Both the position numbers and the translations under genes were made by a program. A stretch of DNA of 64,000 nt from Phyllosticta citribraziliensis. Its lineage: Eukaryota. The stretch covers positions 62,001 to 126,000 of the forward strand of contig NW_027117344.1 of assembly GCF_038025025.1 (NCBI RefSeq), in the 5' to 3' direction. The notes beneath the pieces were generated by a model. It did no database searches and had not been told where the DNA came from. It was given only the letters and a program-made list of their open reading frames with translations. Within the stretch, counting starts at the first letter, position 1. Each line of letters begins with the position of its first letter. Below, piece by piece: positions 1 through 64,000 of this stretch.

Positions 1-102
1 TTTGCTGGAGCGGAAAGATGTATGAGGAGACTGGCTACATGTCAGAAAGAAGCGACCCTCTAGAAATCTCTACTTGCTCTCAGACCAGATGCTCTACATG
101 CA

Positions 103-2094
103 TTACTGCTTCAGAAAAACTGGCATCGAGTCCATGTGACAATCAACGACAATCGTCTGGCCCCCGTCGAATCCAACCGAGTCTTGACCGTTGAACGTCT
201 TCCACTGGAAGCCGAGGGGCAAATAAACTGATCTGCTCTTGACACCCGCATGCAGCACCGGCGCCACAAGCAACTTGCTGCCAAACATGTACTGATCCTC
301 AATCTCCCACGCCGTCTCATCCTCGGGAAAGTCGTAGAACAGGGGCCTGATGATGGGAGTGCCCTTTTCGTGCGCCGCCTTCATCAAATGTCTCGTATAG
401 TCGCGCAGACTTTCCCGAATCTGGAGATACTTCTTGCAAATGGCGTACACCTCTTCGCCGTACGACCACACCTCGTTCGGAGCCCCGGAAAGCATCCATG
501 CGCCACCCGTGTCTCCCTGCCGAGGCTGCTTGGGCTCTCTGTCACCGTGCATGCGCATGACGGGACAAAACGTCGCCCACTGGAACCAGCGCACAAACAA
601 CTCGCGAAACGCCTCGTCGGTCGTGTCGCCGCCGTGGAAGCCGCCAATGTCAGTCGACCACCACGCGATGCCGGCCATGCCCATGTTGAGGCCGGCGGCC
701 AGCTGGCAGCGGAAGCTCTCCCAGCTGCACGCAATGTCGCCGCTCCAGACGAGGGCGCCGTACTTTTGGCTGCCGGCCCACGCGCAGCGCGCCAGATTGA
801 CGATGTCCGTCTGCCCGCTCGCACGCATGCCGTCGTGGAAGGCGCGGGCGTAGTCGCGCGGGTAAATGTTGCCGATCTGCAGGACGGGGCCTTTCCAGTA
901 GCGCCAGATGTCGAAGTCGTAGATGGTGTACTGCGGCTCGGCTTCGTCCAGCCAGAAGATCTTTATGCCCTTGTCCCAGTAGTTTTGCTTGACCTTGTCC
1001 CACAAATAGGCTCCGGCAGCCGGATTCGTAAAGTCGACGTATGGAGGCTGGCCATTGATTTCGTAGGCGGTGCGGAGGCCCTTGTCGGCGCGGATGATGT
1101 AGCCGCGCTCCAGCATCTCGGGGTAGTTCTCGCACGTCTTGTCGACGGTCGGCCAGATGGACACCATGAGCTCGACGTCGAGCTGCTTCAGCTCCTCGAC
1201 CATGGCGGCCGGGTCGGGCCAGTACGCCGGGTCAAACTTCCACTCGCCCTGTTTGGCCCAGTGGAAGAAGTCGACAACAATGACGTCGAGCGGCAGGTCA
1301 CGCCGGCGATGCTCGCGCGCGACCTCGAGCAGCTCCTCTTGCGATTGGTACCGCAGCTTGCATTGCCAAAACCCGAGGCCGTACTCGGGCATCATGGGCG
1401 GCGTGCCCGTAGCAGCGGCGTAGGCCTCGACGATTTCGGCCGGCGAGTCGCCCGCGACGATCCAGTAGTCCAGCGCCTTGGTGCTGAGGGCTTCAAACGA
1501 CATGATATTCTTTCCCAGCACGGCGCGCCCAAGGGACGGGTTGTTCCACAGCAGCCCATAGCCCAGGCTTGATACTGCAAAGGGCACGCTGGCTTGCGAG
1601 TTGCGCTGAGCCAACTCCAGGTCGAGCCCCTTCAGGTCCAGGAACGGCTGCTGGTACTGGCCCATGCCGTAGATCCTCTCATTGCGGTCTTGCGATTCGA
1701 GCCGGTACGTCAGGTGCCAGTCGGTCATGCCCAGGTGCGGCTTGAATTCCCGCGCCTCGACACTGAGGGCGCTGCATTTGGGATCCTGGAGGTCTTTGCG
1801 GTTGCGCTGGTACTCTTCGAGCAGGGTCTTGCCGGCAGCATTGGTGATGACTAGCTTGCCCCGCGAGCCGATGGATGCTTGAATCTTGTCGTTCAAAATG
1901 TGTGCTGACGTCTCGTTGATGCTGATGGCGGGAGCGGCTGCAATGGTCGGGACCTGGTCGAGAGCCCAGTCTTCGGTGGGCATTTGAGCCTGCTTTGTGG
2001 CGCGGATCCGGAGAGCGTTGGCGCCCCAGGGTTCAACCCAGAGCGTCTCGTCGTCGTACTGGTACACGAGCCTGGTTCCGTCGACGACGAACAT
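103..2094 (-). CDS. Glycoside hydrolase family 31 (alpha-glucosidase/alpha-xylosidase-like), intracellular, intronless
   Basis: 663-aa ORF with GH31 motifs GFWQCKLRY, FWLDEAEP (nucleophile region), WSGDI, WSTDIGGF, RMHG, DQYMFG; no signal peptide. Confidence 0.93.
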   Translation of the reverse strand: MFVVDGTRLVYQYDDETLWVEPWGANALRIRATKQAQMPTEDWALDQVPTIAAAPAISINETSAHILNDKIQASIGSRGKLVITNAAGKTLLEEYQRNRKDLQDPKCSALSVEAREFKPHLGMTDWHLTYRLESQDRNERIYGMGQYQQPFLDLKGLDLELAQRNSQASVPFAVSSLGYGLLWNNPSLGRAVLGKNIMSFEALSTKALDYWIVAGDSPAEIVEAYAAATGTPPMMPEYGLGFWQCKLRYQSQEELLEVAREHRRRDLPLDVIVVDFFHWAKQGEWKFDPAYWPDPAAMVEELKQLDVELMVSIWPTVDKTCENYPEMLERGYIIRADKGLRTAYEINGQPPYVDFTNPAAGAYLWDKVKQNYWDKGIKIFWLDEAEPQYTIYDFDIWRYWKGPVLQIGNIYPRDYARAFHDGMRASGQTDIVNLARCAWAGSQKYGALVWSGDIACSWESFRCQLAAGLNMGMAGIAWWSTDIGGFHGGDTTDEAFRELFVRWFQWATFCPVMRMHGDREPKQPRQGDTGGAWMLSGAPNEVWSYGEEVYAICKKYLQIRESLRDYTRHLMKAAHEKGTPIIRPLFYDFPEDETAWEIEDQYMFGSKLLVAPVLHAGVKSRSVYLPLGFQWKTFNGQDSVGFDGGQTIVVDCHMDSMPVFLKQ

Positions 2095-2755
2095 GTTGCG
2101 CTGACTGATGATCCTGACTGTTGTGAGTGTCGTCTTATTTGAACTGACTTATACAGAGCCTGCTATATTTTAAAAAACTGGTGAAGTCGTGATATTCGTC
2201 GAAACCGTATTCTCTGTTAAAACCGAGGTACAAACAATACTTGATTGTGCCGTCGCGAGAGACAACGGATCCAATCGACACCAGGGACCGCGAGGGGTCA
2301 ACGATAGTCTTCATCCGCAAACTTTGGGAGTGGGGAACTTGTGCGGCTTACCTTGGTCAATCTGAACTCTTTGGGTGGTGTTGATTTCAACAAGAAAACA
2401 ACGCGGCATTCAAACCAAAAGAGACGAGCCATACATATGCTTTATGAAAAGCACGCCTCTGCGTCAACCTTTGCAATTGGATGTGCGACCAGAGTCAAGG
2501 TAGGGTGCCCATGAGTGCTTCCAAAAGTACCGGGCCATCGACCCAATCAGTCGTTTCTGATACCCTGTTTCTTCATGGGTTTCCAGCGCTGCGGGGCCAA
2601 CCTTAAAGACTACAAGTCGTTGTCTTTAGCCGGATTACCCGGCCGTTTTGCCATCCTTTGAGGGAAAAGTCTAAATAGTCGACAGGAGAGCGTTGATGCG
2701 GTCGAAATGAGGATATCAGCTTGCTGCTCACTGGGCTTTTCGCACATCATCCACA

Positions 2756-4418
2756 ATGGACAAGACCAAAATCATCCACAATGTCGGCGAGGTCACTCGC
2801 GGAGGGGACCCTCGCTCCAAGAGGGAAATGCTGCTCAAGGCTCAGGAAGCCTCTCAATTGGAACACGCTCAAACTCTGTGGCAGGCCATCAAGAGCCATC
2901 GCAAGGCAGTCATTTGGTCAATGCTCGTCAGCACTGCAATCATCATGGAAAGCTATGACACTTCACTTGTCGGTGCGCTCTTCGCTCAGCCGGCCTTTTC
3001 CAAGCGGTATGGTCGGTACTTCAACCACAAGAAAGGATACCAGATCAGTGGCCCGTGGCAAATCGGCTTGGGCAATGCTACGACATGCGGGACCATCATT
3101 GGCGCATTCTGCAATGGCTATTTCACCGACCGATTCGGGTACCGGAAGGTCTTGCTGGCGAATTTGATCCTGATATGTGGATTCATCTTTCTTCCATTCT
3201 TCGCTCAGTCCATTGAAATGCTGCTCGTTGCCGAAATCCTTTGCGGTATTCCTTGGGGCGTATTTGCGACGCTGGCTCCGGCTTACGCGGCCGAGGTGTG
3301 TCCTCTCATTCTCAGAGGCTACCTCACCGTGTACGTCAACATGTGCTGGGGCATTGGACACTTGATCGCGTCGGGCGTGTTGTCGAGATACTCCAACAGC
3401 AAGTCCCAGTGGGCGTACAGGCAAGTTTCCCAAACCGTTTTCTCAGTGACGCTGACCGTGTAGGATTCCGTTCGCTCTCCAATGGGGCTGGCCTGTTCCT
3501 CTCTTCATAATTCTCTTCTTCGCACCAGAGTCTCCGTGGTGGCTTGTGCGACGAAACAAGGTCTCCGAAGCAGAGAAATCGCTCTCCCGGTTGTCGTATA
3601 ATCGCACACCCGACGAAATATCGTCCAATGTGGCACTCATGATCCACACGGAGATGATTGAGAAAGAAATCGAGTCTGGCAGCACGTACATTGACTGCTT
3701 CAGAGGCATCGACCTACGACGCACTGAGATTGTGTGCCTAACCTTTGCATGCCAGGCTTTCAGCGGTTCGGCTCTTGGAGGCAACCCGGCGTACTTTTTC
3801 AAGCAGGCTGGCCTTGGAACGAGCTTCAGCTTCAAACTCAGCATCGGAGGCCACGGCATGGCATGCGCCGGAACCATTCTCAGCTGGTTCATCATGAGCT
3901 ACCGGGGAAGACGCGAGATTTACGTCACGGGCCTCTTGTGCCTGGCATCAATCATGCTGACGGTCGGCTTCGTCGAGGTCGGCACCGAAAACAAGGCCGG
4001 GAAGTTTGGAATGGGTGGACTGGTCGTGGGATGGCTCTTTACCTACTACTTGAGTATCGGACCAATCTGCTACGCCATCATCAGCGAAACGTCGTCGGCA
4101 AGGTTGCGCACAAAGTCGGTTTGCCTGGCTCGGATCGCTTACTACATTGTAAGCATTGGCTGCGCGACCGCCGAGCCGTACATGGTCAATCCGACGGAAT
4201 TCAATCTGAAGGGCAAGACGGCGTTTGTTTGGGCGTCGACAGGTTTCTGCGCCGCAATTTGGGCATACTTTCGGCTGCCAGAGACGAGAGACCGGACGTA
4301 CGAGGAGTTGGACATCATGTTTGCTCGGAAACTGTCGGCCAGGAAGTTTGCCAAGTACGAGGTGGATGCGTACGAGTATGAGGTGGAAAAATTGACGAGA
4401 ATGCATGTAGAGGTGTAG
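2756..4418 (+). CDS. MFS sugar porter, maltose/alpha-glucoside permease-like; 2 exons, GC-AG intron 3421-3463
   Basis: Motifs IIMESYD, DRFGYRK, YAAEVCP..LRGYLT, PESPWWL, RRTEI, LPETRDRTYEELD; splicing 3421-3463 restores WAYRIPFALQW. Confidence 0.92.
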
Positions 4419-4603
4419 TTTGTAGCAAGGAACCTAGGTAGTGAATGTCAGGTTATCGGATGACGTTGTTCGGATGCACGTTCATCCTCCCGGCGCAGGA
4501 ACCGCGCGGCTGCTACCCGACTGGCGTCTGTCTGCGTCAACCCCAACTTCAATGACGGCGGCAGCTGGCGACAACCTGAACCCTTCAGCCTACCCACTGC
4601 AGC

Positions 4604-5850
4604 ATGCCGACTGGCACATATCCCAAAGTCCCCAGGTCCATCAATGTTCCTCCCAGCAACTCGCAACACTGGAACCCCCGCCCCCGCACCTTTCGCCGTA
4701 GCCGCATCCTCGCCTTCGTCGCCCTCCTCCTCCTGGTCCTCGTCTGGTACTCCCATGGCCCGACTGTCGAGGTGAAGAAGAAGAACAAGCTGCGCAATGG
4801 CTTGTCTCCTGATGGAGTCGATTGGTCTCGCTACGCCTACAGCCAGTACGCCACCAATGGCGCCTACCTCTGCAACTCCATCATGGCGTTTGACGCCCTC
4901 GAGAAGCTCGGAAGCAAGGCCGACCGAATACTCTTTTATCCAGACAATTGGGACTTGGAGGTGACGGCCAGCGATGATCGGGACAGCCAATTGTTGGTCA
5001 TGGCGCGGGACAACTATCGGGTCAAGCTCATCCCGATGCACATGCAGAGTCTCAAGGCCAAGGGTAAGGAGGAGGACGAGTGGGAAGAGACGTGGGACTT
5101 TTCCATCAACAAGTTCCTCGCCTGGAATCAGACGCAGTACGAGCGAGTCATCCATTTCGACTCCGACGTCACTCTCTTCCAGCACATGGACGACCTCTTC
5201 TTCCTTCCCGAGACGCCCGTCGCCATGCCGCGAGCCTACTGGGAGCTGCCCAAGACGAAGAAACTGACGTCAGTCTTGGTCGTCCTGAAGCCGTCAAACA
5301 CCGAATACGAAGCGCTTATGCACGCATCCTATACGTCCGAGGGCCAGGTGCACCGATTCGACATGGAGATCTTAAACGATCGATACCAAGACTCGGTCAT
5401 GGTCCTGCCGCATCGCGGCTCGATTCTCTTGACGGGCGAGCTGCGCAACGAAGATCACTCCAACTACCACGGCAACGACTACGACTATTGGGACGTTGAC
5501 GAAGCGCTCGCCGAAACGCGATTTGTCCACTTTTCCGACTGGCCGCTGCCCAAGCCCTGGATCATGTGGCCAAACAATTTGCTTCCAGAGGTCTTGCCGA
5601 AATGCAAAATCAAGCCAGGAACGCCCGATGAGGCCGGCTGCAGGGACCGAGAAGTCTGGAGGGCATTGTACGACGACTTTAGGACGAGGCGAAAGGTGAC
5701 TTTCTCACCAAATTTGAGATGTGCATAGTTGACGTAATTCAGGACATTTGTCGACTCCTCAGCGTCCCCGCGCCGCAATGGCCGCCGCCGCCAAAGATGA
5801 CCAAACCGAAGCCCAAGACGGACGACAAGAAGGACAAAAAAGGTCCTTGA
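4604..5850 (+). CDS. Glycosyltransferase family 8, Gnt1-like type II membrane protein; intron 5696-5742
   Basis: N-terminal TM helix, YAYSQYAT..YLCNS, DSD (DxD) motif, HFSDWPLPKPW; spliced last exon DICRLLSVPAPQWP ends at TGA 5848-5850. Confidence 0.85.
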
Positions 5851-7738
5851 GCTTTTCTTCCATCGCCGAAATGTGGAAACACATCGGCAAGCATTCTCCA
5901 GCCTCCATCGAACTTGAGAAGTGCAAAACAGGCCGTCATCGTCGCATATTCTAGAAGTAGGCCATTTCCTGCCGACATGGGCGACCGATCCTACCACTTG
6001 CATCAGCATCGACATGGTGCACCCATCCAACAGCACCTTTGCTTGATGGCGAGCGTCGGCGGCTCTCCCTTGTACCAAGATGAAGAAGCCGCCATCCGAT
6101 CTTTCACGACATGGAGTCATTGCAACTGAGCTTAACCTCATAGCCACCGTGCATTTATCTGCTGACGTTGAGAAAGGTACGCAGAGAGGAGAGACAAGCG
6201 TCCATTGCTGTGCATTTCAACATGGTTGAGACGGAGCTACGGAGTCATTCGAGAAGAGCGCATGAAAGTGACTGCATAGATATACGCACGTTTGTATATA
6301 CATGGATGGGAATAGGGACATGAACATATTGTTGTAGTATATCTCTCATAGCTGCTCCTCCTACGTATATTACAGCGCATGCAGTGGGCTTCTGCTACAT
6401 AAACAATAGAAAGCATCGCAGTGTGCACACCATCTTCTCCCTTTCGCTTTCCTGATCAACATATTCTTTCCTTTCTCTCCCGTTCATCCTCCTCCTTGCA
6501 CTTCCCCATCCACCAATGCCTCATCTAATGATTGACCCCTTGCGTTGCGTTGCGTCGCCTCGACACCTACCGCTTCGCCTCTTCTCACCCGTGACCGCGC
6601 ACGCGAGCACGTCTCCTTACCTCGCTACTCCATGTCCATCAAAATCAGCCATTGTTTATTTACGCAGCGCGTCTCCATTAGCGGGCAGGAGGCCTCACAA
6701 AGGCAGGCGGAGAGAAAGGGATAGAGGCGCGAGAGGAAAGGAAGGGGGTGGGTGAGGTTACTGCGCCTGCTGCTTTTCTACAAATACAGGTTAATTCGAC
6801 ACAGAGGATCAATTATCTTCATTGTGAACAATGAACAAATGTTTGTTTAGTTTGTATCTGGATTGGGTACGGTACCCGCCACCACTCGTGCTCCTGTGAC
6901 TGACCCCTCGATGCGCCGCGCCCCGCCACCACTGCGCTATACTGCGCCACCAACGCCAATGATAACAACAACAAAAACAGTAGATGGCCCAACGGAGAAT
7001 CAGACCAAAAACAAATAAATAAACGGAAGGATGGTAAATGGGCAGGTGGCAAGACAGAGCCCACAGCCCGGTGTGACGCTAGAACGCCACTTACCTATGC
7101 AAAGAGAGCGAGCAAAGGAGAGAGAAAGAGCGCACCCAAGGAGGAGTATTATGAGAAAAGCGGAAATAGATTGGTTTGAAAAGAGGATTTCCAGACGTCT
7201 GCACAAGGAGAGGTAGATAGATGGATAGATGGATGCGAAGGTTGTAGTAGTGTCGTTGAGCTAATGCACATGTCTTTCTGTCTGTATAACTCCTGCAAAA
7301 CATCGTTGTTGATGATGATGATGACGACGCTAGCTACGAAGCAGACGAGCAGACGACAAGGCGCAAGACGAAGCAAACTACGGCAATAGACAGCGCGCCA
7401 GATGCTCAATGCAACAACGTATGACAGACCAGCAAGCCAAGGCGAGATGCGATAAAGTGAGTTAGAAAGAATTGCGCGAGCAGCGACGATGTAGTCATTG
7501 TGAGACTGGAGAGAAAGAAGCAAGGCAAGGCAAAGCAACAAGACGATAACGACCAACAAAGGGAATTATGCAGTATGGATGTGAGTTTGTGGATTGATGC
7601 ATGGATGCAAGGTGATTGATCAAGGACGCCGAGCGCTCGCTATACAGGTACCAATGGGTGGGCCAGGGAGTCTAGTCGATGCCAATTAAGGATGGTGGTC
7701 GAATGTACAGACAGTCAGCTGGCTGGTAGGAGACGACA

Positions 7739-10309
7739 TCATGCCTTCAGCCTCCGCTCCTCGCACCGGACGCAAACCGGGTCTTTGGTCGCGCCACGGA
7801 GAAAGTAGCGGCCGTCGTCGAATGGGGCAGAGCACTCCTATACGAGGTCAGCGGATGTTGGTTGGATTCGAGAGAGAACATACCGTGCAGACGAAGCAGT
7901 CCGGATGCCACTCGGCGCCCAGAGCCTTGAGCACCGTGTCGGTGACGGGCTTGCGGCACTTTTTGCACTTGGTCGAGTAGCGATTGGTGTGGCAGTCGAC
8001 GCACCAAGCGTAGCCGTCCTTTTCGACAAACGGGGTCGACGAATCAAAAGGCTATTAACGTCAGCACAACTCTCACATCGAAAGGAAAAACTCACGTCTC
8101 CACATTGCGCGCAGAAAAAGTGCCCAACATGCCACTCGGCCCCGCACGCCACAACCACCTCGCCCTCAATTGGCGTCTTGCAGCTCTTGCACCGCGGGCT
8201 GAACATTTCGTGGTAGTCGAGATGACAGTAGAACCGCAGCCCCGCATCTCCATCCTCCTCCGCGCTCGGCCACTCGACGGGCACGTCGTAGCCATCCATC
8301 CGCGCCTCGATGCGCTCCACACGCTCGGCACGCTTGGCATCTGGCTCCGGGTAAAAGGCTACACATTCGAGCGCCTCGCCGCAGTGGTAGCAAAGGAAGC
8401 ATTGGGGGTGAAAGCGAGCGCCGGCCGCGCTGACAATGCGGCCAGCAATGGGCTGGGAGCACGCTTCGCAGAGGGCTGTCGTTCGCACGCTGGTTGGGGT
8501 GCGGTGGACTGGAGCGGTGTTGGCGTGGCGGGGGAGGGGGCGACCCTTGGCGGTGGCGGGGTTCGGCAGGGGGCGAGAACTCGAGGAGGCGTTGATGGTC
8601 GGAAGTGGCCGTTGGGCAGGTTTGTCGCTGGTGACGTTGACGACTTGGGTTGGAGAGTCGTCGGGGAGGTTAATGGTTGGGAGCGGCCGTCGGGCAGGCT
8701 GATCGTCGGTGACGTTGATTATTGGCGTCGAAGGAGAGTCGGAGACATTAATCGATGGAATGGGAGATTCGTCGGGAAAATTGATTACAGGAATAGTTTT
8801 GGAGAAGGGAACGTCAGGCATGTTGATCGTAGGCACCACTGGTGCAGAAATAGACTTGGTCGGGCTCGGAGGATAAGCCTTTGGCTCCACAGGCTCAGGA
8901 AGTTTTCCCTCTTTGAGTTCAATCTCTTTGGGCTTGTAGTCTTTTTGAAAGCTGACAATAGGCCTGCCCGGACTATCGCTGACCATGCTGGGAGTTGGAA
9001 GCTTGGAGCTGCGGTCCTTGAGCCTCATGCTGGTTGCTGCTCGAATGTCGTCTCCGCGAATTTCTTTGCCATCTTTTGGTTCCTCGACAGGCGCTTCATT
9101 TTCCGACTTGGGCGGAGGAGTCGCGGCAGGTGATTCTTCGTTGGACGTGTATCCCGCATTGCGCGACTGCGAGGGCGGGTTGCGATGGATCTCGAAGCGA
9201 TCCCACAGCTTCCGTTGATCACTCATTGGTGGATCGGTGTTGCTGCGTCCAAGATTGTCCCTGGCCCTAGAAAAGGGGTTTCTCCGGGTGTGGGTTGGAA
9301 GTTTCGACGGCTTTTCGTCCTTCGACGAAACCTCTTCTGGCTCCTCGTAAATCTTGTCGTTGGGATTCTTGAATAGGCTCCCACTCGTCTTTCTTCGCGA
9401 ACCACTGCTGGTGCGCCGTCTCGTCGGAGGCGGTATGTTGAAGGAGACGTGGCCCTTGGAAATCGACCCGTAGCTCTTCTTGGACTCTCGAGGCGGTTCG
9501 GGCTGGGGTTCTGGTTCTGGGATCTTCTGGCTCTTGACGGAAGACGACTTTGATCCGCCGCTACTTATCCTACTGTCACCGCTGGAATGATGCGATGCCG
9601 TGTCATAGCTCTGGGCTCGTGCGTGGCTGCCCTTGCGCAAGTGGGCCGTGTAGGGATATGGAACATTGGGGTTTTGGTGTTTCCAAACGAGCTCGGCAGC
9701 CTCGTCGCGAGCGTCGTCGTAGACCTGTTGCTCATCCATGTCCTCGAGGGCACGGCGCAGCGAGTGAGCCTCTTGGCGCTCCATCCAACGCATGCCGCTT
9801 TCCCTGTAAGATGCCTTTTCCGTTGTAGAGCGAGACGAGCGGACCGACATGGCGGACGACGCCCTCTCAATTGTGGCGGGATTGGGTTCGATGCACGAGT
9901 TGCGGGCGGCATCGTCCTTGGGGTCGCGGGCGAGCGGACGGCCCAAACTCGAGGCAGCGCGATGAAAGGGATTCCGACGAGTGGCAGAGTTGAGCGACAT
10001 GTCGCGATGTGAGAGGGCGCTCTGGCAGCGGGCGGGTTGCAAAGAGGACGAGCTGGGGACGGGGCTGGGGTTGGACTGGTCGCGCAGCGAGGTGGCTGGG
10101 AGAGGCCGCCGACCGACAGCGACAGCGACAGCGACAGGGACGGGGCGTGCAGGGCGGTTGGAGCGAATGTCGCGCAGATAGCTGCCTGCATGAAATCAGC
10201 AGACGAAATCGCAGTCGATCAAGATTCACTCACCGACCTGCTCCTTGGACATGTACGTCGGGCCCGGGATGGCGCTGCCCTTGTCTTTGGAGCGGGCGCG
10301 GTGCAGCAT
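7739..10309 (-). CDS. LIM-domain (paxillin-like) protein, Pro-rich N-terminus, C-terminal LIM zinc fingers; 4 exons
   Basis: Exon 1 MLHRARSKD...YMSKEQV spliced to GSYLRDIRSNRP; LIM motifs CEAC..FHPQCFLCYHC, CKSC..WHVGHFFCAQC; last exon ECSAPFDDGRYF..CVRCEERRLKA*. Confidence 0.85.
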
Positions 10310-11000
10310 GATGACGGCGAGCCTGAGCCTGAGCCTTGGCCGGAATGCTCAGTCTCAGTAATTATAGCGAGCGAATGGTAGGAATGCAAAGGAGAGGAGG
10401 ATGAAATGTATGTATGACTACGGGCGCCAAGATGAGAGGATGATGGTGTTGTGGTAGGGGTCGCTCGAGCAACGCCAACACAAGCTCGACGTGTCCGCCG
10501 GCCCGGCCCTTGACCTTGTCGCAGCCGCAGGGCTGACTATCACACTCATCGTCCAAGATGACTTGTTGCGTCCTTGCGTTTGCTCCACTGTTGCTGCTGT
10601 CAGGAGGCGGTGTCGTTTGTCAAATGCCGCTGCAAGGTACGGGGACCAGTCTGGCGTCGCTCAGACGAACCGTGGGACGCTGCCCCTGGATAGATAACAC
10701 ACATCCCTACCCCTAGGGCTCGACAGCGTTCCCCGGATTTGCCTCGACCACTTGCGTCACTGATCATCTCTTCCGTATTCGTTCCGACGACCGCCTTCGC
10801 TTGCGGACGACCAGTGGGGCCCATGCGATCTCCCCGCCGTCACGGTAAAGACGGCACTCCTCCCCACGCTCAAAATTGGCGGCCAAGTGCTGGACCCCGT
10901 CAGACTTGACATCCACCATCCGACAAGATGACTAAAGACTCCCACTCCTGGCTCGGCCAGCTCACCATGGCCTCCTCTTCGCAACGGCCCTCTGTCAGTC

Positions 11001-12493
11001 ATGGCCGCCCGTCAAGAAAAGCCTGCCGAGGCCACTATCGCTCCGTCTGAAGTCCCATCACTTCCTTCGAATCACTCCAACAATGCCGATCCGCCTGAAT
11101 CAGTTGTCGAGCCAGTTCAAGAACCACCCAATGGAGGCTACGGTTGGATCTGCTGCATAGCCACTTTCTGGATAAACGCACATACGTGGGGAATCAACAG
11201 CGTCAGTTTTCATCACTTTCGCCCAACACTGCTAACTCTCTTCAGAGTTATGGCATCTTCCTCGCCCACTACCTGAGGCAAAATACTTTTCCTGGGGCCA
11301 CGCGCCTCGCCTTTGCCCTCGTCGGCGGCCTATCCATCTCGCAGGCTTTGTTCGTCTCTCCCCTCGCCACCGCGACCACCCGGCGCTTTGGCACGCGCGT
11401 GACGCTTCTTGTTGGCGTCTTCTTCGAGACCTTGGCTCTGATTTGCGCCTCGTTTGCGAGTCAGATATGGCACCTATTCTTGACTCAAGGGGTGTGCTTT
11501 GGCTGGGGCATGGGATTTCTCTTCGTGGGCAGCGTCGGCGTCGTGCCGCAGTGGTTCACTACGCGACGCAGCTTCGCCAACGGCATTGCAGCATCGGGAT
11601 CAGGGGTGGGCGGGCTGACGTATTCGCTGGCGACCAACACCATGATTGAGCGCATCGGGCTGGGCTGGGCGTTTCGCGTCTTGGGCATCTGCGCGTTCTC
11701 GGTCAACACCGTCTGCGCGCTGGTCATCAAGGACCGCAACAAGCACATTGGCAGCTCGCAGCTGGCCTTTGACTACCGCCTGTTCAAGCGGCCCGAGTTT
11801 CTGCTGCTCCTGGCTTTTGGCTTTCTCAGCATGCTCGGCTACATTGTGCTCCTCTTCTCCCTCCCCAACTACGCCACGTCAATCGGTCTCTCCGCGCACC
11901 AGGGCTCCGTCGTCGGCGCCATGCTCAACCTGGGACAGGCGCTGGGCCGCTCGCCCATCGGATACTTTAGTGATGTTATTGGCCGTCTCAACATGGCTGC
12001 CAGTATGACGCTACTCGTCGCCGTCTTTTCGTTTGCCATTTGGATCCCGGCAAAGAGCTACGGCGTGCTACTTCTTTTCGCGCTTCTCTGTGGCACCGTC
12101 GCCGGTACGTATTGGGCCGTCGTCGCCCCCGTCACCACCGAAGCTGTCGGCCTGGCCACACTGCCTGCTGCCCTCTCCATCACCTGGCTTGTACTCGTCC
12201 TGCCCACCACCTTTTCCGAAGCCATCGCTCTACAAATCACCGCTTCCAACGGCGGCAATTACCTCGGCGCTCAGCTCTTTACCGCATTCATGTACCTCGG
12301 TGCAGCCGCCGTGATGTGGATGTTGCGCGCGTGGAAGATTGGTCAACTGGAACGAACTGCTACAGCCGGGGACAACCGGATCGAAGCGGTAGACCCTGTG
12401 ACTGAGCAGCCAAAAAGTCTGGAGAAGAATGGCAAAGTGCTGAAGCCTGGGCGGAGCTTCGTCGAGAGGTTGTATGCGCGAGCAAGAGTGTAG
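11001..12493 (+). CDS. MFS monocarboxylate-porter family transporter (Mch-like); intron 11202-11245
   Basis: PPNGGYGW, spliced TWGINS|SYGIFL, PQWFTTRRSFANGIAASGSG, multiple TM segments. Confidence 0.9.
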
Positions 12494-13970
12494 CGATCTC
12501 TGCATCGACAGGCGTTGGTATGTGGGTACGGCATAGCATTTGCACATATTGCATCTCGGTAAATAAAATACAGCGTGTTTATACACAGCACAAAGGACCT
12601 ACTTCATTCAAACTCCGAATTGCATCTCTTCAAATGCTAGTCAGCGAAAAGCGTTCGAGAAATCACATCCTACTCAAAAAAGTCTCCTCCGAAACATCCT
12701 CACCATCCCCCTGTCCTACACTCATCCTGGTGCTTATGTTGAGCACCAATGAGATTCATTGTTGATCAACATCAAGTGGTCGTCAAGAACAAAGGGAGGA
12801 CAGCAAGTCCGAGAGCGACGCGCGACAGGCTCTCCCGAAAGAAAAAAAGAAAAAAGTAAAACAGAAGTGCGTCATGTGGGACCACGGCGCCGCAAAGACC
12901 AACCAGTTTCTGTGGTGAGTTGATCTTCGTCCCCCTTTCAAAGCTGCGTGTTGAGTGATGAGTGAGAGAACAAGCAGAATGAGCGGAGCTTTTATACCCT
13001 CCCTACCCTTGACTGGGAGCAGCTGGCCACGATCACAAGCTGCTAGGCACCTGCTTCTTCCAGGCAGCAGACCATGTGCTAGCTCAGCCTGACTGACGCG
13101 GCGCTGGAGCCCCGGCATGTGTGAAAAAGGAGTCAGCTGCTGACGGATGCAGAGGTATAAAAGCTTTCCCTTGCCGGTGCTCTCAATCTTTGTACCGCAC
13201 CATGCGAGTTCTGGGTCCACAAGGAAGAAATCCAAATGACCACTGACTGTGCGCTTGCCTGTCGCCCCGGAGATTCCGGACCAAAGTTGTGCTACTTGGG
13301 TTGAGAAGCCATTCCCGACGAGAAAGACATGCAAGAAAGATTCTTCGGTCGTGCACTGCAACGAGACGCAATGGTGGTGGTTATGATTGAGTGTGTAATG
13401 ACAGCGAGCGCCACTTAAAGTTGAGAAAGACTGGAGACATTTCACTGCGCGAGAAATGAATAGTGGAAGAGGATTCTGGCCCGGGGCAGCCAAAAAAGTC
13501 GTACACAACCCGAGATATGACACAAGAGTGTCCGAATTAGCACCCCGTTCTTTTCTCTTGTAACACGGGTGGACTGTTGCCATGACCCTTGCAATGCAAA
13601 CAGTGGGAATGTATTTATAATTCATCGATAGCCTTAGCCGTAGCCGTAGCGGCCGGGCGGCGGAGTTCCTTTCACGAGCTCAGGGGCATCAGGTTCTGGC
13701 GGATACTACATCACACGTCACGCTCAACTGGCCGCAGCCCATGGCGCGATTTCACGGTGCAAGAATGCAAGACTCAGCATCTCGTACCACTGCCATCGTC
13801 CTTCAAGCAGCGACCAAGTCCACCCAATTCTCCCCTCATCCGCCCGTCCCCATCGCGCCACCCCTTACTCACTACAACCACGGAACAAGGCCTCGACACG
13901 GACACCCCGCTACCACTCAAAAGCCCCGCCATCAAAATAAAGGCAAAAAGGAAAAGGGCAAAAGGAGCTC

Positions 13971-14053
13971 CAGATCGGCCAGGACTTGAACCTGGGACTT
14001 GCCGTGGATATGATGTTTAACCATGACATGCGTTACCACTACGCCACCGATCC
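13971..14053 (-). tRNA. Atypical tRNA-like gene (isotype undetermined; possibly pseudo-tRNA)
   Basis: Acceptor GGATCGG/CCGATCT, D-arm GCGT-AGTGGTA-ACGC (A box), T-arm CCAGG-TTCAAGT-CCTGG (B box), downstream T-tracts; anticodon arm non-canonical. Confidence 0.75.
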
Positions 14054-15485
14054 ATAAACGTTTTTGTGGTGCGCTGGATAGTGGGGTAGGGGTTGCGACG
14101 GATTATATACTGATTTTTGGCTTCGCTGCTTTGTGGGGTCTGCCTTTTGTCTGCACACAGAAGAAGCCAATATATTTTGCTGCGGATTCGCTGCGGAAAT
14201 TTTCGAGAAACTTTCTCGCCCTGTGACACTTGATACACAAAACGCTCTGAAGCATGTGCAAGTTGCCGTCAGACTACCGTGCGAGACTCGTCGTCTCGTG
14301 AGCGCGCCTGGATGCGCCCGCGGAGTATAAATTGCGTCGTCTTTTTAGCAGCGAGGAAGTACGGTACGACTCCCTCCAAGCATATCGACAACAGCAACTC
14401 AAATATGAGCAATTGACTCTTTGCTGGCATGGTGAATTGCAGAATCTCACTTCATGTTCTTCTTTGCGCTGTTGGGATCTTATTTCTACAGTCTCCGGCA
14501 AAAGGCGCGTAAATCTAAAGATCCTTCAACAGCGATGATGCTGAATCGCACCACCAATCGTCCACGATGAGACCGATTTTCGCCCAAAGACAGCAAAAAT
14601 GCTGCGACGCTCTTGGTCTCAGGGGCTTTTGGCGCGAGAGTAAATCGAAAGAAGAAAACCAAAGACAGACAAGTCACTTCTTCTCTTTCCAGATTGTTGC
14701 ACACCACAAGTCCGTCGTCTTCTCCCTATGATAAGGCCGCAGACTCGCGGGAGGGATGTCGCTTGGAAGAGTGAGAAATGGTCTGGGTTTATATACCCCT
14801 GAGATCTTGAAACTCCGCATGTGCCGACATGTCAGCGAGCTTCTGATAGATCACAAGCACAACGCTCGGAGCTATATGTCCCATGACGCGGTCCTAGCTC
14901 TAGTAGCTCTTGTACTTCTCTTCCGTTATAAAAGCAGGTCCGTCACTTCCACTCAACTCATCAACAACGCAATTAAATCGGCAGAAATACCCAAAAAAGG
15001 ACTAGATGACTGTCTCTCTTCCTTTAGGGCATGCTTCAATCGTCTTTCCTTTTCACTTTGTCCTGCGGTGGTTCCGTGACGCTCTCCAAGACCGACTGTT
15101 TTTGATTTGTCAAACTTGGCTTTTGCTTTCCTTTGAACGCTCACCATCATCATTAAATGACGGAGTCAATACCCAATTGCTTAAGATGAAGTCCGCCGCC
15201 GTCATCATTCAAGGGGGTTCAGTGCTTGGTTTATTCTGGATCTCATGCCACAGCGTCCAGCGGCTATGTAGGAAACCCAACAAAAAACAAACAGTTTTGG
15301 AGGTGTCTATGTCCTTTATTCTTGAGGATGGGATGCACCTCACTGATGATGGAACGGGGAAAGCTGAATCGAAGGAGAGAGACGGTTTTATACCTCGCGG
15401 AGCCGTCAAAAAAGCCCGGGCCAAGCCTCAAGAATCAGCTGCCAGCTCAGTAGAGCGAAAACGGAAGCATTTGAGTGTGCGCTAC

Positions 15486-15487
15486 GG

Positions 15488-15523
<36 letters not shown>

Positions 15524-15524
15524 C
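15486..15524 (+). repeat. (GGCA)n tetranucleotide microsatellite inside one bidirectional promoter module
   Basis: About 9-10 tandem GGCA units read directly. Confidence 0.9.
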
Positions 15525-18500
15525 GTCTTTCTTGGTATATAAAATGGTCGCTTCTGCCCTCCCCAGGGCTCATCATTGAAGATGCACCTTTCGTCAAGAG
15601 CGACATTCCTCGGCAACTGATACTGCTGTCCCGATCGAGCTCGAGAAAATTACTTTGTTTCTGTCCGCGTCCCCTGAGAGACTTTGAGTCCGCAGCTAGT
15701 GAATTTGATCTGGGCGACCGAAATCAAATTGCTCTCCATCTTTGACTTATGGTGCTGAGTAAAGTCAGGGGTAGATTGCAATGATCCGCAATATTATCAC
15801 TTTTCCAATGCGTTCCTTAAAAGTTGAAACGCTGGCAACGGCGGCGAAACAGTGATCGAATCATCTGGGATTTGTCTATGTGAACAACTCAGCCAAACAG
15901 TTGACCAGGTTTTGAAGAGGTGACTTTTCGCACTCAAAGCGAACTTGTTTGGCAATGAGTGAGCAACCCCAGAGTTGAGAGCGCTTTTATACGCGGACGA
16001 AGTAGGTCACAAGCAAGAGAGCTGCAAGAGGAATCAGATGTCAGGAGCCAAAAGGGGCAGGGTAGGTCACACCGACTTGTCTCTGACGCCGAAGCCGCAG
16101 CTCGCTGCGCTTGTGATCGTGGCCCTAGGGGGTATAAAACCCGGTCCTTTCGCTCTGTCAAAGGAGTCGTCAGACAAGCTCCAGCGCATCTTCAGCCGCA
16201 ACAAATGGTAGCTGAAAGACTGTGCTTGTTTCCGATGTCAAAGAGCATAGCACTTTGTTTGGCTGTTTCCGGCTGCGGAAATGACGGACTTTGGCCTTCT
16301 TTTGAAGAGCATAGGATTTTCAGGCGGCCTAGATTTCCTGTTTATCATTATTCCTTCTTGGAGGTCTTCATCATCAGAACAAAGAGCCTGTGACCTCAAT
16401 GGCTCAACAAAGAGAAAAGAAACAACCCCACAAGAAAGCAAGCCAACCACCCACCCCAGCAAACCAAAAGAAAAAAGACAAAGTACGCTGAAAATCAAGC
16501 CAAGCACTCCACCCAGTAGGGTCCTCTCGGACATCTCTTTCAGCAAGGTCGCGGACTGCACTGCGAAGGAAATGCCAGAGCTCAGAAGAATGCGCGTCTT
16601 ATACTCCGCCGCTGCACCTGCTCACGTGCCAAACAATGCCTCTCGACAAATGAGGGGAATTCTCGAGCACCAAGTCCCAGGAAGCACGTGCGTCGCTGTG
16701 CACATGGCCCCCTTACACGTCAACATGTCGAGTGCACTGGCGATATCGCTCGCCCACGGATGCACGACGCACTACAAAAGCCGCCGCGCCGCCCACAGTT
16801 CTGTCGTTAGAAAGCTTCTTCTGACAAGCGGAGAAGAACCTTCCAGCCTACCACTCTACTTGTGCGTTTGCGGTGAGTGGGTGGCACAGTGTGGTGATGG
16901 TTGGGTGTTGGGTTGCGGGGTTTTGGCGAGATGTGGGTAGGATGTAGGAATGGTGGTGAGGGATGAGAAATGTTGATGGGGATGAGGAATATGGTGTTGT
17001 GATGGTGAGGGATGGAAGTGCGGAGAAATGTAGAAGCGTTGTGTTGTCAGTAAGCGGCGGATTCAGGGGTACCCGGTGGACCGAGCGACAGAGAGGCTTC
17101 CCAGTACTTTATCTCGTTCGACCCAAGCACCAGAGTCTCATCTTCTTTTGTTGACAGCCATGGCCCATAAAGCGCAAGAACAGCGAGCGAGAAGCGCGCT
17201 CTTTATACCCCCACCTCCGCCTTTGCCGCCGCCTCCGGCGTCACTGACCTCGCCAGCCTCGGCGCACATGAGTTCCACTGCACGCCCGCATCTACCCAGC
17301 GCGCTTGTGACAGCTCTCTAGTTCTAGGAGTATAAAACCGTCACTCGACCCTCGCTTTTGACTCCTACACACCACCGAGTCCGCAGCAAGCAAACGCAGC
17401 AAGACGAAGGACCACTGCTTACTGTTGCGATGCGTTTTTTGCGCAATGAATGTTACTTGTGGCGTCTCTGCGTGGGACATGAGGACATGGCTGCGTTTGC
17501 ATCTTAAGAGGTGATGGAGATGTTGTGTATGGTGCTGCGGTATGTCGGCGTCGCGTGATGGCGAGGAAAAGGGACGAGAATTCCGTTCAGGGGTAAGTGA
17601 TTCCAGAGAGAAGTATTTCTCCGCAACAAATTGTCCGCAGCTCGACAACGAAGAAGAAAAATAATAGAAAGATGATGATGCGATGCAACGACATGGCATA
17701 GCGATGTAAATCAACCAGCTTTTAAGTCGGTTCAGCGAGCTCTCAGGCACAACGTACGGACAAAAACAACAAGAACGAAGCGAAGCAAAGCAAAGTCAGT
17801 CGTTTACTTCGCCGAAGGTCTCCCCCACCAGTGTAATGGAGACAACACTTCAGAGCCTGCAGGATTGCAGCTCGCTTGTCCACCACAATCGCTGGAGGAA
17901 AGAGAGAGATTTTATACCCTCGCAACGGAACCACATGCTAAAAAGCTCTGACCACCAGCAAGCCAGCACCACCTGCTTGTAGCCCAGGCTTGTGACTCGA
18001 ATGCTGCACAGCCACGGCAGGCAACATCTAGATTCTAGACAGCAAGCTCGTGACGTCTGACAACTGACCCCATCAGCATGTGGCTGGCCCCAGCTTCTGC
18101 CCATGCTTCTCCCGCTCTCACTCCCTAGGGTATAAAACCTCCGCTCTCCCTCCCCTTTCACAGCGCGACAAGCAGGTGGAGGCGAGCTGAGCAGCCCTCA
18201 GATCTTCCAATCGAACTTGCCGCTCCATCTGTCACCATGTCACTTTCTGCCGGAACGGATTTCTCAGTTTCAACACACTTTTCCGCTCGTTTGTCCGCTC
18301 CGTCAGGGGCCGCGTAGAGCAGAGGAGAAGACGTGTTATCCCAAGCAGTTGTGAATGAGAGCGGCAGAGTGAAGTAATGCAGCGTCGCAGCGCCACGGCA
18401 CCACGCTGCAAGTCCGCGTATCTGGGAAGCGCGAGACTGCCAATGGGGGAGTTGAGATACGCCGTGGCGCGCTCCAAACAGTGGACGAGGAATGCGACCA

Positions 18501-19692
18501 CGCGGCACAGCGCACAAGTGGCCCAACGGCATAGCGGCGGTGCAGGCGTCTTGCTTTGCTCTGCGGAGGAGTGGGATGAGGAGGAAGAAGGAGGAGGGGA
18601 AAGGTGCGAGAGGCGCGGGTTTTATACCGTACCTCTCTCTGCTCTGTCAAACCACATGACCGACATTACTGCCAGCCAGCACCGCCAACCACTCCAACCC
18701 ACTCCACTCCACTCCACTCCGCCCCGACGCTCTCCGACTCTCCGACCAAAAAAAGACAAGAACCAGGCCCACCCCACATGTTCCCGGCCGGCGGCCGGCT
18801 AGCTAGATAGGTTGGTCAATGTAGTGTTGAATCAGGTACCGTACACGCCGGGTTAGCCAGCGAAACAGACGACAGGCGCTAACCGCAAGAGGCAATATCG
18901 CGGCGAAGGGGAACGACGAAGCCGAACCGAAGCGAACGCCAGGAAAGCGAATCAAGGCAAATGCAATGCAAGTCGGCGAATCATCGCAAATGCCGCGGCT
19001 ATTATGTGCGCGTACGCATGTACTGCTACAAGCCAGACAGACAGGGGGGCCGGAGACTCCAGGATGAAGCTTAGCAAGAGTGCGAGAAGGAAAGAGAAAA
19101 GGAAACACGTAAGTTAGACAAGGTGTGTATGTATAGATAGAGGTATGCATGTCATGCAGCAAGAGTCGTATATGTACAGCTCTAGAGTCTATGATGCAGA
19201 CGGTTTCTAGGTGGATAGGTAGGTGAGGAGAAGGGGCCGAGGAAAGATGAGAAAGCCAACGCAGGCAGCCGGAGAGAGAGAAAGCGTCCATCCATGCCGC
19301 GCGCATTCGACCAACAGGGCAGGGGGTCGATCTTCAGACACAAGGAGATGACCGCGACCCTTAGTTTGATCCCCTGCGCGCTCGGCGACGAGATGCGGGT
19401 GCTCAGGTAATGCAAGTCGGAAGCTGTCCAGGCAGTCGAGGGGAGGTAGGAAGGTAGGAAAGCGGTCTGCCAACCGCACGTCGCACACGGGGTGAGCGTC
19501 GGTCAGCCCAGCAGGAAAGCCTTCATGCGCCCTCATCTCCGTGCCGTGCGGCGCCCCCGAAAAGCATGCCAGCCGCACGGCAGCCGTTGCTTTTTCGTGT
19601 GCAACGCCTCGTCGCCCCCCAAGAATAGCTCTCGACGGCCCGTGCTGGACGGCAGAAGAAGTGGGCAGATGCAAATACGGGCCGCACGCGCT

Positions 19693-20758
19693 CTACAGTT
19701 CCTTTTTCGTGGCGGAGCCGTTGAGCTGGGAGCGCTGCTCGCGCCGCACGACGAGCGGCATGGTGAAGAAGTTGGGCCAGTGCAGCTCGTAGTCGTCCTG
19801 CTTGTCGTTCAGGCAGTGTCTGAGCCAGATGCCCCAGACAATGTAAAAGTAGGCGCCGGTGCCCGTCATGAGGTGCCTAGCAAAGTTTCGTGTCAGCACG
19901 GCATGGGAAAAAGAAGCAAAGCCGCCAGCAAGCTGTTATTGGACGAGATTACTCACCACCAACCATGGCCTTCGAGAAGGAGGCCCCACGGCAGACCAAT
20001 GTCTCTGCGCCACCGCCGCAGGTTGCCGCAGAACTCGTTGTCTAGGGTCCAGATGGCGAAGCCGCCCAGAAAGATGCCCAACCCACAAGCAACCATTTTC
20101 CACATTGTGTGGAGGATGTGGAGATCGCGCCTGTCGACGCGCAGCTTCTCGGAGCTGTCGTCCGGCTGCTCCCTGGCCTTGAGCGTCGGCCGCAGGCGCA
20201 CCTCCATGACGTACATGCTCCGGAAGAGGACAACGGCGGTCAACAAAGCGTACATGTTTTGGTGAAAGGCCGGGTCTTGGAGGTAGTGGTAGTAGCCGGT
20301 GATGAAGGCGGCGAGGGCGACGAGGAAGAGGCCGAGCACCACGGCGTAGCGGCGCGACCTGCCGTAGGAAAAGGTGGCGTAAAACATGAGGCAGGTGGTG
20401 TAGATCATGGACAGCTCGTCGACCAGCTGCATGGGGTACTTGAGGGTTGCGTGGAAGAGGAACGAGCCGGTGCCGACCAACAGGTAGCCGGCAAAAGTAA
20501 CGAGGAAGATGCGGTCATGGTCGTTGGCCAGGCAGTTGGCGATGCCCTTGGCGGCCAGGTACATGAACAGGACGTTGGTCAGGGTGTTGACAATCTCGGC
20601 GCTGTAGATGGTGGCGTAGTAATCCTGCAGAGGTGAGCGGTGGGCGGGGATTGGGGCATTGAGCATACCTCTTCGCACCAATTGAGGGTCGAGGTGACGG
20701 GAGACCAGTAGCCGTCACCAGCAGGTGGGTAGGGCACGGAAGGGAGCCATTCGGGCAT
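19693..20758 (-). CDS. Alkaline (phyto)ceramidase, Ypc1/Ydc1 family; 3 exons
   Basis: Exon 1 MPEWLP..GYWSPVTSTLNWCEE; GSFLFHATL, QLVDELSM, LLEGHGW|WHLMTG (CREST-family His motifs). Confidence 0.92.
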
Positions 20759-21285
20759 GGTGGGAGAGGGGGAGGGAGGGATGGAGATGGAGGATCAGCC
20801 CACGCAGGATGGTGTTTTGCTGTGGGCGGACAGAGCGGGATACGAGGGAGGGGAGGTGAGGTGGTTAGGCGGCGTGGGCAGTGCGGAGCACATTTGTCAT
20901 GGCGGGGGAGCGACGAGCATTGCGTCAGAGGAGAAGGCTGGGCCTGGGGTGGACGGTGATGGAGACAATTTTTGATTTTCTCCCCTTCGTTTCGTTTCGA
21001 GCGATAGGGCGATAGAGCGATAGAGAGGCAGAGGCCAAGGCGAAACAGCGCGCGGGAGCTAACTCTTAGACAGAGTGTCGCTGTTGGGCTGACGAATCAC
21101 ATGGATGCGCTCTTGGGCTCCAGCTGATGATCTGCGCCCCGGGCCGAACGTAAATCCATCCTCCGCTCCGCTCCGCTCCGATTCCCCATTTGGTCACCCG
21201 GACAGGACAGACAGGACCCTCATCAAGTGACACCCGACTACTACACCCAACTCCGCTGCACCCAACCTCCTCGCCTCAATCCACC

Positions 21286-21763
21286 ATGGCCATTCCAAAC
21301 GAGGCCCTGGCCAAGGTGCGTCACCCATTTGCGTCGCCATGACCCGTGTTGATGCCCGCAGCTCCTCCAAGAAATCGAGCAAAAGGCGACCTTCTCGCAG
21401 CAGCAGATTGGCCTCGTCAAGGCCCAGATCACGGCAAAGGCCCGCGAGCAGCGCATGCTTCAGCTGACCACCACCGAGGTCGACTCGTTGCCCACCGACA
21501 CTAGGGTCTACGAGGGCGTCGGCAAGATGTAAGCACCCACTTTTCTCCATTGGCCAGGTCACACCCACTCACTCACTCACTCGCGCCTCTCCAGGTTCGT
21601 CCTGACCCCCACCCATGAGGTCAAGCAGCGGCTGGCAAACGAGGGCGAGGAGCTCAAGTCGGACACGACCAACTTGGAAAAGAAGCTGCACTACCTGGAG
21701 ACGACGCTCAAAAATAGCCGCGACAACTTTGAGCAGCTCCTCCAAGCCGGCTCCAGGTCCTGA
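21286..21763 (+). CDS. PFD1: Prefoldin subunit 1; 3 exons
   Basis: Spliced MAIPNEALAK|LLQEIEQK...RVYEGVGKM|FVLTP...LEKKLHYLETT, prefoldin beta-type pattern; missed by the ORF track. Confidence 0.88.
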
Positions 21764-22355
21764 AAAAGCAGGCTTCCGCCGACCTGAGTGCCACCAAGAC
21801 AGCCAGCCAGCCAGCCATTCTAGCCCCCATCTCTAGCCCGCGCCACGCCCAACGGTAGCAATAATATCACCACCAACAATCCAATCACTTGCTCCCAAAT
21901 CCGCCAACGGCCAAACCGACCGCTGCTTACCCCCCAAAATGACGACGCCAGAGAGCCGCGCGCATGTACCTCCTGTCTGGCCACACAGAGCGCACCGCAC
22001 CACGGCAATCTGTCGCATCCATCTGACGTGCAGCCCTGAATGCCTCGAGCTCTCCACCCCTGTCTCGCAGCTCCAGGCAGCTTCAGCCCTCCTGCACCAT
22101 GATTAAAATCAGCCTGCACTGCGTGATGCCCTCGTCCTCAGTCATCAGCCTCCCTGTCTTTATCACTCGTCCTCGTCACGCTCTTTGCCCTGCCTGTCCG
22201 GTGACCGGTTCCTGTTCCTCTCCAGCCATCCAAACAAGACCCAAACTATTTGCCTCTTCCCGTTCCTGCCACAACCTTCGTCGACCTCTAGTGCTGACGC
22301 TTGCCGCTGTCTTTTAACCCGTCTCCGCACCCTTGTCGCCAACAACACCGCAACC

Positions 22356-24018
22356 ATGGCCCACCACTTTGATCTAGAGTACGACTCACCAGGCCCAGGC
22401 TTTGGCGCCCGCCATGTCGCCCCAGGCCGCTTTCGAAACGCCCCTCGCAACGACTTTCTCTCCCCAAACGTCCGGCACGAGTACCACGTTTCTACCGGAG
22501 GGGGTATACGCCGCAGCCGCAGCACCGGCACCAGACCAGTCCCAAACATCCAAATCTTCAACCACCTCGAGCAGGATGCGCACCCGCGCTTCGACGCCAC
22601 GGCCAACGCTCGCGCCTCGCCGCCCCGCACTCCCCGTGGTCGCGTCATGGAGGACGAGTGGGCCGAACACGCCCATCGCAGTCCTAGCAGAGGCCGCCTA
22701 TTCCACGACCACCTCCATCATCACGACCACTTTCGATTCGGCGAGTCGCCCGAGAATCGCGCAACCCAGGTCGCTCTTCAAGACCAGCGCATCCGCGACC
22801 TCGAAGAAAGGCTGCGGCGTGAGAATGAAGAAGAGCTTCTCCGGATGAAGTACGACAACGAGCTCTTGCGCGATAAGCGGGAGCGCGAGGAAGAGGACGA
22901 GCTCATTAGGAGACGCATCGAACTCCAGATGCTCAAGGACAAGGTCAAGCGGGAAGAGGAAGAGTCGCGAATCCGTCACGAGGAAGAAAGACTGAAAGAC
23001 AAGTACGAGAGGCAACGTTGCGAGGCGGATCGCAAGCGTCAGGAGCACGAACGTGAGCTTAAGCAAATCAAGGAGGACGCAATCCGAAAGGAAAAGGAGC
23101 GCATCGAAAAGGAGGACGCGGCGCAAAAGGCGGCGGCCGAAGAGTGGGAGCGCCGCAAAGACGCAGCCAAGAAGAAGGAGGACGAGAAGAGGGCCAGGGC
23201 ACTGCTGGAGTGGCAGATGGAGGAAAAGAAGAAGCAAGAGGCAGCCGCCGAGGCTGCAAAGAAGGCTGCCGAGGAAAAGAAGCGCCTGATTGAAGACCAC
23301 GAGCGACAAGTCGCCCTTCAGGCCAAGGAAGAGGCCGAAAAGAAGCAGCGCATCATCGACCAGTGGCACAAGGACAAGAAGGAAGCGGCAGAAAAGGCCA
23401 AGGCAGCTGAAGAGGCACTCAAAGCCAAAATGGCCAAGGATGCGGCAGAGGCAGCAGAAAAAGCCAAGAAGGAGGAGGAAGAGTACGAACGCAAGCGGCT
23501 GGCCAAGATTGAAAAGGAGAAGAAGGAGAAGCAGGAAGCAGACGAGAAGTTTGAAAAGGAGATGCACGAGCGTCTGCACAAGCTGGGCCTTTCCGAAGAC
23601 CAGATCCAGCACATGATCAAGGGAGAAAAGGCCAAAAACACGCACCTGACGATTGTCCCCGCACACAGGAACGGGGTGCCGACGTACATCAAGATTCACA
23701 AGAACCACATCGAGGTGGCGACGTTGACGTACTTTGGGCTGCCGTGGGAGTGGGATAGGGTGAGTCTCCTGTTTTCTCGAACAAGACGTCTGCTAACCTT
23801 TCCAGTCCGACAACGACTACATCATCATCCTCAAGGAAATGGACCACCGCGAGACGGAGGTGCTGTTTGAGCACACCAAGGCGCTGCGGCGCCGCACGAC
23901 GCTCACCATCGAGGAGCGGCCGCGGGCGTCGGGCAAGCCGGAGCTGATGTGGGTGAGGCGGCGCGGGCGCAGCAAGAGCGCCGTCCGCAACATTCACATC
24001 AAGGACACGTGGTTTTAG
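22356..24018 (+). CDS. Hypothetical charged coiled-coil protein with a fungal conserved C-terminal motif; intron ~23760-23806
   Basis: Long E/K/R-rich helix; C-terminal YIKIHKNHIEVATLTYFGLPWEWDR|SDNDYIIILKEM..LFEHTKALR after splicing. Confidence 0.75.
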
Positions 24019-24477
24019 AGTGATGGTTTGGAGCTGGATGGTGTTCTTCTTCTCTTCATTCGTGGGGATGGAACTTGGGTAGACTGACACTAGGGGTTCT
24101 AATGGCGTTGATGTGGTTTTGATTTTCTTACTATACCACTGTTGAATCAGAATGTTCTGACTGGAATACTTGTGGCTGCTCCATAAGCGACATGCATGTC
24201 TTGGTTCCGTTACTGATTGCATGTGTCTGGATTGGGGACGATGGCCCGCGGGAGTGGGTGGACCTGAGGGATTGATTGACGGGCGCGCACGGACGGGGCC
24301 CGAACATGACGCAGACGACTGCGGGCGGCCGGGCTTATCCGACGTCAACTGGTTGGCCCGCGACGCCCAAACACCAAACATTCTTCTACCGCTTCGCTCT
24401 CTGCCCGCCATGTCAGCTTAAACCTCTCGCCCACCTTCATTTCCTTATTTCTGCTCCCAATTGATGCCAGAACGGTC

Positions 24478-25701
24478 ATGTCCGATGGCAGCCGCTCGCG
24501 CTCGTCGTCTTCCTGTAAGTCGATTCCGCCCGTACATGAAGAGAGAAAAAAAGAAAAAAGCCCACATGTACCTACATAGCTTCAGTCCCGCTGCACGAGC
24601 ACCGACCGCATTTCCCCACTCCCCCATACATACACATCGCTCGACTAACACCACATCTCCGCAGTCCACTTCCTCGCAGGTCTGACGTCGGGCCTCACGT
24701 CGGCCATCCTGCTCCAGCCCGCCGACCTGCTCAAAACGCGCGTGCAGCAGTCGCGCGCCACGACGCTGCGCTCGACGCTGCGCGCCATCGCCGCCGGCCC
24801 GCATCCCATCCGCTCGCTCTGGCGCGGCACGGTGCCGTCGGCGCTGCGGACGGGCTTCGGCTCCGCGCTGTACTTCACGACGCTGAATGCGCTGCGGACG
24901 CGCGTGGCGGCGGCCGCGGCGGCGGGCAGGCTGCAGAACAGCGTCGCCAACACCACGGTCAAGAATGGCGGCACGCGGCCAAACGGCGGGGGCGGCGGTG
25001 GGAGCAGCTCGTCCTCGTCCTCATCCTCCCTCCCCAGGCTCAGCGCAACAGCCAACCTGCTGACCGGCGCCCTCGCCCGCGCCGGCGCCGGCTTCGTCAT
25101 GATGCCCATCACGGTGCTCAAGGTGCGGTTCGAGAGCAGCCTGTACGCGTACACTTCGCTCGCGTCGGCGGGGCTGGACATTGCGCGGCGCGAAGGGCTG
25201 CGCGGCTTCTTTGCCGGCTTTGGCGCCACGGCGGTGCGCGACGCGCCGTATGCCGGGCTGTACGTCCTGTTCTATGAGGAGTGCAAGCGGCGGCTGGGCG
25301 CGTTTGCTGCGCCCTCATCTTCTCCACCATCGAGTCCTTCGAACACGGACGCCGCCGCCCCCTCCCCCTCACCGACGCCCCTGCCCATCCCCGCCTCCAC
25401 GGCCGCCTCCGTCCACTTCGTCTCCGCCATCCTGGCCGCCGGCCTCGGCACCGCGCTCACCAACCCGTTCGACGCCATCAAGACGCGGCTGCAGCTGCTG
25501 CCGGCGCGCTACAAGCACATGGGGCAGGCGGCGCGGCTGATGCTGCGCGAGGAGGGCGTGCGCAGCCTGTTCGACGGGCTGGCGCTGCGCATGGCGCGCA
25601 AGGCCGTCAGCAGCGCGCTGGCGTGGACGCTGTATGAGGAGTTTGTTCGGCGCGCGGAGAGGGCGTGGAGGGTTGCTGAGGGGGAGAGGGAGGGGTTGTA
25701 G
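24478..25701 (+). CDS. HEM25: Mitochondrial carrier, glycine transporter Hem25/SLC25A38-like; intron ~24515-24664
   Basis: [22 protein letters not shown]; three PxD/T-xxK-xR carrier signatures ([24 protein letters not shown]); [19 protein letters not shown]. Confidence 0.88.
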
Positions 25702-26112
25702 GAGGGGCGGTTTCTGTGGGATGGGATGGGATGGGATGGGCGGACGGATTGCTATGGCGCTGGATGGACGGCGTTGGTGGGCTCTTCTCTTTCCTCAAAA
25801 ATAGCTGGACGGCGTCTGAGAGCAGAACGCGAGGCATAGAGACGTATACCACTCAGAAATACATGTACATCATTCACTCTTTCGGGATTGGCATTCAAGC
25901 TGCGTGCGAAGGATGATTGATTGACCCGTGATGGAGACGATGCGGGAGAGGGAAGGAAAGTCTATGTATGGATGCATGGAGGGTGGGTATACGTGGGACG
26001 ACCTATGAACCAAGAAGAAGAAGAGGAAGAAGAAGAGGAAGAAGAAAGAGCAAGAGATGCAGAGAGCAGAGAGGCGCACCATAGCTCAAGACGACCAGAG
26101 CCAGAAGCCAGC

Positions 26113-27642
26113 CTACTTCTCATCCCGCCTTCTCGTCCTCGTCTTCTTCCCCTGCACGACGCCCTCCTCCTCCTCCTCCTCCTTTCCCTTGACCAAATCC
26201 TCCGTAAGGCCCCACTCCTCCTTGTCAACCCAATCCTCGCCGTCGCTCATCTCGCCGACGTGCCCTTCCGCCCTGGTCCACTTGAGGACGAGCCGGCGCT
26301 TGCGGTCCGCCTCCATGAGCCCCGTGTACAGCGCGCGCGTCTGCCGCACCACCTCCTCCTGCTTCTGGATGTACATGAGCAGCCAGTTGCGCGTCTCGTC
26401 GGCGTCCTGCGCCGGCAGCCCCATGTCGCGGTCGACGAGGTTGTCGAAGGGGAATTGGAAGAGCGGGTGGATGAAGGGCGCTGACGAGGCGGCCGAGGGC
26501 GAGTGCAGCCGCGGCGAGTTGGGCGAGGACGAGGTTGAGTTGGCCTGCGCCCGTGCCCGTGTCGTCATGCGCCGCAGCAGCGTGTTTTGGCTGGCTGTTT
26601 CGTCGCCGTCTTCCGAGTGCGGTGCGCCGTTGGCTCGCTCTGCTGCGTCGACCTCCATCGTGTCTTGCTCTGCCGGTTTCGACGCTTCTCCGTTCGTCGC
26701 TGCGTCTTCGTCTACGGTCCCGGCGTCTGGCAGCTCTTCTGCTGGCTCGCCAGCTTCAGTCCCGTTTGGATGAGTGCCATTTGGTCGCGTCGAGTCGCCC
26801 ATTTGTACGTCCTCTGCAACCTTTGCGTCATGGTCTGTCCGCGCGGTCCCCGGGAGTGCGCCTGTCGAATTGTCGTCTGGTATTTGCAGCTCCTCCCAGT
26901 TGCCGTCGAACGACCCCGACGCTGACGCTGGTCCATTCACAATCTCCCGATCGTAGGAAGTCTCCATTGCCCCCACCGGCAGCCATGCATCGTCGCCTAG
27001 CAGCTTTTGAAAGATCGACTTGGTCTTCCAGAGGCTCTCTTGTTCCCTTTGTAGTACGTCTCTCGCGTTGCGGGCTAGCTCGGTAATGTGTGTAGAGTAG
27101 TAGGGTATCGACATGGACGGGTGGGTGGAGAGGTCGGCGGCCGAATTCAAAGGCGCGAGGAGTTCTGGTCCGTTAGCTTCGCCGTGGTGGTGGTGTGCGA
27201 ACATACCTTCGAGCCGAATGTCTCCATACGGATTCTCGTCAGCCAGAGAGCCGTCGATCGAATCATCGTCGTCGAGGTCCGGTTCAATTTCGTCGCCGTC
27301 CTCGTCAATGAGAGGGGGATTCCGGCTGATGATGTGCCGCTCATACCCAGCATGTTCAATCTTGGCCTGGTGCTTTTAGCTGCCGCCCAGCTGGTGCATC
27401 GTGGAATCCCACCTTTTTGTAGACGGATCGCCCGTTGTCGAGGATCGAGTGTGGGAGCGGGGCCTTGCGCTTCAGCTTGTGCTGGATGGAGCGAGCGATT
27501 TCGGCGGGTGAGTCGTCCTCGTCGGAAGCTGCGCGTGTGAGCTGGCTGAAAGCGACAAGAGGACGGACTGACCTTCATATCGCGCCAGGACCTTCTTCAT
27601 GCCGGTAATGGTCTCGGCGAAGAGGAGTTGCTGTCCTGCCAT
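26113..27642 (-). CDS. RXT2: Rxt2-like Rpd3L histone deacetylase complex subunit; at least one 5' intron
   Basis: N-terminus MAGQQLLFAETITGMKK; ELLAPLNSAADLSTHPSMS; C-terminal AEGHVGEMSDGEDWVDKEEWGL..LVKG recalled as typical of fungal Rxt2. Confidence 0.75.
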
Positions 27643-28074
27643 GGTCGATCCGGCGAGCAGGGAGACGGTAGGAGAGAAGCTCAGAAGGGCGGTAGGTGAG
27701 GACTGGAACGAACGCGACAGACGTGATGCGCGTGGAGAAGTTGAAGAGAGTCTTGGTGCGGAGGGAGCGAAAGCGCTGGACAGGGTTCCGTCTGTCCCAT
27801 TCACCTGGGCGACGTCAACGTCGGCCAAAGAATTAGCGGCCGCCGACCGGCCCGAAAGTGCGCCAACACCGGCGTCCGAGGGGCCACGACTTAAGCTTCC
27901 GGTCACTGTCTAGACTGCCGTCGACGCATGAGCTCAACAGCTGTCCACCTCACCTGCATCCTCACCTCGCACCAGAACCGCCTCCCCGACCTCCCGAAGT
28001 CATGCTCTAGCAAGCCCCTCGTGAGCGCTCGCTTTGCTCCCTTCCACCCCCATGGCCTGCCGTTGATCAACACC

Positions 28075-31000
28075 ATGGACGCCTATCCTCTCCCATATGT
28101 CGAGCATAACCTGCCCTTCGTCGTCTTGTCGGGTTTGGGCTCCGACACGCTGATCAATTCGTCCTACGAGCCCCACCCTCTTCTCAGAGACCGCGGAATC
28201 GAAATCGACTCGGCCGTACCAGTCGTCTCGGGCGATCGCGCCCTCCAATTGCGCCAGGAGTTCCTCAACGCCGACGGAAGAGATGCTCCGTGGAATAGTT
28301 TGCCCAGGAATAGAGGGGATGTCAAGGGCTTTCGGGTCAAGGCTGTTGGGAGGGTAGGTCAGGCAGGCCTGTCTTGATGTAATCCACAGGTAGACTCATG
28401 CAGCCGTAGGGATATGTTTTACCTCCTCGCAAAGCTCAGCCGCCCCAAATATCACCAGATGAGACTCCGCCAGGCACCCCTCAATTTGGAAATGGCCACA
28501 AATGGGTCCTGCATTCGCCCATTTCTCCCCTCTCGCCCGGATCGCCCACCTTTCCAGACGGTGTCATGACGCCACTGTGGATCGCAAAGCACCAATACCA
28601 CATCCCCGCCGCCTTCATTTCCTTCTTCACTCTTACATCCGAAGATGGCAGAGATAGCCTCAACGACAACCAGCTCAAAGCTGAAATCAACCGCATCAAA
28701 AGCCTCTTCCTCAACTCTGGCTACAAGACACATTATGCCGTGGTCCTTTTGAGTGACAAGACCATTTTCGAATCGCCAGAGATTGAGGACCGACTGGCCA
28801 ACATTCGTAGAACGACCGGATTGGACCCCAGGCACTCGCTCTTCTTTCTTCCCGCCAGCTCCACCAGAGCCGAGCTTGCGTCGTTTGTCCACCAAGTCTT
28901 GACGACGATCCAACCAATATGCGTAGAACACTACCGTGACTTGTCAAAACATGCAAGACGCAAGAAGAATAGAAGCAATATCCCTCCTCCAACTGCACCA
29001 CCAACGCGCGGTCCAATCCACACGCTTGCAGCTCCTGGCTGGAACGTGCGCTACGACTTTAAATTAGGCGTCTTTTCCGAGTTTCGACAGGAAATGGAGG
29101 CAGCGTGTAGGCATTACAGTCTCGCCCTTGATGGTTTGCTAGAAGGAGACGGAGTCTTTGAGACCACGGCAAGCTGGTCGCCTCGATGGGATGAGACACG
29201 CTTGCTTGCTGACGCCATCGCAATCCGCATAGTCAGATGCTCCATGTGGAACAATAACCCGACTTCTGCCGTTCAATCGTGGCAAAACTACAAGGACAGG
29301 ATGCGAGATTTGCTCGACAGGCGCGGCAAAGGATCTGCAAACTATGGCTGGCAGGCCTGGGAGAGCAGGTGGGCCGTCATCATGGCAGAAATCATCCAGC
29401 GCGTTCAGCCTCCGATTTTCCAAATTGTCGAGAACAACGCTGAAAGATACCCCCTCTTTTCACCTCCGGAGAAACAGTTTCCAGTCGGCGAGAGGCTTGC
29501 ACCTTGGCATCTCGTACACCATCCGGGATACTGGTACAAGGTTGCCGCAGAACGTGCCGTTGCTCGGAGGGTGCTTGCTGAAGACTTGCCAGAGGAAGAC
29601 AGAATGCCTCCAGGAATGTCTCCTGCAACAAAAGTGGCGAATCGTTATGGCACGTACGACACATATCTAGTACCGGAGCCGCATGTGGAATTCCCGCACC
29701 CGGCTCACGGAGGTCAAGGCTACGACCACGCGGCCGACGTCGTCGACCTCTTCAACAAGGCCATTGGCGAGTTCCACGCGCGAGGCCAACAACGTACTTG
29801 TGACAAGCTCCAGTTGGAAATTGGAAAAGAGCTTCTGCACGCTGGCAGACACAGCGAAGCCATGGGCTCTCTCAAGCCCTTGTGGGAGGGCACGTGTTGG
29901 CGCGATGAGAGATGGTGGCCTCTTGTTTCTGAAGTGACGTGGGCGCTCAACACTTGCTCCAAGCACTGCGGCGAGGAAGAAACATTTTTGGCAACTGAGT
30001 GGGAATTGCACAGCAAACGTAAGTGGGAGCCTTGTTGAGAGGGAAATGCTGACTCTTTAGTGCTTCGTACGAATCCCAAAAAGGTGTATGAGTTCAACAA
30101 TTGCTTGGATACTTTTGCACAGCAAGATGGCCACGTTTTTCCAAAGGTTACCATCGACGCAGGAAAAGTCATGTCGTGTTGTAAGTGAACAATCTCCATG
30201 TCTGAATCTAGCTAACAAGTAAGTATCGACAACCGTCACTTTTGCCGCTGGTGAGGGGCATGTCGCCGAGCCACTGTACACTCAAATTGCAGTGAAATCC
30301 AACGCTCAGCGCGGATCGATGCCCATCACCGTGTCCAGCATCCGCATCGACTTTGTCGGTCCGCTCGGCAGGATAGAGCTTCAACATGAAGCCAAGTCCG
30401 ATACCACAGCAGCCACCGAAGTCAGTCTCACAGAGGTGATTCGGTCTGGCACTGCACCCAGTTTCAAAGGCTGCGCCGACCTTTCCTTTCCTGCCGGCGC
30501 AGTACGGGTCTTTAACTTTCCCATCACTCTCAAAGAAGACGGGGACGTCAATGTGCAGCAGATTTCTTTTGAAATACAAACCGAGCGCTTCACGTTGCAG
30601 TCTGTTTATGAAGGACAGCCTGATATGCCTCCAGCGTGGTGGTACATGGGCAAGAATGGCCTCAAGTCGAAGCGATTGGCAAGAAATCCAGAAGATCCAG
30701 TCCTTCGAGTCCTCCCCAAACCGCCCAAAATGGAGGTCCGGCTCGTCAACTTGCAAAAGCAGTACTACACGAATGAGATTGTGGTATTGGATTTGCAGAT
30801 CAAGAATGACGAAGACGAGGACACGGAAGCGTCGCTGGAGATTCAACTCCTCAACCACACCAAGGAGTATCTCGACTTTGATTGGATCGACAATGAGCAG
30901 GCTGAGACGTCCAGTCTCCCAGGCAAGTCGATTGGGAAAATGGCTCCGGGAAGCAAACAGACGAAAAGCCTCTCTTTCATTGCGCCACCCGATTCGCAAA

Positions 31001-32043
31001 AGTACTCGCTCGAAGTCAAGGTGGTCTACCACGTGCTCAGCGATCCGGATGTGCCAATATCCAAAATCATGGCCGGCGAGCTCGTCTTCATCGACCCATT
31101 CGAAGCCACGTACGACTTTGCGCCCCAAGTGCACCCTGACCCCTGGCCCAGCTTCTTCCGTGTCGACGACGCGCAGAAGCCTGAAGCGCCCAATGCGACG
31201 GCACCGACGCAGGCCTTTGGTCTCGCCTCGCGGTACTTGCTCAAAGCACGAATAGGATCGTACGCTGAGGAGGATCTCGTCATTGCCGACGCTGATCTCG
31301 CTGTCCATTCTGTCCACGGTGGTGCCGTCTGCGCCGTGTCGAAAGTCCCCGTGGTCGATGCCGAAACCGTCATCTCGCCGCAAGCTGTGCATTTACGCAG
31401 TTTTGTCGTCGATGTGCGCAAGGTCAGCCTCGAAGACCGCCGCAGCTCGGCGCTCGAGAGCAGCATCAGCGTTACATGGCGGCGCAAGCGGCCGCTGTCC
31501 GACGTTGCTGGAGACGCGCTGGAGAAGCCCATCACCAGCACGATTGCGCATCCTCGACTGGTCGCGTCGAATGCGGAGCCGCGTGTCCTGGCATCGGCAA
31601 GACCATCGCACACGACGCTCTCTGCTGTTCCCCTGTCCACACCCGCACCGTCGGACGCAGAGACAGGCACGGCACCTCCCAAAACCCCCACGCAAACCCA
31701 ACAACCACCACAGCTCATCCACCTCACGCTCTACCTCGAGAACCCGACCATGCACTTCCTCACCTTCGACGTGTCCATGGACGCATCCGACGACTTTGCC
31801 TTTGCCGGCCCCAAGCTGACGGCCCTCCACGTGCTCCCGCTGTCGCGCTGTGCCGTCAGGTACAACATTCTCCCGCTAGTCAGCGGCAAGTGGGTCGAGA
31901 TGCGGTGTCGCGTGCAGGATCGCTATTTCAACAAGGTGCTGAGGGTTTTGCCGACGGAGGGCATGAGGGCTGTTGGTGGGAAGGAGGGTGGCAAAGAGGG
32001 AGGGGGCGTGGCCGTTTGGGCTGATGTGGTTGAGGGGGAGTAG
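28075..32043 (+). CDS. TRAPP III subunit TRAPPC11 (foie gras/Gryzun domain) homologue; 4 exons
   Basis: MDAYPLPYVEHNLPFVVLSGL; HSPISPLSPGSPTFPDGVMTPLW; YRDLSKHARRKKNR; WNVRYDFKLGVFSEFRQEM; C-terminal LENPTMHFLTF. Confidence 0.85.
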
Positions 32044-32470
32044 AGTGGTGGTGGAGAGAGTTGAGGGTTGTGGACGACGTAGGGTGCTTTACGTTATGAC
32101 AATCGTATGCTATTGCATGATGAATATGGATATGATAGTAAAGACTACGGTGAAGTGAGACTTGAATGCTGCGAGGGCTTGGTGCAGGGTAAGTTGAATG
32201 CTCAGATGAGCCTGAAGGATGATTGCGCTGTGGCGGACACGCAGTGTTCAAAGTATTCAAGCATCTAAGACAACAACACCATGTGTCTGAGAAGTATCAA
32301 GTAGCCATCCAGCGCAACATCTTTTCTCGCCTCCAGACAGTAAAACATCAAAGCCAGCAAGACATCGCGGGCGCAGCCAACACACTGAACGCCAGCACGG
32401 CCGCCTGCCTACCCACCCACCTACATATAATCTCCAAACGCTCACCCTCTCCCAACGAACCACCGTAATC

Positions 32471-32656
32471 GGGCCCGTGGTGCATCTGGCGGGGGCCCGG
32501 GACTCACCAGCACAACCGCTGACGCCCGTATTCTAGACACTTGGGCGGCTTTTAGGCAGGGGGTGCACGAGATACCGGACACGCACTGTCACGATCGCAG
32601 CGTTAGCTCGGCGTTCGATTCGCGTGGTTCGCCCTGGGCCCGGGGCTTTTTTTTTT
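32471..32656 (+). ncRNA. Putative Pol III ncRNA, copy A (non-tRNA)
   Basis: TATAA 32426; A box TGGTGCATCTGG at 32478; B-box hairpin GCG-TTCGATT-CGC (GTTCGATTC 32613-32621); terminal stem GGGCCCG/TGGGCCC; T10 terminator 32647-32656. Confidence 0.7.
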
Positions 32657-32857
32657 GTTTGTCGCTTCTTTTTTTGGAGGTGTGGAGGAGAAATGGTCAA
32701 GAGAAGAGTAATAGCGGCACCGACAACAAATCCAGAGCGGCGGCATGATCACGAGCAGGCAGTGAGCAGGCAGTGAGCAGGAAACCAACTGCGCCCACCT
32801 ACCTACCACCAGACCGTACGATATAACGCGCAACCGCAACCTCATAATCATCAAACA

Positions 32858-33034
32858 GGCCGGTTAGCGCAACGGAACAGGACACAGTCTCAACGTCGTT
32901 GTCACCGACATCCCTAAGAGTAAAACCCCGGGGTGTGTGAGCCAGGGTTGGCGCGCTGCGCGTAGCAGAGCTTGGCCCAGAGTTCGACTCCCGCTTCGGG
33001 TAGCGAATACAGGTGCGGGTGCACGTTTCTTTTT
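32858..33034 (+). ncRNA. Putative Pol III ncRNA B (non-tRNA, not obviously related to A/C)
   Basis: TATAA 32822; A box TAGCGCAACGG 32865-32875; B box GTTCGACTC 32982-32990; T-tracts from 33026. Confidence 0.62.
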
Positions 33035-33306
33035 GCTTTTTGTTTTGGCGGGCGGTGGGAGTTGAGGAGGGAGAGGGAGCGGGCGGTCTTTTTGGTGGCC
33101 GGGAGGGCGCGGCGGCTCTGAGAGTACGCTTTGGGGTATGGCCGTAGCGTTTCGCCTGTACTCTTTTTGCTACTCTTCTGGCACTCCTCCTCGACATCGA
33201 TTTTGACATTGAATATCAGCTGATGTTTTACTCCCGCGGCGTCACCGTCGAGGTGTTGTCTTGTATTGCTAGAACGCCAGTCACTGCGCAACGAACCACT
33301 GGAATT

Positions 33307-33493
33307 GGGCCTGTGGTGTAACTGGTCGAGGGGACTGGGCCGCCCTTTCACTGACGTCTAGAAATCACAATGAAGGCGGCTTTTAGGTGACTGGGCGGGA
33401 CAAACCTCCGAGGGAGCAGCACGAGTTCGGTTCCAGCGGTTCGCCCAGGGCCCGGGGCGTCTTTTCACGATGGGCTGTACTTGTGGCTTTTTT
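33307..33493 (+). ncRNA. Putative Pol III ncRNA, copy C (paralogue of copy A)
   Basis: GGGCCTG-TGGTGTAACTGG start; GGCGGCTTTTAGG 33375-33387; GTTCGGTTC 33425-33433; GGTTCGCCCAGGGCCCGGGGC 33438-33458; T4 at 33462 and T6 at ~33488. Confidence 0.68.
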
Positions 33494-33582
33494 CCTCGAT
33501 GGGAAGGTTGTAAGTGGAGTTGAGATGCTGCATGGCACTGCAGTGATTGAGGTAGACGTGCTTGACGATTGACTACCACTAT

Positions 33583-35378
33583 CTACAGCCTTTCTAGAAT
33601 GCTACGCACAACCTCACCGACCTTGTCTGCCTCGACGTCTTGGAATATGTCTAACCGTCGACACCGCACCTCTGCTTTGCGGTCTTGCTGCCATTTTGTG
33701 CCCAACACGACAATCACGCCCGGGCCCATGAGCTCTGCGTCCTTGAGCTTCCATCCCAATCCTCTGTCCTTGCGGTCGTCAACAACGACATCCAAGTCCT
33801 GCAGTGCGCCCGCAGCTGCCCACTCAACATCAGCGGCGTCAATCTTGTCTGACGACGGCACGACGAGCACCTCCCACGGCGCAATGGCGCGCGGCCAGTT
33901 GAGCCCGCGTTCGTCGCGCAGCAAGCCCGCGGCGGCGCTCAAGAGTCGACTCACGCCGATGCCGTGGCAGCCCATCTGCACGGGACGGCTGACGGCGCGG
34001 CGGTCGCTCTCGCCCGGCAGCGGCGGACTGCTGGTCACCAAACCCAGCGGCGCGCTGTATCGCGTGCCCAGGTAAAACGTGTGGCCGATTTCGATGGCAC
34101 GGTTGGCGGTCAAGGAGCCCGAAGGAGCATTGCATGACGGACAAGGAGTTGAAAGCTCCACGGCGAAGAGAGACTGCGAGGCCGGCGCCACGTGGGTTGT
34201 GATGATCTCCTTGTCGTGTGCCGGCGGCGGCAACGTTACCGTACCCGCCTCGACGTGCCGCGCGACATTGGCGTCGAGGATGCGAATGACCTTTTTGTCC
34301 TTGTGGTCGCTGACGTGGGAGTCGGGGACGGCGGTAAAAGCGGTGTCGAGGTCTGAGTAGATTTTCTTGACGGCGTGAATGTTGATTTGGGCTTCAGCCG
34401 CATTGTTGACCGCGTCCACCATGGCAAAGACTTCAACGTACTTCCACCGGTCCTTGCTGAGGCCGCGCCAGCTTTGGATGAGGCCGGGAGTCTCTAGCTC
34501 CGACGCCCGCGGCGTCGCTACCTCTTCATTGGCCACGTACGAGCAGCTGTTGCACGTAAAGATGGTGTCCTCGCCGTTGGGCGAGACGAAGTGGTATTCG
34601 TGACTCAAGTCGCCTCCGATGGCACCAGAGTCTGCCTGGGCGACGAGATACGGAATCTTGAGCTCGGCGAAGAAGTTGGCGTACGCCTCGCGGACTTGCT
34701 CGTACGTCTCCATGGCTTCACTTTGCAGGTGGTCGAACGTGTACAGGTCCTTCATCAGAAACTCCTTTGCGCGCAGGAGACCTTGGCGTGGTCTCATTTC
34801 ATCACGGTACTTGCGTGAGATTTGGTACAGACGAAGCGGCAGCGATTTGTAGCTGACCAGCAGGCTCTTGACCAGAGACGTGATTTCTTCTTCGTGCGTG
34901 GGACATAGGAGCAGCTTGTTCCCTTTGCGATCGCGAAGTTTTAACAGCTGGGTTCCTTGAAGTCGGTTCGTCTTTTTCCATAGCTCTTCGGATGAGATTG
35001 AGGAGAGAGAGACCTTGTTGGCGTCGATGGATGACATGTGTTTGTCGATGAGTTTTTCGAGTTTGGCTTGCACACGCTGTCCCAATGGCAGCATGTGGAA
35101 TACTCCAGAATGAGCCTGTCTGAGGAATCCACCTCGGACGAGGTCTGCGGTCGTGTCATCGATATCCTCTCTCTTTTCTTTTTCTGTTAGGCCGCTAGTG
35201 GGAATCCAGAATTTGCTCAATCGGTCATATTTGTAGGGCTGGATGATCAGCACAAGTATGATTACGGGCGTAAAAGTCTCACAGTTGAAGTAGAAAAAAG
35301 GCGGCTCGAGGAACTGCAGAGCGTTGACGGAGCCGCAGCAGACCGTAGAGAAAATCGCTGGAAAGACGGGACGAGCAT
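33583..35378 (-). CDS. AIM10: Mitochondrial prolyl-tRNA synthetase (bacterial-type ProRS); one 5' intron
   Basis: Spliced presequence MLVPSFQRFSLRSAAAP..RLFSTST|PYKYDRL; PTHEEEIT, KYRDEMRPRQGLLRAKEFLMKDLY, IEIGHTF, MGCHGIGVSR. Confidence 0.9.
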
Positions 35379-35720
35379 GATGAAAGACTTGGGTATATTG
35401 AACGAATGAAATGTTGGACCGCAAACCCTAAGCCATGTCTGTAAGTCCCAACTTCGAGCTCTTGATTCCTCAAGCAGTGACGACTTGTGGTGTGTTTGTA
35501 CGGCCTAGCAATAATCGACTGGCGATGGCTTTCAAAGTAGTTGACACCCGAAGAGGCCCCGACGCTAATCCCGTTTGGAATAATTTGATGTTGCGGAAGA
35601 CGTCGACTCCTCCGCATCACCACCGCATCTCGACCCACCACAAGGTCTGACCTCCTTCACCGCATCCAATCGCCTCTAAAAACCTCCGTCTAACAGCCTC
35701 GTAGGTCTTCCCAACTCACA

Positions 35721-36851
35721 ATGCCTCCGCGAACACCGCAGCTCCCGCAACTGCGGCGCGTGCGAGTCTACAACCACCAGCTCCGTCTCGAGCAGAGCAT
35801 ACGAAGCCTCGCAAGCGCCGCCACCGCGACGGTCCCCCCCGCGCCAATTGAGCAAATGGTTGGCGCTGTGACGCCCATCCAGCGCTTCCCCAAGACGCAA
35901 CCGCCATCCTACAAACCCGCCGAATTCCGCAAAACACAGATCCTCCGCCAATACGTATCGCTGCTGCGGTCTTCGCCGCTACTACTCATCTTCCATCACA
36001 ACAACCTTCGCGCCGTTGAATGGGCTGGCATACGGCGTGAGCTCGCCAAAGCGCTGCGCAACGTCGACGCCCAAATCGCACCAGGCGTGGCAGCCGAGGA
36101 CGCCATTTCCATCCGAACTATTCAGACGGGCATGCTGGAACCTGCACTCCGCATTGTGGAATTCTTCGACCCCAAGCTGGCGAAGCTGCGACAAGAGGCA
36201 GCAAATTCGACCGCTGGCGCCCAGGACCAGGTGCAACCGCACGGCGCAACGACTCGCCCAGCGCCCAATAACCCACAGCTCGCAACCAGCGCGACGTTGA
36301 GCAGCACTACACCGCAGCCGCTCGATGCGAGCTCACCCGTCTACACGCACGCGCTGTCCGAGTATGCGCACAAGATTGCCGGTAAGCGGCGCAAGAAGGT
36401 TTCTCTAAAACCGCTGCTTTCAGGACCGCTGGCACTTGTCACGTTCCCGTCTGTGTCACCGCAGCACCTGGCAGCCGTCCTCTCCATTCTGGCGCCGTCG
36501 CCAAAGTTCCCCGCCCCCCGCCGAAAGGTCAATCCGGACTATCATGAACCTGCGGTGCAGTCAGGCCTGTCGAAGCTGATGATGCTGGGCGCGCGCGTCG
36601 AGGGCAAGGTGTTTGACTTTGAGGGCGCGAGATGGGTTGGTGGCATCGAGGGTGGTCTGGACGGCCTGCGAGCCCAGGTCGTCAATATGCTGCAGGCGGC
36701 GCCTGTTGGCGTCGTCAGCGCGCTCGAGGGCGCGAGCAAGAGTCTGTGGTGGACACTGGAGAGCCGACGGACAGACATGGACGAGAAGGAGAATCCAAAG
36801 ACGGAAGAGGGCGCGGAGAAGAAAGCAGAGGACGCGGAGAAGAAGGAGTAG
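35721..36851 (+). CDS. Mitochondrial ribosomal protein uL10m (Mrpl11-like)
   Basis: Arg-rich presequence; RKTQILRQY..LLIFHHNNLRAVEWAGIRREL; LLSGPLALVTF; GARVEGKVFD. Confidence 0.78.
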   Translation: MPPRTPQLPQLRRVRVYNHQLRLEQSIRSLASAATATVPPAPIEQMVGAVTPIQRFPKTQPPSYKPAEFRKTQILRQYVSLLRSSPLLLIFHHNNLRAVEWAGIRRELAKALRNVDAQIAPGVAAEDAISIRTIQTGMLEPALRIVEFFDPKLAKLRQEAANSTAGAQDQVQPHGATTRPAPNNPQLATSATLSSTTPQPLDASSPVYTHALSEYAHKIAGKRRKKVSLKPLLSGPLALVTFPSVSPQHLAAVLSILAPSPKFPAPRRKVNPDYHEPAVQSGLSKLMMLGARVEGKVFDFEGARWVGGIEGGLDGLRAQVVNMLQAAPVGVVSALEGASKSLWWTLESRRTDMDEKENPKTEEGAEKKAEDAEKKE

Positions 36852-37273
36852 AGCGTGGGCATTTATTGTTGGCGTGTGGTAGGGCATCGCCATGCCATCT
36901 AAATTGTACGAAGATATCATGTACATTAAAAGCTTCCATGAACAATCATCTGAATACACTGACCTGGCCATGCAAGACGCTGCGCGTACCCACCACTAGT
37001 GCGGCCGTGTTTTCGTCGTCTGGCTCGTCGCAATTGGAGAGGGAATAGAGACCTGAGTTAATTTTCCTTGGACGAGGGGAAAAGCGTCGGGGGCTCTTTC
37101 CAACTTCCCCTTAAACCGCAGCCCACCCCTATGTGTAGCCGGAGCCCTCCGCTACATGTACCTTTCACCTCTTAAACGCATCACACCAACTCTCTTCAAA
37201 CCCGCACCCTCCATTCGGTCACTCGCCCTCGCAAAGCAGTCTACTCGATCACCTTGACTCGGCCATTCTCACC

Positions 37274-37810
37274 ATGGCATCTGAATGTTAGTCTACCTCA
37301 CAGCATCTTCCCGTATCTTTGCATTCTAACATGAGTTCAGCTGGCGAGGGCAAGACTGCCGCCAGCTCTTCCACCGTCAAGAGCAATGGCAATGACGGCG
37401 AAGATGGTGGCGATCGCAAGGAGATTGTACAGGTAAGTCAACGTCGCTTCCATTTGTTTTCCACGTTGAACACATTCCCTTCAACCTCACTTTCAGCTCT
37501 TCTTCACGCCACCCGGCCCTTCATCCCTATCACGGAATCATCCCTTCGTTTGCATCATCAACCACGTCAATGTCCATGTAACACTGACTATATTTCAGAG
37601 CCTCGACTGGAGCGAATACAGCGGTTTTCTAGACGTCGGAGTATGGTTCTGGGCACAAGACAAAGCCGGAAACTGGCTTTACGTGCGCCGCGCTGAAAGT
37701 AGCGAGTGTCCCGGAAGCCATCTCCCCGACTCTGGTCAGTACATCACGCCCGTTTGGACAGCCCTAGTCTGCCATCTGGTCCCACTGCCGGTGACTCCCA
37801 TCCGATACTA
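37274..37810 (+). CDS. Small spliced hypothetical protein (~100 aa); 3' end uncertain
   Basis: ACCATGG start, two canonical introns (GTTAGT..CTAAC..CAG; GTAAGT..CTGAC..CAG) joining MASESGEGK..KEIVQ|SLDWSEYSGFLDVGVWFW in frame. Confidence 0.55.
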
Positions 37811-38410
37811 AGCGTCTACCAGGTCGACAGTAGTTACCCCTACGTGGTACCACCCGGCAGCGGCCATTACTTCCAGCTTCAGATCGCGGTGGCGGCAAAT
37901 ACGGCAGCTGTGAAATTAGAGAAGATGGTAAGTTTACTGAAGTGTTTAAGTCTACCGGTACTGATTGGCAAGGTAGAACACGCTCTATTGACGACCAACT
38001 TTTTACATATTTGTCCTCCTTTTGTCGTCGATTGCTCTCTTGCAAGATGGTATTGAGGGAGATTATCAAATAATCGGAATGTTGCTCAGAAGCAGATGGA
38101 CGCTACACCGGGTTAGGGCAGGGCAAGGAAGGGGCTCTAGGGTGCCGTACTGTAATCGCAGAGTTAAGGGGGGCTTCTGCGCGGAGTTTCGAAGTGGGTT
38201 GGAGGCAGGTCATACAGGGCAAAGAAATGCTACGGTGACGATGACGAAAAGCTTCCGTGTTTGTGTCAAATCTAGAGACACAGCGTGAGGCAGATTGCTC
38301 ACGTAGTTACATATATACGTCGAAGAGAAGTATTATTCATAACCGCGACCACAATCCTCCTCGCCCTCCTCTCTATAACCTCCCCTCCCTCCTACCCCTC
38401 CTCTTGCAAC

Positions 38411-39551
38411 TTACAGCTTCCCCCCCATCTTCTTCCTCTTCTCTCTCCTCTCTCTCCTCCCCCTCCTCTCCAACATGCTCAGCACCTCGACCCTCAAGAC
38501 GTCGCGCATGCCCGCCGCCAGCGCGGCCGCCTCGGCGTCGTCCAGCTCCTCGCGCTGCCCGCGCCCAAACATGGTCCAGCTCTTGTTCTGCAGCGCGGGC
38601 AGCGAGGCGGGCCGCGGGATGATGTGGAAGTGGACGTGCGGGACCACTTGTGCTGCGCGGGCGCCTGGGGGTGGGGTGTTAGTTTTGTGAGGACGAGGAA
38701 AGGGGAAAGGGGGAGAGGATGGGAGTGGGAGGGAAGAAGGAGGAACTTGCCGTTGTTTTGTACAATGTTGTAGTCGGATACGCCGGTGACGGCGGCGACT
38801 GTTTTGGCGAGGAGGGGCAGCCAGAAGCCTGTTGGAGGGATGGGGTGTTAGTTTGTCGAGGATGGGAGTGGTAGAGATGGTGGATGGGTGGTGTGTAGGA
38901 AAGATGCTTTTCTGTGGCCCATCCTTGCGAGCACAAGACGAGACGACCACAGGCAGAATATATAGCAGACTGCCACCCCACACATGCACCACGAAGATGA
39001 GAAAACCACATACCAAGATCCCTGCCCTCCTCTCCCGCCGCCGCCGCTGCATCGTCATCCCCATCGTCGTCCTCATCTCCACCTTCCTCCTCCTCCTCCC
39101 CCTTTTCACCACCCCCCACACCGCCCCCAACCAGCTCCTCCACCTTCCGCCGATGCCGCCGCGTCGTGACGAGCAAGTGGCCGCGCGTCATGGGCATGAT
39201 GTCCAAGAAAGCCAGCACGCGCGGCGCGGCCAGGACGACGTAGGCGGCGGGCGAGACCTTGGCGGGGTCGATGTGGGAGGGGGTGCGTGGGATGCTGGAG
39301 AGGAGGGCGGGGGGTGTGGTGGTGCTATCCCTACTACTGCTGCTGCTGCTGCTGCTATTTGTGCTGATGATGTTTGTGTTATTGTTGTTGATGTTTGTGT
39401 TGTTGTTAGGGCCTTCGCCTTGCCGCCGCCCTTGGGCCGCCGCCTGGTGCTGCGCATCGTCGGCGACCAGCTGGTGCGGATACGCGGCTGCGATGCTGCA
39501 AAAGGGGCAGGTTTGCGGGTAGAGGTGCGCCAGCTCTTTGGGCTCGCTCAT
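38411..39551 (-). CDS. HIT-family (histidine triad) nucleotide hydrolase with low-complexity inserts; 3 exons
   Basis: CPFC, LAFLDIMPMTRGHLLV, DYNIVQNN, AAQVVPHVHFHIIPR (HxHxH). Confidence 0.88.
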
Positions 39552-41948
39552 GTTGGGTGGTGGTGGGTGGTTGGCTCGTTGCAGATAGAAAGAGAGAGGG
39601 CGATTCTTGCTCTACCTGTGACGCTTTCTGCAGAGTCTGGGACTGGGAAGTGGTCGAGGAATGATAGTCTGGTGATGGCGTTGTCGATGGTGGTGTTGTG
39701 GAGGTGGCGTGATAGATGCTCCTAGCTCTTGCCCTTGCTCCCTCTTTTCCCGTCTCTTCCCTCTTCTTCACGTCTATCGTGACGATGATAGAAAATCGGC
39801 GCTGAATGGAAATGCCAATGGTCGTGGAGATGCAAATCCCGTGTCTCTAGATGCGTCCGTCCGGCCAGTCTTGCCCGTGACCAAGAAGAATCCCTGCAGT
39901 CGTAGCTCAACACAGCAGGAAAGATAGGTAGCCAGGTAAGTAGACAAAATCCGCGAGCGAGTGGGATGCGCCAATCACGACCGCATCACGGGACCGCGTC
40001 GTTCATTTCCTTTCCTTGAGAAGAGCCGAAGAGTCGTCGATCGGCCAGGCAGTCCAAGTCGTCGCTTCGTAAGGCAGGCAGGCAGAGCGCAGAGTCGATT
40101 CTTCGGCCAAAAGCGTTCCCTCGGCACATATGTCGTCACGCCCTCCGCCCTCCAGATCGTCGCTCGCTCGCCGTCCGTCAGTCAGCCACCCAGCTAACCG
40201 ACCTCACACAACCAACAGCAGGGCCTCGCGCGCGCAACCACAGCCAGCCAAACGCCAAAGTGGGGCACGTCGGAGACAGTTGCAGAAACGGGGTTTGTTT
40301 ACGGCGGCGGCTTTGCAGCTGCAGGCTCGTGGCAAGGTCGCGTCGAGCTCGTGTGTCGTTCGCGCGCTCCTCGTGCTGAGTGCCGTGTGTCGTGTGTCGC
40401 GGGTAAGCGCTGTCGCGGGTGTATGTAGTGCAGAACTGCTGCGGTCGGGCGGTTCCTTGGGCGGTTACCTGTCTGCCGTGCGGGAAGCTCAGGCAGTTCG
40501 ATGGGATGCGATAGAGGAAGTATGGATGTGAGATGTGATCTATGACGCCATGGAAACGGCTGGGGACGAATGGAAAGGTAAGGTGAGGAAGATAGCGTCA
40601 GGTAGCGTCGTCGTCGACAAGCAACACCACCACCGACAGCGGCCCGTCTCCCATCCACCCATCCATTCGAGTGATATGATATCAAATGCCGTGGCTGCTC
40701 TCTCTGCGCCCTCAACGCCATGCCATGCACTGCCAAACCACCTCGGCTTCACGCTTCCCTCTGCCCAAGCCAGTGAGTGTGCCAGTCAGGCAACCCCCTG
40801 TCTGTCCGCACCTCCAGCCATCACCCACAGCCACGCCATCCCAGCAACCGGCGCGGTCCGTCCGCCGCTTGCTTTCTCTTCGTTTGTAAACTTTGCGCCG
40901 CTGACTGGCGCCCAACGACGACCCAATCAACTTCCGTCCGTCGACCGCAACCGGGCGGGGAGCAAAAGCAGCAGCAGCAGCAGCAGCAGCAGCAAGCCTC
41001 GCAACCGGGGCAACGAGGCTCGTTCCACGGACCGACGGCCAGACGCAGAGTGCCCTGACTGGTCGCCAGCGTGGTTGATCGCGTTGTCAGGCAGAGCAGA
41101 AAAGCAAGAAAGAGAGTTGGCTCGCTTGGTTGGTGGATGGATGTATGTAAACAGTGCAACAGAGCCACCCACCCGCCCACTCACCAGCTGCTGCTGCCCC
41201 CTCCCTCGCAGCACTCGCAGCGGTGAAGAAGACACCACCATGACAGGCCCAGTACAGCAAACAAGCCATGCCATGCCCTTGCTTATGCACTCGGTCGCAT
41301 GCGTGCTGCCATCTCGTCCTTGGATCTCCATTGCTTCCTTGGAAACCCACACCCCCGTGCGTCATCATCATCATCGATGAAGAAGAAAAACAGAAAGCCC
41401 AAGAGAAGAAAGGGAAAAAACTTTCCAACATTCAAAAGCTCGTAATTCACAGGAATCAAGACCGAAACCCCTACCAACCCCCCGCTAGTCCAATCTCTCT
41501 ATCCACCCAACCTTCCCACCCCCGTTTAGTAGTTGTGGTAGCAGAACAATACACAAAGCACGCAAATGTATAGCTGCTGCTGCCCGCTGTGCTCATGCCT
41601 TTTTGTGCTGCCGCTGATCTACCGTACACAAATAGCCTCGAATGGGAGAATGAAGAGAGCCAAGACGTGTGTTTGTTGATGAAGCAGCCGGAGAGAGGCT
41701 TCGGCGCTTCCCCTCTGTGTGGACGACGCCCCCGCTCCCCCCGGCCGGAATCGATGGGAAAGTAATTGAACAAGAGGAATCCTTCCTGATACGCCATGGA
41801 TGAGAATAGGGACACTACCACAATGCTTGGACGAAAGGGAGCCACCGAGTGTCTGTCGGTATCCCGCTTCTCACTCGCCGAGGATCATGATCGCCGGTGA
41901 GATGGGATGTCCAGACACGTCCGAAGCTAACGGAATAACGCGAATGCT

Positions 41949-43486
41949 CTAGGCCTTGGTCGACTTGGCCTCGGCGGCCTGGTCGGCACAGTACTTTTTG
42001 GCCCACTGGCGCAGGACGATGGAGGCTAACGAGGTCAGTTGAGTTCTGAATGGGAGAGGTGGGAACTTACCCTTGAGGAACTTCTTGCTGGCATATTTCT
42101 TAAAGAATGCCTCGTGCACAACAACGGGAGCGCTCAGGTAGTCAATCATGAGGTCGAGGACGGGCTGGATCTCCTCCTCGGTGTAGCCAGAGTAGTGGGC
42201 AAGCACAGCATCCCACTCGCCACGCTCGAGCACCAGACGCGCGAGGTACATGGCAGCAGCCGAGATCTGGCTAGGAGGGTAGCCAATGAAGCGGTGGTCG
42301 AGGCAGCTAATCTCGAGAAGGTACTTGCCGAGGGTACGCGTCTGAATGTCATAGTTGTCGGCCTTGGATATCCTGCGGAGGAAGTTCATCGGGTTGGGGA
42401 AGCTCAAGTCGTAGTCCAGCGCGGAAAGGACGAAGCGCTCGGCACTGAGAATCTCCTCCTCAGTGAAGCCGTCGTCGGCAACGTGACGAAAGTTTTGGAC
42501 GTGGGGCGAGAGGACTTCCTCGTACTTGGAAGCAATGAACATGGCCGTGACGCCGACGAGCTGCAGGCGGTCGAGCTGGACAATCTTGCGGGAGAGGAAG
42601 CGGTCGATGATGTTGACGGCAAGAAAGAGGGTCTCGGGCAGGAGGCGGAAACGCGTGTGGACCTCTAGGAGCCAGTCGACGAGGATGCCGCGCATCTTCC
42701 ACTCCAACTCGGTCTGGTTGTCCATGTACTTGGGGTTGGCCATGGTGGCAATCTCCAGCTCCTTCAAGTAGTCGAAGATTTCGCAAACATACTCGGACAC
42801 CATCAGAGGGTCGTTGGCATCCTCCTCGTCAAGGTCGGGAACCTCGGGGTCGTCGAAGTGCTCCAACTTTTCCTCAACCACAGCCTTGGTCTCAATCTTG
42901 GGCACCTCCTCAATGGGCTCCAGGGACTTGGTCTCAACCTTGGCCTTGGTCTGCTTGGTGTTTTCCTTGGCCGGGGCCTCTTCCACCTCCTTCTCCTTGA
43001 CTTCCTTGATGACGCGCTTCTTGGCCGTGGCGCTCGACACGCCCGAGCCACTGGCAGGACGCTTGATGGTGGTCTTCTCCTTGGGACCGAGGACGGTACG
43101 CGTCGTGGTCTTGGACGCCTTGGTGACGCCGGTCGGGGCCGCCGCCTTGGACACGGGGCCCTGCTTGGTTGCAAGAGGCTTTTTGACTTCCTTGCCCTCC
43201 TTTCCAGCCTTGCCCTCTACCTCTCCCTTTGCGTTGGTGACGTCGCCGAGCGCATTGCGTTTCCTGGTCGTGGACGTGGTCGTGGCCTTTCTCGTCACCG
43301 TCTTCTTGGGCGGGTCGGCGGCCGAGACGTCTTGCGAAGACGTGAGAGCGGCCGCTTTGGCGCGCGTCATGCGTGTCGTCGTCGCGTTTTCATCGTTTTC
43401 GTTGGTCACGGTACGACGGCTGGCAGGCCGTGCCTACGAGGATTAGAGGTGTGAGAAACGCGTGAGAATAAACTTACGGGAGGCAT
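41949..43486 (-). CDS. nimE: G2/mitotic B-type cyclin (NimE/Cdc13-like); introns after MPP and at 42026-42070
   Basis: Destruction box RNALGDVTN; cyclin box MRGILVDWL..LLPETLFLAVNIIDRFLS; KYEEV; KKYASKKF. Confidence 0.95.
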
Positions 43487-44297
43487 GGCGGCGGGGTACG
43501 TCACGCTGCAATTGGGAATCTCTGGGTTTGGATGGGGAGAGGGTGGGTTGGGCGGGTCTAACGGGCGTGGTTGTTGTTGATGGGTACTGTTTATGGTGCG
43601 AGTCAGCTTTGCCGGATTCGGCCAAATTATAAACGGACAAGAGACCGAGTGGTGGACGCACGCCTATCGTGGCAGAGGTAATGGTATCGACAGCTATGCG
43701 TGCACGACGTAGTAGGTAGCGGTTGAGATGCTCAGAGCATGGAGCGTCTGGGGATGGGCAGGACGGGTGAAAATGGAGCGCGTCGAGGACGAGACGGGCA
43801 GACGATGGAGGCGAAATTCGGTGGATAGCAAGCGCGATTGACGTGCCGCAACAAGCAACGGAGACGAGACGCACAGTTTGGCGGGGGAACGGGTCGTTGT
43901 TGCTGCGATGGCGGGCGTCGTCGTGTGTCGAGAGGAGGGCGCTGGAGTGCTGCAGCGAGTTTGTTATGTCGGGACCGGGAGGCCACTGCGCCAGCTGTGA
44001 CCCCGGTTAATGTCCGGCTCTTAGCTGGGCAACGGCGGCACCGCTGGGACACACGGGCGCTGACACCTCACCTGGTAAGTGATTGGAATAACCGCCCGAA
44101 TATGCGCATGTAGCTCCTCGTCTTCTGGATCAATCGTCTCCATGTCCCTGCGTGTCAATCTCGTCTCGCTCCTCACGCGTCGTAGCCGCCAGCCAATCAG
44201 CTCCCTCCAAACGCCGAATATCTCCCGACTCACCATCGACCCTCACATTTCTCGACGTCGCCGTCCACCAATGGCCCTCTGATACATCCATCGCAAC

Positions 44298-45486
44298 ATG
44301 CTCCCCTACCGCGCCGCCCTCCGCAGGGCCGGCCAGAGTCGCCCAGCCCTCTGCACAGCCGTCCGGACGGCAGCAACAGTCACTACCACGGCATCCAAAC
44401 CGCAAGAATGGGCTGCGACCTCATCCGAATGGAGCGCCGCCGAACGGGTGAATCCACAGGCCACGTTCATGGCACAGCCCCCGAATCGTCGGGCAAAGGA
44501 GACGACTGCAATGAGGACATACACCCCGCGCACACCTGGTCTTCGGCACTTGGTGCGGCCAATCAACGACCATTTGTGGAAAGGAAGGCCAGTCAAGTCT
44601 TTGACTATTCCCAAGCTCGGATATGGAAAGGGAGGAAGAAACAACTACGGCCGCGTCACCGTGAGACACCGTGGTGGCGGACACAAGCGCAGGATACGCA
44701 CAGTCGATTTCAAGCGGTTGGAGCCAGGCAAACAATACGTCGAACGCATCGAGTACGACCCCGGACGCAGCGCGCACATTGCTCTCTTGAAGCACATGAA
44801 GACGGGCAAGTTGACCTACATTCTCGCCGCCGAAGGAATGAGAGCCGGAGATACCGTCGAGAGCTTCATGAAGGGTATCCCAAAGGACCTCATGGCAGCA
44901 ATGGGTGGCACCATTGATCCTGGTGTTTTGGCGGCCAAGACTGCTTTCCGCGGCAACTGCTTGCCTTTGCACATGGTGCCGTTGGGTTCTCAAGTCTACG
45001 CCGTTGCGTCCAAGGCCAGAGGCAAGGCTGTTTTTTGTCGTTCCGCTGGCACTTACGCCACCGTCATGTCCAGAGGAGCAACCGCAAAACAAGCAAACGA
45101 CGTCATCCTCAGATTGCAGAGCGGCGAAGTCAGAATATGTCACAAGGACGCATGTGCCACCATTGGTATTGCCAGCAACCCAATGCACCAGTACCGATCG
45201 CTAGGAAAGGCTGGTCGATCCAGGTGGTTGAACAAGAGGCCGGCGGTCAGAGGTATGGCCATGAACGCATGCGACCATCCTCACGGTGGTGGAAGAGGTA
45301 AATCAAAGGGTAACAAACCGCCGCAAAGTCCTTGGGGAACTCTGGTAAGTCAACCTGTCTTGATTGGTTCGTATCTAACTTTTACAGGCCAAAGGTGGTT
45401 ACAAGACTCGGCCCAGGCGCAAGAAGAACCCTTGGTTGATTCAGGATCGCGAGAGGAACCAGGGCAAGAGGAGAAAGACCAAATAG
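44298..45486 (+). CDS. RML2: Mitochondrial ribosomal protein uL2m; intron ~45344-45387
   Basis: GGRNNYGRVTVRHRGGGHKRR, IEYDPGRSAHIAL, RSAGT, VRGMAMNACDHPHGGG; last exon AKGGYKTR. Confidence 0.95.
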
Positions 45487-45760
45487 ATGCTGTACTATGG
45501 TGGATGTGTAATCAATTGAGCCCGATAACATGCATGTTGCCAGAACATCTTGAATCTTGAACTTGTCTTGAATGATCTCAACTCGAGCTGTATGCGCACG
45601 GACCTCGCCAAGCGCCGGCACCTTTGGATGGCAGCCCGCTTCCACGCACCTCAATCACCAACACGCTCCACATCCTAGAACCCTACGTCTCAAATCCCTG
45701 CCCCGCTCCTCCAACTTTCGACCGTCCGTCTCCTCACGTCGGGCAGCTCATCGGTTGGCC

Positions 45761-46948
45761 ATGGACGACTTCAACAGCGAGACCGACTCCGACTACACCA
45801 GCTACTGGCGCGATTGGGTAGGTGCATTGCATTTCCCCAGCTTTCCTTCTCAAGCCGCACGTCGCGCCGCTCTTTACCCCTCCTCGTCCGTTCCATCGCA
45901 GGCCCGCATTCATCATGAACCGTCGCAAAAAGTCCGCGATTCGAAGCGAGCGGGAGAGTCAAAACTCGGATGCAGAACATCCCAGGAAAAAGACTCGTAC
46001 AGCTCCGCCTTCCCAAGAGATTTCGGGCCATACGGGCTCCGAGGAAGGACACGAAGCAACGCCGTCTGGAAATGAGAAGTCCGACACTGGCAGCCCTCGA
46101 GGCGGACAAACCTTGGATTCGGACGGCTGGAGATACTCATCAAAGGCTTGTGATTTGAGACGTTTTGAAAGTCGCTAACTGTATCTTCAACAGTTCATCT
46201 CCTCCCGAGGCAATGAATACTTTTGCGAAATCGACGAAGACTACCTCACCGACCGCTTCAACCTTACCGGCCTAAACACCGAGGTTCAATACTACCAATA
46301 TGCGCTCGACCTCATCACCGACGTCTTCGATCTCGACTGCGACGATGACATGCGGGAAGCTATCGAGAAGTCGGCAAGGCACTTGTATGGCCTGGTGCAC
46401 GCGCGGTACATTGTGACGACTAGGGGACTAGCAAAGATGGTAGGTATTCTCGTCGTGTTAAAGACGTAGCTGACGGAGAACAGCTCGAAAAGTTCAAGAA
46501 GGCCGACTTTGGCAAGTGTCCTCGCGTCATGTGCGAGGGACAGCCTCTTCTTCCCATGGGTCAGTCGGACATTTCCAGCACCTCGCCAGTCAAGCTGTAC
46601 TGTGCTCGCTGCGAAGATCTCTACAACCCCAAGTCTTCCCGTCATGCCTCGATCGACGGCGCCTACTTTGGCACTTCTTTCCACAACATCTTGTTCCAAG
46701 TCTACCCCGCCTTGCAACCGCCCAAATCTCAACGACGATACGAACCCCGCGTGTTTGGATTCAGGGTCCACGCTGCCGCAGCACTTCAACGATGGCAAGA
46801 TGGACGCAAGGAAGACATGAAGGATCGCTTGAGGAAAGCCAACGTTGACGTTGGTTTCGACGACGACGAAGACGGCGAACTTGAAGATATGGATGACGAC
46901 GAGGCTTACGAGGGCGCTCTGGCTTCGGTCAGGAATCAGCATCTGTGA
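45761..46948 (+). CDS. CKB2: Casein kinase II regulatory subunit beta (beta-2 type); 3 exons
   Basis: MDDFNSETDSDYTSYWRDW|FISSRGNEYFCEIDEDYLTDRFNLTGL; HARYIVT; FGKCPRVMC..VKLYCARC; DGAYFGTSF. Confidence 0.92.
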
Positions 46949-47490
46949 ATTTTTCGTGGGTTTCATGGCGTTGGGGAGGTAACCAAGGAGCCTGGGTGGA
47001 GGCTCATGGGCATTTCTTTGGCGTCGGAGGTTATTGGTAGTAACCAACGCTAGGTTCGATATCCAGTACGCTAATATCGACTCTGGAAGCTGCAGATCGT
47101 TCCTTGGTTGGTTTTGCGGAATTCAGGGATCGATGTCATCCCTCTACACGATGTGAATGCTCTTCTTGAAGCAACTCGAGGTGGTTAAGCAGAGGCGGAT
47201 GCATTTTAATATGTTCGAGCAAGCCTTGAAGTGAGGGTCATTCCGACAACCTTGGAAGAAGCACGAGTAAAACTGCGGTACAACCTCGGATGGGTGACCA
47301 TTCCAGCAAGCAACGAAGTCGCCTTTCTTCTGACGTCACGCGGTCCCTGTCTTGAGCCCTGGATATATCAATCCCCCGGAACCGCTAGATGCTTGCGTCC
47401 TGCCTGTCAGCTACATCTACGCTGACGCCGAATCCATCATCCCTCGACAGTCTTTGACATCTTCACCTCGTCTATCATTCTACTGCCAAC

Positions 47491-48792
47491 ATGGTGGAAC
47501 TTCGCAATGGCAAGCAGGCCGATCAGGCAGGCATCCATCAGCCTGCTCAAGCACATCACGCAAACGTCGAGGCTCACGTCAATGCCAAACGCAAGGACAG
47601 CCTCGCGTATGAGCATAGCAACCATCCCGTGAGCCACGTGGATGCTGGGGACGACCTCCCTCGTATCTTGGAGGAGATTGGAGAGGAAGAGAGGAAGCAG
47701 GAGCAAGAACAGAAGGAAAAACTGCAAAACGAATCCTGGCCCATCGAGCACGGCTTCGACGATGATTTCGAACACCACCAGCAGCATGGGCAACTGTCTC
47801 TTCCGCAGGACTACCACGAAAACATCCAGAGCATCCCGCAGAAGCGAGCGCACAGTGACATCTCGCTGCTCAATTTCGACGACGACGACGTCGTCCGCGC
47901 GCTTGACGGCGAGAAGAAGGAGCAGCTGGAGACGCTGGACGAGATTGACGAGTGGGAGGAGCAGAAGCTGGAAGACATGCTCAAGGAGCACGAGAGTAAC
48001 GAGGGGGAGAAGCAGGGCGAACTTATTGCAAAAACTGCGACGGGCAGTGATGTCGAGGTTCCCATCCAGCCGCCTGACCGGCGTCCGACTCCTGGCCGCA
48101 TCAACAACCCACGCGCGGTCAATGAAGAGGGTGCGGCGCCTGTCTACTCGAAAGGCGTTGTTGAGGAATTCCCTTGGAAGACTGATCCTAACTATTCGCG
48201 GCGCACGTACCTCGATATGGATGAGCATGGCTTGTTCTCTGAGTCTGCGGACGCGCCTGAAGGGCCTCCGAAGAAGAAGGGCCGCTACAACAATCCAGAG
48301 CGCCTCAAGTGGGAGGAAGAGCAGCCATACGTCAACCCAGACTCCTTCTCCCATGCCACGCACCTCTGTGCGTCTCGGGGACCCAACGGGCCGCCAACCT
48401 ACGACTCAGCCGGCTACCTTCTCGACTACGAGAAGTGCTCGAAAGTGACGCAGCCATCAGGCGTCCCGCGTCCTTCGAGGAAGAGCTGGAAGGCCGAAGA
48501 GAAAAGGATGGAGCATGACGAACAAGAAGCGCTGGAGATGACCCAGCTGTTCTTTGAGCCCGGCGCTGCTCCGGCCAAGGAGGACATTCAATCGGCTGTC
48601 ATCGACCACTGGCGCGATCGCGTGAGCAAGGATCTGGGCGTGCCGTGGCATGCAATCGGCTTGGAGCAGTTTCGCGAGTGGGATCAAAAGGGCTTTGCAA
48701 AGGCGAAGGAGGGCGAGTACAGGGACTTTGATCAGGTGGAGAAGGAGAGGATGATGGAGTTGCACTCGGGTTCATACTTCAGGCCTGGTTAA
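47491..48792 (+). CDS. Hypothetical acidic protein, intronless
   Basis: 433-aa ORF with coding-like codon use; C-terminal GPNGPPTYDSAGYLLDYEK..WRDRVSKDLGVPWH..GSYFR. Confidence 0.7.
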   Translation: MVELRNGKQADQAGIHQPAQAHHANVEAHVNAKRKDSLAYEHSNHPVSHVDAGDDLPRILEEIGEEERKQEQEQKEKLQNESWPIEHGFDDDFEHHQQHGQLSLPQDYHENIQSIPQKRAHSDISLLNFDDDDVVRALDGEKKEQLETLDEIDEWEEQKLEDMLKEHESNEGEKQGELIAKTATGSDVEVPIQPPDRRPTPGRINNPRAVNEEGAAPVYSKGVVEEFPWKTDPNYSRRTYLDMDEHGLFSESADAPEGPPKKKGRYNNPERLKWEEEQPYVNPDSFSHATHLCASRGPNGPPTYDSAGYLLDYEKCSKVTQPSGVPRPSRKSWKAEEKRMEHDEQEALEMTQLFFEPGAAPAKEDIQSAVIDHWRDRVSKDLGVPWHAIGLEQFREWDQKGFAKAKEGEYRDFDQVEKERMMELHSGSYFRPG

Positions 48793-49306
48793 AAGCTGTC
48801 CTTGGAAGCACTGTCTTGGTGGATGTTGTATGAATGATTTCTGAAGTCGAATTGCATGGTGAAGAGAGACGAATTGACGTCGATAGAAACAAGACGGGGC
48901 CGAGATTAAATGCACGAGGCGCACGGGCCGGGGCGATCTGCCGCGGATCTAGTGCCTTGGCCTGCGCGCAACAACTACCACACAAGACGTCTCGAGCTCC
49001 CTGTCCGGTGCCTGTCACAAGCAACCCACCCACCCAACCGCCCCCGACGCTACATTCCACTACTCCTCGCCGTCCACTGACGCCTCACTCTCGCGCTTCA
49101 AGCTCACGTCTCACTCCCGCCACCCAACCAACGCTCCGCTCGCGCCTATCCGCTCCCGACGCCTATTCCTCCAAAGTCGCACACGTCTGGGGAAGACCCG
49201 CCTTGGTGATTTGCTCGCCCGCGCCGGCTCGACCGGTCTCTCTCAACGCGAGGCTCAGGCGCCTCGCCCCCCTCCGCCATCCGCATCTGCCTTCAATGTC
49301 GATTGA

Positions 49307-52300
49307 ATGCAACCTCTAAATCCCTTTCTGCGGGCCTTCTTTCGAAGCTCTCTCCCGGGACAGTGCTCTCCCGCCCAGCACCACGTACGCTTCGTCCTCA
49401 TCCTCTCGAGCTATTCTGACATTTGCAGGTTCTTCTCGTCCCCACGACGGAGATTCTCCTCAACGCTAGAGACCGTGAGACCAACGTCCACTACACCGAC
49501 CTTGCGGGCTCCGAGGAGTTCCTTGCCAGCCATGTTCTTCGATTACCGGGCGGAGTCCCGCCGGGGCCAAATGGAAAAGAGGCGTCGTTCCGCGAAAGCA
49601 GGGGCAAGGCCAAGCAATACCAGACGGCGAACGGACGTACGGTGATCATCAAGGATACTTTTTTGTACAGCAACAAAGGTGGGTACACTCGTTTTGCGAG
49701 GGGCGAGGCTGACTGGACAGGCTTCAAAACGCTGAACCAGGCCCAATTGCTCCACGACATCGTCTACTTTCCAGACAATTTCGATGCTCAACCGTGGCTG
49801 GTGTACTACATTTCGCGGCCTCTCATCGGCGCGCTAGAAGTCATTCCCATCGTTCCAGCTTCGCCGTCGTCTCTGCCCAAGACTGTCGAGGCCCCGGTAC
49901 AGAGCCAGGCAAACGCCAGCGCGTCCTCGGGCCCGCAAAAGAAGGAGGTCAAGTCTTTTGCCGAGCTTTTGAATCTTTTTCCAATGATTGCAAGACAAAT
50001 GCAGGGGGGTCTCGATCGACTGTTCAAAGAGTTTGCAACCGAGTTCGAAAAGCCCCTCCCCGTCCCTCCCAACAAGCCCTCCAGCCTGTCAAGTAGACGA
50101 AATTCAATGTCCTCGGAACGAAGTACGCCAGCCTCGATGCACAGCAGCTTATCCGGGCTTTCGAACGGTAGCACGAGGTTGCCGTCTTTGTTGGAGATTT
50201 ACGACGAGGAGGACGTCATGCGTAGAGCGCTCGAAACTGCAGTCACGGCGGCCATTGACATTTTCCAAATGGTGGACAAGCAACAACTCTCAAATTTGGG
50301 TGCGACCACCGACTTGACCGGACCGATTGTCGAACGCCTGATTGAACGCTACATTGCGGAGCAGCTCCACGGTCAAATTCTCTTCCCTCGAATATGTTCA
50401 GTCAGACGACTGGACGACATGGAATTGGAGTCACGAGTGCGCCAGATGCAAGATCTCGACCTCTCCCAGGTTGGAATCCCGATCCCTGACCGAGAGTCGG
50501 GGAAGAAGGAGCTGGCGCTTCGTCTGGCCAAAGGCGTGGAGATTTTCAAAAGGATGAACAGCGCGGGGAGTCCTCAAGAGATGTTGGATGTTTTGCTTGC
50601 CACGCAAAAATTCATCACCATGCCTGAATCTGCGGTTGACGGGGTGGACACGCAGTCTGAGAAGCAGGCCGCCATGATGACCATCAACGCGGATACCCTG
50701 GTGTCGTTGTTGCTGGTCGTCGTCATTCGATCTTCTGTGCGACATTTACAAGCACGGCTCTCGTACATGCGGCATTTCATCTTCATAGACGACGTCGAGA
50801 GTGGTGAAATCGGCTACGCCTTGAGCACTTTTGAAGCAGTGTTGTCCTACCTTGTCCGCGACTCGGCCGGCTTGAGAAAGGCGAGTAGAAGAAACAGACA
50901 ACTGTGGCAAGCTGCCAAGACTGGAGATGTTACTTCTCTCAAAGCGATTCTTGAGCCCGGACGCAGATATTCTGTCGCCGACAGCGTTCATGACGAACCC
51001 GAGGCTAATGGACCGACGATTGCTTGGGCGGATCTGCATTACAATTCTCCAAGCAGGACGGACGATTTCATCTTCGAAGACGATGATGTTGGTCCAGGTC
51101 CTTTGGCCCATGTGTTTCCCTTTCAGCGAGCGAAAACGCCTCCGCCTGGCGAGCGACCAAAGATGAAAAAGCGCGTCTCCATGCAGTCGCGCAGCAACTC
51201 CCTCTCGTCGGCCGTCTCTTTTGGTTCGACAGTCATGTCCATGAGCAGCGGGATCGAGGGAGATACATCCATCGAAACGCTTTCGCGAACTCAGGATCCA
51301 TCCGGTCAATCTGTTCTCATGATGGCAGTCGATAACGGACAGGAAAAGGCTCTCAAATATCTCATCAGCCTCGAAGAGTACTACCCCGTCGAGTTCATCC
51401 TGACGGACAGCAACAACGACGGGACGACGTTGCTAAGCGCGGCCATCCAAGGTTCTCGACCCGGCATCATCAACTTGCTGCTGGAATACGTTTTGAATCA
51501 CGCCCCAAATAACCGCGTCGTCGCCGACTACATTGCTCGTCAAGACTCTCAAGGAAGATGTGCGGCGCACTACCTATTTTACCAACCGCTGCTGATTCCT
51601 TGGATTGGACGACTGGTGCCGTGGACGTTGAGAGACAAGAATGGGCAGACTCCACTTTTCGCACTGTGCAGGTCCTATGACCATCCCGAGTATCGGTGGA
51701 TGGTCGAAGCGGCCGTCACGGCAGCTGCGCGCGCGCAGGGTGATGGCCAGCCACTGCATCTCGACAACCACATTGACGGCAAGGGAAACACGTTGCTACA
51801 CATTGTCAACGACCCGCATCTTGCCCTAAAATTGTTGTACCACTGCGACGCCGATGCAAATGCCGCAAATGACAAGCAGTTCACACCGCTCATGGTCGCG
51901 AGCAAGTATGGAAGGACTGATCTCGTCAGAGTGCTGTTTGGAGACCCGCGAGTCGATCTGTACGTCAAAGACAACAGAGGACTGACTGCCGTTGAGCTTG
52001 CCAAGGACGACGAGGTGCGAAATCGAATCGATGATTTGGTTCTCTTGTCCAACTCTCCAGACCCAGACGGCCGCACGACCACCGTGGTGCGCTCCTATTT
52101 CGTCGAGGATGGTACCGTTCGGATGGTGCTCAAGTCTGGCGCACCAAATGGCAACAACGCCATTACAGTCACGACTTGTCGCAGATCGTTGGCCGACTTT
52201 GAGAATCTGGCCAAGTGGCTGTCGATGGAGAATCCGGCTTCTTGGCTGCCTGGAGTCAACGGGTTCGCCTCGCCTTTCCTCATCCCCTCCAAGCCATCTC

Positions 52301-53307
52301 GCGCCATCTTGAAAGACATTCAACTGCGTCTGGACAGCTTTCTCAAGATTCTGCTGAGCCATCCCACCTTTTCGACCCACGAGCTCGTGTGGGAATTCTT
52401 CCTCGTCCCGGAAATCGACCCGCAGATGCTCGAGGAGCGCAGCAAACGCAAGGCAGAGACGCGAGTCGAGCGAGTCAAGGAAGAATACACTCCCATTCTC
52501 GACGTCCGCGAGGTCGAGTTGTTTGTGCAGCATGCCCGCGAGTCGGTTCGCAGCATGCATCACAGCCTCAAGTCGGTGCTGCGCCGTACAAACAAGGTCC
52601 GCAGCTCCCTCAACGATCTCGTCGAGGCTGGATCGATATCATCCAACGCCCTCGCGACGCTGACAACACTACCACCGTCCCACAAGCACGCGTTTGAGCG
52701 CTACACCAAGAGCCAAATGCAGATGGAGTCGTCGCCGCTGTCGGGCTTCTACTACGACATGCACGCCATTAGCACGACCGTCTCGGCCATCCTGCACGCT
52801 CTGACGCGGCCCGGCGTCCTCATCGGCTCCATGGCACAAGTGCAAAAGGCGATTGACCGACACACGCTCTCGCTGCGGCGCTCGGACCGCTGGCCGCTCG
52901 GGCTGCTCGACGACACGCGCCACCGCATGCAGCGCGACGCGGCCGAAAAGGTGGACAAGAGCGTGGGCGAGCTCGAGACGCTGGGCAAGGAGCTCAAATA
53001 CACGCAGCAGACGGTGGCGGCGGAGCTGGCGGCGTGGCAGGAGAGCAGGGTGTCGCAGGGCCGGCGGGCGTGTCGCGAGCTCGCGCGGCGCATGGTCGTG
53101 GTCGAAAAGGCGCGGCTGGACAGCATGAGGCGCGCCATTCGCGGGTTGGGGATGGACGACGCCGCGCCGGGCAGGGGGAGGTACGATGGCATTGCGAGGG
53201 GCTTTGGGATGGCGCTCAGACGCGGCAGTGTGGGGGCGCATGAGGAGCATCTGGATCTGGATTCCGGGTCGGGGGCGCCGAATGGCGCGGGGATAGATGG
53301 GTTGTAG
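49307..53307 (+). CDS. VPS9-domain, ankyrin-repeat, PX-domain protein (Vrl1/VARP-like endosomal Rab GEF); introns 49385-49428 and in-frame 49679-49720
   Basis: MQPLNPFLRAFF start; VPS9 INADTLVSLLLVVVI..GEIGYALSTFEA; ankyrin repeats GQTPLFALC, GNTLLH, FTPLMVASKYG; PX-like RRSLADF..LLSHPTFSTHELVWEFF. Confidence 0.87.
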
Positions 53308-53608
53308 AAGCGTAGACGAGATACCTTTGATGTTTTCTTGTATGTATGTATGAATGTCGTTTAAATGTCGAGGAGCCTTCATGTGTGTTCAAGCAACGTC
53401 GAGATGGTATCCCGGACGAGGCGTGGTTCACATGAAATGTGGCGCGTGGGGAAGTGGCGGTGCGGGGCAGGCAACATGCGGGAAAGCTACCTCGACCATC
53501 TACAGCCCTCGACGACCTTCTACCAACTACCTCTCCCACCCACGTCGATATTTACCTCGACACTCCTCACCACCGCTCCTACACAACCTCTTCCACACTC
53601 TCCACACC

Positions 53609-54909
53609 ATGGTGAGCAAATTCGCCGACCCCGCGGCCCCGCACTCTCAGTTCCCTACTAACGTCACAACAGGCACCCAGCGCGTCGCAAAAGCGCCTGG
53701 CGCTCGCAATCATCGACTTCCTGCACAGCTCGACCAAGGACGGGACGCTCGCCGCCGACGAGGCCGAGAACATTGAAATCGCAACCAACTGCGTGGCCGA
53801 AGCGTTCGGGGTGGACGCATCCGACAGCGCGGCCACGGCCGACGCCCTGGGCGGGCAGAACCTGCTGTCCATCTACAGCGTGTACGAGAAGCTCAAGGGG
53901 CGCACGACGCCGAGCACGGAGGGCGGCAGCAGCGCGAAGGAGGGGCGGCCCAGCACGCCGACGGCGGCATCTGCGGCGTCCGCGGCCGCTGGCAGCACCG
54001 ACCCCGACAAGAAGGCCCAGGCCGAGAAGCTCAAGGGCCAGGGCAACGCCGCCATGCAGCGCAAGGACTACGACGCCGCCATCGCGCTGTACACGCAGGC
54101 CCTCGAGCTGGCGCCCCTGCAGCCCATCTACCTGTCGAACCGCGCCGCCGCGCACTCGGGCGCCGGCCGCCATCAGGACGCCGCCGCCGACGCTGAGATG
54201 GCCGTCGCCGCCGACCCCAACTTCGCCAAGGCGTGGAGTCGGCTGGGACTCGCACGCTTCGCGCTCGGCGACGCAAAGGGGAGCATGGAGGCGTACCAGA
54301 AGGGCATCGAGGCCGAGGGCAACGGCGGCAGCGAGGCCATGAAGCGCGGGTTCGAGACGGCCAAGCGCCGCGTCGAGGAGGTGGGCGGCGACGTCGCTTC
54401 TCCTGCGGCTCGTGGCGCCGACGCTGCTGGCGCGGGTGCTGGTGCTGGCGGTTTCCCGGACCTCGCTGGCCTCAGCAGCATGCTGGGAGGTGGTGCCGGT
54501 GGCCAGGGCGGCGGCATGCCGGACCTCTCATCGCTCATGCAGAACCCGATGATGCGGCAGATGGCGCAGAACCTGATGAGCAACCCGGACGCGATGCAGG
54601 GGCTCCTCAACAACCCGCGGCTGCGCGAGATGGCGGGCCAGTTTGGCGGCGGCGGCGGTGCTGGCGGCGCACAAGGCGCACAAGGCGGACAAGGCGGCGG
54701 TCAAGGTGGTGGCATGCCCGACTTCAGCCAGATGATGCAGGACCCGAGTATCATGGAGATGTAAGCATTCCTTCAGTCCCTCTCCCCCATGGAGGGGATC
54801 CAGACACGCACCACTAACGCACCACAACAGGGCGAGGAACCTCATGGGCGGCGGCGGCGCAGGCGGCGCCCCAGGAGCTGGTCGCGGCGGCGCTGGCCAG
54901 GGACAGTAA
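53609..54909 (+). CDS. SGT2: Small glutamine-rich TPR co-chaperone Sgt2; 3 exons
   Basis: ATG|intron; KRLALAIIDFL dimerisation domain; three TPRs (AEKLKGQGNAAM, YLSNRAAA, KAWSRLG); STI1-like NPMMRQMAQNLM. Confidence 0.93.
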
Positions 54910-55900
54910 GCTCCGTACGTGTAGTAGACTGCGCGGACAGACCGCTGAAGGGCGAGACGGGAAAGACACGGTGCCGAGCTCACTTGCAGGCGTTTGGTAC
55001 AGCCACGCCGCCGTTCGTACACAGTACGTTGGGAGCGTGGTGGGATGGATGCATGCGTGTGTGGACTGGGTGTAGACCTTGGACTAGGTGTGGACGGCGC
55101 ACAGGCAGGCAGACAGACAGACGTATCCGACGAGACGAGACGAGCCGGGCCTTTGATGTTAGATACCATACCAGGCACACGACGCCAGATCGCGATAGTA
55201 TGATGCATGAATGACAGCCATATGCATACATGAATATATGAATGGATCAATCGGTGCGTGGATGACGGACAGATACTGTACGTTGCCCCCTTTCCTAGCT
55301 GTTCTTTCAACGTCAACGGACATGGCCCATTCAAATTCAAAAGAAGCTTTGCTGCTCTGCGTTACGGTACGCCTCCTGCTATTCACGGCAGCATGTCGCA
55401 CACTTCATTCATCAAACACGAAGGGCGTGGCAAAAGAGCACACTGCTTGCGGCATGACGGCCTGATTCTTCGGCGTCGATCCATTCTCGTGCCTGCCGGC
55501 CCGTTTGCATTGTTTGGGTCATGAGACTGGGCTGTCTCGGTCCCGCTACTTGCTACTTGACTGCTCTTGTTTTTGTTTTCATTCTGACGAGGCTTGAGTG
55601 CGTGCGTGAGCGGCTAGGTTAGACAGGGCGGCCGCTTGATGTCTTGCCCCCTCCCACTTTCCCCCATGCCGCATGCCACTTGCCCTGTCAAGGCCGGGGA
55701 GTCTTGGACTCGCGTCCTCTGGCTCTGCCGGCGGGAGGATTCCAGCAAACGGCGGAATCCAACTCGAGCCAAGCAGCTCGATTCCCGAGTGTGTCAGGGA
55801 ACCATTGCGCGCCAGGCCAGGCCGCCGCAGCACCATAACAGGGCGGCGCTGTCTCCTCCGTCTTCCAACCGCCGCCTCTCCACGACTAGCACGACACTGC

Positions 55901-56671
55901 TCACTCCAGGCGCATCCGCCACAGGCCGTCGCCCAGATAGTGGCCAGCATCCAACGCGACGCCCTTCTTCTTGTCCTTGATCTCCTGGGAGCCGACCTTG
56001 AGCTGGCCGACCAGGCAGGCGTGCTCCTTGCCCTCGGCGTCGACGACGACGACGTCGCCGGCATTCAGCTCGCCGTGGGCGTCGTAGAGCGGGTCGCCGC
56101 AGCCGGGCAGGCGGCCGCCGGCGGACGTCAGGCCCGGCGCCATGAGCGAGGCGCCCGATAGCACGAAGCGGATGGCGCCGCGGTCGATGCGCATGCGCTT
56201 GAAGCACTGCGGGTACTTGTGGACCAGCGTCAGGTGCGGGATGAGCGGGTCGTCCATGTGTTGGTAGAAGAGCGGGTCATGGCCGAGGGCGTAGAGGGAG
56301 ACGCGGTCGGGGCTGGGAGACGTCAGTCAGTGTCTGTTCAATCGTCGTGGTTTGGACTGCTGGTTATGTGGAGGTTGTGGAGCGGAGACAAAGGCGGCGG
56401 GCTGGCCAGTGGGTAGGTAGGTAATGTTGGTAAGGTGGAGACGGCCAGGTAGTAGACGCACAGCTTCAGCAGATCCAGCTGCTCCTTCTTGGGGATTATC
56501 TGGTCCAGGTACGGCTCGAGCAGCGGGTACTGCTCGGCGACCTTTGCGCGGATGCCGCGCTGGACGGACGACTTGACCTTTGTTTTGGCGCCCGGCGCGA
56601 TGGAGCTGTGGCGGGTCGTCAGTATGGAATGCGAGGGATCGAGCGGGGACAGCGCACTCTTTTTTGAACAT
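55901..56671 (-). CDS. TMA20: Translation machinery-associated protein 20 (MCT-1, PUA domain); 3 exons
   Basis: MFKK, KTKVKSSVQRGIR, PHLTLVHKYP, DRGAIRFVLSGASLMAPGLTS, HYLGDGLW. Confidence 0.92.
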
Positions 56672-56879
56672 GGCGGAGGTATGAGGGTGGTGTGAAGGGA
56701 GAGAGAGGTGACGGAGAGTTGGAGGAGGGGCACAGCGAAGGTCGGCGGCTGTCCGCCCCACGTTTTGACGTCGGGTTTTCCAGAACCGCGGGGTTGCCTT
56801 GTCCTTTCACGCGCATGGAACCACACAACAACTTCAACTTTGCAACGAAAATATCCAATTCATTCAATCGCATCGAATA

Positions 56880-58546
56880 TCAGACCTCCTTAACATCGCT
56901 GCTCGCTCCCTTTCCCTTGAAGTCGCCCAATTCCGTCGCTCGGTCCGCCGGTCTCGCAAAAGGCTGGTTCCGCCACTCTTTCGCCGGCACGCCGTTGGTG
57001 AAGAAGCCGTTGATCTCCTCCATCGTCCGCCCCGTCACCTCGCCCACGCAGAAATAGACGTACGCCAGCGTAATGAAACACAACCCTGTGTACACGAAGC
57101 CCGTCTTTGGGCCCAGTCCTGCCGAGTAATACAGGTACGGCAGCGTAAAGACGGTCGCCCAAACCGTGACCCAGAAGCACGCCACCGCAATCGCGTATAT
57201 CTTGTTCCTGTTGCGCCCGACGGCCATTTCGGACGCAATCGTCCAACCCAGCGGCCCGTACGAAAAGTTGAAGCTGCAGATCTCGAGGATGACGAACGAG
57301 ATGATGACTTTGCCGTTGGTCTTGCTGACGTTGTTCCCGGGGATGCCCAGGCAGCCGACGATGAAGATGGAGATGATCATGAGGATTCCCGTCGTGAGGA
57401 GCAGCGGGCGGCGCGGGATCTTGTTTGCGCAGAGCACCGCGGCGAAGACGACGACGACTTGGATCACGAAAACAATGACCGTCATCATGAACGGGTCGCT
57501 GAGGCCAATCTCCTTGGCGAAGACGGTGCCGAAGTAGTAGAACCATTGGATGCCGTTAATCTGCTTGACATGAGCTGACTGGCACTAGATAGGGGCATTT
57601 GTGAGTCTACTCACTTGTTGAGCAATCAATGATCCTGCCGAGTAGATGAGTTTCCTCCTCTCGACTGGATTCGTCAGCAATTCCAGCCAGCTGGACTGCG
57701 CCGTCAACTCGGCCTCTTCATCTACGTCTCTTTTCAATGCCTGCAAGTCGCCTTGCGGGTCGTAGTCACGTTCACCACGCCGGATTGCTTGAAGTGAGCG
57801 CACAGCCTCCCTCTCTTTTCCCTGTCGCACCAGCCATCGCGGAGACTCGGGAACAAAGTAGATCAACGCGAAGACGAGTCCAGGAAAGACCAGCTGAAAG
57901 CCTATTGGAACGCGATACGCCGTCGGAGTCTTGTTGCTCTCCATACCTCTGTTAATGGCGGCGGCCAGGATCTGTGCCACTGACAGCGTGAGCTGCCAGC
58001 ACATGAGGAGAGGACCTCGGATGCTCGATGGGGCCACCTCCTGTTTCTTGTCAGTGAGTCCCAACACGTGTCGATACACTTACTGCTATGTATAGCGGGG
58101 ATGTCGAAGAAAAGGCGCCCACGCCAAACCCTAGCACAGCTCGCCCGCCCGTGATGTGGTCCCGATTCGACACGGTGGTAACCTGCAAGATGACTCCTGC
58201 GACAATCATGGCGGACGCAATCAAGAAGACGGGTTTCCGACCCAAGTAGTCGTTGAGCGGCGCGGCGGAGAGAGATCCCACAAGCTCTCCCACGTTGATC
58301 ATGCTCGTCATGATGGACAACTCTGAAGGCGGAATCTTGTATGTGCCGTCCGACTTTCTGGTCCCAAAATGCTTGACGAAAATGTCCTGCGATTCTGTCA
58401 GCTCAGTCGTGAATGCTGGGGCTTTGACGTGCCAGTGTGGAGACTCCATTGAAGTAGACGCCATCATAGCCGTACAAGCAAGCTCCGAGCGCTGCAAAGG
58501 CGCAGAACGCACACGCCCAGGGGTATTTGATTTTGAACTTGGTCAT
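56880..58546 (-). CDS. MFS sugar porter family transporter; 4 exons, first intron probably GC-AG (58387-58432)
   Basis: MTKFKIKYPW..LYGYDG; DYLGRK; YIA|EVAPSSIRG; PESPRWL; QQ|INGIQWF; GEVTGRTMEEI. Confidence 0.9.
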
Positions 58547-58970
58547 GGTCCAACAAATTTTACGGGAGACAACAAGACAGACTGAGACGCGACATGTCCA
58601 CAGATCTCCACCACACTTATATCTTCGTCATCAAGCAACAGACGGACCCCTGTCTTCATCCGGAGAAAGTGAGGGACAGAGTTAGACTTTCATTCCACGT
58701 GATGAAATGCGGGGCCCCGCGATTTTGAGGAAACATCGCTGCGGTCATGCAGTCGATCCAATCGGCAGTTTTGCCAAAAACCTCCATCATGCAACCTTTT
58801 CCCGAACCCGGATGCGAGTAGTCCCCGCCGTTGTCGCCCGGCTCAGTTTCCAATTCTATCCGCACTTTCAAGTCAAGAGTGGGCGTTATGAAGGTCTTAC
58901 AAATTGGATCCCCTTCGCGGATACGTTCTGCGTGAGAAGCCTCAAGAGCACGGCATTGCTTCTCAACACC

Positions 58971-60710
58971 ATGTCCGAATCTTCGGACGCCCAAACAGCC
59001 AATGGATACAACCGCCTCTCGCCTCTCCATGCATCTGCAGACGCAATTCCGCTGTTGGTGGATGGGACGTACCACCTCTTCCACTTGACAACACCACCAA
59101 ACACCACGCACCACCCAGCTCGCCTGCGCTCCTCCTGGACCAGACTGCGCTCCAGTGACCTCCAGACGTGGACTCGGGATGCCGAACCCGCCATCACGCC
59201 TGGCAAAAGCGCGTCCGATCCCGACGCCGACGGCGCGTGGACCGGCTCCGCCGTCATCGGGCCAGACGACACCATGCACATCTTCTACACGGGCTACAAC
59301 CTGTCGCAAGCCGGGCGGCAAGTGATCCTGCACGCGCGCTCCACCGACAAGCACGGGACGCGCTTCACCAAAGACGCGGCGCCCATCACCATCACGTCGC
59401 CGCCCAGCCACCGCGCCGCCTTCGAGGCCATCGACTTCCGCGACCCCTTCGTCTTCTGGCACGCGCCCACGGCGCGCTTCTGGATGCTCGTCGCCACGCG
59501 CCTCGCCGACGGGCCGTACTGGACGCGCGGCTGCCTCGCGCTCCTCACGTCGCCCGACCTCGCCGCCTGGTCCCTCGACCCCGCCCCCTTCTACGCCCCC
59601 AACGACCTCCTCTGCCCCGAGTGCCCCGAGCTCTTCGCCCTGCCCAACGGCAAGTGGTACCTCGTCTACTCGCGCTTCGCCGCCCCGCACGCCGGCACCG
59701 TGTACCGCGTCGGCGACAGCGCGCGCGGCCCGTTCCGCATCCCGCGCGACGGCTCCGCCGGCCTGCTCGACGGCCGCCGCTGGTACGCCGCCAAGTCGTG
59801 CGCGCGGCGCGGCCGCCCTGATCGCCGCGTGTTCTTTGGCTGGACTGGCGACTGGTGCGAGCACGACGCCAAGTGGCTGTGGGGCGGCGACCTGGCGCTG
59901 CCGCGCGAGGTGTGGGCGGCGGATGACGGGTCGCTGCGCGTGGAGCCGGTGCCGGAGGCGCTGGACGCGCTGCTGGAGCGGCGCGCGGAGGAGAGTGTGC
60001 GGTGGAGTCGGAGTGTGCCGGCGTCGTTGCGTTTGTCTGGCGTCGGCACTACGGCGACGCGATTTTTGGACCCCCCTTGCCCCCTGGCACAGCCCCTGGC
60101 GCAGCCGTATCTCCTCTCCTTCGCCCTCTCGCCCCCAGACACCAGCGCCAGTAGCATCCCCGCCGGCTTCGGCATCCTCCTGCGCACTTCGCCGTCGTCC
60201 CTGCGCGGCCACCGCATCGTCTTCCGGCCGCTGCCCAACCCCGTCTCCGACACTCCTACCCTCTTCTCCGTCACTCTGCAGACGGACATCCCGCCGCTCG
60301 ACGACTTCTGGGCGGATCAGTACCGCTTATATGTCGCGCGCGGCGTCGATGGGCCGGAGATTGTACGGCACGATGCTGTGGCGCTGTTTGAGGGGGGCGG
60401 TGGGCAGGCGGAGAAAAAAGCTGTCGTGCGCCTGCTCGTGACTGGTGATGTGCTGCAGTGTTTTGTTGGCGGGAGGGCGATTACGTTTAGACTGCCGCCT
60501 TCGCAGACGCTAGGGAGGAAAGTAGGGGAGGGGGAAGACGGGAAAGAGGGGGGTGTCGATGGCGTGGATGGAGTGGTGGATGGAGAGGAGGACGGTGCAG
60601 TTGATGGAACTGTAGCTGAGGAGGTTGATGGAGAGCAGGCTGAGGTGCAGGAGATTGGCTTCTTTGTGCAGGATGGCGAGGTTCTGTTTGAGGAGTTGAC
60701 GATCCGCTAA
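58971..60710 (+). CDS. Glycoside hydrolase family 32-like beta-propeller (beta-fructosidase-like), intracellular, intronless
   Basis: WTGSAV, FYTG, FRDPFV (RDP), CPECPELF (EC), WYAAK, WGGDL; first catalytic Asp in variant ADAIP; in-frame ATG at 58971 preferred over the long ORF start. Confidence 0.85.
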   Translation: MSESSDAQTANGYNRLSPLHASADAIPLLVDGTYHLFHLTTPPNTTHHPARLRSSWTRLRSSDLQTWTRDAEPAITPGKSASDPDADGAWTGSAVIGPDDTMHIFYTGYNLSQAGRQVILHARSTDKHGTRFTKDAAPITITSPPSHRAAFEAIDFRDPFVFWHAPTARFWMLVATRLADGPYWTRGCLALLTSPDLAAWSLDPAPFYAPNDLLCPECPELFALPNGKWYLVYSRFAAPHAGTVYRVGDSARGPFRIPRDGSAGLLDGRRWYAAKSCARRGRPDRRVFFGWTGDWCEHDAKWLWGGDLALPREVWAADDGSLRVEPVPEALDALLERRAEESVRWSRSVPASLRLSGVGTTATRFLDPPCPLAQPLAQPYLLSFALSPPDTSASSIPAGFGILLRTSPSSLRGHRIVFRPLPNPVSDTPTLFSVTLQTDIPPLDDFWADQYRLYVARGVDGPEIVRHDAVALFEGGGGQAEKKAVVRLLVTGDVLQCFVGGRAITFRLPPSQTLGRKVGEGEDGKEGGVDGVDGVVDGEEDGAVDGTVAEEVDGEQAEVQEIGFFVQDGEVLFEELTIR

Positions 60711-61156
60711 TGGGTGAGATGGAACGGCCTAGAGTACTGATTACATCTTGTAGTTGCGGACGCTACTAGAAACAGAACCGAAGCAAAATCACCTGAAGCA
60801 AGAGTGCTTGGGGAGGCAAAGACGCGTTCTGCGGCTTCGTTTAGACGCTGGTATCGGAAAGACAAGACAGCTCACGTTAGCATGTTTTGTGCACCATGTG
60901 GATATGAGGTAGATTGATTTAGATTGTTTGTTCTACACTGCTGGCTAGGTAAACTAGCGGGATCGACTGGGAGCTCGATACTGCCCACTGGGTGGGATAG
61001 GCTTGGTGTTCGTTCGACTTTGTGTGTCCTGTGCTGCCTCTTGAGCCTCAGAACCGAAGCTGATCAAGTGACGAAGGCGAGTGGGACTGTTGGTTGTGTT
61101 GCTCATTGGCAATTTGTGCATTGCGTTCATTCGACCGGGTCCGGAGCTTGAGGTAT

Positions 61157-62495
61157 TCACAAGATTGTTGAGGGCGCGCCGTTCAAATCATCCGGCGTTC
61201 CTTCGTCTTCCACACACTCGTCGCTGCTGTGGTGTGGAAGGCCATCGTCGCACCACTCGCACCATGAGCAGGTGCAGGTCCTATGGGCGAAGATCGAGGT
61301 CTCGGTCGAGGTCGAGGGTCGGACGACGGCATCTGATTCTTCTTGCTTGATTCCGCCGGCATTGTTGTCAAGATTGGCAATTGGGCTGTAAGTTTCCGTC
61401 GTCTTAGGAGAATCGTGAGCATAGGTTCCATCGGGCTCATCCTGTGTCAAGCCGGTGACCATAGCCATCCTGCGAATATGTTAGGGAAAAAATGGCATCT
61501 GTGAGAGAAAGGGTAGGTCAAACTCACTTCGTGGTCTTGATTTCTCGACCAGCTGACTTGGGCACAAGAGAAAATGATTGGCTACCGGTACCCGTTGAGG
61601 AAGAGTTACGCGAAGTAAGAAAGTGGCTGTCATGGACGATTGGGGAACATTCGTCGTGTCGGGCTCGTTTTTTGGGCACTGGCGAGCTTTCAAACTCATC
61701 TTGGCCGGTCAGGAATGATGCTCCCATTCGCTTCGGTTCCGTACGCGAAGGATAGACTCCTTCAGCGTTTGCGCCCGTGCCATTCCTTTTGCTATCTTGT
61801 CCAACTGGAAGTCTGTACGTTGGCCGAGTAGCAGCAAACTGGGTGCTTGAGGCTGGTTTGCTGTCTTGCTGAAGGGAGAGGCGGTGTGGGCTACCGCGGT
61901 CACTGAATTTGGTGCTGTTCGTGCTGCCTTGGTTGCCGATAGCGATGGCTGTTGTTGGTTGAATGCGTGTGCTTCGCTCGGCTTGGCCGTCTGGCTGAGA
62001 CTGAGAGGAGGAATTTTCGGGGCGGTTGTTCGAGATGAGCATGCTAGCCAGAGACTCAACTTTTGCCTCAAGAGTCTTAATCCGTGCATCTTGCTCCTGG
62101 CTCCGGTGTCTGAAGAGGTTGGCCGAGGTGACATTGCTGGCTTGAAGTGACTCGACTTTCCCCTCAAGAGCTCCGATTTGTGCAGCTTGTTCTGCATTCT
62201 CATCGTGGAGACGCAGGCTTCGGTGGCTCACAACTTTGATGAGATCGTGCAGCTCCTCTGTGTCCAGTGTCAAATCTATCATCTTGAAATCCTGCCCTTC
62301 GATAGCACCCAGTAAGTCGCCGACCGATCCTTGACGGCACTGTTCCTCAGCATTGATTGCGTTCCACAGTTCTGCCTTCTCTTGCAAGAGGATATCCAGG
62401 ACTTTGGCCGCACGGTCCTTCGACTTGCAAGCGCACTCGTCGTTGGGCCGGTTCACCCACTCCTCAATGGCCTCTTCCCGCGTGTGACGATCCAT
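61157..62495 (-). CDS. Hypothetical protein (coiled coil plus disordered tail); 2 exons
   Basis: ORF 61524-62495 splices (AA|GTGAGT..CTAAC..CAG|G) in frame to ORF 61157-61468. Confidence 0.6.
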
Positions 62496-63577
62496 GTTGC
62501 CGACGGGCCACTTGGGCGAGCTGTCGCTGAAGCTGAAGCTGAAGCTGAAGCTGAAGTCGCATGGGGCAAATTACTAGCGCGCTTTGAGTGGAAACAAAAG
62601 AGATCATGCTTACAGAGCGATGTCACTCAACCTCAAAAGCCGTCGGTGGCAGGATGACTTCACGACCTTGGGGTTATCGGTGGTGCGTCAAAGGGCGGTG
62701 GTGGTTGAAATTTGGCGAGGTTTGAGCAGCGGAAACAAGATACAGTCGTGAGGACAAAGTGGTGCCTCTCAACCTCAAAAGCCACGGAGGGCAGAGCGAT
62801 GGCGCGACCGTGAGGTTGGAGATGGGGCGGCGGTGGGCGGTGATGGTGTAAAAGTTTCGTCGAATTTGGAAAGGCAGAGGCTCTTGTGCGCGTGGGCTAC
62901 CTAGCGCGCCTTCCTCCGGCGTGGTGGTTCCTTGGGGCAGGCGCAAGTTTTTGGAGCCTGGGGCACCGATCCAACTACAATCTCTCTTGAGCTCCCGAGG
63001 AAGATTTTGGAGAGTAACGCGTCAAGCACTGGCGCTCTTCATGGAGACACGGCATGTGCAGCTTCCTCTCACACATGTTGCCTGCTAATGATGTCCCTCG
63101 GTCAGGAGCTAGAATCACCATCGCCAGGACAGGCCTTTCGCTCCGAGGATGCTCAAATGCTCAGTGTCCAGGACATTGGGGTAGAGTCTCGATTTCATTG
63201 GAAAGATCGGGTGTTTCCCGCACACACAACGCGCTGGGCCACCCAAGGAGAAACAAGTCGGTTTCAGAGGGCCAGTTTACCTTACCTGGACATCCAAAGA
63301 CAGCTACAAAAGATGTGGGATAGACGCCCACAAGCTCCGGTGGGATACCGCAACTTGAGCAAGCAGTGGTGGCGAGCTAACGGCATCCCACCGCAACCAT
63401 CCCACCGGAAGAGGACGTTATGCAAGCAAAGCAGATCTTGCCTTCGCAATTGTGAGACTTCCTGCTGAGGGTCTATTCAAAAGCAGCTCTCGGGGCCGAG
63501 GTCCAGCAACCCTCATCTTTCACTTGCTCTTTTCCTTTGCCTTTTCGTCAACTGGAAAAGCAAAAACACAAGCAAAT

Positions 63578-64000
63578 ATGCCTCTTTTCGTCCCCTCGAC
63601 GCTTTACTACCTCTCAGCCGCACTCAACGTGCTCACAATCCCCAAACACGTCGCTGTCGGCTTCCGCAACATCTACCCAGCTGTCGAGAGCATCCCACCA
63701 AGTGCCTCGCTCGGTAAGCCAAAACACATCATTGGACCCACGTGGGACTATAGCAACGCTACGCTTGTCGCGTTGAGTGAGTGTTTCCTCGCGCTCACAG
63801 ACTTTCCTCTTGTTGCCACGAGACTGACACTGCGACAGCGGCGATGAACATTCTTTGGGCGCGTAAGGGCGGCCCCAGCTCAGTGGAGGAGAAGTGGGTG
63901 CTATGGACGAGTGTCGTCGGCGGCGCGGTCGTCGGCTGGCAGTACTGGCGCTGCAAGATGTATGCGGGGCTGGGGACGCTGTGGGGGGCGCCGGCGCTGA
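63578..64000 (+). CDS. Small integral membrane protein, runs off the window; intron ~63777-63838
   Basis: MPLFVPSTLYYLSAAL..H..G; spliced second exon AMNILWARKGGP..EEKW with hydrophobic segments, open to window end. Confidence 0.65.

Follow-up and report, generated by a model that had tools for sequence, protein, structure and literature searches.

Convergent transcription is tied to DNA methylation in Neurospora crassa, where it induces methylation at disiRNA loci (DLDM), as described in the part of Dang et al. (2013; PMC3764098) available to us. The locus studied here resembles the disiRNA loci portrayed there in its facing Pol II promoters, its gene-rich region and a non-coding output expected from sense/antisense overlap. 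However, those loci are described as ordinary pairs of genes or promoters that converge or overlap, whereas eight near-identical geometries stand here in tandem with no gene. Fungal bidirectional Pol II promoters, e.g. those of histone-gene pairs (excerpts of PMC6900853), also have two outward TATA-type core promoters in one short region of nucleosome-free size, but the examples in those excerpts are single and serve two protein genes, while eight chained modules drive non-coding DNA in the array. Opposing promoters as a putative source of dsRNA without dedicated hairpins may also be likened to the sense/antisense dsRNA pairs of budding yeast; in the accessible part of that report (PMC11912912) these involve mRNAs and lncRNAs from ordinary genes at dispersed genomic sites, whereas the array is regular and gene-free. 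By analogy, the locus could further be compared with prokaryotic repeat-spacer arrays (CRISPR, integron cassette arrays), which have short, conserved, partly palindromic junctions and unique inserts of similar length. Unlike in those arrays, the conserved part, only about 11 nt long, is a TATA promoter of eukaryotic type followed by RNA ends, and nothing points to acquisition, to an associated enzyme gene or to inserts derived from elsewhere. A literature search found no description of a comparable promoter array, and the arrangement is apparently undescribed.

In the 64-kb window, i.e., the whole stretch of DNA analysed, TATAAA occurs 17 times when both strands are counted. Two copies lie at 12583 (-) and 43628 (+), and the other 15 fall within 12996-18626 in strictly alternating strand order (-,+). 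Together with two degenerate boxes (16604 and 16773) they make up 17 array elements, as the initial annotation had claimed for 5.6 kb of this DNA. The array lies within a 6.4-kb island flanked by the 3' ends of two genes, one for an MFS transporter and one for an alkaline ceramidase. Its repeat unit is a back-to-back promoter module with two outward GGTATAAAAS boxes 124-215 bp apart, except for module 2, in which the boxes are 707 bp apart with a tRNA gene between them. The facing promoters of adjacent modules are 434-585 bp apart across unique interiors, the cassettes. From the first T of one box to the first T of the next, the facing spacings are 463, 469, 465, 453, 471, 434, 585 and 495 bp, and the back-to-back spacings are 160, 707, 132, 146, 142, 169, 124 and 215 bp; the spacings listed earlier were reproduced within 6 bp, the offset being due to the anchor point. 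The modules and cassettes are as follows:

12989..13163: module 1, back-to-back, TATA(-) 12989-12996 and TATA(+) 13156-13163
13025..13040, minus strand: motif GCTTGTGATCGTGGCC of module 1, which also has CATGTG twice
13164..13611: cassette 1, unique non-coding interior, 463 bp box to box
13612..14333: module 2, TATAAATA(-) at 13619 and TATAAATT(+) at 14326, 707 bp, widened by the tRNA gene
13971..14053, minus strand: tRNA gene in module 2 (Rfam RF00005, 45.7 bits, E 1.9e-07)
14334..14787: cassette 2, 469 bp box to box
14788..14934: module 3, TATATAAA(-) at 14795 and TATAAAAG(+) at 14927, with motifs GCTTGTGATC (minus strand, to 14858) and GCACATGC
14935..15384: cassette 3, 465 bp, almost no RNA in X1 or X2 (RNA runs, see below)
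15385..15545: module 4, TATAAAAC(-) at 15392 and TATATAAAAT(+) at 15536/15538
15546..15983: cassette 4, 453 bp, almost no RNA in X1 or X2
15984..16140: module 5, TATAAAAG(-) at 15991 and TATAAAAC(+) at 16133
16141..16596: cassette 5, 471 bp, contains the orphan ORF 16241-16534(-) and part of 16281-16937(+)
16597..16780: module 6, degenerate boxes GTATAAGA(-) at 16604 and TACAAAAG(+) at 16773
16781..17199: cassette 6, 434 bp
17200..17338: module 7, TATAAAGA(-) at 17207 and TATAAAAC(+) at 17331, with motifs GCTTGTGAC at 17303 and GCACATGA at 17264
17339..17908: cassette 7, 585 bp
17909..18138: module 8, TATAAAAT(-) at 17916 and TATAAAAC(+) at 18131, with motifs GCTTGTGAC at 17988 and CCACATGC twice
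18139..18618: cassette 8, 495 bp, covered by X2 contig 17522-18708
18619..18626, minus strand: last box of the array, TATAAAAC, crossed by the same contig

The gene in module 2, initially called tRNA-like, is a good tRNA by both Rfam and ARAGORN, which calls it tRNA-Thr (13970-14054). Module 4 also holds a (CAGG)n microsatellite at about 15480-15534 (repeat family D2).

The architecture of the array is non-random. TATAAA has a density of 2.63/kb in the array; the remaining 58.3 kb of the window have 0.034/kb, and control DNA (41 fungal metagenome loci, 305,901 bases) has 0.239/kb. First-order Markov simulations of a 5.7-kb stretch (n = 500) yielded 0.76 copies on average and never more than 4, and mononucleotide shuffles (n = 2000) yielded 2.15 on average and never more than 8. 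Chains of alternating TATAAA with gaps of 100-800 bp were sought by the same rule in the window and the controls. The longest chain in the window has 10 boxes and is interrupted only at the two degenerate ones; the longest in the 41 control loci has 5 (locus L028). The latter was rejected as a comparable array, being irregular, with its first box inside a ceramidase match and no promoter-like context. Comparably regular alternation, for which the initial annotation had proposed a check in shuffled or ordinary DNA, is therefore absent from the control DNA. Among relatives, 17 metagenome loci of at least 5 kb with a ceramidase 46-69% identical were all without the array.

The 17 promoter arms can be aligned only over the roughly 11 nt around the box, but the modules share further elements upstream. 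The motifs RTCACAAGC and SCACATGM are present in one or two copies in most modules. In the 1.7 kb of spacers, GCTTGTGA occurs six times and CACATG eight times, versus two and 29 times in 57 kb, and neither occurs in the cassettes. The 16-mer at 16109-16124 in module 5 is an exact inverted copy of 13025-13040 in module 1 (repeat pair I13), and one GCTTGTGAY stands 23-24 nt upstream of either box of module 5, which gives it a palindromic layout. Downstream of the boxes, the CT-rich tract reported initially was confirmed, with C 0.36, T 0.35 and A 0.12 at +15..+30. It is followed on the promoter's own strand by an A-rich segment (+60..+90) and by a T-rich, A-poor segment (+90..+160) with T5-T7 runs, in which T rises to 0.39 and A falls to 0.11 at +120..+150. 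In 14 of 16 half-cassettes, the own strand has more T than A. Because the same own-strand composition programme lies behind every promoter, a cassette appears as the mirror image of two short units that meet in its middle.

RNA data consisted of assembled contigs from two studies (runs X1 and X2), which carry no strand, 3' ends or levels; introns of the flanking genes are skipped in both, so both represent RNA. The locus is transcribed, and the RNA ends are consistent with starts at three promoters:

12948..12949, minus strand: sharp RNA end taken to be a transcription start, 47-48 nt downstream of TATA(-)12996
13209, plus strand: left end of X1 contig 13209-13898, 53 nt downstream of TATA(+)13156, a probable transcription start
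16177, plus strand: sharp RNA end taken to be a transcription start, 44 nt downstream of TATA(+)16133

The X1 contig 11246-12948 runs on into 23 adapter letters and the X2 contig 11904-12949 stops at the same place, while 23 adapter letters precede the start of X1 contig 16177-19875. These ends, 44-53 nt downstream of their boxes, support the original view of the boxes as Pol II core promoters. They concern 3 of the 17 promoters, no two of which face each other within one cassette. Both sides of module 1 are active, with divergent RNA ends (12948 leftward, 13209 rightward) 261 bp apart and no X1 contig in the gap 12949-13208, as in a bidirectional promoter. Module 5 differs from known bidirectional promoters in that only its + side is active in X1, with a depth of about 5 to the left of 16177 versus 844 to the right; TATA(-)15991 and its partner TATA(+)16133 both have a consensus box and GCTTGTGAY, but the former is weaker by a factor of about one hundred. 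Five of the eight cassettes are covered by RNA. The X1 contigs in the array are 13209-13898, which covers cassette 1 (13164..13611), and 16177-19875, which includes module 6 (16597..16780); the X2 contig is 17522-18708, and no X2 contig lies at 17144-17521 around module 7. Module 8 (17909..18138) is crossed by contigs of both runs. On cassettes 3-4 (14608-15875) the X1 mean word depth is 5.1-12.9 versus 250-850 on the other cassettes, and the X2 depth is 0. Under the conditions sampled, many of the boxes may not be in use. Facing boxes are also read through, since 13209-13898 spans 13619 and X2 contig 17522-18708 spans 18626. Two earlier proposals thus find no support in X1 and X2: co-regulation, given the near silence of cassettes 3-4 and the difference of about two orders of magnitude between the sides of module 5, and confinement of RNA to the cassettes, given its passage through facing boxes.

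On balance, we favour reading the locus as eight back-to-back Pol II core-promoter modules that form a lineage-restricted array, are engaged in convergent non-coding transcription and make no protein. RNA would start at about +44 to +53 behind each promoter, and the products would be non-coding Pol II transcripts, capped and a few hundred nucleotides long, which may run into the facing unit and at times through it. The locus would then act via the act or the product of convergent non-coding transcription and not via a protein; sense/antisense pairing, polymerase collision and transcription-induced chromatin marks are candidate modes. The RNA-supported promoters and the non-coding tests together indicate that the promoters are real and their products non-coding. 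As the box-to-box distance is constant and the boxes are conserved while the interiors are unrelated, we argue that geometry rather than sequence may be under selection, a conclusion drawn from one genome because no array-bearing relative was found. The constancy of length rests on five of the eight cassettes (453-471 bp), the other three being 434, 495 and 585 bp. Alternatively, a single promoter could produce all of 16177-18956 as one long transcript while the inner boxes stay silent.

By all tests run, the cassettes are non-coding. GC3 is 0.40-0.66 in 10 candidate ORFs versus 0.64-0.84 in 6 real genes, no codon periodicity was detected along 12.5-19.2 kb, and none of 101 six-frame ORFs (at least 40 aa) reached the Pfam cut-off. 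Composition, Pfam and homology thus agree with the initial statement that no recognisable protein gene is present, yet three ORFs of the stretch are deposited as proteins, each a singleton cluster without homologues among 5.8 billion and 1.84 billion proteins. They include:

16241..16534, minus strand: orphan ORF, 98 aa, deposited, GC3 0.44, two hydrophobic helices, maximum KD 2.34
16281..16937, plus strand: orphan ORF, 219 aa, deposited, GC3 0.55, partly in cassette 5

These deposits and the two helices of the 98-aa ORF would fit a cluster of orphan micro-protein genes, in which each promoter drives a very small, fast-evolving ORF, e.g. for a hydrophobic or secreted peptide. The T-rich, A-poor tract would then encode a hydrophobic N-terminus after an A-rich leader; A-rich followed by T-rich is indeed the look of a fungal leader with a signal peptide or membrane helix, and the first ATG lies at +70..+128 in 11 of 17 promoters. 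We consider this improbable, because, besides the missing GC3 excess, periodicity, homologues and Pfam family, an ATG-ORF of at least 25 aa starts at +50..+135 in only 8 of 17 promoters, which is about chance by a hand estimate. Moreover, TATA(-)14795 and TATA(-)17916 have no ATG for 340 and 217 nt, and the long ORFs cross TATA boxes and the RNA-free module 1. Least probable is that the units are small RNA genes. These could be Pol III genes that have an upstream TATA and make RNAs of 75-120 nt ending at T runs, or snoRNA/snRNA-like genes that are transcribed independently and would be missed by ordinary RNA-seq. T5-T7 runs at +104..+172 are indeed found in 7 of 17 units versus 3.3 in shuffles (P = 0.02) and runs of at least six T in 5 of 17 versus 1.2 (P = 0.001), and their position is tied to the own box even in the longer cassette 7 (+104 and +150). 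However, a T5 run is missing in 10 of 17 units. TATA-dependent Pol III genes start 25-30 nt from the box, not at the 44-53 nt of the RNA ends seen here, and a CT-rich tract before the start, as in this array, is a Pol II feature of fungal promoters. At E ≤ 1, Rfam yielded nothing beyond the tRNA and two chance-level matches, and the 17 predicted transcripts gave no fold signal (z-scores from -1.23 to +1.93, mean about -0.05).

The dsRNA library put forward in the initial annotation is a minority hypothesis that we hold to be rather unlikely. Both promoters of a cassette would have to fire in the same cells. Their complementary transcripts of about 300-370 nt would pair and either give rise to small RNAs on processing or cause methylation, as happens at disiRNA loci of Neurospora, and the array would serve as a collection of silencing triggers, each of them unique. 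In its favour are the consensus promoters that face each other, the non-coding and unique interiors of near-constant length, transcription at the locus and the Neurospora precedent (PMC3764098, in the part available), and the mirrored promoter-proximal programme would imply long-term use of both directions. If the two strands destroyed each other, this might also account for the scarcity of long RNA at steady state over cassettes 3-4. On the other hand, no candidate target was found, as the cassettes match nothing in the remaining 57 kb of the window, the 101 ORFs contain no Pfam or viral-type domain and the three deposited ORFs lack a homologue; readthrough of the facing boxes and the very unequal expression of back-to-back partners also count against it. 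A largely inert relic is a doubtful alternative. On this reading, copies of a strong bidirectional promoter arose in the distant past, the interiors have since drifted, and the few promoters still firing make by-product RNA that has no function. It would account for the supporting RNA end at only three promoters, the near silence of cassettes 3-4, the degenerate boxes 16604 and 16773 and the failure to find an array-bearing relative. But no RIP signature is present (TpA/ApT 0.63, (CpA+TpG)/(ApC+GpT) 1.35) that could explain a selective survival of A/T-only boxes. The interiors have diverged so far that not even purine/pyrimidine recoding reveals any similarity (mean in-register identity 0.255-0.307), yet TATAAA is kept in 15 of 17 boxes with G-rich and CT-rich flanks, the downstream programme in 14 of 16 halves and the length in five cassettes. 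Neutral decay should erase boxes and lengths along with the interiors, so their retention argues against a relic.

The hexamer TATAAA was found at 17 sites on both strands of the 64-kb window, and 15 of these lie at 12996-18626 in strict -,+ alternation, the two remaining sites being at 12583(-) and 43628(+). The single gap in the alternation is filled by two degenerate boxes:

16604, - strand, degenerate box GTATAAGA
16773, + strand, degenerate box TACAAAAG

The 17 alternating elements of the initial annotation were therefore recovered as 15 exact TATAAA sites and two degenerate boxes, and its spacings agree within 6 bp with the distances measured here from box to box. These are 463, 469, 465, 453, 471, 434, 585, and 495 bp between facing boxes, which enclose cassettes 1-8, and 160, 707, 132, 146, 142, 169, 124, and 215 bp between back-to-back boxes, which form modules 1-8. 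All window sites of GTATAWAA (12 of 12) and TATAAAA (11 of 11) fall within the array. The density of TATAAA is 2.63/kb in the array against 0.034/kb for the remaining 58.3 kb of the window; in 41 fungal metagenome loci (305,901 bases), which were used as ordinary-DNA controls only, it is 0.239/kb. In 500 first-order Markov simulations of the array stretch TATAAA occurred 0.76 times on average (maximum 4), and in 2000 shuffles 2.15 times (maximum 8). Among the 41 control loci the longest alternating chain comprised five boxes (locus L028). This chain is irregular and lacks a promoter-like context, and the ceramidase match contains the first of its boxes. Equally regular spacing in ordinary DNA, which according to the initial annotation would speak against its reading if common, was not found in the control loci. 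The array of consensus TATA promoters, arranged in eight bidirectional modules, is highly non-random and far beyond chance.

The array occupies an island of 6.4 kb, bounded by the 3' ends of two genes, with a G+C of 0.47-0.56 as opposed to about 0.60 in the flanks. The neighbouring genes are:

left of the MFS transporter gene, LIM-domain gene
frame 11099-12493, + strand, MFS transporter gene
about 19.2-21 kb, - strand, alkaline ceramidase gene

The rest of the window holds dense housekeeping genes, including GH31, a sugar transporter, a mitochondrial carrier, TRAPP subunits, a class II tRNA synthetase, a cyclin, ribosomal protein L2, VPS9-ankyrin, SGTA, and GH32. At 12836-12866, about 350 nt past the stop codon of the MFS gene, there is a purine-rich A tract (GAAAGAAAAAAAGAAAAAAGTAAAA); it falls within the leftward unit of TATA(-)12996, 85-110 nt from its start. 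The tract may serve MFS as its poly(A) signal region and thereby shield the promoter from incoming transcription.

When each of the 17 arms is read on its own strand and aligned, only about 11 nt prove conserved, GGTATAAAA(C/G)C. The composition around them is common to the promoters and mirrored in each cassette. A G-rich stretch (G 0.40) immediately precedes the box. Downstream, +15..+45 is rich in C and T, +60..+90 in A (A 0.38, T 0.13), and +90..+160 in T, with little A (T 0.31-0.39, A 0.11-0.15). Runs of at least six T were observed at +104..+141 in 5 of the 17 units, compared with 1.2 in shuffles (P=0.001), and runs of at least five T in 7 of 17, compared with 3.3 (P=0.02). From +90 to the cassette midpoint, the strand of the promoter carries more T than A in 14 of 16 half-cassettes (mean skew 0.22). 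In the longer cassette 7 the T runs stand at +104 and +150 from their own boxes, and since they keep this distance, the T-rich tract is part of the proximal promoter. The spacers between back-to-back boxes (1.7 kb) contain six copies of GCTTGTGA and eight of CACATG; the cassettes contain neither, and the other 57 kb contain two and 29, respectively. GCTTGTGAY is located 23-63 nt upstream of the box to which it points in five promoters, in module 5 on both sides. RTCACAAGC and SCACATGM may resemble the R-box, SRE, and E-box sites of transcription factors. Moreover, the 16-mer GCTTGTGATCGTGGCC recurs exactly and inverted in modules 1 and 5. The back-to-back layout, the common motifs, and the inverted 16-mer indicate that the natural unit is a roughly palindromic bidirectional promoter module, eight of which are chained. 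Module 2 is widened to its 707 bp by a gene:

13971-14053 (Rfam) or 13970-14054 (ARAGORN), - strand, tRNA gene inside module 2

ARAGORN assigned to it the anticodon GGT (Thr) and a length of 85 nt; an intron may be concealed in the gene. Very deep RNA contigs with several mismatches and insertions lie on this gene and presumably derive from other tRNA copies.

Transcription was followed over 7000-26000 in the contigs, which carry no strand, of four of the seven listed sequencing runs. Two runs, X1 and X2, skip introns of the flanking genes (GT..AG and CT..AC joints) and are therefore RNA, a status taken from these introns and not from the run records. An X1 contig covering 11246-12948 continues into 23 letters of sequencing adapter, another (16177-19875) is preceded by adapter, and a third covers 13209-13898; in X2 a contig ends at 12949. 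The end at 12948 is 48 nt downstream of TATA(-)12996 (47 nt for the X2 end), that at 16177 is 44 nt downstream of TATA(+)16133, and that at 13209 is 53 nt downstream of TATA(+)13156, each on the side to which the box points. RNA ends, two of them capped by adapter, thus lie behind three boxes, as in fungal-type Pol II TATA core promoters. An adapter assembled at a contig end marks an end common to enough fragments, as a fixed RNA terminus gives. Because of this type of terminus and the box upstream, we infer from the strandless contigs that the three ends are transcription starts.

In module 1 the RNA ends 12948 and 13209 diverge. The X1 depth of 235.2 in bin 12706-13339 is fully explained by the two flanking contigs, so that no X1 RNA contig covers 12949-13208, the picture that a bidirectional promoter should give. 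In bin 15876-16509 of X1, the contig 16177-19875 accounts for 443.5 of a depth of 446.1. RNA left of 16177 is therefore about 100 times lower, and TATA(-)15991 is nearly silent beside the active TATA(+)16133; only the + side of module 5 is active in X1. Likewise, the X2 depth in bin 17144-17777 is fully explained by contig 17522-18708, which leaves nothing over 17144-17521. Almost no RNA comes from cassettes 3 and 4 (14608-15875; depth 5-13 in X1 and 0 in X2). At the facing boxes 13619 and 18626 RNA passes through, and in X1 it also crosses modules 6-8. Altogether, the strandless RNA contigs extend over five of the eight cassettes and may represent one strand of a cassette or both. The stretch 16177-18956 may give one long RNA or many overlapping RNAs, the contigs being compatible with both. 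The locus is transcribed, with RNA ends fitting three promoters. An X2 contig also skips 67 nt at 16437-16505, with GC..AG ends, between two 25-nt direct repeats (depth 11, side 30), which could reflect a rare GC-AG intron in an RNA of the + strand, a deletion in the strain, or an artefact.

A cluster of orphan micro-protein genes was weighed as an alternative reading. Three ORFs of the stretch, each a singleton cluster, are deposited as proteins:

12786-13625, - strand, ORF of 280 aa
16241-16534, - strand, ORF of 98 aa
16281-16937, + strand, ORF of 219 aa

No homologue was found for any of them, two having been searched among 5.8 billion sequences and the third among 1.84 billion representatives. 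No codon periodicity was detected over 12.5-19.2 kb, GC3 was 0.40-0.66 in ten candidate ORFs against 0.64-0.84 in six real genes, and none of the 101 six-frame ORFs of at least 40 aa reached the Pfam cut-off. The absence of a recognisable protein gene, as first reported from the sequence, is upheld by the GC3, Pfam, and homologue results, which also argue against micro-proteins or any protein-coding cluster, and we consider micro-protein genes improbable. A stop-free frame of 298 codons, 12783-13679(-), extends through cassette 1, module 1, and a pair of TATA boxes. It shows neither codon bias nor a homologue, and by a rough calculation by hand (about 1e-3) its length exceeds chance expectation. 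The deposited 280-aa protein is the ATG form of this frame and probably a spurious gene model, since it spans two TATA boxes and the RNA-free module 1.

Over the array only the tRNA passed in Rfam, two other matches being far below the gathering score, and the folds of 17 predicted 200-nt transcripts were no better than shuffles (z -1.23 to +1.93, mean about -0.05). These results speak against known structured RNA families (snoRNA, snRNA, and others) besides the tRNA, and it is very improbable that the units are Pol III or other small-RNA genes. The interiors showed no similarity to one another (best local score 17 over 64 pairings), their in-register identity was 0.255-0.307, and purine/pyrimidine recoding gave a mean alignment z of 0.21. 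A tandem repeat, satellite, MITE, or solo-LTR array, as well as duplication remnants, were rejected because the interiors are not alignable and the 17 arms align only at the box. Copying from the neighbourhood was ruled out because the cassettes have no blastn match and no meaningful tblastx match in the other 57 kb of the window. RIP is indicated by TpA/ApT above about 0.89 and (CpA+TpG)/(ApC+GpT) below about 1.03. The values here, 0.63 and 1.35, are normal, and together with the dissimilarity of the recoded copies they exclude a RIP-mutated duplication, or RIP as the cause of the survival of the A/T boxes alone. A 10-bp WW signal of nucleosome positioning was also not detected (z -1.4 to +1.8). 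Besides the tRNA gene, the array contains no coding, repeat, or structured-RNA signal. An inert relic is, like the micro-proteins, improbable; the array is real and active.

The units appear to be short non-coding Pol II transcription units. Boxes, composition programme, and five almost equal lengths have been retained next to interiors that are unrelated; from this one genome, geometry rather than sequence therefore seems to be under selection. We hypothesize that the locus acts through convergent non-coding transcription, which could operate by dsRNA and small RNAs, by transcriptional interference, or by chromatin marking. The generator of dsRNA and small RNAs proposed in the initial annotation is rather unlikely. 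Its fuller form, which we put forward tentatively and regard as doubtful, would be a dedicated genome-encoded cassette library. Transcription from the two ends of each unique insert of about 370 nt would yield dsRNA, and this dsRNA would direct RNAi or chromatin silencing at matching targets elsewhere (own genes, transposons, mycoviruses). Such a library would be a eukaryotic "promoter-insert-promoter" counterpart, in repeat-spacer layout, of the laboratory RNAi vectors with opposing promoters.

TATA promoters, bidirectional promoters, and convergent non-coding transcription are textbook parts. Their assembly into a regular tandem array with unrelated interiors and conserved geometry is not, and a full-text literature search returned no description of such a regular array. 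Among the closest described systems are the convergent-transcription disiRNA/DLDM loci of Neurospora (PMC3764098), single bidirectional promoters (PMC6900853), and sense/antisense dsRNA pairs of yeast (PMC11912912); unlike the present locus, none of these is described as a regular gene-free array. The chance that the array is a categorically new thing is a minority one. If its geometry and not its sequence is under selection, it would provide a natural test bed for convergent transcription alone (dsRNA, polymerase collision, chromatin marks). To our knowledge, all studied convergent loci contain protein genes as confounders, of which the array would be free. If the cassettes match targets elsewhere, they would represent a new class of endogenous silencing locus. 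Moreover, fungal engineering could draw on the compact consensus promoters (TATA box, CT tract, start at +44..+53) as candidate short promoters, with measurement of activity as the first step.

The metagenome scan with the ceramidase exon gave the 41 fungal loci at 46-72% identity, and none of the 17 loci of at least 5 kb has anything like the array, these loci being too distant to judge conservation. The only gene order in common is that beyond the ceramidase, away from the array (L001, L002, L038). L035 has a LIM gene 3.6 kb downstream; it and L028 proved unrelated. Contigs at least 99% identical to the window made up 42 of 54 in X3 (surface metagenome) and 6 of 6 in X4 (other species label), so both are the same species at low depth and uninformative on conservation, and the X4 contig 16352-16694 was dropped as a conserved piece. 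A (CAGG)n microsatellite of about 55 bp (15480-15534) immediately precedes TATA(+)15538 and belongs to the module bordering both nearly silent cassettes. Short direct repeats of the CCACT/CTCCGA type occur at 18680-18735, just beyond the last box, where the X2 contig 17522-18708 ends. Introns confirmed by RNA joints lie at 7836-8096, 10184-10233, 11201-11246, 19875-19956, and 20623-20668; RNA-confirmed introns are very short, mostly 44-48 nt, which is a feature of the genome and not of the array.

What the first reader, a model, noticed from the sequence alone, without database searches (positions are those of the whole stretch)
13025..18053. Shared cis-motif TCACRAGC confined to the bidirectional promoter modules
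Seen: TCAC(A/G)AGC or its reverse complement at 13033, 13672, 14851, 16007, 16109, 17303, 17988 and 18046, plus a near match at 14294. All lie in the divergent gaps; I saw none in the cassettes. About 0.35 copies are expected in 5.7 kb under uniform base composition (4 x 5700 / 65536). A 16-mer GGCCACGATCACAAGC (13025-13040) recurs as an exact reverse complement at 16109-16124. Inference: one transcription factor co-ordinates the whole array, and the modules descend from a common ancestral unit.
Basis: partly seen in the sequence, partly recalled or inferred. Interest (0 to 1): 0.8.

Follow-up and report, generated by a model that had tools for sequence, protein, structure and literature searches.

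The report
Shared motif in fungal TATA-promoter array
A short DNA word is truly shared by a row of back-to-back promoters in an ascomycete fungus; these promoters point toward each other across unrelated, non-coding 450-base segments, an arrangement I could not find described and whose purpose is still unknown.

Summary
TCACRAGC occurs 12 times in the window. Eight copies lie at the stated coordinates, all in 1,785 bp of divergent-promoter gap. None lies in 4,156 bp of cassette, and 4 lie in the other 57.5 kb. No 8-mer reached the same spread in 1,000 shuffles. Information is confined to the 8 bases. Seven of 8 copies point at the nearest TATA box, 15-77 nt away.

The setting is a 6-kb non-coding array between an MFS transporter gene and a ceramidase gene. 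It has about 17 near-consensus GGTATAAAA boxes, each followed by a CT-rich tract. They form divergent pairs every ~600 bp and so converge on unique ~450-bp segments. RNA-derived contigs cover parts of the array, and some end 44-53 nt after TATA boxes.

The segments show no mutual homology, coding signal, Pfam match, RNA structure or snoRNA features.

My best reading is an activator site serving Pol II promoters that drive convergent non-coding transcripts. Production of dsRNA is inferred, not shown. "One factor for the whole array" is unproven, since 2 of 8 gaps lack the motif. "Common ancestral unit" rests only on the periodicity. No genome, stranded RNA, small-RNA or close-relative data were available.

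The parts
12560..18628 (.). Whole array: about 10 periods of ~600 bp. It is non-coding and lies between the MFS gene (stop at 12493, +) and the 3' end of the ceramidase mRNA (~18956, -).
13033..13040 (+). TCACAAGC, gap A. It lies 36 nt from the - TATA at 12996 and is oriented toward it. It is part of the 16-mer at 13025-13040.
13672..13679 (+). TCACGAGC, gap B, 52 nt from the - TATA at 13619.
14294..14301 (-). Near match TCACGAGA, 24 nt upstream of the + TATA at 14326.
14851..14858 (+). TCACAAGC, gap C, 55 nt from the - TATA at 14795.
16007..16014 (+). TCACAAGC, gap E, 15 nt from the - TATA at 15991.
16109..16116 (-). TCACAAGC, gap E, 16 nt upstream of the + TATA at 16133. It is part of the inverted 16-mer at 16109-16124.
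17303..17310 (-). TCACAAGC, gap G, 20 nt upstream of the + TATA at 17331.
17988..17995 (-). TCACAAGC, gap H. It is oriented toward the + TATA at 18131 (135 nt away) but lies nearer the - TATA at 17916 (71 nt). This is the one copy that points away from its nearest TATA.
18046..18053 (-). TCACGAGC, gap H, 77 nt upstream of the + TATA at 18131.
12990..12998 (-). GGTATAAAA box, leftward promoter of gap A. RNA contigs end at 12948 (X1) and 12949 (X2), 48 nt downstream.
13154..13162 (+). GGTATAAAA box, rightward promoter of gap A. An X1 contig starts at 13209, 53 nt after the first T.
13613..13619 (-). TATAAAT box, with a weaker sequence context.
14103..14109 (-). TATATAA, 55 nt upstream of the tRNA 5' end and in phase with the array.
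13970..14054 (-). tRNA gene (ARAGORN: Thr, anticodon GGT, 85 nt; Rfam tRNA 45.7 bits) inside the long gap B.
14326..14332 (+). TATAAAT box.
14789..14797 (-). GGTATATAA box.
14925..14933 (+). GTTATAAAA box.
15386..15394 (-). GGTATAAAA box.
15534..15542 (+). GGTATATAA(AA) box.
15985..15993 (-). CGTATAAAA box.
16131..16139 (+). GGTATAAAA box. An X1 contig starts at 16177, directly preceded by adapter letters, 44 nt after the first T.
16598..16606 (-). Weak box GTATAAGAC (gap F).
16773..16780 (+). Weak box TACAAAAG (gap F).
17201..17209 (-). GGTATAAAG box.
17329..17337 (+). AGTATAAAA box.
17910..17918 (-). GGTATAAAA box.
18129..18137 (+). GGTATAAAA box.
18620..18628 (-). GGTATAAAA box. This is the last promoter of the array and has no divergent partner.
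13163..13612 (.). Cassette C1 (unique sequence). X1 contig 13209-13898 and X2 contig 13113-13700 lie on it.
14333..14788 (.). Cassette C2 (unique sequence).
14934..15385 (.). Cassette C3 (unique sequence).
15545..15984 (.). Cassette C4 (unique sequence).
16140..17200 (.). Cassettes C5 and C6 with the weak gap F between them. X2 shows a GC..AG joint 16437/16505, and a contig at 16505-17086 starts at the acceptor.
17338..17909 (.). Cassette C7 (unique sequence, 572 bp).
18138..18619 (.). Cassette C8 (unique sequence). X2 contig 17522-18708 spans C7, gap H and C8.
12560..12989 (.). Cassette C0, which overlaps the region downstream of the MFS stop codon.

Best explanation
(R)TCACRAGC is the binding site of a sequence-specific activator in a lineage-restricted array of strong RNA polymerase II promoters.

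Architecture. Each module is a nucleosome-sized gap, 124-215 bp from TATA to TATA, with one 707-bp exception that holds a tRNA gene. Each gap is bounded by two outward-facing near-consensus boxes, (G)GGTATAAAA(S)C. Each box is followed by a ~35-nt pyrimidine-rich tract, and transcription starts about 44-53 nt after the box. The octamer lies 15-77 nt upstream of one of the two boxes and reads toward it. Because a gap is so short, one bound factor could serve both core promoters.

Consequence. Modules recur about every 600 bp, so each unique ~450-bp segment is entered from both ends by converging transcription. The products are non-coding.

Likely outcome (inferred). Overlapping sense and antisense RNA is made. 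This could feed RNA silencing, or the two polymerases could attenuate each other.

What is shown: the motif statistics, the TATA/CT-tract anatomy, the absence of coding, homology and structure signals, and RNA-derived contigs whose ends fit TATA-directed starts.

What is inferred: activator binding, Pol II, transcription of both strands of one segment, and any dsRNA or small RNA.
For: Motif. All 8 copies lie in the gaps, 0 in the cassettes and 4 in the other 57.5 kb. In 0 of 1,000 shuffles did any 8-mer occur in 5 or more gaps. Information is 1.7-1.8 bits at 7 of the 8 positions and about 0 in both flanks. Seven of 8 copies point to the nearest TATA.

Core promoters. Thirteen of the 14 window hits to GGTATAAAA (up to 1 mismatch) lie at 12990-18628; 3.2 are expected and 0 of 100 shuffles reach 14. 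They form 6 divergent pairs, against 0 such pairs in 770 kb of other ascomycete-like contigs. The consensus of 15 units is gGGGTATAAAA.C followed by a C/T-rich stretch. The pyrimidine fraction is 0.59-0.64 from 0 to +40. From recall, not a call, this is the TATA plus CT-box layout known from strongly expressed genes of filamentous fungi.

Transcription. The X1 and X2 contigs skip introns with GT..AG or CT..AC ends in the flanking genes, so they derive from RNA. They cover 11246-12948, 13209-13898 and 16177-19875 (X1), and 13113-13700, 16505-17086 and 17522-18708 (X2). Contig ends at 12948 (X1; 12949 in X2) and at 16177 abut adapter letters. These ends, and the contig start at 13209, lie 48, 44 and 53 nt downstream of TATA boxes pointing the right way.

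Non-coding. The best 60-codon codon-usage score in the array is 10.6, against 38.7 and 41.4 for held-out exons. All 9 array ORFs tested have negative scores. None of 99 open frames of 45 aa or more reaches a Pfam cut-off. The two longest frames match only themselves in libraries of 5.8 and 1.8 billion proteins.

Functional analogue. A terminator-less convergent-promoter transgene silences its target in Fusarium oxysporum (PMC3733888, passages read).
Against: Two of 8 gaps (D and F) lack the motif, and about half of the core promoters have no copy on their own side.

The spacing to TATA varies five-fold (15-77 nt), and I could match the motif to no known factor.

The contigs are unstranded, so transcription of both strands of any one segment is not demonstrated. 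Contigs also run through gaps F, G and H, and one weak GC..AG joint crosses gap F. Some transcripts are therefore longer than one cassette, and gap F may not be a promoter.

There is a modest excess of long stop-free frames: the longest is 298 codons (P 0.004), and 5 frames reach 150 codons against 1.55 expected (P 0.012).

The first T-run falls 100-170 nt after TATA in 13 of 18 units. A plain long-transcript model does not explain this.

There is no small-RNA, stranded or comparative evidence. Everything comes from one genome.
Confidence: 0.5

Rival explanations
1. The units are short RNA polymerase III genes with purely upstream promoters: the octamer acting like a proximal element, plus a TATA box. 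Each would make a 57-128-nt RNA ending at a T-run. The embedded tRNA gene would be one unit of the same series.
For: The first run of 4 or more T falls 100-170 nt after the TATA box in 13 of 18 units. Random anchors in the array give 0.23 (P 1.5e-5), or P 0.0005 after allowing for the choice of window. Nine of 18 units have a run of 5 or more T at offset 104-196.

The tRNA has a TATATAA 55 nt upstream of its 5' end and T-runs after its 3' end, and it is in phase with the array.

Neurospora milR-1 is transcribed by Pol III from TATA-like elements without A or B boxes and has poly-T stretches (PMC3547838, passages read).
Against: RNA-derived contigs run straight through the T-runs of units 13156+ and 16133+ and are 580-3,700 nt long. 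One joint looks spliced.

Many of the runs are only T4. The predicted short RNAs are not structured: z ranges from -2.4 to +1.25, mean -0.65. Rfam finds only the tRNA.

The TATA-to-start distance of 44-53 nt is longer than the ~30 nt I recall for Pol III TATA promoters (recalled, not from a call).
Confidence: 0.1
2. The cassettes hold young, orphan protein-coding genes for small proteins. The motif would be their shared regulatory element, as in co-regulated clusters of lineage-specific genes.
For: There is an excess of long stop-free frames. In 5 of 17 units the first ATG opens an ORF of 62-254 aa. One of these, at 16238-16534(-), reads like a two-helix membrane peptide. Frames of 280 and 219 aa are on record as predicted proteins of this contig.
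Against: Codon-usage scores are negative for 9 of 9 array ORFs, with GC3 of 0.45-0.66. Of 10 control frames elsewhere in the window, 9 are positive, with GC3 of 0.59-0.90.

There is no homologue beyond self and no Pfam match in 99 frames.

The longest frames run across TATA boxes and gaps. There is no shared peptide feature and no CaaX ends.
Confidence: 0.1
3. The octamer and TATA cores are leftovers of a tandemly duplicated ~600-bp unit, or of gene conversion between units, and the octamer has no binding function of its own.
For: The TATA pairs recur at 558-640 bp for most steps (subtracting the coordinates). Four cassettes measure 453-469 bp from TATA to TATA. An exact 16-mer is shared by gaps A and E, and a 16-nt stretch is 88% identical between gaps C and E.
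Against: There is no alignable similarity elsewhere between gaps or between cassettes. Mean z is 0.85 and 0.97, and only the A-E 16-mer stands out at z 6.8.

Information falls to zero right outside the 8 bases. This is the pattern of selection on a site, not of fading homology. There is no RIP-type mutation signature.
Confidence: 0.1
4. The array is a structural chromosome element, such as a small regional centromere, a replication origin or a chromatin boundary. Here bound TBP and promoter activity would matter, not the RNAs.
For: There is a 6.4-kb stretch without genes among housekeeping genes. GC falls to 0.485 at 14-16 kb, against 0.58-0.60 in the flanks. A tRNA gene is embedded. The segment sequences look unconstrained.
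Against: Nothing specific points to this reading. I recall no known centromere, origin or boundary type with periodic divergent consensus TATA pairs (recalled, not from a call). RNA-derived contigs cover much of the array.
Confidence: 0.05

Closest known systems
Neurospora disiRNA loci (convergent transcription giving Dicer-independent small RNAs and dynamic DNA methylation; PMC3764098, seen only as search listing and abstract start)
   Same: An ascomycete locus in a gene-rich region where the trigger is transcription converging on one stretch of DNA.
   Different: Those loci are single overlapping gene or antisense pairs. They are not a periodic series of about 17 consensus TATA promoters around unrelated non-coding segments. 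Small RNAs and methylation are unknown here, and CpG observed/expected is 0.88, so there is no clear depletion.
Engineered convergent-promoter dsRNA constructs for fungal gene silencing (conP-Gus in Fusarium oxysporum; PMC3733888, passages read)
   Same: Two strong promoters face each other across a few hundred bases without an inverted repeat, and both strands are transcribed.
   Different: This locus is natural and multi-unit. The inserts match no known target: no shared word of 16 nt or more with the other 57 kb of the window. Silencing is not shown.
Bidirectional Pol II promoters of yeasts that emit divergent non-coding transcripts (PMC4085477, seen only as search listing and highlights)
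   Same: A nucleosome-sized gap carries two outward-facing initiation sites. Short T-rich signals downstream could limit the transcripts.
   Different: Here both sides carry near-consensus TATA boxes, neither side is a gene, and the modules are repeated about every 600 bp.
Pol III-transcribed milR-1 of Neurospora (PMC3547838, passages read)
   Same: A non-coding RNA driven by TATA-like elements without A or B boxes, with poly-T nearby and a link to tRNA genes.
   Different: There is no hairpin precursor here. RNA contigs pass through the T-runs. There are many units, in convergent pairs.
C. elegans 21U-RNA clusters with an upstream motif for each unit (recalled, no call)
   Same: Many autonomous tiny transcription units of unrelated sequence sit on both strands, each with the same small upstream motif.
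   Different: That system is in another kingdom and uses a different motif and a different machinery. Those clusters hold thousands of units with fixed motif spacing; this array has 17 units with TATA boxes and variable spacing.

Membership tests
Transcription-factor binding site (upstream activating element) of Pol II promoters | Over-represented in promoter DNA relative to the neighbouring sequence and to background | tested here: met
   8 copies in 1,785 bp of gaps, 0 in 4,156 bp of cassettes and 4 in 57.5 kb. 0 of 1,000 shuffles match for any 8-mer. 0.057 per kb in 770 kb of outside contigs.
Transcription-factor binding site (upstream activating element) of Pol II promoters | Conservation confined to a short core, with position or orientation bias relative to the core promoter | tested here: met
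   Information is 1.7-1.8 bits within the 8 bases and about 0 outside. Seven of 8 copies are oriented to the nearest TATA, P 0.035. The spacing varies from 15 to 77 nt.
Transcription-factor binding site (upstream activating element) of Pol II promoters | Bound by a protein; mutation changes promoter output; conserved in orthologous promoters | not testable with these tools
   No genome, no close relatives (the best ceramidase relative is 69% identical) and no binding data.
Fungal TATA/CT-tract Pol II core promoter | Consensus TATA box, a pyrimidine-rich tract, and a start site some tens of nt downstream | tested here: met
   TATA: 13 of the 14 window hits are in the array. Pyrimidine fraction is 0.59-0.64 at 0 to +40. 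RNA contig ends lie at +44, +48 and +53 for 3 of 17 units; the other units were not resolved.
Convergent-transcription dsRNA / small-RNA locus | Both strands of the same segment are transcribed and overlap | tested here: inconclusive
   The promoters converge by sequence. The contigs carry no strand information.
Convergent-transcription dsRNA / small-RNA locus | Small RNAs of both polarities map to the segments, dependent on RNAi or related factors | not testable with these tools
   No small-RNA run was reachable.
Pol III genes with upstream TATA promoters | Transcript ends at the first T-run | tested here: not met
   T-runs are positioned non-randomly (13 of 18 units). However, contigs cross them at 13551 and at 16300/16317.
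Tandem duplicates of one ancestral unit | Detectable sequence homology between the units | tested here: not met
   Best blastn E 0.21 and best tblastx E 0.033 among the 9 cassettes. For local alignments, 2 of 36 gap pairs and 2 of 36 cassette pairs have z above 3, and only the A-E 16-mer is strong.
Tandem duplicates of one ancestral unit | Regular unit length | tested here: met
   Successive same-strand TATA boxes are mostly 558-640 bp apart. Four cassettes measure 453-469 bp (coordinates).
Box C/D snoRNA cluster | C and D boxes with a terminal stem; an Rfam match | tested here: not met
   My scan gave 1 hit in the array, which lies across a TATA box and gap A, and none in the cassettes. The best Rfam C/D hit scores 22.5 bits against a gathering score of 40. 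Complementarity to rRNA was not tested because no rRNA sequence was on hand.
Protein-coding genes | Codon bias like the genome's genes; homologues or domains | tested here: not met

The most novel reading that the evidence does not exclude
The array is a natural, multi-unit dsRNA generator: a battery of convergent-promoter cassettes. Each cassette would express both strands of a different ~450-bp sequence, and the battery would be switched on together through the TCACRAGC (and CACRTG) sites. It would produce a defined set of small RNAs aimed at targets elsewhere, such as the fungus's own genes, mobile elements, viruses or a partner organism. That would be the natural counterpart of the dual-promoter RNAi vectors built in the laboratory.
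Probability: 0.12. Interest if true: 0.85.

Novelty: new variant of a known kind. Interest (0 to 1): 0.55.

Why it matters
If the reading holds, this is a compact natural example of many strong, similarly built promoters deliberately aimed at each other over non-coding DNA. It offers a ready test bed for three questions: how a single upstream site drives a bidirectional TATA module, what happens when polymerases converge, and whether fungi keep dedicated loci that make double-stranded RNA. The short (124-215 bp), well-delimited bidirectional promoters could also serve as parts for fungal expression tools. If the array proves to be only a quirk of one lineage with unstable transcripts, it is a curiosity.

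Tried and rejected
Whole genome: none is held for this window, so the motif could not be counted genome-wide.

Sequencing runs: no RNA holder was listed. Two runs were labelled 'RNA?' only as a guess. I treat their contigs as RNA-derived only because they skip introns of the flanking genes.

Parts with little or no cover: 12949-13208 and 15944-16176 in X1, 14208-15943 in both runs, and 17087-21 in X2 (17087-17521).

Cassettes as snoRNA genes: rejected.
Cassettes as structured RNAs or hairpins: rejected. z ranges from -1.8 to +1.2 over 18 folds, and the short TSS-to-T-run RNAs have mean z -0.65.
Cassettes as paralogues of each other: rejected.
Cassettes as fragments of known protein genes, transposons or viruses: 0 of 99 frames reach a Pfam cut-off, and the three sub-threshold hits (E 0.008-0.02) fit chance.
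Lipopeptide-pheromone-like small ORFs: none.
Cassettes as copies of other parts of the window: no shared word of 16 nt or more.
RIP or methylation-type decay: TpA/ApT is 0.62, (CpA+TpG)/(ApC+GpT) is 1.34 and CpG observed/expected is 0.88, like other intergenic DNA in the window.

Synteny in relatives: 80 metagenome loci with ceramidase relatives (at most 69% identical) show no TATA array. They are too distant to say whether the array is conserved. A wider search of those records was not possible.

Earlier notes of this scan: nothing on this genome, this sequence or this kind of array.

Literature: five full-text searches found no description of such an array and no factor for the octamer. The octamer strings turned up only in primers and unrelated sites.

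The second motif, CACATG, is enriched against cassettes and background. It does not survive the test over all 6-mers (P 0.33), so it is only a lead.

Full report
WHAT WAS CLAIMED AND WHETHER IT IS THERE

All of these are present. One search returns 12 copies in the window, eight of them at the stated places and strands. The near match is TCACGAGA on the minus strand at 14294-14301. The 16-mer pair is listed as I10.

The total for the window is not unusual: 12 copies against 6.28 +/- 2.74 in shuffles, and 5 of 100 shuffles reach 12. What is unusual is the placement.

THE SETTING: AN ARRAY OF DIVERGENT TATA PROMOTERS

- GGTATAAAA with up to one mismatch occurs 14 times in the window, and 13 of these lie between 12990 and 18628. 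Shuffles give 3.2 hits, and none of 100 reaches 14.
- The boxes come as outward-facing pairs at 12990/13154, 14789/14925, 15386/15534, 15985/16131, 17201/17329 and 17910/18129, plus a last single box at 18620.
- Weaker boxes complete the series at 13613(-), 14326(+), 16598(-) and 16773(+).
- The first Ts of a pair are 124-215 bp apart. The exception is 707 bp, where a tRNA gene sits.
- Successive boxes on one strand are mostly 558-640 bp apart.
- Each segment between two modules is therefore flanked by boxes that point into it. Four of these segments measure 453-469 bp from box to box.
- The 15 clear units share the consensus gGGGTATAAAA.C, followed by about 35 nt rich in C and T. I recall this as the TATA plus CT-box layout of strongly expressed genes in filamentous fungi; that is recall, not a call.
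- In 770 kb of ascomycete-like metagenome contigs fetched as a control there is no such divergent pair, against six in the window.

The window is ascomycete. The ceramidase exon's nearest protein-atlas clusters are mostly Ascomycota, and the introns seen are 44-80 nt. The array lies among ordinary housekeeping genes: a GH31 glycosidase, a sugar transporter, a LIM protein, an MFS transporter, an alkaline ceramidase, a mitochondrial carrier, TRAPP subunits, a cyclin and others.

STATISTICS OF THE MOTIF

With gaps and cassettes delimited by the TATA boxes, all eight copies fall in 1,785 bp of gap. None falls in 4,156 bp of cassette, and four fall in the other 57.5 kb. The tests give Poisson P 1.3e-12, Fisher P 6.6e-5 against cassettes and 3e-10 against the rest.

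Among all 8-mers, GCTTGTGA is the most widely shared, in 5 of 8 gaps. In 1,000 dinucleotide shuffles of the gaps no 8-mer reached 5 gaps; the maximum was 4. The corresponding tests at k=7 and k=6 give P 0.053 and 0.33.

The outside control has 0.057 copies per kb and never more than 3 in 5.1 kb.

When the sites are aligned, information is 1.7-1.8 bits at seven positions and 0.9 at the R position. It is about zero in the 14 nt on either side. That is how a selected binding site looks, and not how fading homology looks.

Read as GCTTGTGA, the word points to the nearest TATA box in 7 of 8 cases, or 8 of 9 with the near match (P 0.035 and 0.020). It lies 15, 16, 20, 24, 36, 52, 55 or 77 nt upstream of that box.

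Gaps D and F carry no copy. D holds a (GGCA)n microsatellite, and F has the weak boxes and two CACGTG.

WHAT THE SEGMENTS ARE NOT

- The nine cassettes do not resemble each other at the DNA or translated level: best blastn E is 0.21 and best tblastx E is 0.033. Local-alignment z-scores average 0.97.
- The gaps do not resemble each other either, apart from the A-E 16-mer (z 6.8).
- Codon-usage scoring trained on the window's long genes gives at most 10.6 for any 60-codon window of the array. Two exons left out of training give 38.7 and 41.4.
- All nine array ORFs tested have negative scores and GC3 near 0.5.
- None of 99 open frames of 45 aa or more reaches a Pfam cut-off.
- The two longest frames, 298 and 229 codons, find only themselves among 5.8 and 1.8 billion proteins.
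- Rfam finds only the tRNA, and a box C/D scan finds nothing in the cassettes.
- Neither strand of any cassette folds better than shuffles.
- There is no RIP-like or CpG-loss signature.
- No word of 16 nt or more is shared with the rest of the window.

One point speaks the other way. Long stop-free frames are somewhat too frequent: the longest is 298 codons (P 0.004), and five frames reach 150 codons against 1.55 expected (P 0.012).

RNA EVIDENCE

Two coded runs hold the stretch. Their records do not state RNA, but their contigs skip introns with GT..AG or CT..AC ends in the flanking genes. One contig joins array sequence 16177-19875 to a ceramidase exon across such a skip. I therefore take the contigs as RNA-derived.

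The contigs cover 11246-12948, 13209-13898 and 16177-19875 in X1. In X2 they cover 11904-12949, 13113-13700, 16505-17086 and 17522-18708.

Three contig ends lie 48, 53 and 44 nt downstream of a TATA box that points in the matching direction: 12948/12949 (seen in both runs), 13209 and 16177. At 12948 and 16177 the contig runs directly into sequencing-adapter letters, which marks a sharp end of the RNA fragments. I recognise the adapter strings from memory.

Some contigs cross gaps F, G and H. A weak GC..AG joint (16437/16505, one X2 contig, 30 letters on the shorter side) crosses into a contig that begins exactly at the acceptor. So at least one plus-strand RNA probably runs from 16177 through the weak gap F to about 17086.

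The contigs carry no strand information. Convergent transcription of the same segment therefore follows from the promoter layout and is not observed.

HOW IT MOST LIKELY WORKS

A sequence-specific activator binds (R)TCACRAGC just upstream of one TATA box of a nucleosome-sized bidirectional module. It helps load TBP on the very strong boxes on both sides. Pol II starts after the CT tract, about 45-50 nt downstream, and runs into a unique non-coding segment. There it meets transcription coming from the next module.

The expected result is either overlapping sense and antisense RNA, a substrate for silencing, or mutual attenuation. Convergent-promoter transgenes do silence targets in another ascomycete (PMC3733888, passages read).

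I give 0.5 to the core of this reading: a cis-element of Pol II promoters that make non-coding RNA from convergent units. I give about 0.12 to the specific idea of a dedicated multi-cassette dsRNA generator.

RIVALS

(a) Pol III small-RNA genes. The first T-run lies 100-170 nt after the box in 13 of 18 units (P 1.5e-5, or 0.0005 after correcting for the choice of window). The tRNA has its own TATATAA 55 nt upstream, in phase with the array. Neurospora milR-1 is a precedent for TATA-driven Pol III non-coding genes (PMC3547838, passages read). Against this, contigs pass through the T-runs, many runs are only T4, and the predicted RNAs are unstructured.

(b) Orphan small-protein genes. The excess of long ORFs supports this. 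Codon usage, the lack of homologues and the frames crossing promoters speak against it.

(c) Relics of duplication or gene conversion. The period and the 16-mer support this. The sharp information profile and the absence of any other similarity speak against it.

(d) A structural chromosome element. This rests only on a gene-free GC dip and an embedded tRNA gene.

COMPARISON WITH WHAT IS KNOWN, AND NOVELTY

The parts are ordinary: a TATA box, a CT tract, an upstream site and a bidirectional promoter. The assembly is not. About 17 near-consensus TATA promoters sit in 6 kb in regularly spaced divergent pairs and converge on unrelated non-coding segments of nearly constant length.

The nearest described things are:
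- Neurospora disiRNA loci (PMC3764098, listing and abstract start only)
- laboratory convergent-promoter constructs
- yeast bidirectional non-coding promoters (PMC4085477, listing only)
- from recall, nematode 21U-RNA clusters

The array passes no membership test for any of them beyond the layout. Five literature searches and four look-ups in this scan's notes gave no description of such an array.

I rate it a new variant of a known kind. Interest is moderate (0.55) because the function is unproven and everything rests on one genome.

LIMITS

- No whole genome was available, and no close relatives (best 69% identity).
- The gap and cassette boundaries are mine.
- Supplementary files of the cited papers were not consulted.

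Noticed in passing
window 12560-18630 (units listed): The first run of 4 or more T on the transcribed strand falls 100-170 nt after the TATA box in 13 of 18 units. Random anchors give 23% (P 1.5e-5, or 0.0005 after allowing for the choice of window). Nine units have a run of T5-T7 there. This could be an early terminator, a poly(A)-signal element for the opposing transcript, or a nucleosome barrier. It is unexplained.
   Followed up: partly
window 13970-14109: The tRNA gene (minus strand, 85 nt, probably with an intron; ARAGORN calls it Thr-GGT) has a TATATAA 55 nt upstream of its 5' end and three T-runs just after its 3' end. It sits in phase with the ~600-bp period, as if it occupied one unit of the array.
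   Followed up: partly
window gaps A, B, C, F, G, H (sites): A second word, the E-box-like CACRTG, is enriched in the gaps: 10 copies, against 1 in the cassettes and 38 in the other 57.5 kb (Poisson P 5e-7). It occurs in 6 of 8 gaps, including gap F, which lacks the octamer. It does not pass the blind test over all 6-mers (P 0.33).
   Followed up: partly
window 12783-13679 (-), 16251-16940 (+), 15006-15542 (+): Stop-free frames of 298, 229 and 178 codons run across TATA boxes and gaps. The excess over shuffles is modest (P 0.004-0.02). The two tested have no homologues, and all three lack normal codon bias and Pfam matches.
   Followed up: yes
window 16438-16504: A possible 67-nt GC..AG intron in a plus-strand non-coding RNA. 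It is seen as one joint in one low-depth X2 contig, and another contig starts exactly at the acceptor (16505).
   Followed up: partly
window 15482-15528 and 18690-18722: Microsatellites sit inside promoter gaps: (GGCA)n in gap D, which lacks both shared motifs, and a CCACT-type repeat after the last TATA box.
   Followed up: no
window 16860-17040: A strongly strand-skewed tract in cassette C6: G/T-rich on the plus strand and C/A-rich on the minus strand. Folding energy is -105 kcal/mol for the plus strand and -60 for the minus strand.
   Followed up: no
window 12494-18955: A 6.4-kb gene-free interval in an otherwise dense housekeeping region. GC dips to 0.485 at 14-16 kb, against 0.58-0.60 in the flanks.
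   Followed up: partly
window 14002-14037 (tables 3 and 4): High-depth RNA contigs differ from the window at several tRNA positions. They are most likely other copies of the same tRNA family elsewhere in the genome.
   Followed up: no

Follow-up and report, generated by a model that had tools for sequence, protein, structure and literature searches.

A gene-free stretch of 5.6 kb in a citrus-dwelling fungus contains a series of segments, here called cassettes, that differ from one another in sequence and are similar in length, and the question arises as to what such a series encodes or does. The original prediction, made for a window comprising the whole 64-kb stretch of DNA analysed, offered two answers. 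Either the sequence is irrelevant and only length matters, possibly as nucleosome-quantised spacing, or the cassettes are guides captured from other sequences. Our best reading is that the array constitutes a lineage-specific, co-regulated set of bidirectional RNA polymerase II promoters.

The locus and its cassettes

The array is flanked by the 3' ends of two genes, one for an MFS transporter (+ strand, stop codon at 12490–12492) and one for an alkaline ceramidase (− strand, stop codon near 19690), and it was not seen beside relatives of the flanking gene in more distant fungi. All eight predicted cassettes were recovered to within one base, with boundaries adjusted to 14333–14788 and 16781–17201 for two of them (Table 1), and each carries an inward-facing + strand TATA box at its left and an inward-facing − strand box at its right. 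Their mean length is 466 bp (sd 43), and the tight length constraint claimed for them holds for five of the eight (440–457 bp) but not for the rest, the overall range being 421–572 bp. An extra cassette-like interval between cassettes 1 and 2 also belongs to the array, as does a less certain leftmost cassette, which would be read leftward from the − strand box at 12996 towards the MFS 3' end, its left edge being only a TAAATAAAATA stretch.

The cassettes proved to be mutually unrelated, as had been judged by eye. Searches of each against the whole window with blastn (word size 7) and tblastx yielded no match longer than 37 nt, and the best match (E = 5e-4) was an inverted repeat within the extra left-hand interval. 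Comparison of the cassettes in register revealed no residual similarity in nucleotides or in a purine/pyrimidine code (0.556 vs 0.549 for controls), and neither hairpins nor traces of RIP were found in them. Their lower GC content was also borne out, with values of 0.46–0.61 (at most 0.54 in seven of the nine measured) against about 0.58–0.61 for the neighbouring genes; the spacers between cassettes range from 0.52 to 0.66.

Table 1. Coordinates of the features of the array (positions in the window)
Feature	Position	Strand	Details
Whole array	12990–18626		18 TATA boxes of alternating direction; nine divergent promoter modules; eight to ten cassettes
Possible leftmost cassette (less certain)	12567–12989		423 bp
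Cassette 1	13163–13612		450 bp, GC 0.50
Extra cassette-like interval	13620–14102		483 bp; contains tRNA gene
Cassette 2	14333–14788		456 bp, GC 0.48
Cassette 3	14934–15385		452 bp, GC 0.46
Cassette 4	15545–15984		440 bp, GC 0.48
Cassette 5	16140–16596		457 bp, GC 0.49
Cassette 6	16781–17201		421 bp, GC 0.54; G/T-rich degenerate repeats; degenerate box each side
Cassette 7	17338–17909		572 bp, GC 0.50
Cassette 8	18138–18619		482 bp, GC 0.61
tRNA gene Thr(GGT), ARAGORN call	13970–14054	−	85 nt
Left-facing TATAAAT box	13613–13619	−	Within near-palindromic TATTTATAAT
Module S1	12990–13162		TATA (−) 12990–12996, (+) 13156–13162; GCTTGTGA on − strand at 13033–13040, plus two CATGTG
Module S2	14103–14332		TATATAA (−) 14103–14109; TATAAAT (+) 14326–14332
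Module S3	14789–14933		TATATAA (−) 14789–14795; TATAAAA (+) 14927–14933; CACATG, CATGTC, TCACAAGC inside
Module S4	15386–15544		TATAAAA (−) 15386–15392; TATAAAA (+) 15538–15544; (GGCA)n microsatellite 15480–15534; no upstream motif
Module S5	15985–16139		TATAAAA (−) 15985–15991; TATAAAA (+) 16133–16139; one GCTTGTGA toward each box
Module S6	16597–16780		Degenerate boxes TATAAGA (−) 16597–16603, TACAAAAG (+) 16773–16780; CACGTG twice, CACATG once
Module S7	17201–17337		Degenerate box GTATAAAG (−) 17201–17208; TATAAAA (+) 17331–17337; GCTTGTGA ahead of + box
Module S8	17910–18137		TATAAAA (−) 17910–17916; TATAAAA (+) 18131–18137; CATGTGG ahead of each box, plus GCTTGTGA
Half-module S9	18620–18800	−	TATAAAA (−) 18620–18626, CATGTGG upstream; no + box after

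Promoter modules

The heptamer TATAAAA occurs 11 times in the window and every copy falls within 12990–18626, compared with 0.96 ± 0.94 copies (maximum 4) in shuffled sequence, while 15 of the 16 KTATAWAW sites of the window are located in the array. For a control set of 80 fungal loci (770,059 bases), 36 heptamers were counted, or 0.047 per kb, while the array has about 2 per kb, an extreme local enrichment. The 18 boxes have a common core, RGGG-TATAAAA-C, followed by a pyrimidine-rich stretch that is poor in G from +7 to +40 (G 0.12–0.19), and three of the boundary boxes are degenerate. Box orientation flips at 16 of 17 steps (P = 3.5e-4) and, in the centre of the array, the − boxes recur at intervals of 597, 599, 612 and 605 bp and the + boxes at 601, 611 and 595 bp.

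The spacers between cassettes extend over 122–216 bp (159, 216, 131, 145, 141, 170, 122 and 214 bp) and many of their TATA boxes carry an oriented upstream element, either GCTTGTGA or CATGTGG. GCTTGTGA is present in five of the eight spacers and CACATG in six, and both are lacking from all nine cassettes. The composite of an upstream element, 5–45 nt and a TATA box occurs seven times in the window, in each case within the array and aimed at the nearest box, and five times in the 770 kb of control loci. The boundaries of the cassettes are promoters and promoter halves rather than conserved repeats; module halves have matches of 16–20 nt in common, in inverted orientation (I6 and I14), and the mean column identity of the boundary promoter halves is only 41%.

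A positional layout also recurs among the units, which begin pyrimidine-rich, are rich in A from +60 to +80 and carry a T-run at +104 to +169. The first run of four or more Ts lies within +100 to +175 in 13 of the 18 units, whereas random anchors gave 4.47 ± 1.83 such units and 13 was reached in none of 2000 trials. Because the cassettes have this layout in common, the earlier suggestion that their sequence is irrelevant was too strong. The tRNA unit follows the same layout, its gene starting 55 nt downstream of the − TATA box at 14109, with T-runs from +146, and the length of the tRNA gene implies that it probably contains an intron. No other RNA family was detected in an Rfam search, and none for the cassettes.

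Transcription of the array

Contigs from two sequencing runs, X1 and X2, cover parts of the region, and both runs splice an 80-nt intron of a neighbouring gene and therefore represent RNA. Contig ends from the two runs are located 44–53 nt downstream of both boxes of two modules, four boxes in all. For module S1 they lie at 12948/12949 and 13209, and for module S5 at 15939 and 16177, with adapter letters directly abutting the latter position. The array contains 19 listed ends, five of which fall on the correct side of a TATA box and 40–56 nt inside it, where 0.50 would be expected (P = 5e-5). Since start-like ends occur on both sides of S1 and S5, both modules fire both ways, and at least four promoters of the array are in use.

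The RNA contig of cassette 1 extends from 13209 to 13898 and that of cassette 4 from 15553 to 15939. Other contigs traverse modules and opposing TATA boxes (16177–19875 in X1; 16505–17086 and 17522–18708 in X2), so transcripts are not limited to the cassettes, and much of the RNA cover could be explained by a few long read-through RNAs. Cassettes 2–4 are sparsely covered in X1 and not at all in X2 and, among the strandless contigs of the two runs, both inward starts were found together for none of the cassettes.

Interpretation of the array

We give a slightly better than even chance to the explanation that nine related bidirectional RNA polymerase II promoters, with a period of about 600 bp, enclose the cassettes as transcribed bodies. 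The edges of each module carry outward-facing TATA boxes, with oriented GCTTGTGA, CATGTGG or CACGTG elements inside, such that every cassette would be read inward from both ends; the earlier interpretation is supported in so far as the cassettes differ, are regular in length, look non-coding and are flanked by convergent promoters. All 18 boxes would fire, with transcription starting 44–53 nt after the first T of the box, and the inward transcripts of one cassette would overlap as sense/antisense pairs, yielding double-stranded RNA or transcriptional interference. The upstream elements in common may co-regulate the whole array, and the T-runs, which are A-runs on the incoming strand, may limit transcript length. 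Duplication of promoter modules is the probable route by which the array expanded. The proposed nucleosome-quantised spacing is compatible with the observed sizes, as modules of some 160 bp alternating with cassettes of some 450 bp give the central period of 595–612 bp, and each repeat could accommodate one nucleosome-free module and three nucleosomes.

Among the alternatives, a group of micro-protein genes that are orphans or very young, in which each promoter yields a short mRNA encoding a small peptide that is often hydrophobic, is unlikely, though the most probable of them. In that case the T-rich stretch after the start would specify a membrane helix or a signal peptide. Five of the 18 units have a first ATG that begins a frame of at least 98 aa (266, 178, 135, 124 and 98 aa), several first ATGs have a good context (e.g., CACCATG at 13202 and 18237), and the 98-aa frame in cassette 5 (16241–16534, − strand) is two-helix-like with two hydrophobic stretches; this and a 280-aa frame are on record as predicted proteins. 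Yet the remaining 13 units open with frames of 2–62 aa, and the long frames pass through TATA boxes and modules. For nine candidate ORFs GC3 was 0.45–0.66, showing no bias when compared with 0.72 pooled over 11 known genes (0.58–0.84 singly), and the codon score was negative in all nine and positive in all 11 genes. None of 110 open frames of at least 40 aa matched a Pfam family, including those of transposons and viruses, at the 0.001 level, and no CaaX peptides were found. The 98-aa and 280-aa ORFs each matched only themselves in a database containing congeneric proteomes, whereas the neighbouring ceramidase retrieved 1367 relatives, among them congeneric proteins with 94% and 87% identity. 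The cassettes thus appear to be non-coding, judging from codon bias, Pfam and the homologue searches with these two ORFs, in agreement with the prediction that they yield no recognisable protein. An excess of open frames was seen, with eight of at least 130 codons against 3.5 expected from whole-region shuffles (P = 0.007), but most of it disappears when local composition is kept (P 0.04–0.14). A 298-codon frame spanning a module was reached in none of 300 whole-region shuffles and gave P 0.003–0.02 with local shuffles. The open-frame excess counts against the promoter-array explanation, as do the contigs that cross modules, the thin cover of cassettes 2–4 and the lack of a cassette with both inward starts.

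It is improbable that the array is primarily a chromatin or DNA element, with phased, nucleosome-free TBP-bound sites separated by three nucleosomes and acting as a boundary or factor sink beside the tRNA gene, transcripts being by-products. The very regular central period, the confined sizes of the modules and of five cassettes, the tRNA gene inside the array and the lack of visible constraint on cassette sequence would all fit, but the promoters are complete and used, and with oriented elements upstream and T-runs downstream it is the transcription units themselves that seem to be under selection. More doubtful still is the idea that the array consists of small RNA genes of the RNA polymerase III type, each producing a 60–125-nt RNA that ends at the T-run. 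The combination of an upstream element with a TATA box resembles external RNA polymerase III promoters, and both the tRNA unit and the position of the first T-run are in line with such genes. However, a run of at least five Ts within +100 to +175 occurs in only seven of the 18 units, the contigs from 16177 and 15939 extend beyond the first T4 run of their units, and the start-like ends lie farther from the box than the approximately 30 nt of RNA polymerase III promoters. Moreover, no B box was found outside the tRNA gene and no C/D-box candidates at the expected place, and 13 putative RNAs fold no better than shuffles (z +0.72 to −2.19, one below −2). The least probable reading, in our view, is that of captured guides, derived from viruses, transposons, own or host genes and expressed as double-stranded RNA for processing to small interfering RNAs. 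Unique, mutually unrelated cassettes of similar length between convergent promoters in a transcribed region speak for it, but nothing was found that points to a captured or target-derived origin: no cassette matches elsewhere in the 64-kb window, the Pfam search revealed no transposon or virus domain, and the weakly conserved promoter halves do not provide a repeat-type boundary suggestive of an insertion mechanism. The common positional layout is, furthermore, unexpected in freshly captured foreign DNA.

Comparison with known systems

The promoter array resembles several known systems in part. Yeast bidirectional promoters comprise one nucleosome-free region with a pre-initiation complex at either edge, and the divergent TATA boxes, 122–216 bp apart, with start-like ends on both sides of S1 and S5, are comparable. 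Ordinary bidirectional promoters, however, are single and serve genes, whereas the array strings together nine related copies with a period of 600 bp, not one of which serves a recognisable gene. In the 21U-RNA (piRNA) clusters of Caenorhabditis elegans a separate mini-promoter stands upstream of every small RNA, and there are likewise many autonomous small units on both strands, with a promoter motif in common and unique sequences. Those units number in the thousands, yield precursors of about 26–30 nt and use a different motif, while the array units are 450 bp and convergently paired; fungi are not known to have a Piwi pathway. CRISPR and integron cassette arrays, the analogy behind the 'spacers' of the prediction, also alternate unique segments of similar length with recurring boundary elements, but in the fungal array these are loosely similar inverted promoter halves and neither recombination sites nor conserved direct repeats. 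Acquisition machinery was not seen, no foreign match was found, and the host is a eukaryote.

Dual-promoter RNAi vectors such as pSilent-Dual1 and L4440 flank a short insert, a few hundred bp long, with two strong promoters that face inward, and both strands are transcribed. They are artificial single units whose insert copies a chosen target, in contrast to eight to ten natural tandem units without known targets. Convergent-promoter RNAi transgenes have been used in Fusarium oxysporum (PMC3733888). The disiRNA loci of Neurospora crassa, also a filamentous ascomycete, are described as convergent-transcription small-RNA loci with dynamic DNA methylation, for which overlapping sense/antisense RNA polymerase II transcription is proposed (PMC3764098), and the outcome, small RNAs or chromatin marks, may be similar. 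The disiRNA loci correspond to ordinary gene pairs or promoters dispersed through the genome, whereas the array is dedicated and gene-free, with nine similar TATA modules and unique 450-bp bodies.

Organisation of the Array

The gene-free interval of 7 kb that is bounded by the 3' ends of two genes carries an array of TATA boxes, extending over window positions 12990-18626, which is real, strongly non-random and transcribed. All 11 copies of TATAAAA in the 64-kb window fall inside it, compared with 0.96 +/- 0.94 copies (maximum 4) in shuffled sequences, as do 15 of the 16 window matches to KTATAWAW. Counting three degenerate boxes there are 18, and their direction switches at 16 of the 17 steps (P=3.5e-4). 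Eighty metagenomic fungal loci around relatives of the neighbouring ceramidase gene were used as controls; they contained 36 copies of TATAAAA in 770,059 bases (0.047 per kb), showed no TATA cluster and in no case had the neighbouring major facilitator superfamily (MFS) gene in synteny, but with ceramidase relatives of <=69% identity they are uninformative on close relatives.

The original prediction had placed eight mutually unrelated and length-constrained cassettes in this interval. Each of them was confirmed in its position and is enclosed by two inward-facing TATA boxes, a right-facing one at the left and a left-facing one at the right. The cassettes measure 450, 456, 452, 440, 457, 421, 572 and 482 bp and the spacers of promoter DNA that separate them 159, 216, 131, 145, 141, 170, 122 and 214 bp, and successive boxes of the same direction in the centre of the array lie 595-612 bp apart. 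Further intervals that fit the pattern are included in the table, together with the RNA ends that resemble transcription starts and the neighbouring genes.

Features of the TATA box array and its surroundings (window positions)
Feature	Position	Strand or direction	Remarks
MFS transporter gene	frame 11099-12493	+	left neighbour
Second extra interval	12567-12989		fits the pattern less surely
Start-like RNA end	12948 (X1) / 12949 (X2)	leftward	box 12996
Start-like RNA end	13209	rightward	box 13156
Extra interval fitting the pattern	13620-14102		483 bp; carries tRNA gene
tRNA gene, Thr anticodon GGT	13970-14054	-	85 nt
Start-like RNA end	15939	leftward	box 15991
Start-like RNA end	16177	rightward	box 16133
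Alkaline ceramidase gene		-	right neighbour

Promoter Modules

The boundaries of the cassettes are promoters and not repeats. When the 18 units, each consisting of one TATA box and the DNA downstream in its reading direction, were aligned on the box, they showed a G-rich stretch at -4 to -1, the TATAAAA core, a C at +8 and a pyrimidine-rich, G-poor region from +7 to +40. Mean column identity over the 18 aligned halves is 41% and the TATA core is their sole invariant part. Short upstream words stand 10-45 nt before a box and are oriented towards it. The word GCTTGTGA, with 8 copies in the whole window, is present in five of eight spacers and in none of nine cassettes, and CACATG/CATGTG in six of eight spacers as against none of nine cassettes. 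The composite of an element, 5-45 nt and a TATA box occurs seven times in the window, each time within the array, and five times in the 770 kb of control loci. From the orientation of the boxes, their shared flanks and the oriented upstream words, it follows that the spacers are divergent modules of two promoters each, and that convergent promoters flank every cassette. The eight outward-facing pairs of TATA boxes are 122-216 bp apart. A compact consensus of a strong promoter of the TATA type can be drawn from the array, along with a candidate upstream factor site.

Inverted matches of 16-20 nt are common to halves of different modules (I6, I14), which points to duplication as the link between the modules. 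One perfect inverted match of 16 nt links 13025-13040 and 16109-16124 (GGCCACGATCACAAGC and GCTTGTGATCGTGGCC) in two different modules, directly upstream of the TATA box both times, and it may mark a composite factor site or be left over from the duplication of a module.

Individual modules show some peculiarities. Module S4, most of which is taken up by a (GGCA)n microsatellite (15480-15534, about 13 units), is the one module with a canonical TATAAAA on both sides yet without the shared upstream motifs. Cassette 6 carries degenerate G/T-rich TGGTGGTGAGGGATG-like repeats, 49-105 nt apart, at 16889-17023; since its two flanking TATA boxes are the most degenerate of all, it may be a decaying unit. 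The array ends on the right in a half module, with no rightward box after 18690-18725, a segment just beyond the last TATA box where a repeated CCACT pentamer is found along with two CCACATG motifs.

Transcription

Two of the four sequencing runs considered, X1 and X2, cover much of the region (shares of 0.72 and 0.49) and they represent RNA, because their contigs omit the 80-nt intron of the ceramidase gene; runs X3 and X4 yielded short pieces of low depth only. Among the pieces listed from the four runs, no letter differs from the window within the array, and differences were reported only in the multi-copy tRNA. Five of the 19 contig ends listed in the array lie 40-56 nt inside a box and on the correct side of it, where 0.50 were expected (P=5e-5). 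At modules S1 (12990-13162) and S5 (15985-16139) contigs end 44-53 nt outside both boxes, and library adapter letters directly adjoin 16177, marking the end of a molecule. The four boxes with RNA ends are the two sides of S1 and of S5, and these modules therefore fire in both directions. Divergent cores with starts of their own, the hallmark of a bidirectional promoter, are thus seen as RNA ends at these two modules, and at the other six they are read from the sequence only.

The contig starting at 15939 extends for 387 nt, to 15553, and that starting at 16177 for >900 nt. Opposing boxes and whole modules are crossed by contigs of X1 (16177-19875) and X2 (16505-17086 and 17522-18708). RNA cover of cassettes 2-4 is slight or absent, X2 having none there or over 17087-17521, and such gaps prove nothing. 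Start-like ends occur leftward and rightward in the array, with both inward starts found in none of the cassettes, among contigs that are strandless. Another reading, in which the minus-strand boxes would be the poly(A) signals of genes arrayed on the same strand, was rejected: the RNA ends 47-52 nt before these boxes mirror those 44-53 nt after the plus-strand boxes, and the flanks of the minus-strand boxes mirror those of the plus-strand ones.

Sequence Content of the Cassettes

The cassettes are unrelated to one another, as had been predicted, and this extends to all other parts of the window and to a comparison in purine/pyrimidine code, kept in register with the boxes (identity 0.556 versus 0.549 in controls). 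Their GC contents are 0.46-0.61 and those of the spacers 0.52-0.66. An origin as tandem duplicates degraded by RIP was rejected, since the identity in purine/pyrimidine code leaves no transition-only relation and the RIP indices, judged against the usual thresholds, were 0.38-0.72 for TpA/ApT and 1.18-1.68 for (CpA+TpG)/(ApC+GpT).

The predicted non-coding appearance was likewise borne out, and the cassettes are not ordinary coding sequence. Codon scores were negative for all nine candidate open reading frames (ORFs) and positive for all 11 known genes, and GC3 was 0.45-0.66 in the former against 0.72 in the latter. Pfam gave no match in the ten longest frames or in the 110 frames of 40 aa or more, where the one sub-threshold match (E 0.0078) is at about the chance level for 110 queries. 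The homologue search covered two candidate ORFs, of 98 and 280 aa, and found only the sequences themselves among 5.8 billion proteins; a 298-aa frame found itself and one weak stretch of 29 residues among 1.84 billion representatives. No CaaX pheromone-like peptides were detected.

Searches for structured RNAs were similarly negative. Rfam recognised the tRNA and no other family in the array, and a C/D-box snoRNA scan gave two matches, neither within the expected RNA of a unit. The cassettes have no hairpin or dyad symmetry (dyad z -2.0 to +1.7); local reverse-complement z values stayed between -1.1 and +0.7 in the nine cassettes, and the uncertain interval on the left gave +2.8. An apparent dyad signal, in which ends of the same cassette ranked top, proved to be a variance artefact.

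Shared Layout and the tRNA Gene

What the cassettes share is layout and not sequence. The 18 box-oriented units have an A-rich stretch at +60 to +80 (A 0.36) and are T-rich and A-poor at +120 to +160 (T 0.36-0.38, A 0.11-0.13). In 13 of them the first T-run of at least four residues after +40 falls at +104 to +169; random anchors gave 4.47 +/- 1.83 and reached 13 in none of 2000 trials. Seen from the opposite promoter, the same T-tracts read as A-rich, at a distance of about 290-350 nt downstream from its box. The rightward transcript from 13209 halts at such a tract, its contig of 690 nt ending at 13898 where an A-rich tract begins which is the T-tract of the leftward tRNA unit. We infer that the tracts limit transcripts, either as early terminators of the sense strand or as poly(A) signals of the incoming strand.

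The tRNA unit follows the common plan: counted from the box, the gene starts at +55 and T-runs begin at +146. From its length the gene probably contains an intron. The RNA contigs yield many variant copies of this tRNA at very high depth and with different flanks, which makes it a member of a multi-copy family. Inside the gene, at 14002, one X2 contig ends and adapter letters follow directly.

Possible Functions

The interpretation to which we give somewhat better than even chances takes the nine related modules as bidirectional promoters for RNA polymerase II, forming a lineage-specific array that transcribes unique non-coding bodies from both ends. The shared upstream elements would probably co-regulate these promoters and, given the convergent geometry, overlapping sense and antisense RNA would arise if both promoters of a cassette were active in the same cells, leading to double-stranded RNA or to transcriptional interference. 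The spacing would be compatible with one nucleosome-free module and three nucleosomes.

Among the alternatives, genes for micro-proteins are unlikely. They could draw on a modest excess of open frames in the array, with the first ATG opening a frame of 98-266 aa in five of the 18 units, and on a stop-free frame of 298 codons on the minus strand (12783-13679; 280 aa from the first ATG) that was reached in none of 300 whole-region shuffles. The excess is mostly lost when local composition is preserved, stop codons being fewer because the sense strand of each unit is A-poor. The long frame retains P 0.003-0.02 with local composition kept; it shows no codon bias and takes in module S1 together with the two intervals that flank it, cassette 1 and the leftmost one. 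Rather less credible is an element acting at the level of chromatin, with the transcripts as by-products, a reading that might account for the regular spacing. Small RNA genes of the polymerase III type would accord with the presence of a tRNA gene in the common plan, and we regard them as improbable: an exact B box occurs in the tRNA only, 13 putative short RNAs fold no better than random sequences (z +0.72 to -2.19) and, in both informative units, contigs run past the first T4 instead of ending there (at +167 for the unit at 16133 and +169 for that at 15991). Captured guide sequences, an option of the original prediction that fits the mutually unrelated cassettes, are the least probable of all; no positive evidence for them was found, no cassette matches elsewhere in the window, no transposon or virus domain was seen in 110 frames, and the boundaries are inverted promoter halves. 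The reading as non-coding bodies of constrained spacing between convergent promoters stands.

The promoter array could be taken further, as a natural multi-unit factory for double-stranded RNA, in which nine co-regulated two-way promoters read 8-10 unique bodies of 450 bp from both ends, and the duplexes would be diced into small RNAs acting on the fungus's own genes, on mycoviruses or on citrus, the cassettes being replaced over evolution while promoter scaffold and spacing are kept. This extended proposal is doubtful.

Relation to Known Systems

CRISPR-like and integron-like arrays carry conserved repeats in one orientation or recombination sites, whereas the boundary elements here are inverted TATA promoter halves, and the array is therefore neither CRISPR-like nor integron-like. 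The closest natural analogue is convergent transcription at the disiRNA loci of Neurospora (PMC3764098). In form, the array comes nearest to engineered RNAi constructs with opposing promoters (for instance PMC3733888), and if the double-stranded RNA reading is true the array would be the genomic equivalent of a chain of such constructs. Bidirectional promoters are well known, and so is convergent transcription, but not a dedicated gene-free array of such promoters; none of the titles and abstracts surveyed on promoters that converge or oppose each other, on TATA boxes, on small RNAs of fungi and on the genomics of Phyllosticta describes one. The array has nine related TATA promoter modules, spaced at a constant period of 600 bp, with a different non-coding body between each pair.

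Pairing of the inward transcripts would make the array a natural source of double-stranded RNA with many cassettes, in a fungus associated with plants, and would bear on the origin of endogenous or cross-kingdom small RNAs in fungi. Without such pairing, the array would still be a clean natural system for studying how promoter modules duplicate, how length stays constant with sequence free to change, and how tightly packed promoters escape mutual interference.

Flanking Genes

The window is fungal, with spliceosomal introns and a GC content of about 0.57. Outside the array TATAAAA is absent from 1-12989 and 18627-64000, about 58 kb with some twenty genes, and ordinary gene promoters in the window appear to lack a canonical TATA box. 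The ceramidase is 100% identical to a protein publicly attributed to the endophyte Phyllosticta citribraziliensis and has congener proteins that are 94% and 87% identical, and its intron lies at 19876-19955, with GT..AG on the minus strand. Its X2 contig begins at 18956 with adapter letters directly adjoining, indicating that about 730 nt of 3' untranslated region extend towards the array (18956-19690). In X1 the ceramidase transcript and array transcripts are joined in one contig, which makes a tail-to-tail overlap of the ceramidase mRNA with the rightmost transcripts of the array probable. At the other end, RNA cover continues for about 455 nt beyond the MFS stop codon (12493-12948), up to the start-like end at 12948/12949, and the leftward promoter at 12996 may thus give rise to an RNA that is antisense to the 3' end of the MFS gene.

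Follow-up and report, generated by a model that had tools for sequence, protein, structure and literature searches.

Transfer RNA genes carry type 2 promoters of RNA polymerase III (Pol III), accompanied in fission yeast and plants by an upstream TATA element, and the list of fungal Pol III products, mostly based on yeasts, is short: tRNAs, 5S, U6, SRP RNA, RNase P RNA and few others. BC1 is a lineage-restricted Pol III RNA. MVP and Ro60, the partner proteins of vault and Y RNAs, are not known from Pezizomycotina. The rodent 4.5SH and 4.5SI RNAs are lineage-restricted Pol III RNAs (PMC3440375). AfuSINE2 of Aspergillus fumigatus is a fungal tRNA-derived SINE (PMC5063351), and Helenus elements (TRIMp3), which are miniature LTR retrotransposons, are reported among fungi from Basidiomycota only (Pucciniales and some Agaricomycetes; PMC10886601). 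"Intergenic structure 2" (PMC8216456) is a 144-nt element of Pezizomycotina and a candidate for comparison with the present units. The literature found on such Pol III non-coding RNAs (ncRNAs) in filamentous fungi consists of the Neurospora milRNA study (PMC3547838), surveys of SINEs and TRIMs, and two comparative screens that report no stand-alone RNA of Pol III type.

Three units of the same (+) strand, designated A, B and C, occupy one intergenic gap of Phyllosticta citribraziliensis. Like tRNA genes, they have a 7-nt 5' segment, an in-register A box, a GTTCR B-box-like motif, a T-run, a TATA and C/A-rich region upstream (in A and B) and a candidate start about 8 nt upstream (in A); unlike tRNA genes, they have no cloverleaf, anticodon arm or T arm, the A-B spacing is 110-135 nt and the length is 150-180 nt. 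The 4.5SH, 4.5SI and BC1 RNAs are also short Pol III RNAs of narrow taxa with an unknown or regulatory function, complementary ends, a tRNA- or SINE-like origin and multi-copy or tandem genes, but they are mammalian, about 100-150 nt long and without sequence similarity to the units, whose own link to Pol III and stability as RNA are putative. An internal promoter of the A/B-box type is also found in vault RNA (RF00006), and a terminal stem formed from both ends, a variable middle and an oligo-U 3' end in both vault and Y RNA (RF00019), yet neither model matches the units at E ≤ 10; the likeness to vault and VA RNA proposed in an earlier note on this DNA extends to the layout and not to a match with the models of those families. 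Fungal tRNA-derived SINEs begin with a tRNA-related head that carries Pol III boxes, and B is multi-copy as they are, whereas the units differ in the absence of target-site duplications, in flank homology, in T-rich tails and in the low copy number and tandem arrangement of A and C. Helenus elements (PMC10886601) likewise have two direct repeats with tRNA-like A/B boxes around a few hundred bp and occur in fungi, but the units have no TG..CA ends, polypurine tract, 5-bp duplication or primer-binding site (the last judged without a tool). The milRNA precursors of Neurospora crassa (PMC3547838) are intergenic, are transcribed by Pol III and carry T clusters, TATA-like elements and, in some, putative A/B boxes; they differ in that the present units have no predicted long Dicer-type hairpin and no sequence relation to them. 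The three units look like tRNA genes, but they probably encode longer RNAs outside the described families, with A and C as sister copies.

The gap is flanked by a TRAPPC11-like gene on one side and a gene for a mitochondrial-type prolyl-tRNA synthetase on the other, which are convergent, so that it lies 3'-3' between housekeeping genes. Protein hits place the window in a Dothideomycete of the Phyllosticta group. No + strand ORF of at least 100 aa is present within 32261-33568, the antisense ORFs at 32799-33209 and 32914-33351 match no Pfam family at E ≤ 1, and no transposon genes were found near the units. The features of the units are given in Table 1; positions are those of the window, by which is meant the whole 64-kb stretch of DNA that was analysed. 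Every sequence feature listed in the earlier note is present where it had been placed (CTGACG, TCTAGA, GTTCGRTTC and the GCCGCC/GGCGGC arms of C included).

Table 1. Positions of units A, B and C and of their sequence features in the window.
Feature	Position	Strand	Remark
Unit A	32471-32646	+	
TATA-like element ATATAAT	32425..32431	+	upstream of A; 32-38 nt before contig end 32463
Upstream block CAACGAACCAC	32453..32463	+	common to A and C
5' segment of A	from 32471	+	7 nt, G/C-rich
A box of A, TGGTGCATCTGG	32478-32489	+	tRNA register
Hairpin of A	32523-27/32543-47	+	followed by internal T4 at 32550-53
Conserved GGCGGCTTTTAGG in A	32544-56	+	
B-box-like GTTCGATTC in A	32613-21	+	
3' block of A	32626-46	+	shared with C
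Predicted terminal stem of A	32471-76 with 32636-41; 32479-82 with 32630-33	+	
T10 terminator of A	32647..32656	+	back-up T7 at 32669-75
Unit B	32858-33025	+	
TATA-like element ATATAA	32821..32826	+	32-37 nt upstream of B
5' start of B, GGCCGGT	from 32858	+	7 nt
A box of B, TAGCGCAACGG	32865-75	+	
B box of B, GAGTTCGACTCC	32980-91	+	
3' hairpin of B		+	arms GTGC..GCAC
T-rich terminator region of B	33026..33046	+	TTTC, T5, T5, T4
Unit C	33307-33458	+	
Upstream block CAACGAACCAC of C	33289..33299	+	
A box of C, TGGTGTAACTGG	33314-25	+	
Hairpin arms of C	GCCGCC 33339-44/GGCGGC 33375-80	+	followed by T4 at 33381-84
GTTCGGTTC in C	33425-33	+	counterpart of the B-box-like motif
3' block of C	33438-58	+	shared with A
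T-runs behind C	T4 33462-65; T6 33488-93	+	T4 weak; T6 about 30 nt further on

The Pol III type 2 arrangement claimed for the locus, in which an A box and a B box lie inside the unit and a T-run comes after them, was found in all three units, box register included. A scan for an A box, 20-160 nt, a B box, at most 70 nt and then TTTT returned five loci in the window (A, B, C, the true tRNA gene and one site within a coding ORF); 50 shuffles averaged 0.32 loci, with at most 3 in any one of them. T8, R9, G10, Y11, A14 and G18-G19 fall exactly 7 nt past the G start in A, B and C, which puts the A box at tRNA positions 8-19 after a 7-nt segment, and the B-box-like motif lies at the spacing given above in each unit. 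In A and C the B box is matched only loosely, A58 or C61 being absent from one or other motif. Each unit closes with a GC hairpin and a T-run, namely T10 after A, T5+T5+T4 after B and T4 directly after C, for which the T6 further downstream is the likely effective terminator. TATA elements precede A and B, and their upstream regions are C/A-rich, as at the real tRNA gene of the window, where the 5' end is preceded by TATATAAT at 49-56 nt and by a C/A-rich spacer of the same kind. No TATA element was found upstream of C, where the segment of about 50 nt that bears it in A is missing between GAACGCCAGTCAC (33272) and the CAACGAACCAC block. Among the observations against a Pol III reading are the internal T4 conserved in both A and C, and the lack in C of a TATA element and of more than a T4 directly behind it.

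Units A and C, direct repeats 836 bp apart, are true paralogues that arose when one gene was duplicated as DNA. The proposal that they form a two-member paralogous family is borne out by their global alignment (z=11.98), which none of 300 dinucleotide shuffles equalled, and the internal part with both ends stripped still gave z=3.87 (0/300 shuffles as good). The 19-mer GGGCCYGTGGTGYAWCTGG occurs in the window only at 32471 and 33307, and a search allowing up to 3 mismatches returned 2 matches, with at least 2 matches in 0/100 shuffles; the 21-mer GGTTCGCCCNGGGCCCGGGGC is likewise confined to two sites, 32626 and 33438, and 0/100 shuffles reached 2 matches. The 13-mer GGCGGCTTTTAGG is exact at 32544 and 33375, and alone, at up to 2 mismatches, it is not significant (at least 2 matches in 40/100 shuffles). 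The middles of A and C have diverged, with many indels. Similarity continues beyond the RNA both upstream (CAACGAACCAC, GAACGCCAG) and downstream, and because it spans the flanks, it points to duplication of DNA and not to retroposition.

No similarity was detected between B and A (z=1.09, 42/300 shuffles as good) or between B and C (z=0.77, 63/300). MAFFT hinted at blocks that would make B a distant member of the A/C family, which was rejected since the alignment scores lie within the shuffles and a covariance model of A and C does not find B at E ≤ 10. Neither blastn nor the unfiltered A/C model found further A/C copies in the window; the best other match to the model, at 17.4 bits (56132-56207, - strand), reads as coding sequence. 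The A/C copies seen are the two in the window and A-like and C-like copies in a relative. Metagenome matches to the 21-mer (8 loci) are ascribed to chance, being 67-75% GC and devoid of a T-run or tRNA-like 5' part; the A/C model scored them at no more than 29.6 bits, versus 163-205 for real copies. A scan of viral contigs with the 19-mer gave 4 loci, without tRNA and at no more than 11.3 bits, and one with the first 21 nt of B gave 0 loci.

The earlier statement that none of the units folds as a cloverleaf or bears signatures of U1-U6, SRP, RNase P/MRP or 5S RNA agrees with all searches made here, in which no unit proved to be a tRNA or matched an Rfam family. ARAGORN called one tRNA gene in the window, outside the A-B-C region; with introns allowed it called 0 genes on the region, and relaxed runs gave 7 and 5 calls, none on unit boundaries. 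The tRNA model RF00005 had no match at E ≤ 10 whether the whole region or a single unit was searched, and the Rfam search of the window at gathering thresholds returned only the tRNA at 13971-14053. At E ≤ 10, Rfam gave 3 matches on the region and 3, 1 and 2 on the single units, none credible and all at or below 19.4 bits, versus gathering scores of 33-90. A tRNA with one long intron or insertion was rejected on the ARAGORN result and on excision variants, of which 0/2244 per unit were called tRNA; a look by eye only for two-intron solutions showed no anticodon arm. CTGAC and TTTTAG in A and C resemble the branch point and 3' splice site of a spliceosomal intron, a candidate dropped because reading the sequence showed no acceptable 5' splice site and B has no such motifs.

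The description of the RNAs as structured found no statistical support here: the minimum free energy (MFE) z-scores of the three units (-0.13, -0.51 and +0.50) are no better than shuffles, and the A/C consensus fold is built from two sequences only. In that fold 4 of 34 pairs are compensatory, and the terminal stem consists of 20 pairs in five helices. Pairing of the 5' and 3' ends, also proposed earlier, appears in this two-sequence consensus, in which the 3' block pairs with the 5' end, whereas the MFE of A favours local hairpins over the terminal stem. Both A and C retain the hairpin ahead of the inner T4, each with a 5' arm of its own. No long perfect hairpin is present in the MFE folds of A, B or C.

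Four sequencing runs (X1, X3, X5 and X6) were available as assembled contigs, with the kind of run guessed (X1 "RNA?", X3 "DNA?"), and contig ends are read as hints at transcript ends and not as measurements. A 216-nt contig of X1 comprises 22 loose letters, which we take to be the end of an Illumina adapter, followed by 32463-32656 with 0 differences. Its first base after the adapter is the last base of the CAACGAACCAC block of A, 8 nt before the G start, which makes 32463 a candidate start site, and its other end is the last T of T10. The contig looks as a primary Pol III transcript of A would, the kind of run being a guess. A 170-nt contig of X3, from a separate study, equals 32471-32640 with 0 differences. 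Both of its ends fall within GGGCCC sites, and it spans the internal GGGCCC at 32493-98, so that an ApaI-type restriction fragment is unlikely. Contigs are absent over 32300-32431 in all four runs, over 33048-33531 (C included) in X1 and over C in X6, which is not evidence of silence. For B, the terminator region is conserved up to 33046 in one paralogue among the run contigs.

Several other explanations were weighed. The units could be relics of tRNA genes, or DNA elements bound by TFIIIC (ETC-like, at a boundary between convergent genes), with an RNA that is itself functionless; we regard this as unlikely. It would fit A-C conservation that is strongest where the ends are promoter-like, at the A box and at the 3' GGTTCG block, the indel-rich middle, the lack of a thermodynamic signal in A, B and C, the missing TATA segment of C and the 3'-3' position between two housekeeping genes, but it does not account for the internal GGCGGCTTTTAGG, which A and C share without change and a relative almost preserves, for a hairpin ahead of it maintained through different 5' arms, or for a 3' block that pairs with the 5' end. 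It is also opposed by a 254-nt contig of X5, from a related organism, that differs at 3 of 145 positions over 32816-32960, which is the B promoter and the first 103 nt of B, versus 42 differences and 10 gaps in 369 at 32971-33339 nearby. Quite unlikely, too, is an origin as mobile elements, either tRNA-derived SINEs or a Helenus-type element in which A and C would be the two LTRs and B another repeat. The direct-repeat arrangement of A and C and the tRNA-like A/B boxes of Helenus LTRs, which occur in fungi (PMC10886601), speak for it, as does the multi-copy nature of B: B-like sequence occurs at no fewer than three further loci in X1 contigs and also in X5 and X6, all the paralogous contigs begin at 32858/32859, and a 188-nt contig equals the whole B unit (32858-33046), as expected for a repeat in a de Bruijn graph. 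Target-site duplications, named in the earlier note as the mark of a SINE, were not found at these units, however, with no flanking direct repeat of at least 5 nt under any of five boundary definitions (a shared 6-mer or longer has a background frequency of 16%). Among possible LTR boundaries of A and C, 0 TG..CA pairs have a 4-6-bp duplication and a 5-mer is common to 1 of 9384 pairs, versus about 9 expected by chance, and there is no polypurine tract before C (purine 0.33-0.53 in 15-nt windows from 33230 to 33284). The A/C homology does not stop at the units but continues into the flanks that hold the promoter and terminator. Upstream of two B paralogues the flanking sequences agree at 0.82 and are similar to the region before the window's true tRNA gene, whose C/A-rich Pol III context is common to all flanks. 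The tails are T-runs with back-up terminators, which are unexpected in an RNA copy, and are not A-rich or LINE-derived. Against mobility also stand the lack of further copies in the window, the lack of transposon genes nearby and the reported range of Helenus, which is confined to Pucciniales and some Agaricomycetes.

That the units belong to a Pol II transcript, such as an unannotated lncRNA or a long UTR beginning near 32463, with fortuitous or vestigial A/B boxes, is improbable. TATAAT at 32-37 nt before the fixed contig end 32463 suits Pol II equally, the internal T4 also counts for it, and the A-B spacer (32647-32916) is covered by an X1 contig too, so that, if X1 is RNA, some molecules pass T10, which should be rare for Pol III. 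Against it, the two contigs of about 50 nt that cross T10 extend fewer than 31 letters to either side of it and are not counted as bridging; three units in tRNA-register grammar contrast with 0.32 expected, T10 and T5+T5 stand exactly at unit ends, the X1 contig of A stops at the terminator, and the region is devoid of a long + strand ORF. Least probable of all is a known RNA that the models missed (a divergent SRP RNA, RNase P/MRP RNA, snRNA, vault or Y RNA, or a tRNA with unusual introns). The tRNA-like 5' ends, which we take to resemble faintly the 5' end of yeast SRP RNA, count for it, and against it are the empty gathering-level Rfam search apart from the one tRNA, the low-scoring matches at E ≤ 10, none of which is a eukaryotic small RNA of those classes, the ARAGORN and excision results, and the consideration that essential single-copy RNAs would not have paralogues so diverged in their core.

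The explanation we favour, with fair confidence, is that A, B and C are lineage-restricted, tRNA-derived Pol III ncRNA genes. They would be three independent + strand Pol III units descended from tRNA genes and no longer encoding tRNAs, with A and C as duplicates of one gene and B as a second, multi-copy family. TFIIIC would bind the internal A box (register 8-19) and the GTTCR/GGTTCG B-box-like motif 110-135 nt downstream, and TFIIIB would be placed on the upstream TATA and C/A-rich region. Transcription by Pol III may begin some 8 nt upstream of the G/C-rich 5' segment (at 32463 in A) and end in the T-run, giving a putative product of about 170-190 nt whose 5' end may pair with the conserved 3' block in a long, imperfect terminal stem or, alternatively, form local end hairpins. 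An inner hairpin of the product would end in GGCGGC-UUUU, and the 8-nt leader may be removed, as in pre-tRNA. Our best guess at function is a stable, La-bound small RNP RNA, a fungal counterpart of 4.5S, BC1, vault and Y RNAs; a source of small RNAs would be the second choice. Only tentatively do we suggest that two or more families of tRNA-derived Pol III RNA, hitherto undescribed, exist in Phyllosticta-group fungi: A/C, and B with its several copies. Their transcripts would lose a 5' leader as pre-tRNAs do and persist as stable small RNPs. If so, these fungi would possess a counterpart of vault, Y, BC1 or 4.5S RNAs, and the Pol III transcriptome of filamentous fungi would not be the closed set known from yeasts.

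If the units are real, expressed genes, they would be lineage-specific additions to the fungal Pol III list and a clean case of tRNA genes that became new RNA genes as they expanded internally and duplicated in tandem. Neither tRNA finders nor Rfam detect such units, and genome annotations therefore show empty intergenic DNA in their place. The run contigs fit a discrete transcript of A and show the family in a related organism. In the A-like copy of the relative, the first B-box-like motif (GTTCGATTC) is degenerate, the inner motif has the form GGTGGTTTTTAGG, and the 3' block is kept.

Units A and C, two of three candidate tRNA-like small RNA genes in tandem, share a 5' 19-mer and a 3' 21-mer (the 3' block, at 32626 in A and 33438 in C) that occur nowhere else in the window, two matches to either being found in 0 of 100 shuffles. 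Both also carry a perfect copy of the 13-mer GGCGGCTTTTAGG, which taken by itself lacks significance once up to 2 mismatches are tolerated (40 of 100 shuffles). Every motif listed in the earlier note was found at its position, and its proposal that A and C are paralogous is confirmed far beyond chance, the alignment giving z=11.98 in full and z=3.87 with both ends stripped (0 of 300 shuffles as good in either case). The same test revealed no kinship of B with A or C (z=1.09 and 0.77), and a covariance model built from A and C (204.7 and 162.7 bits on its own members, respectively) did not find B at E<=10. Neither a sequence search nor this model found further A/C copies in the 64-kb window; the next best match (17.4 bits) was rejected as coding-like sequence. 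Homology between A and C extends into the promoter and beyond the terminator, which points to duplication at the DNA level.

Coordinates of the units and of neighbouring features (window positions)
Feature	Position	Strand	Remarks
tRNA gene	13971-14053	-	only one in window; ARAGORN: tRNA-Thr, anticodon GGT, 85 nt; Rfam 45.7 bits; T4/T4/T5 tail
TRAPPC11-like gene	28410-32043	+	Foie-gras ORF to 30038 and Gryzun ORF from 30292, in different frames
Unit A	32471-32646	+	
GA-rich tract after A	32676-32712	+	
Tandem repeat, A-B spacer	32754-32781	+	11-mer GCAGGCAGTGA, two and a half copies (by reading)
Unit B	32858-33025	+	
GA-rich tract after B	33047-33087	+	
Inverted repeat, B-C spacer	33120-33168	+	GAGAGTAC / GTACTCTT around ~30 nt, running into T5
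Unit C	33307-33458	+	
GA-rich tract after C	33500-33530	+	
Class II aminoacyl-tRNA synthetase gene	ends 33583	-	mitochondrial or bacterial-type prolyl-tRNA synthetase
Other grammar match	45287-45383	+	only other one; inside mitochondrial-type ribosomal protein L2 ORF

Each unit opens with 7 G/C-rich bases (the first is termed the G start). The A box comes next, its positions matching tRNA numbering exactly (T8, R9, G10, Y11, A14, G18 and G19 kept), then a GTTCR-type B-box motif 110-135 nt beyond it, and finally a T-run. A regular expression for this grammar matched 5 loci in the 64-kb window, namely A, B, C, the sole real tRNA gene and the L2 site, which is taken as chance; in 50 shuffles the count averaged 0.32 and never exceeded 3. 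A GGT anticodon is unusual in a eukaryote, and an intron or a long variable arm may therefore have misled ARAGORN. TATA elements lie 32-45 nt upstream of the G start in A and B with a C/A-rich stretch between, and the real tRNA gene shows a C/A-rich stretch of like kind, with TATATAAT lying 49-56 nt upstream. C is without a TATA element, whereas A carries about 50 extra bases with TATAAT between the common blocks GAACGCCAG(T)CAC and CAACGAACCAC; promoter and terminator of C are probably weakened. A purine-rich (G/A) tract stands behind every T-run, so that a T-rich, then GA-rich 3' flank is common to all three. We consider it reasonably probable that A, B and C are three tRNA-derived Pol III genes, comprising a duplicated A/C gene, of which A is probably expressed, and one gene (B) from a separate multi-copy family. 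They would then join a known kind of RNA, the small Pol III products that descend from tRNA genes and are restricted to single lineages; transcription by Pol III, 5' trimming, a rod-like fold and any function are what we infer for them.

Evidence from public sequencing runs consists of contigs only, and the kind of each run is guessed. A 216-nt contig from run X1 (possibly RNA) comprises 22 loose letters, which we take to be the end of an Illumina adapter, followed by 32463-32656 with 0 differences. Because the adapter letters abut 32463, one insert end is fixed there, 8 nt upstream of the G start and on the base that closes the conserved CAACGAACCAC block; the contig ends at the last T of the T-run after A (T10, 32647-32656). 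Such a contig would be expected from a complete primary Pol III transcript of A sequenced through into adapter. A further X1 contig (32647-32916) covers the A-B spacer and the first 59 nt of B, so the spacer is represented as well if X1 is RNA; two contigs of about 50 nt across T10 were not counted as bridging, since neither flank reaches 31 letters. Run X3, which belongs to a different study, is a very small library and was guessed to be DNA; there a 170-nt contig equals 32471-32640. As both its ends lie within GGGCCC sites, a restriction fragment was considered, but a third GGGCCC (32493-32498) is spanned, and RNA trimmed to the G start is therefore at least as likely.

That the units are functionless tRNA-gene relics or TFIIIC sites appears unlikely, and a Pol II transcript very unlikely. 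Mobile elements are a doubtful explanation. Helenus, miniature LTR retrotransposons described by Kojima from Pucciniales and some Agaricomycetes, has tRNA-like LTRs (PMC10886601), making A and C conceivable as an LTR pair. No unit is flanked by a direct repeat of at least 5 nt under any of five boundary definitions, so the target-site duplications named in the earlier note as a refuting sign were absent; the TG..CA boundary pair with a 4-6-bp duplication and the polypurine tract ahead of C, looked for as in Helenus, were not found, and the "internal region" would hold another Pol III-type gene. A known RNA missed by the models is highly improbable: a gathering-score Rfam search of the window finds only the tRNA, and relaxing the threshold to E<=10 brought up nothing but scattered matches of at most 19.4 bits (bacterial sRNA terminators, miRNA precursors and similar models), whether the region or the single units were queried. 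The earlier note's view that none is a tRNA stands, since ARAGORN called nothing on the A-C region, even with introns allowed, and none of 2244 single-excision variants per unit. Two antisense ORFs matched no Pfam family.

B belongs to a multi-copy family. X1 has B-like sequence on three long contigs (4933, 7167 and 4321 nt; 5-12 differences), beginning at 32858/32859 in all three, and a 188-nt contig of run X6 is the whole unit 32858-33046 (11 differences, 1 gap). Four contigs of run X5, from a related organism, also carry B-like sequence. Letters upstream of 32858 vary among copies (two agree at 0.82), yet all are C/A-rich, as upstream of the window's own B and of the tRNA gene, a pattern more in keeping with copies of a gene under Pol III promoters than with random-site insertions. 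Between X5 and the window, 3 of 145 positions differ over orthologous 32816-32960, against 42 differences and 10 gaps in 369 over 32971-33339; change is thus far slower in the promoter and first two-thirds of B than in the DNA adjoining them. X5 also has C-like contigs (28-29 differences and 4-5 gaps in 262-287 nt) and a 928-nt contig in which an A-like 3' half (15 differences in 91 nt) precedes a stretch fitting the A/C 5' start, and thus tandem A/C-type units. This A-like copy has a degenerate first B-box-like motif and GGTGGTTTTTAGG as its inner motif, while no change is seen in its 3' block over the rows displayed. The B-C inverted repeat could be a fourth small hairpin unit; that stretch has many differences in the related organism's contig.

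The literature search found no description of such RNAs for Phyllosticta or Dothideomycetes. The accessible portions of two fungal structure screens (PMC5640933, PMC8216456) list no Pol III-type stand-alone RNA; one uncharacterised "intergenic structure 2" (144 nt, Pezizomycotina) is reported in PMC8216456. A metagenome scan returned 8 GC-rich bacterial loci, and viral-contig scans 4 matches and 0, all rejected as chance.

The folds do not establish the structured RNA with a terminal stem proposed in the earlier note. Taken singly, the three sequences fold no more stably than their shuffles (z=-0.13, -0.51 and +0.50), and for A alone the MFE favours local hairpins at both ends. In the A+C consensus, the A-box region at the 5' end and the 3' block form a long, imperfect terminal stem (20 pairs in five helices). 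An inner hairpin has the conserved GGCGG directly before UUUU as its 3' arm; its 5' arm is CGCCC just after CTGA in A and GCCGCC before CTGACG in C, so it would be kept by different means. Both sides changed in 4 of 34 pairs, and such support from two sequences falls short of proof.

The units lie within a 1.5-kb gap separating two convergent genes in an otherwise ordinary gene-dense chromosome, with no transposon genes in the rest of the window. The Foie-gras and Gryzun ORFs are presumably separated by an intron. The closest named relatives of the synthetase are from Phyllosticta citricarpa (92%), P. capitalensis (91%) and P. citrichinensis (84%), placing the window in a Phyllosticta-like Dothideomycete; other Botryosphaeriales reach ~50-55%. 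An X6 contig over the synthetase gene end (33473-33600, minus strand) extends down to 33473, only ~15 nt from the opposite-strand end of unit C, so the synthetase unit and unit C may nearly abut.
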